DNA from: Candidatus Njordarchaeota archaeon
Lineage (GTDB): Archaea > Asgardarchaeota > Njordarchaeia > Njordarchaeales > Njordarchaeaceae
Direction: 5' to 3'
Length of the DNA stretch: 34,301 bases
Assembly: GCA_029856055.1 (NCBI GenBank)
Contig: JAHQWF010000002.1
Location: 1 to 34,301, forward strand
Shown: in pieces, positions 1 through 34,301 of the stretch
Layout: each line of letters opens with the position of its first letter
How positions within the stretch are numbered: the first letter of the stretch is position 1
The notes under the pieces: model-generated
Told to the model about the DNA's origin: nothing
Databases searched by the model: none
What the model saw: only the letters and a program-made list of their open reading frames with translations
Translations under genes and position numbers: made by a program

Positions 1-7
1 TTAATAA

Positions 8-272
8 GTTTCAAGAATAAGTCTCCCATAAAGGGAATTGAAAGATTACGTAAAAGCGCCATTCAAACCATTACCGATAATGGTTTCAAGAATAAGTCTC
101 CCATAAAGGGAATTGAAAGTGCTAACACTCAACTATGGCGAGACTGGTAGCGGGATAACGTTTCAAGAATAAGTCTCCCATAAAGGGAATTGAAAGATAT
201 ACATAACTACTTATCTACTTCTTATTGAGGTGAATGTTTCAAGAATGAGTCTCCCATAAAGGGAATTGAAAG
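8..272 (+). CRISPR. CRISPR array, terminal part (4 repeats, 3 complete spacers); the array continues beyond the left edge
   Basis: The 37-nt repeat GTTTCAAGAATAAGTCTCCCATAAAGGGAATTGAAAG occurs identically at 8-44, 83-119 and 160-196, and with one A>G change (AATGAGTC) at 236-272. Unique spacers of 38, 40 and 39 nt lie at 45-82, 120-159 and 197-235. The repeat ends in ATTGAAAG, the 8-nt crRNA 5' handle typical of Cas6-processed archaeal type I/III repeats, which puts transcription on the + strand. The mutated last repeat fits the leader-distal end. Confidence 0.95.
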
Positions 273-374
273 AAATCCTCTGGTTCGAAGCATTGTTTTT
301 TCATATAACTAATTTTTTAAAATAAACAATGGTATACCTTTGTAATATTCATTAATCATTATTTTTCTCTGAGG

Positions 375-911
375 TTGATTAAAATAAGTGTAGGCGAAGA
401 AAGGGAGAGAATATGGATTTTGGTTGATTCGATTAGATGTTCTGGATGTAGGTTGTGTGAGATAGCATGCTCGTTAAAACATGAGGGAGTAATATGGCCT
501 GAGGCATCGAGGATAAGGGTATTTGAGTACATTCCGTCTGCTTCAGTTCCTCATTTATGTGTTCAATGTCCTGATTACCCATGCGTTAATGCTTGTCCTA
601 CGAAAGCACTTTCTGTCAATGAAGATACTGGAGCTGTGATTGTGGATGATGAGAAATGTATTCAATGTGGTTTATGTATTGATGCTTGTCCCGGCGATGT
701 ACCTAGAATTCCTAGAGGCAAGAAAACTGTTGTAATATGTGATTTATGCGGTGGTGAACCAGAGTGCGTTAAGGTATGTCAGGAAGCAGGTTACAATGCT
801 TTGCAACTCGTTAAGGGTAGATACAGAGCTGTTTATAGAACTTTCGCTAAGTCACCTTTGGAGAAGAGTATTGATGTAGCAAAGAAAACATTTGAGAAGG
901 AGGTGTTTTAA
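375..911 (+). CDS. Four-cluster [4Fe-4S] ferredoxin-like electron-transfer subunit (DmsB/NrfC-like poly-ferredoxin), partner of the downstream AOR-family enzyme
   Basis: 178-aa ORF with a TTG start preceded by GAGG. It has sixteen Cys in four motifs: CSGCRLCEIAC, CVQCPDYPCVNACP, CIQCGLCIDACP and CDLCGGEPECVKVC. Its stop abuts the next start (TAA-ATG at 909-914). Confidence 0.85.
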   Translation: MIKISVGEERERIWILVDSIRCSGCRLCEIACSLKHEGVIWPEASRIRVFEYIPSASVPHLCVQCPDYPCVNACPTKALSVNEDTGAVIVDDEKCIQCGLCIDACPGDVPRIPRGKKTVVICDLCGGEPECVKVCQEAGYNALQLVKGRYRAVYRTFAKSPLEKSIDVAKKTFEKEVF

Positions 912-2795
912 ATGCCGTATGGTTATCACGGAAACCTTATCGATGTAGACTTAAGCAGTAAATCAATTAGAATAAGAGATGTTGATCCTGAAGTTTTCAG
1001 AAATTGGCTGGGGGGCAGGGGTTTAGGTACGTACTTACTTTGGAGAGAGCTAGGGGAGAAATGGGAGGAAGTAGATCCGTTAGGACCGGAAAACATATTG
1101 CTGATACTTACAGGCCCTTTAACAGGTTATTATCCTGGTATGAAAACTGCAGTGGTATCAAAATCACCTGAGTCTTGTGGTGTTGTTGGTTCAGTTTTAT
1201 CTAGTGAGGTGGGAATAGAACTGAAAGCAGCTGGATATAATGGAATAATTTTGAGAAATGTTAGTGATGAGCCTGTTTATTTGCTTGTTCATGATGATCA
1301 TATAGAGCTTAGAGATGCATCAAAGTACTGGGGTAAGAAAGGGTCCGAGTTTTTGCCCGAACTAACTAAGGAGAGCTATGATGTTATCAAGGATCTAAAT
1401 AAGAGGAGCGGGCTACCTAAGGAACCAGCTATAATGTATATTGGTCCTGGAGGAGAAAATAAGGTTCGATTTGCGTGCATAATGGCTAAGTATGTTCATG
1501 CAGCAGGTTATGGTGGTTACGGTGCGGTTATGGGTTCTAAGAAATTAAAAGCAATAGTTGTTAAGGGTAATGGTCCCTTACCAAGTATAGCTGATCGAGA
1601 GAAATTCAGGAGCCTTCTCAATGAGATTTACCAGAGATTGTTTAGTGCTACTACTTTTCGGACTTGGGGCACTGGTTCTGGTGGCTATAATGTTGGAGCT
1701 GTCAGTTCCAGCGAACCAATTAGAAATTGGCAAGAGGAATGGCATAATAACCCAGAAATCAGTGTAGTCAACTTCGAGAACAGAACTTGGGTTAAGCGAT
1801 TCTGGGGAGATTATGGCTGTCCAATAACCTGTATGAAACTATCCTATGTTAAGTACGGAAAATACAAAGGCGCTTTTAGTGATGCACCAGACTATGAATT
1901 ACAGGCGTATGTTGGGACGAATTTAGGTATATTTGAGCCTGAGAAAATAGTTTATTTGTCATGGCTAGTTGATGAGAATGGTTTAGATGGGATAAATACT
2001 GGTAATTTATTAGGTTTTGTTGCTGAATTGGTTCAAAGAGGGATACTTACGAAGGAAGATTTAGATGGTATTGATCTTGAATGGGGTGACGCGGACGCAT
2101 TCGCAAAACTTCTGGATAAAATAATTAAGCGTGAAGGTATGGGTGATGTCTTGGCAGAAGGTACATATAGAGCGGCAATAAAACTTGGTGAAAAGAAGGG
2201 TGTTGATCTACTAAAATACGCGGTTCAAGTGAAGGGTATTGGTGTGGGTGCGCACGGAATAAGGAGTAAACTAGATTATACTGGTCCAATAGCATATGTT
2301 GTTTCTGTACAGGGAGGAGACCATACATCAGTGGCTGATCTACCAGGTAGAAGTCCTAGTGGTGAATTAGAAGCTATTTTTGATGATTCTGCAGTGATCT
2401 GCTCTTTTACCTCATGGATAGGTTTCGATAATTTGATAGAATTCACTAATGCTATTACTGGATGGGGCATCACGGTGGATGAATGGGTTAATAAAATTGG
2501 ATTAAGGATTCTTCATTTACAGAGAATATTATTGCTTCTTGGTGGTCCTGATGTTTATTGGGATCCAAGAGTGCATGACGATAATCCCCCAAGGTTCTAT
2601 GAACCGCTTCCTTCTGGACCTTACAAGGGTAAAGCCGCGTCTAAGGAAGAAGTTAATGAACTTAAGAGGGAGTATTATGATGAAATAGGTTATGATGAAT
2701 ATGGTTTGCCTAGGCCAGATGTGTTAGATGATCTAGGTATTGGTGAGGCTAAGAGAGAGTTAGAACGCATTAAGGGTAGATTGGGGATCAAGTGA
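912..2795 (+). CDS. Aldehyde:ferredoxin oxidoreductase (AOR) family tungstopterin enzyme, divergent subtype
   Basis: 627 aa with a strong AGGAGGTG ribosome-binding site upstream. AOR-family blocks are present: GGRGLGTYLLW, GPGGENKVRFACIM, GAVMGSKKLKAIVVKG, VDENGLDGIN and PRFYEPLPSGP. It aligns by eye along its full length with the canonical AOR at 6144-7997, but the Fe-S ligand positions deviate (see findings). Confidence 0.9.
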   Translation: MPYGYHGNLIDVDLSSKSIRIRDVDPEVFRNWLGGRGLGTYLLWRELGEKWEEVDPLGPENILLILTGPLTGYYPGMKTAVVSKSPESCGVVGSVLSSEVGIELKAAGYNGIILRNVSDEPVYLLVHDDHIELRDASKYWGKKGSEFLPELTKESYDVIKDLNKRSGLPKEPAIMYIGPGGENKVRFACIMAKYVHAAGYGGYGAVMGSKKLKAIVVKGNGPLPSIADREKFRSLLNEIYQRLFSATTFRTWGTGSGGYNVGAVSSSEPIRNWQEEWHNNPEISVVNFENRTWVKRFWGDYGCPITCMKLSYVKYGKYKGAFSDAPDYELQAYVGTNLGIFEPEKIVYLSWLVDENGLDGINTGNLLGFVAELVQRGILTKEDLDGIDLEWGDADAFAKLLDKIIKREGMGDVLAEGTYRAAIKLGEKKGVDLLKYAVQVKGIGVGAHGIRSKLDYTGPIAYVVSVQGGDHTSVADLPGRSPSGELEAIFDDSAVICSFTSWIGFDNLIEFTNAITGWGITVDEWVNKIGLRILHLQRILLLLGGPDVYWDPRVHDDNPPRFYEPLPSGPYKGKAASKEEVNELKREYYDEIGYDEYGLPRPDVLDDLGIGEAKRELERIKGRLGIK

Positions 2796-2801
2796 TTATT
2801 A

Positions 2802-3050
2802 ATGATTATTAAAGTACGTTTTTATGGTGATCTAGCTAGAGAAATTGGGACCTTGCAAATAGTATTAAAACTCGATAAACCAATTGCTATCAGGGAGGTT
2901 TTAGAGAAATTACTTAGAGAAAAAAACATCAAGTTTAAGGAAATCCTTAATGACTATACTATAATAGTCAACGGAATGAGTGTGAAATTGGATTACATAG
3001 TAAAGGATTCTTGCGAAATAAAGATAATTCCGATAGTTCGAGGTGGATAA
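2802..3050 (+). CDS. moaD: MoaD/ThiS-family ubiquitin-like sulfur-carrier protein
   Basis: 82 aa with N-terminus MIIKVRFYGDLAREIG, typical of MoaD, and a C-terminal diglycine (..IPIVRGG-stop). It lies 6 nt downstream of the AOR-like gene. Confidence 0.8.
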   Translation: MIIKVRFYGDLAREIGTLQIVLKLDKPIAIREVLEKLLREKNIKFKEILNDYTIIVNGMSVKLDYIVKDSCEIKIIPIVRGG

Positions 3051-3076
3051 AAAGATAAAGTTTATTAACGGTTAAA

Positions 3077-3087
3077 TTTTTATTTTT
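3077..3087 (+). terminator. T-tract (archaeal-type) terminator candidate after the ferredoxin/AOR/MoaD operon
   Basis: TTTTTATTTTT lies about 27 nt after the moaD-like stop. Confidence 0.35.
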
Positions 3088-3109
3088 CTGGCGACTTTTA
3101 ACCCATCTA

Positions 3110-4390
3110 TTGCATGAGGCTTATATAATGCCTATTTACTCTACTTTGCGATCGTTAACTAGATTATTTTCATATAGGTTTATTTCACGACTAATTAACT
3201 CTCTTCCTGATAAAGTAAATCACAAAAAAATGATTCATTCCGTAAAATCGAGAAGAATCGCCTTATATGTTCACATACCATATTGTCTAGAACCAGTGTG
3301 TAGATTTTGCTGCTTTGTTAGATATCCTCTTAGGAGTGATAGCGATCTAATAAGCTATGCTCGTGCATTAGTGAATGAAATTGATTGGTATAGTTCTAAT
3401 TTAGAAAATGCATCAGTTGGGTCTATATATTTTGGCGGCGGAACCCCAACTGTAAATATCTCGCTTCTAGGTGAATTAATTGATGTATTGCGATCATATT
3501 TTGGCATGGTTCCCATCACGGTGGAATCAAATCCTAGAACATTAATTAACGGTGGTTTAGATCAGCTTAAATTATTGAAAATCAATCGGTTAAGCATCGG
3601 AATTCAAAGTTTCCAAGATTGGAAGCTGAAGAGGATGGGGAGATATTCTCTTCCCATTGAGGAAAACAAGAAAATAATAAGAGAAGCCTTAGGTAAATTC
3701 GATACAGTTAATATAGATTTGGTTTGGGGAATTCCCGGAGAGAACGAGCGATCAGTCATATACGATGTTGTCACAGCATTTAATCTAGGTGTTGATCAAG
3801 CTACTTTTTATCCGATAATGCCTCCACCAATGAAGAGTAAAGTTATGCCAGATTATGTTTCTCTACCAATCTCTAGAGAGTTAAAGTTGTATAGAACTTT
3901 ACTTTCAACTGTTTTATCTTACGATTATAGACCAGATACACCTTGGTGCATGAGTAAGATGAGTAATAGCCAGCAATTGATAGATGAATATATTACTGAG
4001 TACTATGATTTCATTGGAATTGGTGTGAGTAGTATTGGTAAGATTAGAGATTATGTTTATGTCGATACTTTTTCCCCAGAGAAATACGTAAAAATGATAA
4101 AGAAAAGAGGTTACAGCGTTTCTCGTTCTATGAAACTTAATAAAATTGATTCTGATTTATTCGATATCGATTCTTCCCTCTTTGGATTAAATATTAGAAA
4201 ACCAATTTCTATTAAATCATTCACTTCCTTTCTCCTGTGGAGTTTAGCTCAGTTAATGTTTTTCAGTTTAAGTAGGTTAATTAATGTTCGAGAAAACGCA
4301 AATATACTTTATGCCTTGCATTTAGTTCAGAAAACACTTTACAGTGGAATGAATGCATTGAGAGAGATTGGTATAAAACACAAAATATAG
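3110..4390 (+). CDS. Radical SAM protein, HemN/HemW-like (oxygen-independent coproporphyrinogen oxidase-like family)
   Basis: 426 aa with family blocks LYVHIPYCLEPVCRFCCF, YFGGGTPT, VESNPRT, NRLSIGIQSF and IDLVWGIPGE. The start may be the ATG at 3128 (MPIYSTL) rather than the TTG at 3110. Confidence 0.8.
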   Translation: MHEAYIMPIYSTLRSLTRLFSYRFISRLINSLPDKVNHKKMIHSVKSRRIALYVHIPYCLEPVCRFCCFVRYPLRSDSDLISYARALVNEIDWYSSNLENASVGSIYFGGGTPTVNISLLGELIDVLRSYFGMVPITVESNPRTLINGGLDQLKLLKINRLSIGIQSFQDWKLKRMGRYSLPIEENKKIIREALGKFDTVNIDLVWGIPGENERSVIYDVVTAFNLGVDQATFYPIMPPPMKSKVMPDYVSLPISRELKLYRTLLSTVLSYDYRPDTPWCMSKMSNSQQLIDEYITEYYDFIGIGVSSIGKIRDYVYVDTFSPEKYVKMIKKRGYSVSRSMKLNKIDSDLFDIDSSLFGLNIRKPISIKSFTSFLLWSLAQLMFFSLSRLINVRENANILYALHLVQKTLYSGMNALREIGIKHKI

Positions 4391-4401
4391 TTAATCTCAT
4401 T

Positions 4402-5718
4402 TTATATTATGCATTTTGCTATACCGACACTATATAAGCATTCTGAGCATGATGGTTCGTTGCCATAGCAATCCATCTTATTATTCCTTGTGAACCAGCA
4501 TCCTAGAGTGGAGTAGGGGCAGTCACCGCACCATGGTACATTATCACTGATATTCTTTAATCTTTCACGCAAATCTAAGTATTGCTTTGAGTTCCATATC
4601 TCCTCTATAGTTTGTTTTGATACGTTTCCTAATATTACTTCGTTATCCATTCTTATATGATTATTAACGTATATTGGGTGGCTGTAGATAAAATTAAAGC
4701 ATGGTGTCACTTTACCATCATGTCTAATGACCATTGCTTCTTTCTCAATGTATGGGCATGACCGCTTCTTGGTATTTACAAATATCTCTGGTATATCAAT
4801 TAATATGCCATTAGATTCCGTAATCTCTTTGACTATCTTAAAGTTCTCTTCCGCTTTCTTGATTAATCTTATGGTATCACGCTTCTCAATTAAAAGAGGG
4901 AGATTAACCTCTAACCCCAGTCTTTTAGCTTGGTTCCAAATCTCTTTCAAACTCAATTCACTTTCCCTACTCAATAAATGCCCATACATAAATGAGTAAC
5001 TTTCGTAAACAGCTCTTCTAACGATTTCCCAATCTAACCTAGCGATGTCACCTACCATTTCTATTATCTCTCTACTTACGGTTAAGTAAGCTGTGTCGTG
5101 AGAAATTAGTTCTGTGTAAGGAATCATCTGCGATACAACTATGTAATCTACACCGATTTCACTCATGTTTTTTACTAGATCTGGTAAATCGTCTATGTTT
5201 GATTTCATTACTACAGCTTCAACTCCGAGTTTGAAGTCGTAATCTAGCTTCTTTTTAAGCTCAGCGACATATTTTAGATTCTTGAAAATAACTTCGCTCA
5301 CAGCACCTATCCTAATTCTTTCAAGCTTCGCGAAGTCTGTTGTATCCACGGAGAAAGATATCTCATCAACTTTATATGTTTTTAATAATTTATCAGCTAC
5401 ATCCCTATTCAATAAAGATCCATTAGTTGAGAAAAACAATTGCACATCTAATCCCATAAATTCTCTAGCCAAAGCGATCATTTGGATAAAATTAGGGTGA
5501 AATAATGGTTCTCCTTGACCATACAGTACAAGTCTTTTAACTTGCCCCTCTGCTTCTTCTATAATCTTACGGTATAAACTCATATTCATAAATCCTTGTG
5601 GAGCGGAAAAGAAATTTCTCATACACATGATGCAACCAAAGTTACATGAATTCGTTGGCTCAATTTGTAAAATCTTAGGGAAACTCAATGAAAACGCCTC
5701 AAAAAAGTTTAGAAGCAA
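4402..5718 (-). CDS. Radical SAM / SPASM-domain protein, resembling the AOR-linked cofactor-modifying (Cmo-type) proteins
   Basis: 438 aa with a TTG start. It has the canonical CX3CX2C motif (EPTNSCNFGCIMC) and GQGEPL. The Cys-rich C-terminal auxiliary-cluster region (RSCPYI..TPCFNF..WCGDCPY..GCW..CYGNEPSCSECL..KC) fits a SPASM/twitch domain. The gene sits between two AOR genes. Confidence 0.75.
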   Translation of the reverse strand: MLLNFFEAFSLSFPKILQIEPTNSCNFGCIMCMRNFFSAPQGFMNMSLYRKIIEEAEGQVKRLVLYGQGEPLFHPNFIQMIALAREFMGLDVQLFFSTNGSLLNRDVADKLLKTYKVDEISFSVDTTDFAKLERIRIGAVSEVIFKNLKYVAELKKKLDYDFKLGVEAVVMKSNIDDLPDLVKNMSEIGVDYIVVSQMIPYTELISHDTAYLTVSREIIEMVGDIARLDWEIVRRAVYESYSFMYGHLLSRESELSLKEIWNQAKRLGLEVNLPLLIEKRDTIRLIKKAEENFKIVKEITESNGILIDIPEIFVNTKKRSCPYIEKEAMVIRHDGKVTPCFNFIYSHPIYVNNHIRMDNEVILGNVSKQTIEEIWNSKQYLDLRERLKNISDNVPWCGDCPYSTLGCWFTRNNKMDCYGNEPSCSECLYSVGIAKCII

Positions 5719-5837
5719 ATTTTTGAGTTTTTTAATTCATATGGTATGAGTAAAAGTCAAGATATCGTTGTAAAATATATTTAAATTTTAATCAATCTGT
5801 TATAATAAATAGATAATGATTGATGAGATTGATTGTT

Positions 5838-6134
5838 ATGAAGGTAACAATAAAATTCTACGCTGTATTACGAGAGATTGTTGGTAAAAAAGAGGTCATA
5901 GTTGAATTAGATGATAATGATGCAAAAATTATAGATGTGCTTGAAGCAGCTAAAAAAGATATCGGCGAGCAAACGTTCAAGAAAATAATAGAATTTTATA
6001 ATAGAGAGAAAGGACCCAGATTAGTAATCTTATTAAATGGAAGAAACATAATACATCTTAAAGGGCTTGAAACTGAAGTAAAAGACGGAGACAAAATAGA
6101 TATATTCCCTCCAGCAGGAGGAGGAAAAAAATAA
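5838..6134 (+). CDS. MoaD/ThiS-like ubiquitin-fold protein with a short tail after the diglycine
   Basis: MKVTIKFYAVLREIVGKKE.. is a typical MoaD N-terminus. The ORF track begins at the TTG at 5820, but the ATG at 5838 is more plausible. The C-terminus is ..DIFPPAGGGKK-stop. Confidence 0.75.
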   Translation: MKVTIKFYAVLREIVGKKEVIVELDDNDAKIIDVLEAAKKDIGEQTFKKIIEFYNREKGPRLVILLNGRNIIHLKGLETEVKDGDKIDIFPPAGGGKK

Positions 6135-6143
6135 AGAAAAAGA

Positions 6144-7997
6144 TTAAACCTCAATACCTAATTCTTTCAACTTCTCTTTAGTTGGAACTCCGTTCTCCCA
6201 GCCTCTCAACCTATAATACTCTTCAAGCATCTTCTTAAATTCCTCCGGCTTAACCACCTCTCCTTTTGATGGGCCATCTGGTAATGGTTCATAAAGTAAT
6301 CTCTTTGGTAACGTGTCATCTTTAGCATCGAAACCATATTTAGACATTATTAATCTTTCTAAGTTGTATATTCTCTCACCAATTGTCATAATTTCGTCTT
6401 GTGTTAGATCCCAACCAGTTATGCTAGCAAGCATATCTGCATAAGCATCCGCGCCCAATGCGAATGTAACGAACAAACAGTTAACCGTAGAGTTCACCAC
6501 ACACGTGAAATCTTGGAATATCTTAGCCCACTTAGCTTTACCCTCGTAGGATAATCTATCAATTTGCTCTGGTATACCTAAGACCTCTGGAGAGACAGTA
6601 TAACCTGTTACGTGACAACCTCCTCTATTCGCTGTAGCGTAGTCCAAACCTATACCTTTGATTCCTCTTGGATCATAAGCTGGCATATCTAGTCCTTTAA
6701 CGCTCATTGATAGATCTGGAGCCCCATACATCTCAGCTAATCTTTTTGATCCTAAAGCTAGATACTTACCGAATCCTGACTTATAGGCTGTCCTCCATAT
6801 AGCTTCTACCAGTACTGCGTCGTTACCAAACCTTAGATCTAATCCTTGCAAGTCCTCTTTAGGAATTAATCTTCTCTCATATAACTCCATAGCTGTCGCT
6901 ATTGTTGCACCCATTGAAATTGTATCTATACCAAATTCATCACAATAATGATTAGCCTTTATTATTGCCTCAAGATTATGTACACCAGTATCTTGCCCGA
7001 GCGCCCAAATCGACTCATACTCTGGTCCCTCTGTGTATAATATTTGATATGGCCCACCTTCAACTCTTGATACTCTTCCACATCCTATTGCACAGCCCCA
7101 ACATGGCCTTCTATCGATTAAATACTTTTGTTCTAGTGTTTCTCCACTGATTTTTTCTGCGTCGGGGTGATAAGCTCCCTGCCAGTTCTTGTAAGGCAAT
7201 GATCCTATTCCATTAATAATATTAACGAGAATTGCTGTTCCATATTTTGGCAGTCCTTCTCCTGTAACACTATTTTCCTTAATTACTCTGAGATATTTCG
7301 CTGCTTTCTCTTTAAATTCATCAGGTTTAGCTATTGGAGGTCTCTGAGAACCTCTAACATATATGGCTTTGAGTTTCTTTGAACCCATTACTGCACCTAC
7401 GCCAGTTCTACCAGCAGCTCTATGATCATCATTCATAATATTTGCTATTAGAACCAAGTTTTCTCCAGCTGGTCCAATACATGCTACACTAGCATTATGA
7501 TTACCGTGCCTATCCTTAAGAATTCTCGTTGTATCAAATACATTCTTGCCCCATAAGTCCGAAGCATCATGAATCGTTACTTCTCCATCAATTATGCTGA
7601 TGTAAACTGGTGTATCTGATTTACCTCTTATAACTATCATGTCATAACCAGCGAACTTTAGATATGGTCCAAATTCCCCACCTGAGTTCGCGCTAGCAAC
7701 ACTGCCTGTTAGTGGTGATTTTAACGCCATCACGTGATATCTTCCGCTGCTTGGGAAAGCTGTTCCCGTCGCTGGACCGGTGGCGAATATTAAGGTATTA
7801 TCTGGTCCTAGAGGATCAATATCTTTTGGAGCTATACCTTTTAATTCAAGTCTCTTTAGATCATTATAAAATATCCAGAGTGCGTATCCTTTTCCTCCTA
7901 GATATTTTCTAGCTATTTTTTCATCTATGGGTGTCACTTTATATGTCTTATCAGAAAGATTTACTTCGAGAATTTTTCCCATGTAACCTCCTACCAT
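6144..7997 (-). CDS. aor: Tungsten-containing aldehyde:ferredoxin oxidoreductase (canonical AOR type)
   Basis: 617 aa with AOR blocks GGKGYALW, GPAGENLV, AAGRTGVGAVMGSKKLKAIYVRG, the CX2CX3C cluster motif RPCWGCAIGCGR, CDEFGIDTIS, NRGGCHVTGY and LLYEPLPDGP. GGAGGT lies before the second ATG at 7982, so the true start may be 7982 (MGKILEVNL). Confidence 0.93.
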   Translation of the reverse strand: MVGGYMGKILEVNLSDKTYKVTPIDEKIARKYLGGKGYALWIFYNDLKRLELKGIAPKDIDPLGPDNTLIFATGPATGTAFPSSGRYHVMALKSPLTGSVASANSGGEFGPYLKFAGYDMIVIRGKSDTPVYISIIDGEVTIHDASDLWGKNVFDTTRILKDRHGNHNASVACIGPAGENLVLIANIMNDDHRAAGRTGVGAVMGSKKLKAIYVRGSQRPPIAKPDEFKEKAAKYLRVIKENSVTGEGLPKYGTAILVNIINGIGSLPYKNWQGAYHPDAEKISGETLEQKYLIDRRPCWGCAIGCGRVSRVEGGPYQILYTEGPEYESIWALGQDTGVHNLEAIIKANHYCDEFGIDTISMGATIATAMELYERRLIPKEDLQGLDLRFGNDAVLVEAIWRTAYKSGFGKYLALGSKRLAEMYGAPDLSMSVKGLDMPAYDPRGIKGIGLDYATANRGGCHVTGYTVSPEVLGIPEQIDRLSYEGKAKWAKIFQDFTCVVNSTVNCLFVTFALGADAYADMLASITGWDLTQDEIMTIGERIYNLERLIMSKYGFDAKDDTLPKRLLYEPLPDGPSKGEVVKPEEFKKMLEEYYRLRGWENGVPTKEKLKELGIEV

Positions 7998-8157
7998 TTT
8001 ATTACACCGTTATTATTAAAAAGGGTTAAAAAAATGTTGTTCATTATATGTCAATGTTATTTTGAATTTAAATTTTTTCCATAAATAGGAGATATTATTT
8101 TAAAAAATTATTATTAAATAGAAAAATAGTCGAGAGTTCTATTTTAAAAATTAAAAA

Positions 8158-9677
8158 TTATAGGTACTCCCATACACTAGCTTCCTTATAACTCCATACT
8201 ATTGACTTAGTAGTTGTTAATTGATCAATACTATAACCGATGCCTTCTCTACCTACTCCTGATTTTTTAACTCCGCCAAATGAGTAATAACCGATTCCGT
8301 GCCTTGGGTAATCATTTATAAGACACTACCAACCTCTAAATATCTGATAGCTTTTCTTACTTTAGCGTCATCATATCCAAATACACTGGCATCTAAGCCG
8401 TACGGTGTTATATTAGCTATTTCTATAGCTTCATCGCTATTTCTTGCTTTTACTATTAGGGTTAGTGGTCCAAATATATCCTCGTTAATTGCTTTAAGAT
8501 CATGAAGAATTTCTTTTTGAGTTTCGATCAATGTCACTTCATGATAGTTCGCTCTTCTATTTCCTCCAACAAGTATTCTTCCACCTTTAGCGACAGCATC
8601 TTTGATTGCATTCTCGATTTTTATCACTGCTTCCTCCGTTATTAATGGCCCTAGGTCATTTGATTTGTCTCTCGTGTCTCCAAGCTTATATTTCTTTATC
8701 TCTTTTATTAACTTTTCTTTGAATTCATCATAAACTGTTTCTTCAACAGCAATAATTCTTATTGCATCGCATCTCTGTCCTGAAAAACTAACTACTCCTT
8801 TCGCTATTCTCTTCGCTGCTAATTCAATATCTGCATCCGAGAATACTATTGCAGGATCTTTCCCACTTAACTCCATGTGATACGTCTTTATTCCACCTAA
8901 TTCTATTATTTTCTGCCCAACTTCAGTACTCCCAGTGAAGGTTACCGCACTAACCTTTGAGCTTCTAACAATTAAACTAGCATCTCTTCCTGGTACAGGT
9001 AGGACTGCGAATGTTTTTTGGGAAATCCAACCTCTTCTAAAACTTTAGCAAGCATGATAGCTGCTAGAGGAGTTAAAGTTGATGGCTTTAATATGACAGC
9101 ATTTCCTGCTAACATAGCAGGTATTATCTTTGTTGCAGATGTGAATAAGGGATAATTAAATGGAGAAATAGCTAAAACGACACCGAGCGGCTCCTTTTTT
9201 ACGACAGCTTCTGTTTCGAAAGTTTCATGACTCCAGTCTCCAGGAATATATTCACCCATTATCCTTCTGGCATCTAAAACAACTTTTTCTAACCTTTCAA
9301 TAGTAGCTTTAACCTCGCCTTCAGCATTCTTATAGGGTTTCCCAGCATCAAGAATTAATGCTTCTATAAACTCATCTTTATAATCTCTAATTATTTCAGC
9401 AGCTTTCATGAAATACTCTACTCTTTTCTCTCCCGGTAGATTCCTTATCTTCCGTCAAAAGAGACTCTATCAATTGTATCGTTTATTTCATTACTTGATA
9501 ACTTGTGAACACGAGCTATTATATCCCCATTAATAGGGCTGAAATCATTTATTGTTTCACTAGATTTTGACCAAGAACCAGCCAAATAAGCTTTAAACAC
9601 TGGAATACCATCAGAATCGATATCAAAAATGCCCCTAAAAATTCCTTATCTAGAATTTCAACTAATTCGCTATTCAT
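8158..9677 (-). pseudogene. NAD(P)-dependent aldehyde dehydrogenase (GAPN-like) pseudogene with at least four frameshifts
   Basis: My translation recovers a complete ALDH of about 506 aa, but only by switching frame near 9640-9650, 9440-9460, 9012-9022 (an A6/T6 run) and 8313-8320. The segments read MNSELVEILDK / GIFDIDSDGIPVFKAYLAGSWSKSSETINDFSPINGDIIARVHKLS.. / RKIRNLPGEKRVEYFMKAAEII..FNYPL.. / TFAVLPVPGRDASLIV..VTFTGSTEVGQKIIELGG..ELSGKDPAIVF..FSGQRCDAIR.. / [26 protein letters not shown]..stop. Confidence 0.85.
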
Positions 9678-9875
9678 TATAAAGACCTCACTATTATTGA
9701 TTAAAAAATAACTATGTTATATTATAAAAATCTATGCTTAAAAGCAACTTAATTTTAATTTATTCAAATCTGAGAGACCTATAGAAGGTGTGATTCTGAG
9801 TTTAAATATCGTCTATTTTTAAAATGCGTTTAAATATTAAATAATTTTATTTATAATGAGAGAGAGTGATTTCCA

Positions 9876-12152
9876 ATGATATTCTTGTATATTTTTATAC
9901 CTCTAATCATACTAGGTATCCCATTCCTTTATAGTTATAAGAGGCTAAGGCCTTTTTACGGTGTTAAGGCTCTTGGTATAGCATTCTTCTACATAGTTAT
10001 ATTCCTAATTTATCTTTGGAACTACATAACATTATTAATTATTGGTGGTGAACTAATCTTACCTATTTCTATAATACTTCTGCGAATGTTTTTTGTATTG
10101 CCCTGGGTAATTGTTTTACTTTACATATCAAAGATATTTTGTGATATAATAGAGCGACCAGCTAGCTTTAATTACTTCTCTATAGTTCGTTTAGGATCCC
10201 ATTTGAGAACTAACTTTATGCATGTGGCTTTCTTCTATAACTTATTGTTTATTTTGTTTTTCGCCGTCCTTTATTTGCCGCGATCTCTAACTGTTCCATA
10301 TTTAGAAATCCTTGTAGAGACAATATATATCCTTGGATTCTTTCTAGTATTCATAGGCATGTTTTTCTTAATAGGCACTTACGTATCCCATCTCACTCAA
10401 AAGCAATTGATTTATCTCGTAAGCTTCCTAGTTTCATATTTTGTATTAATAGGTATAATTAGCTCAATCGGCATCGCTGGTGCAACGCTAGAAGGATCTA
10501 TATTCATTATTATCCCACTGTTAACCGCTATAATTTTATACTTTAAGCTCACTGGAGGATTAGAGGTCAGTATTAATCGTATACATTCAAGAGCAGTCAT
10601 GTTATCTATGGTAATTATTTTAGCTATGTTGGGGCAGAGTTTTCAACCATTCGAGTTAAGAGGTAAAGCTGACAATGCGTGGAATAGTGGCTTAGAATTC
10701 ACAATTGATATAAATGCTACTGAGTTTCCAATAGATCTCTATAATATTAGGCTGGTGGATAGAGATTTGGCGAGGGATTTTGCAATGTCGTATCGCTTAC
10801 CTAGGATCGGTAACTTCCAGCTTAGAGTTGGTTATGAATATGAGAATATAGGTTTAATAGATGGGAAACCTGCTTGGATTCTTCCAGTTTATTACTCTTT
10901 TTCATATACAAGTGAGATAAATTATATTGTTGGTTACCTTTACATTCATCTGGATACACCAACGTTCGAGTCTATGAAATTTATTGAGAAAAAAATGACT
11001 GTTGCTCCAGGCCTATATGGTTCCCATGACATCGATTTCTTTGTTAAGAAAGTTGTACCAGATGGATTGATAGGAGAGTTCTATTTAATAGACCCAAGTC
11101 CAGCAACATCTAGTCCTGCATGGGTCGTGTTGATAGACAGGTATTCACCTTGGGGAATTAGGGAACCTTATAAAGTTTTGATTATTGGATCTGATGGAGA
11201 CTATAAGCTTTATGATTGGTACGCAGCAAATGGAATTGTCCCGCAATTAGTATCTAGATATGCTCTCGAGTCAATCATAGTTAATGTTGGCTCCACCTTT
11301 AGAGATAATAAGAAGGATTATTTTGCTAAAGGTTTTATATGGATACCTGCATCACAAGATGTCCAGGAGGTATTAGAGGAAGAGTTCTACCAGACTTCAC
11401 ATCATTTCTTATTAAATCACACATTTGGCAGGGATTTCTACTTGGCAGTGAGGACTACTGGAGGAGAAGAATCTGTAGCTGTTTGGATACTAATAAATTC
11501 AACCCTTAGATTATTCGACCTGAGATTTTACAGAGGTATAGGCGGGGTTATAAGGGGGGTCAATACGCCTAGTATTGCTTTAGATGCTATAGAAAAACTT
11601 CTCAGTGAAAAGCTTTCATACGCTGCTTCAGTAAGATATCCAAAGCTATATAAGGTTGAGGTATTTGGATATACATTCTTGATATGGGTAGCTCTAGTTG
11701 CTCAGAAACTACCTGGTGCAGATAAACCCCTAGGGGTAGCTTGGGTTGATGCTTCTAATCCACGTATACTTGGATTAGTTCAATATGTTTATGGTGAATC
11801 ACATGACATATTTATGGATAGGCTATTCGAGAATATAGAGGCATCTTATAAAGGATGGCTTGGAGGCAATCTCACTACTCTAACTACAGCTTACATTAAT
11901 GGAACAGTTATAAGGAAGGACTGGGCCCTTCTCCAACCAGATAACGAGTATGCTATAATAATGAGCATTCTTAATGAGACTGGAGAAATGCTAACTGTGG
12001 TAGTTTTAGAGACTAAGGTAGCAACAAAACAAGATTTTTACAACGCTGTCTTAGCTAAGGAAGGTGATCGCGTCGAGATAAATGCTAGATGGGATATTGA
12101 TTTACAAGCATGGGTAGCATACACCGTTAAGTTATATCCACAGACACCATAG
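9876..12152 (+). CDS. Large integral membrane protein: N-terminal polytopic region of about 250 aa plus a soluble/extracytoplasmic domain of about 500 aa; function unknown (possibly UPF0182-like)
   Basis: 758-aa ORF with an ATG start after GAGTGA. There are several hydrophobic helices in the first 250 or so residues. The large hydrophilic domain (NIRLVDRDLARDF.., several N-x-S/T sites) contains no catalytic motif I recognise. Confidence 0.6.
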   Translation: MIFLYIFIPLIILGIPFLYSYKRLRPFYGVKALGIAFFYIVIFLIYLWNYITLLIIGGELILPISIILLRMFFVLPWVIVLLYISKIFCDIIERPASFNYFSIVRLGSHLRTNFMHVAFFYNLLFILFFAVLYLPRSLTVPYLEILVETIYILGFFLVFIGMFFLIGTYVSHLTQKQLIYLVSFLVSYFVLIGIISSIGIAGATLEGSIFIIIPLLTAIILYFKLTGGLEVSINRIHSRAVMLSMVIILAMLGQSFQPFELRGKADNAWNSGLEFTIDINATEFPIDLYNIRLVDRDLARDFAMSYRLPRIGNFQLRVGYEYENIGLIDGKPAWILPVYYSFSYTSEINYIVGYLYIHLDTPTFESMKFIEKKMTVAPGLYGSHDIDFFVKKVVPDGLIGEFYLIDPSPATSSPAWVVLIDRYSPWGIREPYKVLIIGSDGDYKLYDWYAANGIVPQLVSRYALESIIVNVGSTFRDNKKDYFAKGFIWIPASQDVQEVLEEEFYQTSHHFLLNHTFGRDFYLAVRTTGGEESVAVWILINSTLRLFDLRFYRGIGGVIRGVNTPSIALDAIEKLLSEKLSYAASVRYPKLYKVEVFGYTFLIWVALVAQKLPGADKPLGVAWVDASNPRILGLVQYVYGESHDIFMDRLFENIEASYKGWLGGNLTTLTTAYINGTVIRKDWALLQPDNEYAIIMSILNETGEMLTVVVLETKVATKQDFYNAVLAKEGDRVEINARWDIDLQAWVAYTVKLYPQTP

Positions 12153-12159
12153 ATTTAAT

Positions 12160-13278
12160 TTATGGAAGTATACAGCTTAATATCTCACTTATTTCTTTTT
12201 CTACTTCTTTTCTAATCTCGTCATCTATTATTATTACCCCTATCTCAAATATTTTGCTTAGTTCAGCTCTCTCTTCTATTGATTTCTTGACATTTATTAA
12301 GAATAGTTTGAGTAGTTTTGATATGTTAGGATGATATTTCTCCACAGTTACAGATACACCTATATTATAGATTGACTCCATAACTATAACATGCTTTTTT
12401 GTGACGATGTAATTAACTTCTGTTTTTATTATTTCATCAGATAAATGCTGAAGTGCAGTTAATAAGTTACTTAATAGGTCTAAAGATTTCCTCTCAACTG
12501 TATAATTCTTTATGTATATTGGCAGTCCGCTGTTTATATCATACACAACGAAATAGTATGTGTTATAAGCGTTAACTAGGTAGAATCCGGGTCTCCAAAT
12601 AGTTAACATAGCTATGGAAAGGAAATATATAGTGAATGAAGAACTTATTATGCTTCTAAATTCATAATAAAGCGTTAGATTTATGAAGCAGAGAATTAAA
12701 ATCGCTACAGGAATGAAGTTTAATACACTAAAGAAACCAAAAATATGTATTATTTGTCTGTAAATGCCGGAATAGAATTTTCTTTTCCCCTTTAGATAAA
12801 TCATCATTCCAAAATATCCCGATATTCCATCTGTTAAAATCATGTATGTTAATAAGTGATGTGTAATGATGATATCTAACCGGATTTCTTCACCAAGGTA
12901 GACGTACATTATTCCTAAAGAACTGTAATAATACATATTATAGCCCATTAGAAACGCTATTATCCCAAGTATAATTGAGTTGAGATGCCCCTCATACATA
13001 TCTTCGAAAAATATTGCGCTCAGAAACATGATGAGAAGTAGCAAGATAAGGTATATTTTGAATAATATTACATTTAAATTAATATTTTTTGAGAAGTATA
13101 TTGATCTTTTCAATAAAGATAAGGACATTCCGTTAATTAATATTAGACCTAACAAGAACGCGGTTCTAACATTGAGTATCTTAGATTGAGATATCAGTTT
13201 TAAAAGAGATATCGTGATTAATAATATAGTTGTTATATCTCGAATGTTGCTTACTATTATGCTAGCGATATTATGCAT
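12160..13278 (-). CDS. Polytopic membrane protein with a C-terminal cytoplasmic alpha/beta domain of about 130 aa; function unknown
   Basis: 372-aa ORF, convergent with the previous gene (7-nt gap). It has about 7-8 hydrophobic segments followed by a soluble tail (YYFVVYDINSGLPIYIKNY..LLTALQHLSDEI..) that faintly resembles a roadblock/longin-like fold. Confidence 0.55.
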   Translation of the reverse strand: MHNIASIIVSNIRDITTILLITISLLKLISQSKILNVRTAFLLGLILINGMSLSLLKRSIYFSKNINLNVILFKIYLILLLLIMFLSAIFFEDMYEGHLNSIILGIIAFLMGYNMYYYSSLGIMYVYLGEEIRLDIIITHHLLTYMILTDGISGYFGMMIYLKGKRKFYSGIYRQIIHIFGFFSVLNFIPVAILILCFINLTLYYEFRSIISSSFTIYFLSIAMLTIWRPGFYLVNAYNTYYFVVYDINSGLPIYIKNYTVERKSLDLLSNLLTALQHLSDEIIKTEVNYIVTKKHVIVMESIYNIGVSVTVEKYHPNISKLLKLFLINVKKSIEERAELSKIFEIGVIIIDDEIRKEVEKEISEILSCILP

Positions 13279-13498
13279 GTTACTGGACCTCCATACGTTC
13301 TGGTTAGAAATAATTTGTCCTATATTTTTAAGTTTATTTCACTAGCAACTTTACGGAACATACACCTCCTTATCCAGTAGTTAATTTCTCCTATGTTTCT
13401 AAGAATATTTTTCTTTTTACTTAGATAAAATATTAAAATATATACATTTTGCTTTGAAGAATATTAAAATAAGTAATATTTGGCCAGAGGTGTTTAAA

Positions 13499-14392
13499 AT
13501 GTTTAAAGGAGTTATTGTACCTATGATAACGCCTTTTAATAACGATTTCTCAATAGATTTTGATGGATTAAAATGGTTAACGAAATATCTCGTTGATAAT
13601 GGAGTTAATGGACTGTTCCCATACTCTACAACGGGCGAATTTGTTCACTTGAAGCCCGAAGAAGGAGTAGAAATAGTTCAAACTGTTTTAGATAGTGCTA
13701 GAAATAATGTTAAAATAATTCCTGGAATAAGTGCAAATACCACTCTAGATTGCATTGAGTTGGGTAAAAAGATGGAGGATCTTGGTGTAGATGGTGTTAT
13801 CGCTACTCCACCATTTTTCTTTAAACTTAATGAAAAACAGCTTTTTGAGCATTTTTCTTTAATTGCTCAGAAATTATCTTTACCCATAATTGTGTACAAT
13901 ATTCCTTCTTTAACTGGCAATCATATTCCCGTAAGTGTATATGAGAAACTTGCTAAGGAGTATAGCAATATATCTGGTGCCAAAGTTACTTATGATAGTG
14001 CATCATATTTACATGACCTTATATTAACGATGAAATCTATTAGAAAAGACTTCTCAATACTCACGGGTTTAGATAACATGTTTCTTTACACATTAATAAT
14101 GGGTGGTGATGGAGGGATAATGGCTTGTGCGAACTTTGCTCCCCAAATACATGTTGAGCTATATAAAGCATTCCTATCGAGAAATTATGATGAGGCCTTT
14201 GAACTACATCGTAAACTATCGAAGCTTGTAAAGGTTTATTCTATTGCTTCTTCTTTCCCATCAGCAATAAAAACTGTACACAAGATTCTAGGTAACCCGA
14301 TCAAACCAGTTTCAAGACCACCAATAACTACAGAACCTACTGAAGTAGAGTCAAAAATTAAGAAACTTTTACTGGATTTAAAATTAATTTAA
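13499..14392 (+). CDS. DHDPS/N-acetylneuraminate lyase family class I aldolase (KD(P)G-aldolase-like)
   Basis: MFKGVIVPMITPF..DFDGLKWLTKYLVDNGVNGLFPYSTTGEFVHLKPEE, YNIPSLTG and the candidate Schiff-base lysine in SGAKVTYDS. GAGGTG lies 7 nt upstream of the ATG at 13499; the ORF track begins at an upstream TTG at 13454. Confidence 0.8.
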   Translation: MFKGVIVPMITPFNNDFSIDFDGLKWLTKYLVDNGVNGLFPYSTTGEFVHLKPEEGVEIVQTVLDSARNNVKIIPGISANTTLDCIELGKKMEDLGVDGVIATPPFFFKLNEKQLFEHFSLIAQKLSLPIIVYNIPSLTGNHIPVSVYEKLAKEYSNISGAKVTYDSASYLHDLILTMKSIRKDFSILTGLDNMFLYTLIMGGDGGIMACANFAPQIHVELYKAFLSRNYDEAFELHRKLSKLVKVYSIASSFPSAIKTVHKILGNPIKPVSRPPITTEPTEVESKIKKLLLDLKLI

Positions 14393-14549
14393 TTTTATTC
14401 TCTCACTTTACTTATTTTTGATAGAAAATTAAATTAGCCAGCTTTTTCTGCATTTAATTTGATTATATTATTTAAAACTATATATACATAAAAAATATAG
14501 TTTATAAGAAATGATTTAAATGAAAATATCATAAAATAAGGTAACTGCT

Positions 14550-15305
14550 ATGCAGTTATCTGTTTTTTCATCAAGGAAAAAAATGATCATCATCTTTATC
14601 TTAATTATTCTAATAAGCTCAGGATTAACTATAATTTACTCAATTAAATCAGATGAATGTAGATTCGAGATATATTTAAGAAATAGTAGAGGTCAACCAA
14701 TTGAAGGCGCGATCACTACTATATGGATATGGTACCCAGGTTTACCATCTAAGTTAGTTGCTATTGCAAAAAGCGATTCTAAAGGAGTTGTGGGATTTAA
14801 GGTAAGTTGGAGTAAATTACTTGGAGTATGGATGGATAGGTATAAGAAGGGGATGAGGGAAGAAATAGGATTAATTGTAAATATCTATGATAAAGAAAAT
14901 AGTACTGTTACTACTAAAGTGATTCCTATTACGGTCAAGATGAATAGCCCAGGTATGTTGAGAAAAACATTGATAATAAAGAATTCCGTGAAAATACCTA
15001 GGCAAAATAAGTTCAAGGGACAAAATAATAAAAATAGATTAGCTTATTATACACCTATAGTTGAGGAGTCTAAAGAGTATAGAAGAAGGACAAACCTAGC
15101 TTATGTCAAGACAGATTCTAATACTGTAGCTTGGCTCGACTATTGCATTGCTAATGGTGATAAAACTAGGGTAAGACTTTTATTTGGTTACACATACAGC
15201 GATTATACTATCATAAGTGATGAAACTATTTATGTATGTAAACATGAAATAAAGAAAACTGTATCGGCATTCGCAGATAGGTCGAGTACTGCATGGTATC
15301 AATGA
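14550..15305 (+). CDS. Hypothetical secreted or membrane-anchored protein
   Basis: 251 aa with an N-terminal hydrophobic anchor (MIIIFILIILISSGLTIIY). The following segment, RGQPIEGAITTIW..SDSKGVVGF, is reminiscent of a carboxypeptidase-regulatory/prealbumin-like fold. No other motif was recognised. Confidence 0.5.
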   Translation: MQLSVFSSRKKMIIIFILIILISSGLTIIYSIKSDECRFEIYLRNSRGQPIEGAITTIWIWYPGLPSKLVAIAKSDSKGVVGFKVSWSKLLGVWMDRYKKGMREEIGLIVNIYDKENSTVTTKVIPITVKMNSPGMLRKTLIIKNSVKIPRQNKFKGQNNKNRLAYYTPIVEESKEYRRRTNLAYVKTDSNTVAWLDYCIANGDKTRVRLLFGYTYSDYTIISDETIYVCKHEIKKTVSAFADRSSTAWYQ

Positions 15306-15832
15306 TTATGACGACTAAATATGAGATAATTGGTTATTATTGGCAGGACGAAGACGGTAATTTAGTTTTAATGTATAGGGAATTTAGATTATGGGCATTT
15401 GACTTTGATATAAATAGTCTCTCAGGTAGTAAGGGTGATAATCCAGCTTGGGGAGATTACGGTTATAAGCTAGTGAAAAGCGGTGTTGGCAAGGGATTTG
15501 AGGCGGGAGACCGAGCATTTATCTTAAACCACCTCAATTTAGATATAAATTATAAGAAATTACTGGATCTTCCGATATCTAATTTAATCTATAGTGTTTT
15601 GCTTCCTAAGTTAGATGAGTATGGATTCTCATCATCCTTTGCACCATCGATACATATAATTATTGATTATTTTTACTGGATGCAAAGTTACGCGCAATGG
15701 GAAATTTGGGGTAAGGAAGGATACAGGATTTATGCTTATGGACGGTATGTATCTGTTCATGGTACTTGCTTCATGGCTGTAGACATTGAGTCTTCTCCTC
15801 TGCCACCTTCTGGTGGAGGTATAGAGATGTAG
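15293..15832 (+). CDS. Hypothetical protein, translationally coupled to the preceding ORF
   Basis: 179-aa ORF. An in-frame ATG at 15302 forms an ATGA stop/start overlap with the upstream gene. No motif was recognised. Confidence 0.45.
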   Translation: MVSMIMTTKYEIIGYYWQDEDGNLVLMYREFRLWAFDFDINSLSGSKGDNPAWGDYGYKLVKSGVGKGFEAGDRAFILNHLNLDINYKKLLDLPISNLIYSVLLPKLDEYGFSSSFAPSIHIIIDYFYWMQSYAQWEIWGKEGYRIYAYGRYVSVHGTCFMAVDIESSPLPPSGGGIEM

Positions 15833-15847
15833 CTTTTAATGCCTTTA

Positions 15848-16258
15848 TTAATGTTTTGTTTTCATTTCTATTGCTTTCATTATTAGAATGGACCATACTT
15901 CAGCTGCTTTTTTGGATGGGTGCGCGATCCCTAGTGAATCGAGTTCTCCTACTTGAAACATGGCGTTATGTTTCATCCCTTTTTTACCTTTCCATCTAAT
16001 TCTTAAGTTATTTAGCATGTGTAGTGTAGCTAATTCTATTCTTTCAATGGGAATCATTATCCTAATTTTCTTAATTCTCATGAATTTTCCCTCGAATAAA
16101 AGTACTTGTTTCTTTTTATCTAGAACGAGTACACCGAAGTATTTTGGTATTATTTTTGGCTTTATCTTACCATCTGGTAGTTCATCAAATCTGCTTACTA
16201 ACCAAGCTTTACTAACTATCTGTGGGAGTGTATGAAGTATTTTATCATATATATCCAT
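15848..16258 (-). CDS. Hypothetical protein
   Basis: 136-aa ORF with coding-like composition, immediately downstream of and co-directional with the oxidoreductase gene. No motif was recognised. Confidence 0.45.
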   Translation of the reverse strand: MDIYDKILHTLPQIVSKAWLVSRFDELPDGKIKPKIIPKYFGVLVLDKKKQVLLFEGKFMRIKKIRIMIPIERIELATLHMLNNLRIRWKGKKGMKHNAMFQVGELDSLGIAHPSKKAAEVWSILIMKAIEMKTKH

Positions 16259-16272
16259 TTCTAATCCCTAAT

Positions 16273-17397
16273 TCAAAGAGGAAGCTTAACCCATTCTTTC
16301 TTTTCAGCGGATATATACGCAGCTTCAAGGATCTCTTGTGCTTTCAGAGCATCATAGAAATTAGGTTTTGCATCTCGCTTCTCTAGAATAGCTTTAAAGA
16401 ATTCGTGCATCAGTGGAACGAACAGATATCCCCAGCCTGAAACTGATTTGCTTGGAGGCCAAAGCGCGTTCTTCCACGGCTTTAGTACTATTCTTTTTAA
16501 TCCTGGAATATCATCGTCGGTTAGGTAAATATAGATCTCAAACGGATTATCCAGATAGAATCTAATCATTCCTTTTGATCCGTGGATCTCGACTCTATCT
16601 AACTCCTGAAAACCAAGTCCAAACCTTGTGGCTTCAATTGATCCAATAGCTTTATTCTTAAATGCGACAAGCATGATTGTTGCGTCATCTACATCCACTA
16701 TGTCTCTGCCACCATTCTTAGTCTTACGTTCCTTAATAAAGATTCTCGATACAGCAGATACCTCAGATACATCATCAACAAGATACCTTGCTAAATCTAT
16801 TAAATGTATCCCTATGTCAGCTAAAGCTCCACCCCCAGCTATCTCTTTCTTCATCCTCCATTCAATAGGTAAATCTGGATTAACGAATCTAGAGTGAGCC
16901 ACCACGGCTCTATAGTGATATAATTCACCTAGTTTACCAGACTCAATTAGCTCTTTAGCAAATATAACTGATGGCATAAACCTCATTACTAATGCTGTCG
17001 AATTAACTATTCTTGATTCCTTCACTTTCTCGTACATTCTTCTCGCTTGCTCGTAATTCAATCCTAATGGCTTTTCACATAGGACATGGATGCCTTTCTC
17101 AGCAGCCTCAATAACTGGTTCCTCGTGAAATGCATTAGCTGTTGTTACACTTATAGCGTTCGTGGTACCATCATTAATGATTTTTCTCCAGTCATCTGTC
17201 ACGTATCTGAATCCGAATCTATGTTTCAATCTTTCAGCTTTTGATACTGTTCTGTTATACACCCCATTCAGCTCGATTATTTCTGGATCTAAATCATCAA
17301 AAGAAAATGTGACTGCTTTTGCGGCCCATGCATGAACAAAACCGATACCTCCAGCTCCTATTAAACTGAAGTAGATTTTTGATGATGAATTAACCAA
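16273..17397 (-). CDS. Gfo/Idh/MocA-family NAD(P)-dependent oxidoreductase
   Basis: 374 aa with the N-terminal Rossmann motif LIGAGGIGFVHA, the family motif LCEKPLG, and a C-terminal alpha/beta domain of typical length. Confidence 0.85.
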   Translation of the reverse strand: MVNSSSKIYFSLIGAGGIGFVHAWAAKAVTFSFDDLDPEIIELNGVYNRTVSKAERLKHRFGFRYVTDDWRKIINDGTTNAISVTTANAFHEEPVIEAAEKGIHVLCEKPLGLNYEQARRMYEKVKESRIVNSTALVMRFMPSVIFAKELIESGKLGELYHYRAVVAHSRFVNPDLPIEWRMKKEIAGGGALADIGIHLIDLARYLVDDVSEVSAVSRIFIKERKTKNGGRDIVDVDDATIMLVAFKNKAIGSIEATRFGLGFQELDRVEIHGSKGMIRFYLDNPFEIYIYLTDDDIPGLKRIVLKPWKNALWPPSKSVSGWGYLFVPLMHEFFKAILEKRDAKPNFYDALKAQEILEAAYISAEKKEWVKLPL

Positions 17398-17411
17398 TTA
17401 TTTCCCTCCTA

Positions 17412-17915
17412 TTATAGGAGCTTCTTATCCTTTAGAAGCTTCATTACATCCTGTGGTCTTGATGGGAAGTCCGGTAATTGCTGATACCACACCTTAACTC
17501 CCATCTCAACCATCTTCTTAATTGCCTCAACATCTTCTGGCGAGACGGAAGCGGTCTTAGCTATCTGCGTTCTTCCCTGCCTAAAAGCCATTTGGCCTAG
17601 ATTAACTGAATCTACTTTAGCTCCTTCTTCGATTAATTTTAATGCGTCTACGCAATTCGCAACTAGAATTAGAACTCTCTTGTTATCGTTTTTACCTTGT
17701 TCTTCCTGAATTTTCTTTATTGCTTCTTCAATTGTGTAGACCTCGACGTTTGATCCTGGTGGCGCCAGTGATTTCTGAAGTTGTTTAATCACTGGATTTT
17801 TCGCGACGGCATCATTAGCAACCCAAATCTCATTAGCATTAGCAAGCTTTACCCAAGCAGCAGTGACTTGGCCGTGAACGTATCTATCATCCACTCTCAA
17901 AAGAGCTATCTTCAT
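17412..17915 (-). CDS. PTS mannose/sorbose-family EIIB component
   Basis: 167 aa. MKIALLRVDDRYVHGQVTAAW matches the family signature R-[IV]-D-D-R-x-[IV]-H-G-Q-V, including the phosphorylatable His. Confidence 0.85.
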   Translation of the reverse strand: MKIALLRVDDRYVHGQVTAAWVKLANANEIWVANDAVAKNPVIKQLQKSLAPPGSNVEVYTIEEAIKKIQEEQGKNDNKRVLILVANCVDALKLIEEGAKVDSVNLGQMAFRQGRTQIAKTASVSPEDVEAIKKMVEMGVKVWYQQLPDFPSRPQDVMKLLKDKKLL

Positions 17916-18090
17916 TTAATTCACCGAGCAGTAATTAGCACTCTTTAATCAAATTGTTAAAAAGATATAAAATATTATTCATAAATTTGATCAATGAGAA
18001 TTATTAATGAATCTAATTTAATTTAATTAATCTTATAAACATTATATTTCATGACGATTAATAATCTCTTATATCTATGAGGTAACTCAA

Positions 18091-18987
18091 ATGATTCCTA
18101 GACTCGTTGATGCTCCATGGAGCAAAATAAGGGGATTTAATAAAGATGAATTAATAGAGTCGATTAAACTTAGTGAGGGTAGGACTATAGCCGCGGAAGT
18201 TGTTGTAACGGCTCCCCCGCTCATTGATAAGATCTCTAATGTAGAGTTAGCTGCTGGCTTCGGGGCAGATATAATTATTCTTAATTTCTATGATGTTAAA
18301 ACTAAATTCATTGCAAATATCCCAGAGCAAGTAAAAAGCATTAGTGATCTTCGAGATTTCTTGGGGAGAATTATTGGTGTTAATTTAGAACCGGTTAGAA
18401 AGGATATAGCTGAAAAACTTGGTTATAGTCCTGGAAGACTAGCGACTGTGGAGAATGCTCAAATAGCTGTTGAAGATGGTGCTGATATCTTGATTATTAC
18501 AGCTAATCCGATGGCTCAAGTCTCATTAAAAGACATATTGATGGCTGTTAAGGAAATTAGGGAAAATATGGGAGATAAGGTAATAATTATGGCTGGTAAA
18601 ATGCATTTGGCAGGAGTTTATGCGGAGAGGCTGGACAGAGAAATGATACAGCAGTTTGCTAAGAATGGTGCTGATGGAATAATTATGCCTGCTCCGGGAA
18701 CAATACCTGGAGCTACATTAGAATTCTGCAAAGAAATCGTTGAGAAAGCTCACGAGAATAATCTTATTGTAACATCCTGTATAGGTACATCGCAAGAGGG
18801 TGCTGATGAAGAGACCATCAGAAGGATCGCATTTCTAGGAAAAATGAGTGGTGCCGACATTCATCATATCGGTGATTCGGGTTATAGTACTAGTGTAGCT
18901 CTTCCAGAGAACATAATGGCTTATTCTATAGTTATAAAGGGGAAGAGACATACTTTTAGGAGAATTGCTCAATCTATACTTAGATGA
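18091..18987 (+). CDS. TIM-barrel-like (aldolase/epimerase-type) protein of unknown function within the PTS island
   Basis: 298 aa with alternating beta-alpha pattern and repeated G-A-D strand ends (GFGADIIILNF, DGADILIITAN, NGADGIIMPAPG, SGADIHHIGDSG). No precise family was recognised. Confidence 0.5.
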   Translation: MIPRLVDAPWSKIRGFNKDELIESIKLSEGRTIAAEVVVTAPPLIDKISNVELAAGFGADIIILNFYDVKTKFIANIPEQVKSISDLRDFLGRIIGVNLEPVRKDIAEKLGYSPGRLATVENAQIAVEDGADILIITANPMAQVSLKDILMAVKEIRENMGDKVIIMAGKMHLAGVYAERLDREMIQQFAKNGADGIIMPAPGTIPGATLEFCKEIVEKAHENNLIVTSCIGTSQEGADEETIRRIAFLGKMSGADIHHIGDSGYSTSVALPENIMAYSIVIKGKRHTFRRIAQSILR

Positions 18988-19181
18988 AATATCAAAATTT
19001 TAATGAAAATGTTTAATATTTTTTAAATTTGCTACGCTATAAAGATGTTAAAATATTAAAATCGATTAGTAAGTAATACTAATATTAATACCTTTTTTCA
19101 AATTTAGAAAAATTTTAAAAACTATATATACGAGAATATGTATGAAATATGTAAATGCATTCTAAAAATATTATTTAAAAG

Positions 19182-21017
19182 GTGTATATGCGCATGCAAA
19201 CAAATGAAACCAAGAGCAAATTTCTAACCATAGAGAAACACACAATATTTTTATACGCAGCTGTAATTACTATCGCAGTGTTTCTGCACTTCAAAGGCGT
19301 CCATGCACAGGCAGCAACGACTATATCTCCTGCTCAAGCACTAGCTTTAACAATATTCGCATTTATATGTGGTCTAGACTACATCTGGGTAACGCCAACA
19401 GGTGTATGGAGACCAACGATTGCTGGGACCGTCTCAGGTATAATTCTAGGCAATCCATTACTAGGATTGATAGCTGGATCATTAATTGAGTTCTCGTTCC
19501 TAGGATTATTTACTATAGGTGGTGGAACAGTACCTGAAGCGGCATCGGGAACAATTGTAGCTACAACTCTAGGTGTTATTATTGGCACAGCTCCTGCACC
19601 TGAGGCAGCAGTAGCTCTAGTACCAATAGCAATACCAGTAGCTGCACTAACGATGAATATAGAGATCTTGGTTAGAGCGGGAGATGCGGTATTTACTCAC
19701 TGGGCAGATGGTGAAATAGCTAAAGGTAATTACAAAATAGTAGGATTAATAAACGTAATTGGAGCGATACCTTGGGCTTTGAGCAGAGCGATACCAGTTG
19801 GTGTTTTCGCGTTCCTAGGAGCTACTCCTGAGGTTGCTACAGCTATTAAAAATGCTATTACTTCACCAGCTATTGCCCCATTCTGGAGTGCAATGAGTAT
19901 TGCTGGATGGTGGATGCCTGCTTTAGGTGTTGCATTGTTGCTTAGAATGTTCTATAGAACTGAGTACTTGCCATACTTCCTATGGGGTTTCGCTTTAGTC
20001 GCTTACTTTAACTTATCATTACTGGCAGTCGCTATCTTCTCCACAATCTTAGTTGGTATGATTTATGTAGCTAGGTGGATCATTCAATTCGGTGAATTTA
20101 AGGTCGAGGGAGCTGTTGAGGAAGGACCGAGGGTATTAACTAGAGGTGACCTTGTTAAAGCATTCTGGTTATCATGGTTCATTCAAAGCTCATGGAACTA
20201 CGAGAGAATGATGGGTACTGGTTTCGCTCACGGTATGTTTCCTATTGAGCAGAAATTGAGGAAGACTGATGAAGAATTAAAAGAATGGTTGACAATGCAC
20301 TCCGAGTTCTATAATACAGAGCCACACCTACACAACATTATCCTTGGAATGGTAATCGCCATGGAGGAGAGAGGCGCAGATATAGAGACAATAAGAGCAA
20401 TTAAAACAGCTTTAATGGGACCGTTCGCCGGATTAGGAGACTCTCTAATGTGGTTCACGCTACTACCTATCGCTTTCGCTATAGGAGCTAGCTTAGGTGC
20501 ACAAGGAAACTTCTTAGGTCCAATAATTGCGCTTCTAATATGGATACCTATCTCTTGGGCAGTTAAATTCTATTCTCTAATATATGGATATAAATACGGA
20601 GATCAGTTGGCAAATGTATTGAGAGGAGATGTATTAAAATTCTTTAGAGATGCCATAGCTGCCTTTGCGGTCGCTATGATGGGTGGCATTGGTGCTTCCT
20701 ATGTTACCCCACCAATCTTCGTTCAGGTTACCTTATCTATATATGGAGTAAGCATACAATCAATAATGGATACGATCATTCCAAGATTATTACCATTATT
20801 AATAGTGCTTTATGCCTATTGGATAGTTAAAAGAGGCGTCCCACTGAGTCTAGCAGTGACCTCATTGTTCCTAACTGGTCTCGGTTTGAGCTTATTGAAC
20901 ATCATTGGTCCTCCTAAAGCAGCTTTCCAGTGGCCATCTCCTGAATTTGCAGCTGCTGGTATTATCTTGATCATAATCTCGTTGATCATAGATTTCTTTG
21001 GTGCTCGCGAGAAATAG
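19182..21017 (+). CDS. PTS mannose-family fused EIIC-EIID permease
   Basis: 611 aa. The N-terminal half is EIIC-like (ICGLDY..WRPTIAGTVSGIILGNPLLGLIAGSLIEFSFLG..GG.VPEAASG). The C-terminal half is EIID-like (LTRGDLVKAFWLSWFIQSSWNYERMMGTGFAHGMFP..HSEFYNTEPHL..AMEERG..IKTALMGPFAGLGDSLMW). Confidence 0.88.
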   Translation: MYMRMQTNETKSKFLTIEKHTIFLYAAVITIAVFLHFKGVHAQAATTISPAQALALTIFAFICGLDYIWVTPTGVWRPTIAGTVSGIILGNPLLGLIAGSLIEFSFLGLFTIGGGTVPEAASGTIVATTLGVIIGTAPAPEAAVALVPIAIPVAALTMNIEILVRAGDAVFTHWADGEIAKGNYKIVGLINVIGAIPWALSRAIPVGVFAFLGATPEVATAIKNAITSPAIAPFWSAMSIAGWWMPALGVALLLRMFYRTEYLPYFLWGFALVAYFNLSLLAVAIFSTILVGMIYVARWIIQFGEFKVEGAVEEGPRVLTRGDLVKAFWLSWFIQSSWNYERMMGTGFAHGMFPIEQKLRKTDEELKEWLTMHSEFYNTEPHLHNIILGMVIAMEERGADIETIRAIKTALMGPFAGLGDSLMWFTLLPIAFAIGASLGAQGNFLGPIIALLIWIPISWAVKFYSLIYGYKYGDQLANVLRGDVLKFFRDAIAAFAVAMMGGIGASYVTPPIFVQVTLSIYGVSIQSIMDTIIPRLLPLLIVLYAYWIVKRGVPLSLAVTSLFLTGLGLSLLNIIGPPKAAFQWPSPEFAAAGIILIIISLIIDFFGAREK

Positions 21018-21080
21018 GCATTCTTTAATTTTTTATACATTTTTTATTCTTTTTTCTAAAAAATAAATTGGTTATGTGCA

Positions 21081-21515
21081 ATGATTGGTATAGTAGTTGT
21101 TTCTCATCTCCATCTAGCTGAGGCCCTATTAGAAACTACTAGGATGATTTATGGCAAACCAGAAAGAGTTGTAGCGGTCCCTTTACTTGAAGGTGAGGGT
21201 CTGGAAGAGTTAAAAGACAAGGTGATAAGAGCAATAGATGAGGTAAATGATGGTGATGGGGTTCTAGTTCTGGTAGATCTCTTTGGTGGTACGACAATGA
21301 ATGTTGCAGCATTAATTGCCGCTGAACGAGGAGATATAGAAATAATCTCCGGAGTTAATTTGCCGATGATGCTACAAGTATTGTTCGAGAGAGAAGATAC
21401 AAATAATCTAAGGGAACTAGCTGAGAAAGCCCTTCAAGCTGGCAAAGATGGAGTAATGGATGTTAGAGAGAAAATAGTTGAGAAACTTAAGAAAGCGCGT
21501 GAGGGGAATGTATAG
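21081..21515 (+). CDS. PTS mannose-family EIIA component
   Basis: 144 aa. MIGIVVVSHLHLAEALLETTRMIYG fits the EIIA-Man N-terminus with the active-site His, followed by VLVLVDLFGGT. Confidence 0.8.
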   Translation: MIGIVVVSHLHLAEALLETTRMIYGKPERVVAVPLLEGEGLEELKDKVIRAIDEVNDGDGVLVLVDLFGGTTMNVAALIAAERGDIEIISGVNLPMMLQVLFEREDTNNLRELAEKALQAGKDGVMDVREKIVEKLKKAREGNV

Positions 21516-22224
21516 GCTTATTGCTACAGATGTAGATGGAGTAGTTAAACCTTATTATGACCCAGTACCAAGCGAGTTGAGTGACCTTCTTGCAAAAATA
21601 TCAGAGAAAATAAAGATTGCTTTCTTATCTGGAAGACAAATATCTTGGCTTGATGGATTAGTTAATGGTATGGGGATTCGGCTCGAGAGAACAATTTTGA
21701 TCGGGGAAGAAGGAGCAGTAATATGGTTTCCTGATGAGTATAAATTAGTATACTCACTAAATGAAGAATATTTACAACGTTTCATAAGAGCGAGAGATAG
21801 CATTAAAAGAAAAATTAGTGATTTATTTGGCGATCAAGTGTTTATTCCTGCTACTCATGTGATTTTAACTATAGCTGCTGGTAATAAATTTCATGAAGCT
21901 GATAAATTGATTAAAGAAATTATAAAAACAGAAAATTACAATGACTTAATTAACTTAACTTATCATAAGATGCATAACGTGATTCAAGTATTTCCGAGGG
22001 GAATCGATAAGTATGTTGCTCTAAGAATAGTTCTAGGGAAATTAAATTTAGATGAGAAAGATGTTATAGCTCTTGGTGATGGACTAAATGACATACCTAT
22101 TTTAAGAAAAGCAGGATTTTCAATAGCTATCGGAAGTAACGAAGAAGTAATTAAGTCATCTAAAGTCCATTTCGATGACGGATTAACAGCATTTAAATAC
22201 ATAGTTGAAAATCTACTTCTATAA
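21508..22224 (+). CDS. HAD-superfamily (Cof/IIB-type) sugar-phosphate phosphatase
   Basis: Motif I is IATDVDGVV, motif II is FLSGRQ and motif IV is GDGLNDIPILRKAG. The ATG at 21508 follows GAGGGG and overlaps the EIIA stop by 8 nt; the ORF track begins at 21478. Confidence 0.8.
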   Translation: MYRLIATDVDGVVKPYYDPVPSELSDLLAKISEKIKIAFLSGRQISWLDGLVNGMGIRLERTILIGEEGAVIWFPDEYKLVYSLNEEYLQRFIRARDSIKRKISDLFGDQVFIPATHVILTIAAGNKFHEADKLIKEIIKTENYNDLINLTYHKMHNVIQVFPRGIDKYVALRIVLGKLNLDEKDVIALGDGLNDIPILRKAGFSIAIGSNEEVIKSSKVHFDDGLTAFKYIVENLLL

Positions 22225-22539
22225 CAATTCCTTAACTTTCTCTATCCTTTTTAAATACTGTTCCTCCAACTCATATAATTCTTTCAATAACTTATCTATC
22301 TCAGTATAAACATACATCATCAGTTTTGAGTGCTCTTTAGGTGGCAAGCCATTGCCATACTTAGTTATACCAATTATCTCCCCCAGAGCTCTATTAAACT
22401 GCTTATAAAGCATAGTAAAGCCAACAAGATTATTTTCTTTTAAACTTTTTTTCATCTTATTTAAATACTCTTTTATAGAATTTACTAAAAATCTGAGATC
22501 TATTTCAAATTCTTTTTTATTCCTTGCATCCTCTGGCAT
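22219..22539 (-). CDS. Small all-helical hypothetical protein, divergent from the Argonaute operon
   Basis: 106-aa ORF with a coiled-coil-like C-terminus (LLKELYELEEQYLKRIEKVKELL). No motif was recognised. Confidence 0.45.
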   Translation of the reverse strand: MPEDARNKKEFEIDLRFLVNSIKEYLNKMKKSLKENNLVGFTMLYKQFNRALGEIIGITKYGNGLPPKEHSKLMMYVYTEIDKLLKELYELEEQYLKRIEKVKELL

Positions 22540-22825
22540 ATCTTTTACCCCTAGAAGTATTTATTGAAACTCAAATTTCCCATACAAATATAAATTATGT
22601 TTTTTTAAAAAATTATTTCTGATAATTATAAGAATACGCATAAATTATTATTAATAAAGGACTATAATTTATAGTTTCAGTACTATTTGTTATTTTTTAG
22701 TATATTATTGGAACTTATTCTATATTATAATAATTGAATAGAAATTTGTTTTATTTTGGGATTAAATTTTTAAAATGAACAATGATTAATAATATTTTTG
22801 CCATAACTACTTCTAAATTTTAGGG

Positions 22826-23935
22826 TTGATATTTTTGAACGCGGAAAAATATATTTTACCTGTAATAGGACCTATAAATCTTTCTTACTTAATTCTATAT
22901 TACCAGTCAGTAGAAAATATCTCTGAGTTAAAGAAGAGATTAGAGCACAGGGAAATTGATCCGTCATCTGAGATCCCGAGAATAATTAATAAAGGGATCA
23001 GGAATAATTATTTACAAAAAGGAATTTTCTCCTTCTATCTAGATGACAAAGGGATTATTTGTGTTATGGGCAGAGAATACGTTAATGAAATAAAAGTAAA
23101 TGATTACACAATTTTACTCAGCGATCCTAAACCACTCACACGTGAACTATATTCGCTAGCTTTGAGAAAATTTCTACTTAGTTTCATTTCTTGGAAACTT
23201 GATCAAGACAGGGATTTGAAAATTCGTGTGGGTGATGCTTATTACTTTAAAGAGTCTGTTATTGGGAAGAGTAGAGAAGGCTTGGAATTCATGTTATTAC
23301 ATGGTTTCAGTTTAAGGATTATTTCTCATCTTTCTGGATTCTATATTTATGTTTTAGATAAGTTTCTGCCTAGGATAAAGCCTACTCTGGATAGGATTCT
23401 AAGGATAGATATTTTCAGGGGTACTTATGAGTATTTGAGAGGTGAGTATTATTGGGATGGTTTATTGAAAGAAATGAGCTGTATCACCACTGATGAGTAT
23501 TTTAGGTTTGGTAAACCTTCTTATGCTGGTCGAATTGTGAAAGTTGTTTATAGTGATGTCCCTATTTATCAGGAATTAAGATCATCTATAAAGGATTATT
23601 ATTCTAGAGAGCGTGGAGAAATTAGAAAATTTATTGAGGAGAGGATGCGTGATGATGTCCCCATAGTCCTCACGTACAAAGGGAGGCGGGGAGCCCATTT
23701 ATTATCTTACTTATCTAGTATCCTTTATCTAGCACCCTCAATAATGGAGTTAAGAAGAATAGTGGATGTCTTAGGTTTCAGACAAATAGTGAAGTGGTAT
23801 ATTGATGCGATGAATCCAAATATAGATAGTTACATAGATAGCTTGAACAAATGGGCAAGCAAAATTATGGATATACTTAACCAATTACCTCTCAAACGGA
23901 GAGGCAACATTCTTGAATTAAGTGGGGTGCATTGA
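22826..23935 (+). CDS. Argonaute N-terminal-half protein (N/L1/PAZ-like/L2, APAZ-type partner) encoded separately from MID-PIWI
   Basis: 369 aa with a TTG start. The Ago-like N-terminus (IFLNAEKYILPVIG..) and the segment IKDYYSRERGEIRKFIEERMRDDVPIVLTYKGRRGAHLLSYLSSILYLAPS resemble the PAZ region of archaeal long Argonautes as I recall them. The stop TGA (23933-23935) is one nt from the ATG of the PIWI gene. No TIR, SIR2, Mrr or TM domain was recognised. Confidence 0.6.
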   Translation: MIFLNAEKYILPVIGPINLSYLILYYQSVENISELKKRLEHREIDPSSEIPRIINKGIRNNYLQKGIFSFYLDDKGIICVMGREYVNEIKVNDYTILLSDPKPLTRELYSLALRKFLLSFISWKLDQDRDLKIRVGDAYYFKESVIGKSREGLEFMLLHGFSLRIISHLSGFYIYVLDKFLPRIKPTLDRILRIDIFRGTYEYLRGEYYWDGLLKEMSCITTDEYFRFGKPSYAGRIVKVVYSDVPIYQELRSSIKDYYSRERGEIRKFIEERMRDDVPIVLTYKGRRGAHLLSYLSSILYLAPSIMELRRIVDVLGFRQIVKWYIDAMNPNIDSYIDSLNKWASKIMDILNQLPLKRRGNILELSGVH

Positions 23936-25202
23936 AATGTCACTTAGATTATTCTCTATTAAGAAAGCTAAAACACCTAAAATAGCTTTCGGTGGCGATG
24001 CTGTAAGTGATAGTGTTGTTAACGGTTTAGAGCAATTTGGTCCTTGGGACTTGGGCAAGAGATTATTTAACTCATTACGCTTAATAATTGTCTACCCAGA
24101 GGGACAAGAAAGCATAATGTATGATCTGCTTGAGAATATGATTATCGAGATTTCTCTTTTGAGATTAAGACTGGAGGTTATACTGAAGATCAGTTATAAT
24201 CCTGGGTCGGCAAGTTCTTATGAAGAAACTATTAATAAGATACGGGAGTTCATTAGAAATGAGCCTTTTAGAAAAGACATAGCTATCCTCCAATTAATTC
24301 CAGAAAGGGAGGAAAAACCAGACTCTTTCTATAACTTAATTAAAAGAGAGATCTATTTAGGCTCAGAAACAAATGAGTTATCTGTTCAGGCTCTAATGAT
24401 CCCAAAATGGGTAGAAGCTAGAGATAAGATTGATTACAGTAGAAATTTGTTGCTTTCCATCTATAGTAAAATGGGCGGAATTCCATGGGTATTAAAGAAT
24501 ACGGCTTCACGGCTAATCGAATCAGCCAGCTTTATTGGTTACACTACTATGGAGAAGAAAGATGTACTTTACGTAATATATTCTATCTTTGGATCAAGAG
24601 GTGAATTAATAGTAAACAAGATCTTAAAATACGAGGCAGCGAGCGATGAAGATAAGAAAATGTATTTAGAGAAAGCTTTCAAAGAAATGCTGGAAAATGC
24701 TTATTCAAGCAAGCTTATAGCTTTACATAGGCTTGGTGAAATTAATGAGATTGAGAAAGATATATTATCTAATATTATTAATAATATAAGAGGATATTTA
24801 TTCATAGTTGAATTCCCAATGGATTGGTCTATACCAATTCTTATCAAGTCTAATTATACTCATAGAAATGCAGATCCTGGAACGTGGTTTTATGGTGGAG
24901 TGATAAATAATGTTCCCTACTTCTTTATTAAGCTCAAATCATTTAATAGGAGGCCTAGTATTGTTAGGGAGGCAATTAAATATGGAGTTATCTTGGTGAC
25001 ACCGAGGATACTTGATGAATTCAGTTGGAGCGATATAGCTGACGATATAGCTAATCAGATATATTCACTAAGTAGTTTGCATTGGGGTAATGTAAATGGT
25101 TACTTTGATGTACCAGTAACAATTCATTTCATGAGAAAGATGAGGAACTTTGTAGAGAGAAACATGGTTATACCCGAGTCTAATAGAGCTATATTCATTT
25201 AA
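23922..25202 (+). CDS. ago: Short prokaryotic Argonaute (MID-PIWI), predicted catalytically inactive
   Basis: PIWI hallmark NLLLSIYSKMGGIPWVLKN. The MID 5'-end pocket pattern is FYNLIKREI..SVQALMIPKW (Y-K-Q-K). Catalytic positions read FIGYTT (expected G-x-D-V) and LHRLGE (expected R-D-G). The likely start is the ATG at 23937 (MSLRLF), preceded by GGGGTG; the ORF track starts at the GTG at 23922. Confidence 0.85.
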   Translation: MGCIEMSLRLFSIKKAKTPKIAFGGDAVSDSVVNGLEQFGPWDLGKRLFNSLRLIIVYPEGQESIMYDLLENMIIEISLLRLRLEVILKISYNPGSASSYEETINKIREFIRNEPFRKDIAILQLIPEREEKPDSFYNLIKREIYLGSETNELSVQALMIPKWVEARDKIDYSRNLLLSIYSKMGGIPWVLKNTASRLIESASFIGYTTMEKKDVLYVIYSIFGSRGELIVNKILKYEAASDEDKKMYLEKAFKEMLENAYSSKLIALHRLGEINEIEKDILSNIINNIRGYLFIVEFPMDWSIPILIKSNYTHRNADPGTWFYGGVINNVPYFFIKLKSFNRRPSIVREAIKYGVILVTPRILDEFSWSDIADDIANQIYSLSSLHWGNVNGYFDVPVTIHFMRKMRNFVERNMVIPESNRAIFI

Positions 25203-25219
25203 TTTTTATTTTTTTATTT
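25203..25219 (+). terminator. T-tract terminator candidate directly after the Argonaute gene
   Basis: TTTTTATTTTTTTATTT begins immediately after the TAA stop at 25200-25202. Confidence 0.4.
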
Positions 25220-25251
25220 CTTCTTGAATCTTAGTTATCTAGTGAATAGTA

Positions 25252-26028
25252 ATGACTGAGGGTCCAACAGCTAGATATAAAGCATGGAAGATATATCTTT
25301 TGCTTAGAGGTAGAGTTGTTAAGGACATAAAGATACGAAGTAGTAAAATTAAGGTTGATCCCAATAAATTAATAGGTAAGAGATTTCTCGGTTTTGATAC
25401 GTTTGGTAAAAACATTATTTTTATTTTTGATGGATACTGTGTGCGCATTCACTTAATGATGTACGGTACAATACATGTTTACAATGAGAGAGAGAAGCTG
25501 AAGAAGCCAGAGAAGTTAATAAGATTGGCTATTGAGTTTGATGATGGGCAAAGAATGATAGTTTATAATGCTCCCATAATAGAGATAGATCACCGTGATA
25601 AATTATATCTACGTATTAAGAAAGATCTGGGTGAGGACCCATTAAGAGTTGATTGGGATATAAATAGAGCTATTAGATTAATAAAAAGAGATTTGGATAA
25701 GAGTATAGGTGAGGTGTTATTAGATCAGAAGGTTATTGCTGGTGTAGGTAATATCTTGAGGAATGAGATACTGTTTAGAGCTCGTATTCATCCCGATAGA
25801 CTTGTTAAGGATCTTAGTGATGATGAAGTTAGGAGGATTGTGGAGATAAGTGCTGATTTGATGCGTGAATGGCTTAGATGTAAGGTTAATGGCGAAAGAA
25901 TAGGGCCTACTATCTTAATTTATGGTAAATCTAAAAAGCCTTGTCCTATCTGTGGAAGACTAATTAAGTTTTATAGGCAGAAACCACATAACAGAAGAAC
26001 TTATGTTTGTGAGACCTGCCAGAAATAG
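25252..26028 (+). CDS. nei: Fpg/Nei-family DNA glycosylase/AP lyase (endonuclease VIII-like) with non-canonical N-terminus
   Basis: 258 aa. The N-terminus is MTEGPTARY (Nei consensus MPEGPE). It keeps the conserved FGKNIIF lysine, the H2TH motif LLDQKVIAGVGNILRNEILFRARIHPD and the C-terminal zinc finger CPICG-x16-CETCQ. Confidence 0.85.
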   Translation: MTEGPTARYKAWKIYLLLRGRVVKDIKIRSSKIKVDPNKLIGKRFLGFDTFGKNIIFIFDGYCVRIHLMMYGTIHVYNEREKLKKPEKLIRLAIEFDDGQRMIVYNAPIIEIDHRDKLYLRIKKDLGEDPLRVDWDINRAIRLIKRDLDKSIGEVLLDQKVIAGVGNILRNEILFRARIHPDRLVKDLSDDEVRRIVEISADLMREWLRCKVNGERIGPTILIYGKSKKPCPICGRLIKFYRQKPHNRRTYVCETCQK

Positions 26029-26032
26029 ATTA

Positions 26033-26974
26033 TTATTTTTTCTCAATCATGTCGAATTTATTTCTAACCCTGGAATACTTGCTGATTATAGATTTCATCC
26101 TTTTTAGTAAATCTTTTTCCTCTTCTGTACTCAATTTCCATTCTAATTGCTTCATATACGTGCTATGGGGTTTAAATTTCGTCTTAGCTTGCGATAAATC
26201 TATCGATATCTCGTTGTAAATGTTAATGTTGCTGAATCCTAGTTTCCCTAGATAATATAAGTAACCTATTGTGTTCGGATTGAATCCCATTAAATATGAA
26301 ACTAAACTATCTGTTTCTAATGAATTTTTCCCAGCGAAGACATAACCCCATTTCTTAGGTTCACCAGACACTGGCCCATTTCCCTCCATTGCTATGGTTC
26401 CATCGATTAAGCTGAAGTCGGGGTAAAGTATTCCTCCTAGAATCGCAATGTTAGCGTTTATTGCTTTATATCCCCTATGAATCTTTGATCTGTTATTTCT
26501 TCCTACAATCCCGCCTACAGCTATGTTTTTTAAGCTTAGAGTGACTATTACTGTATCATGTGTCTTAGCTCTGCAAACAGAGATAACAAATGGGGCTTCA
26601 AGGATTGTTTTGGAGACGGGTATCATAAATTCATCGAATCTAGAATTAAATATAGGAATCTCAACTTCAGCGTCCTCATGAATATCAAATAGCTCTAAAT
26701 CATATTCCTTGGATAATTCTTGTAATCCTAGTTTCCTGAAGCCTTCTATCGCTATTCCTATTGCAGGTCCTTCAGCAATAATTATCCTTCCACTATGAGA
26801 GAGATCATCTCTGAGGAATCTTATTAGGTGCGCTAAACTTTCCTTTGTTGTCATTGATAAATACGTGTACGTTGAAACCATGTTTACTTTTATTATAATT
26901 TTTCTTTCTTTTATCTCCTTCAGATTACTGGCAAAGAGCGCTTCATCGTAATTTCTGCTCATAGCTATAGTCAT
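26033..26974 (-). CDS. DUF362-domain protein
   Basis: 313 aa. IIIKVNMV.., RIIIAEGP and CRAKTHDTVIVTLSLKNIAVG fit the DUF362 pattern (..KPN.. / ..KtH....T..lKN..G). Confidence 0.65.
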   Translation of the reverse strand: MTIAMSRNYDEALFASNLKEIKERKIIIKVNMVSTYTYLSMTTKESLAHLIRFLRDDLSHSGRIIIAEGPAIGIAIEGFRKLGLQELSKEYDLELFDIHEDAEVEIPIFNSRFDEFMIPVSKTILEAPFVISVCRAKTHDTVIVTLSLKNIAVGGIVGRNNRSKIHRGYKAINANIAILGGILYPDFSLIDGTIAMEGNGPVSGEPKKWGYVFAGKNSLETDSLVSYLMGFNPNTIGYLYYLGKLGFSNINIYNEISIDLSQAKTKFKPHSTYMKQLEWKLSTEEEKDLLKRMKSIISKYSRVRNKFDMIEKK

Positions 26975-27319
26975 TTAATCACCTTATAGCCATACTGATT
27001 CTTAAGTTCTTTGAAACCGAGGATAGAATGGATTAGGGACTATTTCGATTAATAATCTTTAATTAAGCTATACACTAACTCGATATCTTTCATTTTTATT
27101 TCACTATTTAGAAATATATTATTATATTAAGTTGATTAGTTAGCTATATAAAATCTATTCTTAATTGATTAAATAGAGATATTCTGGAATCTTAGATACA
27201 TAAAGATATAAAATTATTATTGTATAAGATGTACATAGTTGTGTTTTTCGTGCGAGATACATTATTTGTGCTGTATATGAGATGAAGAATAAATAAAGTG
27301 TTACTATAGGTCAGAGACA

Positions 27320-28216
27320 ATGAGATTGAATTCAGATAAGATATTTGAATACATCTGTGTCTCTTTCGGTCTCGGATTATTGATTTTAGTATTACTGATA
27401 TTTTATGAGTTGATAGCTAATTCATTTCTGGTATTTGCGAAATTCGGTATTAATTTCCTTACAACTGCTTATTGGGAACCTGTTAAAGGTATTTATGGAG
27501 CGTCACCATTTATATACGGAACATTCTTTACAGCCACTATAGCACTAGCAATAGCTTATCCCGTTAGTATTGGCATAGCTGTATTTTTATCTGAATTATC
27601 ACCTAGAAAAGCGAGCCAGTTTTTTTCATCTTTAATTGATTTGATAGCTGCAATACCTAGCGTGATAATAGGGTTATGGGGATTATTCATTTTAGCTCCA
27701 ATTATAAGGGATGATGTTCAACCAATACTAAAGCATCTCTCATTTATTCCATTCTTCCAAGGCGAAACTCAAGGGTTAAGCTACCTAAATGCAATCCTAG
27801 TTCTCATTTTCATGATTATACCTATAATGACTTCAATCTTTACAGAGGCCTTAAGAAACGTTCCAAGAGATTTAAAGGAAGCTATGTATGCTCTAGGCGC
27901 CACTAGATATGAAGTTATTAGGCATGTATCTATACCAACTACCCGAACAGCGTTACTAGCTGGTATTGTGCTCGCGTATGGTAGAGCTTTAGGAGAGACC
28001 CTAGCCGTCACGATGGTTATTGGTAATAAACCTAATATCACTATTTCCCTCTTGAATCCCGGGTACACTTTGGCAGCTGTTATAGCTAACGAGTTCTTAG
28101 AGGCTACTGATGCACTGTACGTATCTGCCTTAATAGCTTTAGGCCTGATATTATTCTCAATCTCACTGACAGTTAACTTAATTGGTGCGATTTTGTTGAA
28201 GAGGTTATCCAGATGA
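27320..28216 (+). CDS. pstC: Phosphate ABC transporter permease PstC
   Basis: 298 aa with six hydrophobic segments and the PstC EAA-loop region EALRNVPRDLKEAMYALGATRYEVIRHVSIPTTRTALLAGIVLAYGRALGETLAVTMVIGN. Confidence 0.9.
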   Translation: MRLNSDKIFEYICVSFGLGLLILVLLIFYELIANSFLVFAKFGINFLTTAYWEPVKGIYGASPFIYGTFFTATIALAIAYPVSIGIAVFLSELSPRKASQFFSSLIDLIAAIPSVIIGLWGLFILAPIIRDDVQPILKHLSFIPFFQGETQGLSYLNAILVLIFMIIPIMTSIFTEALRNVPRDLKEAMYALGATRYEVIRHVSIPTTRTALLAGIVLAYGRALGETLAVTMVIGNKPNITISLLNPGYTLAAVIANEFLEATDALYVSALIALGLILFSISLTVNLIGAILLKRLSR

Positions 28217-30228
28217 CTATTGCTATAAGAAAGCTCAAGAATCTTTTATTCACCGTATTTGCTATAATCTCATTTATTGTGATCATAATACCCTTACTTC
28301 ACTTAGTATTCACAATAATAGTAAATGGAATTCAAGCAATAAACCTAGATTTCTTTATATCGCTCCCACCGCCTCCTGGATATCCAGATGGGGGAGTAGC
28401 TAACGCTATTCAAGGAAGCATAATTCTTGTAGGATTAGCTATGTTAATAAGTTTCCCGATAGGGTTTTTCGGAGGAATATACTTAGCAGAATACAGCAGA
28501 GGTAATTTATCCGAGTTAATTAGGACTCTCGTTAACGCTTTATCAGGTATACCTTCCATTGTAGCTGGTATATTCGCGTACACCATAATTGTCATTAAGT
28601 ATGGGTTCTCGGCCATAGCAGGAGCAATAGCCCTAAGTTTGCTCTCAATACCTTATATAGTTAGAACAACAGAAGAGGCTCTAAAAGCCGTTTCTAGAGA
28701 CATAAGAGAGGCTGGATTAGCTCTGGGTATACCAAGATGGAAGGTCACTTTATACTTAGTAGTAGGTGCGGCTAAGCCTAGAATAATAGCTGGAGCATTA
28801 TTAGCTATGGCTAGAATTACTGGCGAGGCAGCACCATTATTATTTACTGCTTTTGGAAGTAGGTATTTTACAAAATCAATATTTGAGCCAGCTGACGCTT
28901 TACCTTTACTGATTTATAGATTCGCTTTCTCACCATATTCTGAGTGGCATAGATTAGCTTGGGGTGCAGCACTAATATTAATTTTGGTGGTACTTTCCAT
29001 TAATCTAGGAGTCAAACTATACATGGGTGGAGGACCCAAGATTAAGATTAGTAAGAAAAAACTAGGAGCGATTACCCTCGTAGTATTGGTTTCAGGCGCT
29101 GCTTGGGCGATATATCCTAAGCCAGAAGTAATAAAGCTTAATGGTGCTGGAGCGACATTCCCGTACCCGCTTATATCTCTCTGGGCAAAAGAATTTCACG
29201 AAGAATACCCCAATATAACTGTTGAATACCAAGCTATAGGTAGTGGTGGTGGAATCAGAGCTATACTTGATCAAACGGTTGATTTCGCGGGTAGCGATGC
29301 GCCCTTAAACCCAAATGAATACGCTAACGCTTCACGCATAGGAACAATAATGCATATTCCCGAAGCACTTGGTGGCGTTGTTATAGCCTACAATCTTCCC
29401 GGATTAAATGGCAGGTTGAAACTGACTGGTGATATTATAGCTGATATTTATCTTGGGAACATATCTAAGTGGAGTGATCCTAGGATAAAGAACATTAATC
29501 CAGAACTAAATCTGCCTGATAGAGATATTATTGTTGTTAAGAGATCTGATGGAAGCGGAACAACGTATATTTTTACTGATTACTTATCTAACGTGAGTGA
29601 AACTTGGAGAGATTACATAGGAAAAACTAAGATATTTTCATTCCCTGATAAGATTGGAAATAGAGGTTTAAGCGCTCCTGGGAACCCTGGAGTGGCGCAG
29701 ATGATTCTTCAGAATCCTTACTCCCTCGGTTATATCGAGTTAGCTTATGCTCATCAACAAAATATGACTACTGCACTAATAAGAAATAAAGAGGGCTACT
29801 TCGTGGAAGGAAACTTAACTACGATCAGTGCTGCTGCAACAGGTGCAGCTCAAGCCTTACCATTACCTTGGGAATCTTGGTCCAATATAACAATTGTTAA
29901 TGCTCCTGGAAAACTAGCTTACCCAATAAGTAGCTTTACATACATATTAGTGTATAGGGAACAACACGACTTCAAAAAATATCTAGCGTTAAAGAAATGG
30001 CTAACATGGATCTTGACAAAGGGACAAGAATATGCGCCTGAACTACTTTATCCAAAATTACCTCCAGAAATAGTTGAATTAGGATTACAAGCTGTAAACT
30101 CATTAGTATATATAGGTGCATCTCAGAAACAAGAAACCTATTACTCTAATTCTCTTCATGGAATTAAAATTGCTGTTTATTCGAGCTTTAGATATGATTT
30201 AAGGCAAATTGAAATGTTTTTTTATTGA
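28213..30228 (+). CDS. pstA: PstA permease fused in frame to the PstS phosphate-binding protein
   Basis: 671-aa single ORF with an ATGA overlap with pstC. Residues 1 to about 270 are PstA-like (EEALKAVSRDIREAGLALGIPRWKVTLYLVV..ARITGEAAPLLFTA). From the in-frame Met at 29023 there is a signal-anchor (MGGGPKIKISKKKLGAITLVVLVSGAAWA) and then PstS blocks (GAGATFPYPL, YQAIGSGGGI, VDFAGSDAPL, RSDGSGTTYIFT). Confidence 0.85.
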   Translation: MTIAIRKLKNLLFTVFAIISFIVIIIPLLHLVFTIIVNGIQAINLDFFISLPPPPGYPDGGVANAIQGSIILVGLAMLISFPIGFFGGIYLAEYSRGNLSELIRTLVNALSGIPSIVAGIFAYTIIVIKYGFSAIAGAIALSLLSIPYIVRTTEEALKAVSRDIREAGLALGIPRWKVTLYLVVGAAKPRIIAGALLAMARITGEAAPLLFTAFGSRYFTKSIFEPADALPLLIYRFAFSPYSEWHRLAWGAALILILVVLSINLGVKLYMGGGPKIKISKKKLGAITLVVLVSGAAWAIYPKPEVIKLNGAGATFPYPLISLWAKEFHEEYPNITVEYQAIGSGGGIRAILDQTVDFAGSDAPLNPNEYANASRIGTIMHIPEALGGVVIAYNLPGLNGRLKLTGDIIADIYLGNISKWSDPRIKNINPELNLPDRDIIVVKRSDGSGTTYIFTDYLSNVSETWRDYIGKTKIFSFPDKIGNRGLSAPGNPGVAQMILQNPYSLGYIELAYAHQQNMTTALIRNKEGYFVEGNLTTISAAATGAAQALPLPWESWSNITIVNAPGKLAYPISSFTYILVYREQHDFKKYLALKKWLTWILTKGQEYAPELLYPKLPPEIVELGLQAVNSLVYIGASQKQETYYSNSLHGIKIAVYSSFRYDLRQIEMFFY

Positions 30229-30400
30229 TTTATGATGCTTTTTATGAAAAACTTTTTCAACCATTTAAATATATTTGATAGCTTCTGACCTATTCGAGAT
30301 GTATTTATAAGAAATTTTTATTTTTTATTTATTTTTATACATTGACTATTAAAATATTCTTCTTACGTGATTATTTATGAATGAAAATAATTAATCTGAT

Positions 30401-31177
30401 GTGTTGTGGTTTCTTATTGCTATATTTATTTTAAAATATATAGCTTTTCTATCAGGACTTTACTATTTTCCTAGGCTTGTATCACCTAACTTATTCTTAA
30501 TCACTTATCCATTAGGAGCACTACTTCCATTGATTACTGTTCTTATATTAAACAAATATTATCTCCAAAGAAATATGAGTGATTACAGGGTATCATTTTC
30601 TCTGGGCAATCCTATTTACATCTTAGTGGCTGTAGCGTATCCATTTGCTGTTATTGGTCTAGCAATACCTATAGCTTTTTTGGTTGGAGTAAGTGTTGAT
30701 TGGTCGTTATCAGAATTCTTTAAGATAGCAGAAATACTGGCTAAAGCGTTTAATTTATCTCTGTCTGATATAATTAATCTTGCTATTATCTAACTAACAC
30801 TTGGTCTATTCTATAATATTGCTTTTGCTTTTGGTGAAGAAGTTGGCTGGAGAGGATACTTTCTAACTAGGCTTATAGAGAGATTTGAGTTGATGAAAGC
30901 AATAATACTATCGAGTTTAACTTGGGGTTTATGGCATCTACCTACTTATCTCACTCCATATCTCTTATATAATCGTGAAATTGTTATTTATTCACTACTT
31001 GAATATCTTTTCATGGGTATCTTCTATTGCTGGCTCCGGATAAAGACCAATAGTGTAATTGCCTCATCAATTGCTCATGGAGCAGTAATTACTTATATTA
31101 GTTTAAGGAATTTCCTATTTCTGACTAGACCACTCCTTGGATTTATTCATGGTCTTTGTTTGTTGAAAGCATTATAG
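30401..31177 (+). pseudogene. CPBP (CAAX protease/bacteriocin-processing) intramembrane metalloprotease, interrupted by an in-frame TAA
   Basis: ORFs 30401-30793 and 30890-31177 are in the same frame. Translating across the TAA at 30791-30793 gives ..LAII*LTLGLFYNIAFAFGEEVGWRGYFLTRL..LWHLP..SIAHGAV, collinear with the intact paralog at 33260-34108. In that paralog the stop position is Gln (IYTIQFII), consistent with CAA>TAA. Confidence 0.8.
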
Positions 31178-31594
31178 CTATAGTTATATTATTTCGTTTG
31201 ATTAGAGTATTTAGTAATTGAAAATAAAGCTCCATACATCATTAGTGTTCAAATAGGGTATGGTGCAATATTAATGCATTTCGAACTGAAATTAATCTTA
31301 CTTATATTACCATTAATCTTCTTTCTCCTAAATCCAGAGAATAATTATATTTCTCATTCAAATAAGCAAATGTATGGAATATGGATCCTGAATTCGATCA
31401 TAGGGATAAATATTGGTTGAGAAGGGTTGGTGAATGGTGTATACCAGCAATCCATAAAGAATTAAATCAAACAAGTTCGGATTTTTCCGTTTTCGAGAAT
31501 TTAAGTAATGATATAATATTGCTCATCTGAGAGTAAATCGGGATCCTGAATTATATTCAGGATATACGACTATTATAGCTACTGTAACCCAAGG

Positions 31595-31987
31595 ATGGGT
31601 TGGCAAAATCGTTCTGGAGTCTATCAGCCTAAGCCTCTTAATATTAGCATGGTGGAAGATTTATGGTTAGAGACTAATTTGTTATCTGCGATTTGTTGGG
31701 GAGCTGAGTCTGCTATTGTGATTAATGCTTGGTTCGTTTTTTACGATGTATATATTTACAAACCATTATATTTAGTATACTATGATAAAATAATCTTGGG
31801 ACTAGATATCTATCTCGAGCATGTAAATACACTATTGTATGATTATGAGCTACGGGAAACAAGTAGTATTAGCGGAACTCTTATCTATATATTCACAAGA
31901 TTCTTCGATAGGGGCATTGGAAAATACAGAATAAATTTATTGCGGGAAAAAAAGTGCTATAAAAGTAGCACCAGATATGGGAGTTAA
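31595..31987 (+). CDS. Hypothetical protein (weak call)
   Basis: 130-aa ORF in a very AT-rich region. It overlaps the next ORF by 11 nt. No motif was recognised. Confidence 0.3.
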   Translation: MGWQNRSGVYQPKPLNISMVEDLWLETNLLSAICWGAESAIVINAWFVFYDVYIYKPLYLVYYDKIILGLDIYLEHVNTLLYDYELRETSSISGTLIYIFTRFFDRGIGKYRINLLREKKCYKSSTRYGS

Positions 31988-32270
31988 ATTAAATCTTGAT
32001 AAGGCTTATCTTTATCAAATTGAACTTGTTGCGGATGAATTCTATGGATTTACGGAGGCTAGACTCTCCAACCTCAGAATAACATATTCTCTTAAGGAAA
32101 CAAAAATTCACTACAAAAATTCAACTAGATTTTTGCTTCTCGCTGAAATAAATAGATTGAACTTAAAAATAATGCATTTTTTGCTAAATTATCTTTCCTC
32201 TAACTCTAAAGATTTTTATTATTTTTTGTATAAATTTGTTATAATTGGAATTAATAAAATAATATTATAG
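31977..32270 (+). CDS. Hypothetical protein (weak call)
   Basis: 97-aa ORF overlapping the previous one. No motif was recognised. Confidence 0.3.
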   Translation: MGVKLNLDKAYLYQIELVADEFYGFTEARLSNLRITYSLKETKIHYKNSTRFLLLAEINRLNLKIMHFLLNYLSSNSKDFYYFLYKFVIIGINKIIL

Positions 32271-32333
32271 GGATGTTAATGCTTGAGAAATTGACTGATT
32301 CTCTGGAAAGTTTTTTCAGTGTTTTTGGCTTGT

Positions 32334-33107
32334 TCAATATATTATTTCTTTAAGCGATACATACTCTTTTGTTGCCTTTAATAGCCAAATATTTCTTTTT
32401 CTTGCTTCTGAGACTAATTCTGGTAATGGCAATATAACATAAAGGACAAGAATGACATTCTTTCGCAGGTAACCTGGATACTTCTCTTTAAGTAATTTAT
32501 ATTTATCTAAGAGCTCATCTAGAATCTTTATTCCACCTCTTAAGCTTGCTTCACCAATCACGCACCAATCTTTATTAGCACCATAAATATTTATCTCTGC
32601 TTCTGGAAGTTTTAGAGTATCAATATCCATGCTTATTCCAGCCTGTTCGAGATGATACTTTATGAAAGATCTAGCTTCTTCCTCAACATCTACAGTAAGT
32701 TTCTCAACAGTCCTCTCAATTCTATTCAACCTAATATTTATCCTCCTGATTTCCTCAAGCATTTTATTAAAGTCCTCCCTCAAGCCCTTAATCTCGTCCC
32801 ATATCTTCGTTTGCTCCTCCCTCAAGCCCTTAATCTCGTCCCATATCTTCGTTTGCTCCTCCCTCAAGCCCTTAATCTCGTCCCATATCTTCGTTTGCTC
32901 CTCCCTAAGCCTAACCTGCTCCTCCCTCAAGCCCTTAATCTCGCTCTCTATTCTGTCCAGTCTTTTAAGCATTTCCTCTATGCCTATTAGACCAGCTACC
33001 ATGTACCTGAACTCTTCGTCTTCCTTTAGCAGCCTTATTATTTCTTTTTTAATACTTGTTGACAAGTCTTTTTCACCTCTTAAATTAGGTTTATTGCCTT
33101 GCATCAA
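32334..33107 (-). CDS. Coiled-coil protein with a 14-aa tandem repeat and a C-terminal restriction-endonuclease-like (apparently degenerate) domain
   Basis: 257 aa. The central (QTKIWDEIKGLREE)x3 is flanked by related heptad-like units. The C-terminal region EAEINIYGANKDWCVIGEASLRG resembles the E-x-D ... E-x-K core of PD-(D/E)xK proteins, but with N and S at the acidic and Lys positions. Confidence 0.6.
   Translation of the reverse strand: MMQGNKPNLRGEKDLSTSIKKEIIRLLKEDEEFRYMVAGLIGIEEMLKRLDRIESEIKGLREEQVRLREEQTKIWDEIKGLREEQTKIWDEIKGLREEQTKIWDEIKGLREDFNKMLEEIRRINIRLNRIERTVEKLTVDVEEEARSFIKYHLEQAGISMDIDTLKLPEAEINIYGANKDWCVIGEASLRGGIKILDELLDKYKLLKEKYPGYLRKNVILVLYVILPLPELVSEARKRNIWLLKATKEYVSLKEIIY
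32773..32898. repeat. Three perfect 42-bp tandem repeats inside the coiled-coil gene
   Basis: The unit TCCTCCCTCAAGCCCTTAATCTCGTCCCATATCTTCGTTTGC occurs at 32773-32814, 32815-32856 and 32857-32898. A degenerate partial copy follows to about 32950. Confidence 0.95.
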
Positions 33108-33259
33108 AATAAAAAGTTTCTGATAATTAAGAAGGCAAAATATTAAACAGCACTTGTAATTATTAATGTTCTGTTTTGGAAATAATATAAAAAAGGATAT
33201 AATGAAAGAAATTTAACCATTTGTATCATTTAACTTTTCATAATATATTTCATTTATTT

Positions 33260-34108
33260 TTATTTAGACTTCTTGTAAAATATGTAATACCAGATTATTG
33301 CAGCTATTATGGATTCAGATATTATTGATAATACTCCTGCTGGATACCCAATCAACCTATCTGTTATAAATAAGTAATATCCAATATTAATATAAGCGTT
33401 TATTGCTCCATGAGCTAATGATGGCATTAATATATTATTTGTCTTAATTCTTAACCAGGATAAAAATACTCCTATAGCTATGGTAAAGAAAAGAAATAAT
33501 ATTGCTCCGATATACCTTGTTTCGTAAGTATAATCATATCCGATGGATAGTATTAATGGCCAATGCCATAAACCCCAGATGAAACCAGAGAGAATAATAG
33601 CTTGCTTTAATCCAAACTCCTCCTCAAGTCTAGTTAGTAAATAACCCCTCCAACCCGCTTCTTCACCGAAAGCGAAAATTGTGTTAAAAAATGGTGCTAT
33701 AATAAACTGTATTGTATAAATCAATATCATTGTTTGATAAGAGAGACCAGCAAGTTGCGCCGCCTTCGCTAAATCGATAAATAGGTTGCTCATTGACCAA
33801 TCTACTTTTACCCCGATCAAGTATGCTATAGGTATAGATACAGCATTTACAGCAAATGGATATATTATGGCTATTGGGATGTATTTGTATTTTATATCGG
33901 ATATAGATATTCCAAAATCTCTTAAATCCATTTTTATAAATATTTTGTTCACTATTAAGACGCTTATGAGTGGAATGAACATAAGCCCTACTGTTGCCGC
34001 TATCAAAAGCTCAAAACTAATTAGCGCCAGAATTGATACCGTAATGCTCATTAACCCTATTGATAGAACTATGTAAGCAATTACATCTATCAAGTCATTG
34101 TTTTTCAT
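33260..34108 (-). CDS. CPBP-family intramembrane metalloprotease (intact)
   Basis: 282 aa and polytopic. CPBP motifs are present: FGEEAGWRGYL (EExxxR), GLWHWP (xxxH) and SLAHGAINAY (H). Confidence 0.85.
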   Translation of the reverse strand: MKNNDLIDVIAYIVLSIGLMSITVSILALISFELLIAATVGLMFIPLISVLIVNKIFIKMDLRDFGISISDIKYKYIPIAIIYPFAVNAVSIPIAYLIGVKVDWSMSNLFIDLAKAAQLAGLSYQTMILIYTIQFIIAPFFNTIFAFGEEAGWRGYLLTRLEEEFGLKQAIILSGFIWGLWHWPLILSIGYDYTYETRYIGAILFLFFTIAIGVFLSWLRIKTNNILMPSLAHGAINAYINIGYYLFITDRLIGYPAGVLSIISESIIAAIIWYYIFYKKSK

Positions 34109-34188
34109 TAAGTATCACCATTTTAATTATTTTTTATGGTTTGTCAAAAAATTCTAATTCTTGACGTCATAGCGTCAGATTTAAGAGT

Positions 34189-34251
34189 GGGGGGCCTCCC
34201 GTAATGTATTACGAGAGACTTACCCAACAACTCCTCGAAAGGAGGCCCCCC
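34189..34251. other. GC-rich structured element (candidate structured RNA or protein-binding palindrome); identity and strand unknown
   Basis: The 11-bp perfect stem GGGGGGCCTCC (34189-34199) / GGAGGCCCCCC (34241-34251) is a local GC island in AT-rich DNA. It encloses a CGTAA-TGTA-TTACG hairpin (34200-34213). An alternative CTCCT-CGAA-AGGAG hairpin (34231-34245) overlaps the right arm and would carry a UUCG loop if read on the minus strand. Confidence 0.3.
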
Positions 34252-34301
34252 TATGCGATATACCGTTTAGCCTTTAAAAATTTTAGCTATGATGCTCCAC
34301 G

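Follow-up and report, generated by a model that had tools for sequence, protein, structure and literature searches.

A six-gene island encoding a predicted mannose-family PTS with its own downstream enzymes in a Njordarchaeia-like Asgard archaeon

A cluster of mannose-family PTS genes on an apparently archaeal contig raises the question whether it encodes a working sugar uptake pathway, which proteins would charge it with phosphoryl groups, and what the enzymes encoded beside the transporter are doing there. The DNA analyzed, hereafter called the window, is a stretch of 34,301 nucleotides from an assembly assigned to Candidatus Njordarchaeota. Our preferred answer, to which we give a probability of roughly 70%, is a predicted working PEP-dependent mannose-family PTS module with its own downstream enzymes, which was horizontally acquired by a Njordarchaeia-like Asgard archaeon.

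Genes of the island and the relay histidines

All six open reading frames that had been proposed in a preceding reading of the sequence alone were recovered at the positions given in Table 1, each with a Pfam family match. The EII domains are those of the mannose/fructose/sorbose PTS family (TC 4.A.6). The oxidoreductase gene is the second of a leftward pair headed by the EIIB gene, and the AT-rich segment separating this pair from the rightward genes is presumed to be a promoter region for both directions. Elsewhere, the window also encodes two aldehyde:ferredoxin oxidoreductases of the tungsten type and a split Argonaute.

Table 1. Features of the PTS island (positions refer to the window)
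Feature	Position	Strand	Family match
Gfo/Idh/MocA NAD(P)-dependent sugar oxidoreductase, 374 aa	16273..17397	-	PF01408, PF02894, PF22725
Mannose/sorbose-family EIIB, 167 aa	17412..17915	-	PTSIIB_sorb PF03830, 157.7 bits (cut-off 27)
AT-rich divergent intergenic region, 175 bp, between the IIB-Gfo pair and DUF7916	17916..18090	.	
DUF7916 TIM-barrel protein, 298 aa	18091..18987	+	PF25509, 368 bits (cut-off 27)
Fused EIIC-EIID membrane permease, 611/609 aa	19182..21017	+	PF03609 + PF03613
Mannose-family EIIA, 144 aa	21081..21515	+	EIIA-man PF03610, 103 bits
HAD-IIB (Cof-type) phosphatase, 248/238 aa	21478..22224	+	Hydrolase_3, 76 bits; TIGR01484

The motifs quoted previously for the two soluble EII proteins are present, and the conservation of the relay histidines was borne out by column-for-column alignment with solved E. 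coli structures. EIIA contains VVSHLHLAE at residues 6-14, and its His9 column aligns with IGTHGWAAE of E. coli IIA-Man (1pdo, 1vsq_A). EIIB contains RVDDRYVHGQV at residues 7-17; its His14, in DDRYVHGQV, falls in the same column as the histidine of DDRLIHGQV in E. coli IIB-Man (1vsq_C) and in the sorbose IIB protein 1nrz_A, the latter matching at E 3e-29. We take these two columns to be the phosphorylated histidines. EIIA passed the NCBIfam model EIIA-man (TIGR00824, 104 bits, cut-off 98.35), the only mannose equivalog or subfamily cut-off reached by a window protein; EIIB, which has no IIB-sorb paralogue in the six-frame reading frames of the genome, stayed below that of TIGR00854 (135 versus 163.6 bits). 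The best NCBIfam models for IIA, IIC and IID were those for galactosamine/GalNAc (Aga), all with scores under the cut-off. As none of IIB, IIC and IID reached any NCBIfam equivalog cut-off, an assignment of the substrate by homology fails.

The permease is encoded by one reading frame starting with GTG at 19182 (611 aa), while the database copy begins with ATG at 19188 (609 aa). It comprises an EII-Sor (IIC) domain at residues 52-290 (159.7 bits) and an EIID-AGA domain at residues 319-574 (260 bits). Compared with the E. coli Man-PTS structure 6k1h, residues 49-294 correspond to ManY and residues 315-566 to ManZ. That the fusion is real was corroborated by the IIC-IID junction, which is unbroken in contigs of two DNA runs (X1 and X2) and also in 20 out of 21 related contigs from metagenomes; the two runs, which are of near-equal size and share an adapter-flanked 209-bp piece of high depth, were not counted as independent. 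The fusion had also been judged unusual, and this is correct only insofar as IIC and IID are not separate polypeptides here, which is the common though not strictly defining arrangement of the family: the same architecture occurs in Njordarchaeia MAGs, in Thermofilum pendens and Infirmifilum, and in bacteria of several phyla. Of the bacterial loci, 80 were sampled and eight proved to be fused. In a profile scan of genome contigs with the IICD alignment, the 80 loci listed out of 591 matches were all bacterial. A second fused IICD is encoded in the genome, beside a SIS-NagA fusion.

The oxidoreductase carries the N- and C-terminal Gfo/Idh/MocA domains (73 and 99-102 bits, Pfam), and among solved structures 6a3f comes closest to it (E 1.5e-64). 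Levoglucosan dehydrogenase (NF052479) was the best NCBIfam match; with 263.5 bits against an equivalog cut-off of 650, this identity was rejected and the protein classified only as a member of the Gfo/Idh/MocA superfamily. Congeners and Thermofilaceae-type contigs have this gene in synteny with those of the PTS.

The phosphatase reading frame exceeded the cut-off of TIGR01484 (73.7 versus 41.8 bits) and contains the motifs TDVDGV (DxD) and GDGLND. As noted before, its start overlaps the EIIA stop, which is true for both possible start codons, TTG at 21478 (248 aa) and ATG at 21508 (238 aa). HAD orthologues adjoin EIIA in two congeners (G001, G005) and in metagenome loci. The sequence-only reading had found a phosphatase coupled to a phosphorylating transporter curious. 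However, Thermofilaceae-type contigs keep the whole six-gene module including the phosphatase; the six genes were found together in contigs from metagenomes that encode an IICD with 90-99.6% identity to the Thermofilum/Infirmifilum proteins. Since the module is conserved with both its phosphatase and its oxidoreductase, the phosphatase is a fixed part of a pathway and no peculiarity of this locus.

The DUF7916 barrel and the predicted pathway

The TIM-barrel protein, previously left without assignment, turned out to belong to the Pfam family DUF7916, an enzyme of PTS operons in bacteria. The match spans residues 8-298 of the protein and positions 3-296 of the 296-position profile, and the AlphaFold model (pLDDT 92) comprises eight beta-alpha units. 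Structure searches with Foldseek (TM 0.41-0.55) and VIA-align (a flat list with Z from 17.6 down to 14) yielded only generic barrels, and comparison with the ESM Atlas gave no usable match. In a profile search of the PDB, the top rows were chance matches to polyubiquitin repeats, and NanE (4utu) appeared with an E value of 0.005, aligned across some 58 residues. Matches to the NanE family (PF04131) were seen in 19 of 47 DUF7916 family members, all of them weak (best E 2.4e-06), and the window protein gave none at E <= 1. A relationship between DUF7916 and NanE would thus be distant at best.

We found more than 4,700 homologues of DUF7916, and our literature search returned no paper on the family. 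Of 13 bacterial loci, 12 have a PTS EIIC gene at most three genes away from DUF7916, and in eight of the 13 the two genes are direct neighbours. All five EIICB proteins tested passed the GlcNAc-type model TIGR01998, and three bacterial loci are ordered EIICB-NagA-NagB-DUF7916. This linkage to PTS EIIC, often together with NagA and NagB, suggests that DUF7916 is a sugar-phosphate enzyme, possibly acting on amino sugars. The bacterial loci contain neither Gfo nor HAD genes, so that the roles proposed below for the archaeal Gfo and HAD proteins are tentative.

In the predicted pathway, phosphoryl groups would pass from PEP via EI and HPr to His9 of EIIA, from there to His14 of EIIB and finally to the sugar, which would be held by the single-chain EIIC-EIID permease during phosphorylation. 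DUF7916 would then act on the phosphorylated PTS product, most likely as an epimerase or isomerase distantly akin to NanE. The Gfo/Idh/MocA NAD(P) oxidoreductase may process the sugar phosphate further, and the HAD-IIB phosphatase may strip the phosphate from an intermediate or from the end product. The sugar phosphate would in this way be handled by the three enzymes that always accompany the transporter. Activity, substrate and the order of the enzymatic steps are predicted, as is the promoter layout. Hexosamines or N-acetylhexosamines are the likeliest substrate class, a tentative choice that could easily prove wrong.

The steps could also follow in another order. The PTS might be an energised uptake device only, with the HAD protein dephosphorylating the sugar at once and the free sugar entering a non-phosphorylative route that starts with the Gfo dehydrogenase. 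Enterococcus faecalis provides a precedent, as its maltose system couples a PTS to a dedicated phosphatase. The translational coupling of the phosphatase to EIIA and its conservation with the module would suit this scheme, as would the use of unphosphorylated sugars by the nearest characterised relatives of Gfo (levoglucosan dehydrogenase 6a3f and scyllo-inositol/L-glucose dehydrogenase 5ya8). An aldolase-like gene of the DHDPS family (13454-14392) and the two aldehyde:ferredoxin oxidoreductases of the window could be added on the same side, but the DHDPS-family gene showed no synteny in the relatives examined and was dropped as a pathway component. Moreover, the scheme leaves DUF7916, the enzyme most tightly linked to PTS across bacteria, without a role. 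We regard it as unlikely; it is a variant of the preferred explanation that differs in the order of steps.

Phosphoryl donor, host and origin of the module

Whole-genome family searches confirmed that the window contains neither EI nor HPr. HPr is encoded on another contig of the genome (G000:C68:2547-2783(-); 93-aa reading frame, PF00381, 106 bits) and possesses the motif GLHARPA. The same searches detected no EI in the assembly, which is 78% complete, and only a pyruvate phosphate dikinase-like protein matched the PEP-utilizer domains. EI scored above the curated cut-off in all six other genomes of the genus and in one further genome (G040), and it is adjacent to the module in two Thermofilaceae-type contigs (L189 and L190, with identical DUF7916 copies). 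In the closest relative (G005), EI starts about 20 nt past a block that aligns to positions 6161-7584 of contig C53 of the window genome at 76% nucleotide identity. C53 ends at 7606, some 22 nt after this EI-flanking block, and EI is expected just beyond its end. The donor, which the sequence-only reading had left open, can thus be regarded as largely resolved.

These data also bear on the idea that the genes are an orphaned or decaying remnant, heading for loss, whose relay could not be charged without EI. The missing EI in this assembly would agree with decay, and no IICD was seen in two of the six congeners (G002, G004). Against this, all six reading frames are intact with conserved catalytic motifs, and their orthologues are intact across the genus at 64-88% identity, with orthologous clusters in G001, G005 and G006 and a partial one in G003. 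EI is present in every congener, and the contig of the window genome breaks at the syntenic spot in an assembly of only 78% completeness. Hence, a relic seems quite improbable to us.

Slightly less probable still is a relay without sugar transport, in which the EII proteins serve regulation or the phosphorylation of an intracellular substrate, as DhaM does for dihydroxyacetone kinase. Bacteria are known to have PTS branches with a regulatory function, and the EIIA of the window gave a weak match to the DhaM domain (22 bits versus a cut-off of 98). The cluster, however, encodes a full and conserved membrane permease with IIC and IID domains, contains no DhaK or DhaL partner, and is accompanied by enzymes of a catabolic type.

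The archaeal nature of the host, already assumed from the sequence, is supported by EF-2 and by the nearest named homologues, which agree on an affiliation with Asgard/Njordarchaeia. The archaeal SSU rRNA model did not match anywhere in the assembly, so that the taxonomy rests on these two lines. The GC content of the island is 0.378 compared with 0.354 for the genome, and its tetranucleotide distance lies below the 90th percentile of 179 genome chunks of 6 kb, i.e., within the range of the genome. It is very improbable that the contig is bacterial DNA misbinned into an archaeal MAG: the estimated contamination of 3.35% and the many bacterial relatives of the PTS and DUF7916 would allow it, but the contig of the window (C2) is closer to the tetranucleotide profile of the genome than the median contig (0.0059 versus 0.0090) and carries the tungsten-type oxidoreductases and the split Argonaute, four congeners also have the cluster, on contigs where it is flanked by other genes, and its closest named homologues are archaeal.

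The rarity of PTS claimed earlier holds for the phylum of the host, in which EIID was detected in seven of 400 genomes and three of 85 genera. The archaeal proteins in the IID tree group together in a single clade nested within the bacterial diversity, with Thermofilum/Infirmifilum as sister to the clade of the window (SH-aLRT 100). This nested position of the archaeal proteins fits a horizontal acquisition of the module. The free DUF7916 tree left the two archaeal groups unjoined; a constrained tree in which they were joined reached a higher likelihood (p-AU 0.757).

Comparison with known systems

With E. coli ManXYZ (6k1h/7dyr, 1pdo, 1vsq) the island shares the four functional domains and the conserved histidine columns. 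The fusions differ, since E. coli joins IIA and IIB (ManX) and keeps IIC and IID separate, whereas the window has separate IIA and IIB and a fused IIC-IID; the accompanying enzymes differ as well. The E. coli Aga PTS supplied the best models, AgaF (IIA, 109 bits), galactosamine IID (171 bits) and AgaW (IIC, 112 bits), all below the respective cut-offs of 130, 400 and 300 bits. The NagA/SIS pair beside the second IICD of the genome resembles this system, but the cluster in the window is devoid of AgaA, AgaS and tagatose-bisphosphate aldolase.

Bacterial DUF7916 PTS operons (Tissierellales, Carnobacterium) encode DUF7916 proteins that are 46-50% identical to that of the window. Their transporters belong to the glucose/GlcNAc or cellobiose EIIC superfamily and not to the mannose family, they lack a Gfo or HAD partner, and they are regulated via PRD antiterminators or GntR-type regulators. 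For a family of thousands of members this gives a functional lead, namely that DUF7916 acts on what the PTS delivers, which may derive from a sugar of the N-acetylhexosamine type.

A functional bacterial-type PTS in an archaeon is on record for Haloferax volcanii, as far as the works citing it report (fructose PTS; Pickl et al. 2012, cited in PMC7997004 and PMC12525153). According to the same accounts its origin is presumed to be bacterial, and it differs from the window's mannose-family system by its fructose EIIC family, its haloarchaeal host and other downstream enzymes. PTS proteins were stated to be absent from the Asgard genomes examined in a 2021 survey (PMC7997004), and apart from this statement our literature search on Asgard archaea and Njordarchaeia found no mention of PTS. 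The first description of Njordarchaeota inferred a peptide/amino-acid lifestyle with limited carbon metabolism (bioRxiv 10.1101/2021.04.02.438162). With this island, the distribution of the bacterial-type PTS comes to include an archaeal lineage affiliated with Asgard, and a working system, if confirmed, would contradict the published absence in the Asgard genomes surveyed.

The closest counterpart is the module of Thermofilum pendens and Infirmifilum. A PTS in T. pendens has been mentioned (PMC2678158), and in the literature covered by our search no characterisation of the module was found. Its fused IIC-IID (P0018) has the same architecture and is 52-58% identical to the IICD of the window, and contigs of the Thermofilum/Infirmifilum type harbor the full set of Gfo, IIB, IIA, DUF7916, IICD and HAD genes. 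The hosts are from another phylum of archaea, the genes differ in order and orientation, and the IICD of the window possesses about 50 additional N-terminal and about 40 additional C-terminal amino acids, each with a hydrophobic segment, which the Thermofilum and bacterial forms do not have. The PTS long noted in Thermofilum thus proves to belong to a six-gene module that is conserved and has probably been transferred between archaea of distant lineages. In its widest form, to which we would give slightly less than even odds, the interpretation is that this module is a mobile PEP-driven (amino-)sugar pathway common to Thermofilaceae and Njordarchaeia-like Asgard archaea, that it provides the latter with a predicted working PTS, and that DUF7916 is dedicated to sugar phosphates delivered by PTS transporters of two unrelated superfamilies. 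With Thermofilum pendens, a cultivable carrier of the module is at hand.

The island, the window around it and the fused permease

The sequence-only reading of a mannose-family PTS island with a fused EIIC-EIID permease (IICD) was borne out in every particular, comprising the ORFs, their families, the fusion, the histidine motifs and the overlap of the phosphatase gene with EIIA. Six ORFs, two on the minus strand and four on the plus strand, occupied positions 16273-22224, and the family assignments of the six proteins were unambiguous. Residues 49-294 of the IICD matched ManY and residues 315-566 matched ManZ of the solved E. coli transporter. At the histidine motifs, EIIA aligned with E. coli IIA-Man and EIIB with E. 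coli IIB-Man, and the HAD protein retained the DxD and GDGLND motifs.

Genes of the PTS island
Feature	Position	Strand	Remark
Gfo/Idh/MocA oxidoreductase	16273-17397	-	after EIIB on the same strand
EIIB	17412-17915	-	
DUF7916 (Pfam PF25509)	18091-18987	+	
Fused EIIC-EIID	19182/19188-21017	+	
EIIA	21081-21515	+	
HAD-IIB phosphatase	21478-22224	+	overlaps EIIA stop

Further features were noticed elsewhere in the window. The region 321-8009 carries a pair of genes for aldehyde:ferredoxin oxidoreductase (912-2792 and 6147-8009), of which one is preceded by a 4Fe-4S protein; between them lie a ThiS-like small protein and two radical-SAM genes, one of these with a SPASM domain. The 242-aa ORF at 8319-9044 aligns with the aldehyde dehydrogenase profile (461 positions) over positions 188-420 only, and the gene may have been truncated or frameshifted. 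At 22826-25202, an ORF of 369 aa adjoins a second one of 426 aa that scores weakly against Piwi (23.9 bits, under the cut-off), and a single 683-aa ORF at 28177-30225 joins an ABC-transporter permease (BPD_transp_1) to a periplasmic-binding-protein domain (PBP_like_2).

The fusion of IIC and IID was confirmed by an unbroken junction in 20 of the 21 related metagenome contigs and by intact orthologous fusions in same-genus genomes, with 88% identity in G005, the closest relative, 81% in G001 and 64% in G006. The search match in G006 reads through one stop, but the ORF comprises 577 aa; in another congener, G003, the copy is incomplete and lies at the end of a contig. The junction (about 20070-20136) was also spanned without indels by contigs of two public runs, which were not counted as independent because both carry the same odd artefact. 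Window positions 16762-16970, inside the Gfo gene, appear in both runs as a separate short contig of 209 bp with transposase-adapter-like flanks (CTGTCTCTTATACACATCT), covered 30-60 times more deeply than the neighbouring sequence. This piece is probably a library artefact, and its presence in both runs suggests that they are not independent. Both runs also have A at position 17880, where the window has G; this is the last base of EIIB codon 12 (Tyr), and by our reading the difference would be synonymous.

A database search limited to proteins of 336-1070 aa yielded 61 fused proteins, including those of the window's clade and of Njordarchaeia MAGs. Fused permeases with 52-58% identity occurred in Thermofilum pendens, Thermofilum sp. 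and Infirmifilum, and bacterial fused forms (25-36%) in Amycolatopsis, Lentzea, Thermoanaerobacterium and Cryosericum. Among the best 80 of 591 loci in a genome scan, all of them bacterial, eight were fused, the others having separate IIC and IID genes. At the metagenome locus L193 (5995-7581, ~50% identity), a IIC of 259 codons and a IID of 269 codons lie in the same frame with one stop codon and then ATG between them. Either the ancestral, unfused state is preserved here or a fused gene has acquired a nonsense mutation; judged from the sequence, it shows that the step from two genes to one would be short. The DUF7916 protein of L193 is identical to the database protein P0109.

A second fused IICD (535-541 aa, 28% identity) was detected in the same genome at C89:11493-16351 (L171), directly after a 663-aa fusion of a SIS domain with NagA (339 bits; cut-off 225.65). 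A tyrosine recombinase/integrase gene follows downstream, and no IIA or IIB was found alongside. The locus looks like an amino-sugar PTS and is possibly located on an integrated element. In the whole window genome, a single IIA-Man and a single IIB-sorb were found; G001 contained four fused IICD copies.

Host, conservation and origin of the module

The complete 34.3-kb contig belongs to an assembly of 1.55 Mb in 147 contigs (completeness 78%, contamination 3.35%), whose archaeal nature the earlier reading had presumed. The rRNA check gave no SSU rRNA in the assembly; the archaeal context was upheld by elongation factor EF-2, the labels of the closest homologues and the composition of the contig. 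EF-2 had relatives at 70-90% identity, one of which, at 70%, is labelled Crenarchaeota/Thermoproteota archaeon, while the named matches at 54-58% were almost all Asgard (Baldr-, Odin-, Heimdall- and Thorarchaeota). The closest named homologues of the IICD (63-67%) and DUF7916 (66-68%) are labelled Candidatus Njordarchaeia. In composition the contig is nearer to the genome profile than the median contig, and the GC content of the island (0.378 vs 0.354 for the genome) is inside the range of the genome's 6-kb chunks. We conclude that the host is an Asgard-affiliated archaeon, and probably a Njordarchaeia-like one.

IICD, IIB, Gfo and DUF7916 are kept together in G001, G005 and G006, with IIA-HAD near the module in the first two, and G004 carries Gfo-DUF7916-HAD-like on a short contig. 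Contamination as the source of the island fits these conservation data less well. The module genes recurred in metagenome contigs with an IICD 90-99.6% identical to that of T. pendens, Thermofilum sp. or Infirmifilum. Gfo was present in 17 and DUF7916 in 14 of 21 metagenome loci, the remaining contigs being short or cut. Three loci (L182-L184) showed the order Gfo-IIB-IIA-DUF7916 on one strand, IICD on the opposite one and then HAD, and in two others with identical DUF7916 copies (L189 and L190) EI adjoined Gfo. The module is conserved and mobile. The phosphatase, initially regarded as a curiosity beside a phosphorylating transporter, is none: in both archaeal lineages it belongs to the module as a fixed component.

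We also calculated a tree of the IID domain (130 rows, quick search, SH-aLRT support only, root not inferred). The Njord-like and Thermofilaceae proteins formed a single clade (support 100), nested in a 108-row group (support 100) that was otherwise mainly bacterial; C89-type paralogues formed a separate clade close to bacterial fused forms. Within the host's phylum, 7 of 400 genomes carried an EIID, corresponding to 3 of 85 genera. The proposed bacterial origin is based on this rarity and on the nesting, which agrees with it in a tree that is unrooted. In the free DUF7916 tree the two archaeal groups were not joined. With the two constrained to join, the likelihood was 6.6 log units higher (p-AU 0.757), so that co-inheritance of DUF7916 with the transporter was not rejected.

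Phosphoryl donors and the proposed relay

The donors HPr and EI, neither of which lies in the window, were sought in the whole genome. HPr was present as a 93-aa ORF with the motif GLHARPA on contig C68 (PF00381, 106 bits). It is flanked (C68:245-4122, L170) by an FGGY kinase resembling xylulokinase on one side and by a type III RuBisCO (608 bits, above cut-off) on the other. Galactitol-type IIB-like and IIA genes lie upstream of it at the start of C68, possibly as part of a third PTS branch that extends past the contig end.

EI was absent from the assembly: the PEP-utilisers_N profile had no match there, the sole match to PEP-utilizer families was an 889-aa pyruvate phosphate dikinase-like ORF on contig C106, and tblastn with the EI of G005 returned only this protein (25% identity). 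EI was detected above the curated cut-off in all six same-genus genomes and in G040, which belongs to another family within the phylum. In G005 the genes for EI and an aldehyde:ferredoxin oxidoreductase are divergent neighbours, and the orthologue of the oxidoreductase gene (84.6% identity) comes last on contig C53 of the window genome. At the nucleotide level the alignment with G005 reaches C53:7584, the contig terminates at 7606, and the EI reading frame of G005 begins ~20 nt past the aligned block. Since C53 ends right past the block that in G005 adjoins EI, an assembly break precisely where EI would be expected is the best explanation for the missing gene. A relic module lacking EI fits the conservation data less well.

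We propose that the phosphoryl group would pass from PEP via EI and HPr to His9 of EIIA, to His14 of EIIB and finally to the sugar on the IICD. After uptake, DUF7916, the Gfo oxidoreductase and the HAD phosphatase would act, in no assigned order. The enterococcal maltose system offers a precedent for a PTS followed by a dedicated phosphatase. A route in which the phosphatase acts first and a relay with a regulatory role both fit the conservation data less well than this uptake relay.

DUF7916 and the relation to known systems

The TIM-barrel protein, previously unassigned, could be placed in DUF7916, and its structure model was a confident eight-stranded barrel (pLDDT 92, pTM 0.92); Foldseek and VIA-align searches with the model singled out no family. 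Invariant residues (E36, N65, N98, E100, K170, H172, S234-Q235-E236, D256, H258, H259 and D262) would, according to our reading of the secondary structure, reside at the C-terminal ends of strands. A weak match to N-acetylmannosamine-6-phosphate 2-epimerase (NanE) was obtained for 19 of 47 DUF7916 members and none for the window's own.

The family search gave 4,705 homologues, among them proteins of Tissierellia, Clostridia and Oceanotoga 46-50% identical to the archaeal protein. DUF7916 exceeded the cut-off in 18 of 121 sampled Tissierellales-order genomes vs 0 of 14 control genomes. A DUF7916 ORF was recognised at 13 bacterial loci; a PTS EIIC lay at most three genes away from it in 12 and was the immediate neighbour in eight. 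All five EIICBs tested from DUF7916 loci passed the GlcNAc-specific model TIGR01998 (598-602 bits, cut-off 553). Three loci were ordered EIICB-NagA-NagB-DUF7916; in four, a PRD antiterminator lay upstream of EIICB-DUF7916, followed in three of them by EIIA-Glc. We infer that DUF7916 acts on the phosphorylated uptake product, probably an N-acetylhexosamine-type sugar phosphate, which it may epimerise, isomerise or convert in some other way. Two bacterial loci (L153 and L154) have peptidase-family genes with DUF7916 in place of NagA/NagB (M81/MlrC and CutC in one, M20 in the other), and for part of the family the substrates may be conjugates of sugars with amino acids or peptides.

Our literature search on DUF7916 found no paper, and no mention of a PTS in these lineages was met in the papers on Njordarchaeota and Heimdallarchaeia that we searched or in broader literature searches; supplementary tables of Asgard papers could still list PTS genes. 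PMC7997004 reports no PTS among the Asgard genomes that it surveyed. Three points appear not to have been published before: the occurrence of a full PTS module in a lineage affiliated with Asgard, the same six-gene module in Thermofilaceae and the window's lineage, and the PTS linkage of DUF7916. The system itself is of a known kind, a mannose-family PTS whose fused IICD already exists in Thermofilum and is annotated in Njordarchaeia MAGs. Unlike the permeases of Thermofilum and bacteria, the IICD of the window's clade has an extra hydrophobic segment at both its N-terminal and its C-terminal end, each kept in the orthologues, and the transporter beside DUF7916 in the archaeal module belongs to a superfamily unrelated to that of the bacterial DUF7916 loci.

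Follow-up and report, generated by a model that had tools for sequence, protein, structure and literature searches.

The window, the whole 34,301-nucleotide stretch of DNA that was analysed, comes from an Asgard archaeon (Njordarchaeales-like) and not from a Sulfolobus-like crenarchaeon. Two adjacent genes on its forward strand, ORF1 and ORF2, are predicted to encode the two halves of one Argonaute (pAgo); they are surrounded by metabolic genes and lie in no defence island. The features of the locus are:

22219-22539, minus strand: divergent gene for a 106-aa all-helical protein, no family match
22540-22825, intergenic: AT-rich region of 286 bp (GC about 20%) between the divergent 106-aa gene and ORF1
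22826-23935, plus strand: ORF1, 369 aa from TTG 22826 or 366 aa from TTG 22835
23924-23929, plus strand: Shine-Dalgarno-like GGGGTG within the 3' end of ORF1, 7 nt 5' of the ORF2 ATG
23937-25202, plus strand: ORF2, 421 aa, MID-PIWI
25203-25219, plus strand: T-rich tract TTTTTATTTTTTTATTT, directly 3' of the ORF2 stop
25252-26028, plus strand: NEIL3-like Fpg/Nei DNA glycosylase (H2TH 2.5e-19; best PDB matches NEIL3, 3e-22)

A first-pass annotation, made by reading the sequence alone, had reported the two frames with their TGA-a-ATG junction, the 286-bp region with its divergent gene and a CRISPR array 22 kb away; all were found as described, the array lying at positions 5-276 and having a 37-nt repeat, a period of about 76 nt and four copies.

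The junction reads ...CAT TGA A ATG..., with TGA at 23933-23935, ATG at 23937 and 1 nt between them. At the equivalent site, the related loci L001, L002, and L003 have GGTG-type motifs (GAGGTGA or GGAGGGTGA), and translational coupling of ORF1 and ORF2 is suggested because the stop and the ATG are 1 nt apart and the Shine-Dalgarno-like motif is kept. For ORF1, TTG 22835 is the likelier start as compared with TTG 22826, because the public gene call is 366 aa and the frame of the L003 orthologue also opens with TTG-AAY. The region at 22540-22825 is presumed to hold the promoter of the Argonaute operon; GC content is 0.269 over 22001-23000, and TATA-like A/T boxes lie about 25-45 nt 5' of the TTG starts of ORF1. 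Transcription in archaea terminates at oligo-T tracts, and TTTTTATTTTTTTATTT is probably a termination signal of this kind, closing the two-gene operon ahead of the next gene.

Two halves of one predicted Argonaute

ORF2 is assigned by sequence to the Argonaute/PIWI superfamily, with MID and PIWI (RNase H-like) domains. It is recognized as a pAgo by the PADLOC model PDLC02436 (1.6e-32, residues 9-408 of 421) and matches Pfam Piwi over 121-409 at 2.8e-5, with a score under the gathering threshold. The best solved-structure matches to its profile are the long-B Argonautes EcAgo (1e-9), AfAgo (1e-6), and RsAgo (5e-5), and KmAgo was also matched. The motifs picked out in the first-pass annotation (YSKMGGIPWVLKN, FYNLIKREI..SVQALMIPKW, FIGYTT, and LHRLGE) are all present in ORF2, and its claim that both catalytic aspartates are lost was upheld by two alignments. 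D541 and D611 of CbAgo align with T203 and L266 of ORF2, while GYDIS, H(R/K)DG, and AHK of the closest relatives correspond to GYTT, HRLG, and MRK. The catalytic columns are thus T203/L266/R400 in ORF2 and D/D/H in relatives P0010, P0011, P0014-P0019, and P0021; orthologues within the window's own clade have S/Y/R and K/N/S. Three of the four DEDX positions were compared, the column of the glutamate finger being placed unreliably, and no complete DEDX tetrad emerged in ORF2 from the alignments to CbAgo and the closest relatives. ORF2 is therefore predicted to be slicer-dead, that is, unable to slice because three of the four catalytic residues are replaced.

The 5'-phosphate pocket of the MID domain is kept, with Y132, K136, Q151, and K157 (Y-K-Q-K). 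Y132, Q151, and K157 are invariant in the clade and K136 is either K or R (R in L003). A YK-type MID motif marks long pAgos and an HK motif short pAgos (Ryazansky et al. 2018, PMC6299218). By its Y-K-Q-K residues the MID domain of ORF2 is classed as long-type, and the pocket is expected to anchor a 5'-phosphorylated guide as in "long"-type pAgos.

ORF1 has no family match in Pfam, PADLOC, or NCBIfam at E-values up to 1 and no PDB sequence match by phmmer or profiles; it was identified only through structure prediction and distant relatives. The top 50 PDB matches of its AF2 model (pLDDT 70) in Foldseek are all Argonaute/PIWI N-halves or SIR2-APAZ, with probability 1.0 and E-values of 7e-6 to 1e-3, and the model also matches RsAgo chains. 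In sister clades, the upstream partners of MID-PIWI pAgos are homologues of ORF1 (blastp 3e-27, 8e-23, and 1e-11). Residues 184-364 of ORF1 align with 176-360 of a single-chain Argonaute of 814 aa, P0015 (7e-12), and residues 9-401 of ORF2 align with 381-793 of the same protein, so that ORF1 followed by ORF2 is collinear with it. From sequence and model, ORF1 is read as the N-L1-[PAZ-like insert]-L2 lobe and ORF2 as the MID-PIWI lobe of one Argonaute. The first-pass annotation had proposed a long-type Argonaute whose chain is divided between L2 and MID, to be checked with profile searches, AlphaFold, and Foldseek; the profiles returned no match for ORF1, and the resemblance of its model to Argonaute N-halves, together with the collinear alignment to P0015, bears the proposal out. 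An AlphaFold run of ORF1 and ORF2 fused into a single chain, as a mimic of the heterodimer, gave an unusable model (pLDDT 56, pTM 0.36).

At the position of PAZ, between L1 and L2, ORF1 carries about 110 extra residues (~186-305); this insert is conserved and is homologous to the same region in single-chain relatives. The alignments of the whole ORF1 model to PIWI N-PAZ lobes extend over 405-427 columns in Foldseek. No PAZ domain was recognized in the insert by Pfam or by profiles against the PDB, and hhalign gave a probability of 0.1 against an approximate sequence of the hAGO2 PAZ domain. The insert is modelled with uneven confidence: pLDDT falls below 50 over most of 190-240 and 285-317. 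The PAZ-like block noted at first pass (IKDYYS..PIVLTYKG..SILYLAPS) thus corresponds to a conserved insert at the PAZ position, but its identity as PAZ is unproven. A second suggestion, a cryptic PD-(D/E)xK nuclease site in ORF1 (D-x14-E-x-K, residues 72-90), fails on conservation. The residues vary among orthologues that are 46-56% identical, with DD replaced by PN, PD, QE, or EQ and K90 by N, T, N, or E, and ORF1 matches no nuclease family in Pfam, PADLOC, or NCBIfam at E-values up to 1.

Conservation, relatives, and the search for an effector

The pair is split and intact in the window and at the loci L001, L002, L003/L004/L005, and L006, at 34-56% identity; the related loci come from Asgard/Njordarchaeota MAGs and hot-spring metagenomes. 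Neither frame has frameshifts or stops across five diverged lineages. The family is small, with five ORF1 homologues among 5.8 billion protein clusters. About 140 columns of ORF2 are invariant, including the guide-binding pocket and a GGxPW motif, and between near-identical copies the codon changes are 11 synonymous and 5 non-synonymous in the pAgo and 1:0 in ORF1. These sequences indicate that the pair remains under purifying selection. An uninterrupted gene in close relatives would have pointed to an artefact or to decay, as the first-pass annotation had cautioned; all close relatives keep the split, which is not an artefact because all five related loci carry the split pair.

Sister Asgard-associated pAgos (P0009-P0017), split or single-chain, match ORF2 over MID-PIWI at 1e-57 to 1e-37, and their N-halves are of the same family as ORF1. 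In most of them the split falls at the same point and the genes overlap or are coupled. A word-indexed homologue search with the pAgo profile gave three proteins, and the sister clades come from an exhaustive representative search. In a neighbour-joining tree, unlabelled and without reference sequences, the nearest relatives are a separate Asgard-associated group with D/D/H intact; most of the nearest relatives are catalytically intact. Although the best structural matches of ORF2 are long-B, the clade of the window is not clearly inside long-B because its nearest relatives have an intact D..D..H. The PADLOC label "PprPIWI" covers the single-chain relatives over their full length, and no source for this label was found in the literature. 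A small DUF5615/PIN-like gene lies beside the pAgo in all seven sister loci examined, including those of the inactive P0012 (G/D/N) and P0013 (G/L/K). The clade of the window has neither the DUF5615/PIN-like gene nor D/D/H, which most of the sisters keep. None of the papers searched names both DUF5615 and Argonaute, and the pAgo-DUF5615 arrangement of the sisters, themselves uncharacterised, points to a wider Asgard module.

No effector was recognized in or beside the pair. TIR, SIR2, Mrr, DUF4365, and DREN gave no match in ORF1 or ORF2 (Pfam, PADLOC, and NCBIfam, E up to 1), and the conserved flanks contain no TIR, SIR2, Mrr, DUF4365, or transmembrane effector. Neither a helical domain fused to TM/TIR/HEPN/PD-(D/E)xK nor a Sir2-like protein was found in the window, L001-L003, or L006; PADLOC returned nothing in the window besides the pAgo itself; and a custom HMM applied to six-frame translations found no DUF5615-like ORF in the 10-34 kb around five clade loci. 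An effector could sit outside the 10-34 kb covered per locus. Two claims of the first-pass annotation, that no effector is recognisable and that this is not a classical short-pAgo/APAZ-effector system, accordingly hold for both frames and the conserved flanks. The divergent 106-aa protein was considered as a partner and rejected: its only orthologue is in L002 (50% identity), within the syntenic subset of loci, while an insertion sequence (DDE_Tnp_1) takes its place in L001 and it is absent from L003.

Mode of action and its alternatives

The pair is most likely a heterodimeric, slicer-dead, guide-directed binder, with target occupancy or a trans-encoded factor as its output. The best explanation as a whole, held at a probability of roughly 0.6, is a split slicer-dead Argonaute whose guided binding blocks an invader without a local effector. 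ORF1 and ORF2 would come together as a heterodimer that corresponds to a long pAgo, by analogy with AfAgo/AfAgo-N and SiAgo/Aga1; the heterodimer would be loaded with short guides and would bind complementary nucleic acid from invaders; stable guide-directed binding would block transcription or replication, on the analogy of the inactive RsAgo; and host nucleases encoded at other sites would carry out any degradation. Slicer-independent interference is favoured because the clade has lost both the catalytic site and the DUF5615/PIN-like gene and has no other conserved adjacent effector. Several points count against this explanation. The glycosylase gene near the pair in both subclades would be unexpected of a random neighbour, an effector may lie beyond the sequence covered at each locus, and an effector-less binder is a minority case, as most characterised inactive pAgos work through effectors (PMC10620215, PMC11788926).

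That prevalence of effectors, along with the DUF5615/PIN-like gene at 7/7 of the closest sister loci, even beside the inactive P0012 and P0013, would suit a pair that acts as the sensor of an abortive-infection system with a toxic effector, such as a DUF5615/PIN-like nuclease, supplied in trans. Such an arrangement is unlikely: the effector of a defence system nearly always has its gene next to that of the sensor, yet the five independent clade loci have no DUF5615-like ORF around them and PADLOC finds only the pAgo in the window. The glycosylase gene raises another possibility, that the pair is functionally tied to Nei, either by guided delivery or stimulation of the glycosylase/lyase on invader DNA or in a DNA-repair role. 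In the window, L001, L002, and L006, Nei lies immediately 3' of the pair and in the same orientation, and no other gene is close to the pair in both subclades, all remaining neighbours being different; by our estimate, two genes in a genome of a few Mb would come to lie within 3 kb of each other by chance well under 1% of the time. In L003, however, Nei lies some 1.5 kb 5' of the pair, two genes away and in the opposite orientation, so that neither orientation nor spacing is kept, and the oligo-T tract separates ORF2 from Nei in the window. Nei homologues (43-62% identity) with no ORF1 or pAgo beside them occur at at least 25 metagenome loci, including L009 and L010, whose Nei is 62% identical to that of the window as compared with 57% for L003; none of the sister-clade loci has an Fpg/Nei (H2TH) gene beside the pAgo. 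Nei is also more conserved (about 58-67% identity) than the pair (34-56%) and therefore fits a housekeeping gene. As a common gene of the lineage, usually found without a pAgo, it is probably outside the Argonaute system; its many pair-less loci led to its rejection as a dedicated effector in the main reading, and a functional tie is kept as a minor, decidedly improbable rival.

If the pair were a relic, it would descend from a split pAgo with an active site and a partner nuclease, both since lost, and would now be drifting or without function. This reading would agree with the loss of both features relative to the sister clades, the tiny number of ORF1 homologues, and the position among metabolic genes outside any defence island. 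It is very unlikely given frames intact in five diverged lineages, the invariant columns of ORF2 with its guide pocket and GGxPW motif, the excess of synonymous changes in the pAgo and the 1:0 count in ORF1, and the conserved coupling signals. A classical short-pAgo system, in which ORF1 would be an APAZ protein with an N-terminal cryptic PD-(D/E)xK nuclease, is hardly credible. The ORF1 model does match the SIR2-APAZ chain 8in8_B (2.7e-4) and the D-x14-E-x-K pattern is present, but the pattern is already refuted on conservation, no nuclease family is matched, the MID pocket is of the YK (long) and not the HK type, and the N-terminal region of ORF1 is modelled as an Argonaute N domain, with Argonaute N-half folds accounting for all of ORF1.

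A bolder version of the binding explanation is that an effector-free split slicer-dead Asgard Argonaute provides purely binding-based guided silencing, perhaps passing targets to the NEIL3-like glycosylase/AP lyase; this is quite doubtful. If true, the archaea most closely related to eukaryotes would have a form of silencing that resembles the slicer-independent repression exerted by eukaryotic AGO/PIWI proteins, and a glycosylase/AP lyase would be a new class among the effectors reported for Argonautes. The relatives also form a stepwise series (single-chain active, split active, split dead with DUF5615, and split dead without DUF5615) that is useful for studying how Argonaute systems get dismantled and rewired. 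In practical terms the pair will be of modest value until its guides, its targets, and a phenotype have been measured.

Comparison with known systems

RsAgo, like ORF2, is catalytically dead with a YK-type MID domain, and it too has no dedicated effector; it reportedly acts by guide-directed binding. RsAgo is a bacterial single chain while the pair of the window is split and archaeal, so a shared mechanism is proposed by analogy only. The SiAgo-Aga1 heterodimer of Sulfolobus islandicus, with its membrane effector Aga2 (bioRxiv 10.1101/2021.12.09.471704; Dai et al. 2025, PMC11788926), resembles the pair in combining an archaeal inactive MID-PIWI protein with a separate partner of no detectable sequence family. 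SiAga1 resembles N-L1-L2/APAZ in its structure and supplies the missing part of the nucleic-acid channel, and an Aga1-like role for ORF1 would be a structural analogy only; the sequence homologues of ORF1 are the N-halves of single-chain Argonautes from its own clade, and not Aga1. The MID motif is H-K in SiAgo and Y-K in ORF2, no conserved transmembrane partner equivalent to Aga2 lies beside the pair, and the ORF2 profile matched no PDB chain identifiable as SiAgo at E-values up to 10, with 8ZNJ and 9LGW absent.

The split long-B pAgos AfAgo/AfAgo-N (fAfAgo) form heterodimers, and splitting has arisen several times independently (Manakova et al. 2024, PMC10954474). As in that system, the pair is archaeal, with an inactive MID-PIWI gene directly 3' of a separate N-lobe gene and a sum equal to a long pAgo. 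By sequence and model, the separate upstream gene of the window appears equivalent to the N-L1-L2 lobe, the mark of a split long pAgo. AfAgo-N lacks PAZ entirely, whereas ORF1 has the extra ~110-aa insert that separates L1 from L2. Split long-B pAgos also have a conserved downstream effector, either an alpha-helical domain with TM/TIR/HEPN/PD-(D/E)xK or a Sir2-like protein (PMC10954474), while the window has the housekeeping-type Nei glycosylase in that place. A split inactive Argonaute is thus not unprecedented as an architecture, because AfAgo/AfAgo-N (PMC10954474) and SiAgo-Aga1 (PMC11788926) are already characterised. In those known split pAgos, a toxic effector accompanies the inactive sensor; what is new here is an Asgard split Argonaute that appears to have neither a slicer site nor the DUF5615 partner, yet to be under purifying selection, and that would therefore be a natural test case for Argonaute action by binding alone.

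The gene pair and its two Argonaute halves

ORF1 and ORF2 are best read as the two halves of a split, inactive Argonaute, with a probability of about 0.9. Both genes lie where the first-pass annotation placed them, and they meet at the junction CAT-TGA-A-ATG.

22826-23935, + strand: ORF1, upstream gene, Argonaute N-terminal half, 369 aa
23937-25202, + strand: ORF2, downstream MID-PIWI pAgo gene, 421 aa

The likely start of ORF1 is the second TTG (22835), since the public gene call is 366 aa and the frame in the orthologous locus L003 opens just before the equivalent TTG-AAT. A GGGGTG motif lies 7 nt ahead of the ORF2 ATG, and GAGGTGA or GGAGGGTGA occupies the equivalent spot in the orthologous loci L001, L002, and L003, with gaps of 1-9 nt; together with the junction, these motifs indicate that the two genes are likely to be translationally coupled. 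A TTTTTATTTTTTTATTT tract abuts the ORF2 stop and is consistent with archaeal oligo-T termination before the next gene. The 286-bp intergenic region 5' of ORF1, shared as annotated with a divergent 106-aa gene, falls in the most AT-rich kilobase of the window (22001-23000, GC 0.27).

ORF2 matches the PADLOC pAgo model PDLC02436 over its full length (1.6e-32), and its Pfam Piwi match is weak (2.8e-5). A profile of four ORF2 orthologues matches EcAgo (1e-9), AfAgo (1e-6), and RsAgo (5e-5) in the PDB, along with GsSir2-associated Ago and KmAgo; EcAgo is a long-B BPAN Argonaute (PMC13535254). The loss of the catalytic aspartates, already noted in the first reading, is borne out by alignment: CbAgo D541 and D611 correspond to T203 and L266, and the GYDIS, H(R/K)DG, and AHK of the closest relatives are GYTT, HRLG, and MRK in the window. 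The two other lineages of the window clade (the window pair and the orthologous pairs in loci L001-L007) have S/Y/R and K/N/S in the catalytic columns. By its sequence, ORF2 is a MID-PIWI Argonaute predicted to be unable to slice. The MID pocket is kept (Y132, Q151, K157, and K136, which one lineage has as R); Ryazansky et al. (PMC6299218) link YK pockets to long pAgos and HK pockets to short ones.

ORF1 has no match in any sequence library searched (Pfam, PADLOC, NCBIfam, PDB), and its identity as an Argonaute N-terminal half, as first proposed, is upheld by structure and by relatives. The AlphaFold model from five orthologues has a pLDDT of 70 and is confident at residues 10-185 and 320-355 and weak across most of 190-240 and 285-317. 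Foldseek of this model against the PDB gives 46 matches at E <=1e-3, and the best 50 matches listed are all Argonaute/PIWI N-terminal lobes or the SPARSA APAZ chain (probability ~1.0); Drosophila Piwi (7e-6), TtAgo, KmAgo, MpAgo, Siwi, AGO1/10, and RsAgo are among the matches. Past the window clade, an exhaustive HMM search using the pAgo profile finds, as the next relatives, MID-PIWI-only proteins (P0009-P0013 and P0016-P0018, 420-444 aa), with an upstream gene of 300-383 aa that is homologous to ORF1 (blastp 3e-27, 8e-23, 1e-11, and 7e-4; HMM 5e-65 and 1e-6). Two relatives, P0014 (747 aa) and P0015 (814 aa), are single-chain. ORF1 184-364 aligns with P0015 176-360 (E 7e-12) and ORF2 9-401 with P0015 381-793 (E 3e-25), so the two window genes are collinear with a single unbroken Argonaute chain.

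ORF1 has a conserved insert of ~110 aa at the PAZ location, after the L1 sheet and before the L2 helices, and the block T..EY..GP..AG.I....Y...I..YY..E...FI....PI(V/I)....YL(S/A)S.L.L.P is common to ORF1 and the single-chain relatives. The longest Foldseek alignments of the model, 405-427 columns against N-PAZ lobes of the PIWI clade, suggest coverage of this insert. Pfam PAZ is not found in ORF1, a broader N-half profile matches no Argonaute in the PDB, and hhalign against the human AGO2 PAZ is null, so the insert is called PAZ-like by position only. The D-x14-E-x-K pattern in ORF1, which had been offered as a cryptic PD-(D/E)xK nuclease site, is rejected because its residues vary even between close orthologues.

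Conservation of the split and the sister loci

Every member of the window clade has the pair split. Besides the window, the members are L001 (JGI hot-spring metagenome), L002, L006 (Promethearchaeati/Asgard MAG), and L003/L004/L005/L007 (Njordarchaeota MAG). Identities at the protein level are 34-56%, and no member has an uninterrupted gene. Codon changes between two near-identical copies are 11 synonymous against 5 non-synonymous in the pAgo and 1 against 0 in ORF1, small numbers that indicate probable purifying selection on the pair. The clade-wide split, the identities, and the codon-change pattern rule out a sequencing artefact or recent pseudogene; the split is old and maintained.

At 7/7 loci of the closest sister group, the pAgo has a small DUF5615/PIN-like gene (117-134 aa) beside it.

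DUF5615/PIN-like genes at sister pAgo loci
L040 6176-6529: overlaps the 3' end of a split pAgo
L042 2984-3340: overlaps the 3' end of a split pAgo
L044 8617-8976: overlaps the 3' end of a split pAgo
L050 5927-6286: overlaps the 3' end of a split pAgo
L047 5274-5627: directly upstream of single-chain P0015
L048 5589-5993: directly upstream of single-chain P0014
L045 2934-3833, - strand: N-terminus of a divergent 299-aa protein

The DUF5615 Pfam matches are weak (best 1.4e-5, several under the gathering score), a custom HMM gives 2.5e-39, and the motifs (I/V)L(A/V/I)DE and D(A/G)I(I/V)T(E/S)D are conserved. The gene accompanies sister pAgos whether split or single-chain, active or inactive: D/D/H is kept in most of them, and P0012 and P0013 are independently inactivated and retain the gene. 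The literature searched holds no mention of DUF5615 together with Argonaute, and the gene may thus be an undescribed pAgo-associated nuclease module. With the custom HMM, no match turns up when the window, L001-L003, L006, and L008 are translated in six frames. In a rough NJ tree the window clade is sister to the DUF5615-bearing group, and the single-chain outgroups keep an acidic residue at the first and the third catalytic position (D/D/H, D/D/E, D/E/D, D/D/D). The parsimonious order, judged from these sequences, would be an active single-chain ancestor that was first split and, in the window clade, later lost both catalysis and the DUF5615 partner.

Two sister or more distant loci have other neighbours. 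At L042 (3488-9617), P0010 has defence-island-like surroundings (HEPN_RiboL-PSP, HEPN_Swt1, GIY-YIG, and a MazE-like gene), in contrast to the metabolic setting of the window pair. L049 (752-6099) is an Argonaute-reverse transcriptase neighbourhood: downstream of a more distant split pAgo, made up of a 318-aa N-half and MID-PIWI P0018 (D/D/H), the same strand encodes a 1033-aa protein that has RVT_1 and RNase H domains.

Neighbouring genes in the window

As first annotated, recognisable effectors are absent: no TIR, SIR2, Mrr, DUF4365, HEPN, or membrane effector is found in ORF1, ORF2, or the conserved neighbours. Around the pair, the window encodes metabolic or housekeeping functions (PTS components, HAD hydrolase, DUF362, Pst phosphate transporter, aldehyde:ferredoxin oxidoreductases). 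The 106-aa helical gene has an orthologue only in L002 and is missing from L003, and L001 has instead an IS (DDE_Tnp_1 transposase, 214-1116) immediately 5' of the ORF1 orthologue, so the upstream neighbour is dispensable.

5-276: CRISPR array, 4 copies of the 37-nt repeat GTTTCAAGAATAAGTCTCCCATAAAGGGAATTGAAAG, period ~76 nt
25252-26028: Nei, Fpg/Nei-family glycosylase, downstream of ORF2

The CRISPR array, also reported earlier, is present at the window edge, and the window has no cas genes. Among other features, a mannose/sorbose-type PTS spans 17412-21515 (EIIB 17412-17915, fused EIIC/EIID 19182-21017, EIIA 21081-21515); few archaea have a PTS. An aldehyde dehydrogenase at 8316-9409 (-) occupies two ORFs of 145 aa (Pfam 59-184) and 186 aa (Pfam 234-420); the break probably reflects a frameshift, a disruption of the gene, or an error in sequencing. 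Inside a 257-aa coiled-coil, SMC/Rad50-like ORF (32334-33107, -) is a perfect 42-nt tandem repeat (32773-32911, 3.3 copies, 98% matches).

Nei, whose best solved relatives are mammalian NEIL3 (3e-22), is possibly a NEIL3-like enzyme of Asgard archaea. Its N-terminus reads MTEGP; Thr2 does not vary across five orthologues, and this position is Pro in Fpg/Nei and Val in NEIL3. Nei adjoins the pair in four loci and in L003 is two genes off on the opposite strand. Nei is the sole neighbour common to both subclades of the window clade. It is widespread: a metagenome scan gave 32 hot-spring and hydrothermal Nei loci with no ORF1/pAgo, except L008 (an L001-type locus re-found at a contig end). The pair-less loci include L009 and L010 (62% identity to the window Nei, 8-kb flanks), and Nei is better conserved than the pair. 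We conclude that Nei is a lineage gene that the pair sits beside rather than a dedicated effector, and a functional link is improbable.

Possible output and comparison with known Argonautes

By analogy with fAfAgo, the split long-B heterodimer AfAgo/AfAgo-N (PMC10954474), and SiAgo-Aga1 (PMC11788926), ORF1 and ORF2 would form a heterodimer. This heterodimer would take up 5'-phosphorylated guides and bind its targets but not cut them. Interference by occupancy has reportedly been proposed for RsAgo, and by that analogy occupancy, possibly with host nucleases afterwards, would be the most economical output given that no effector is found. Such a binder-only mechanism is a tentative reading, at or somewhat short of even odds. 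An effector encoded in trans is considered unlikely, and that the pair is a relic is very improbable.

Split pAgos are already known, as are inactive stand-alone pAgos, and Asgard genomes contain numerous deep pAgo clades, some of them mixing long and short forms (PMC11217426, in which the word "split" is absent). What sets the window clade apart from the cases already known is its relation to D/D/H-intact Argonautes, the retained PAZ-position insert, the loss of the DUF5615 neighbour usual in its family, and the lack of any effector.
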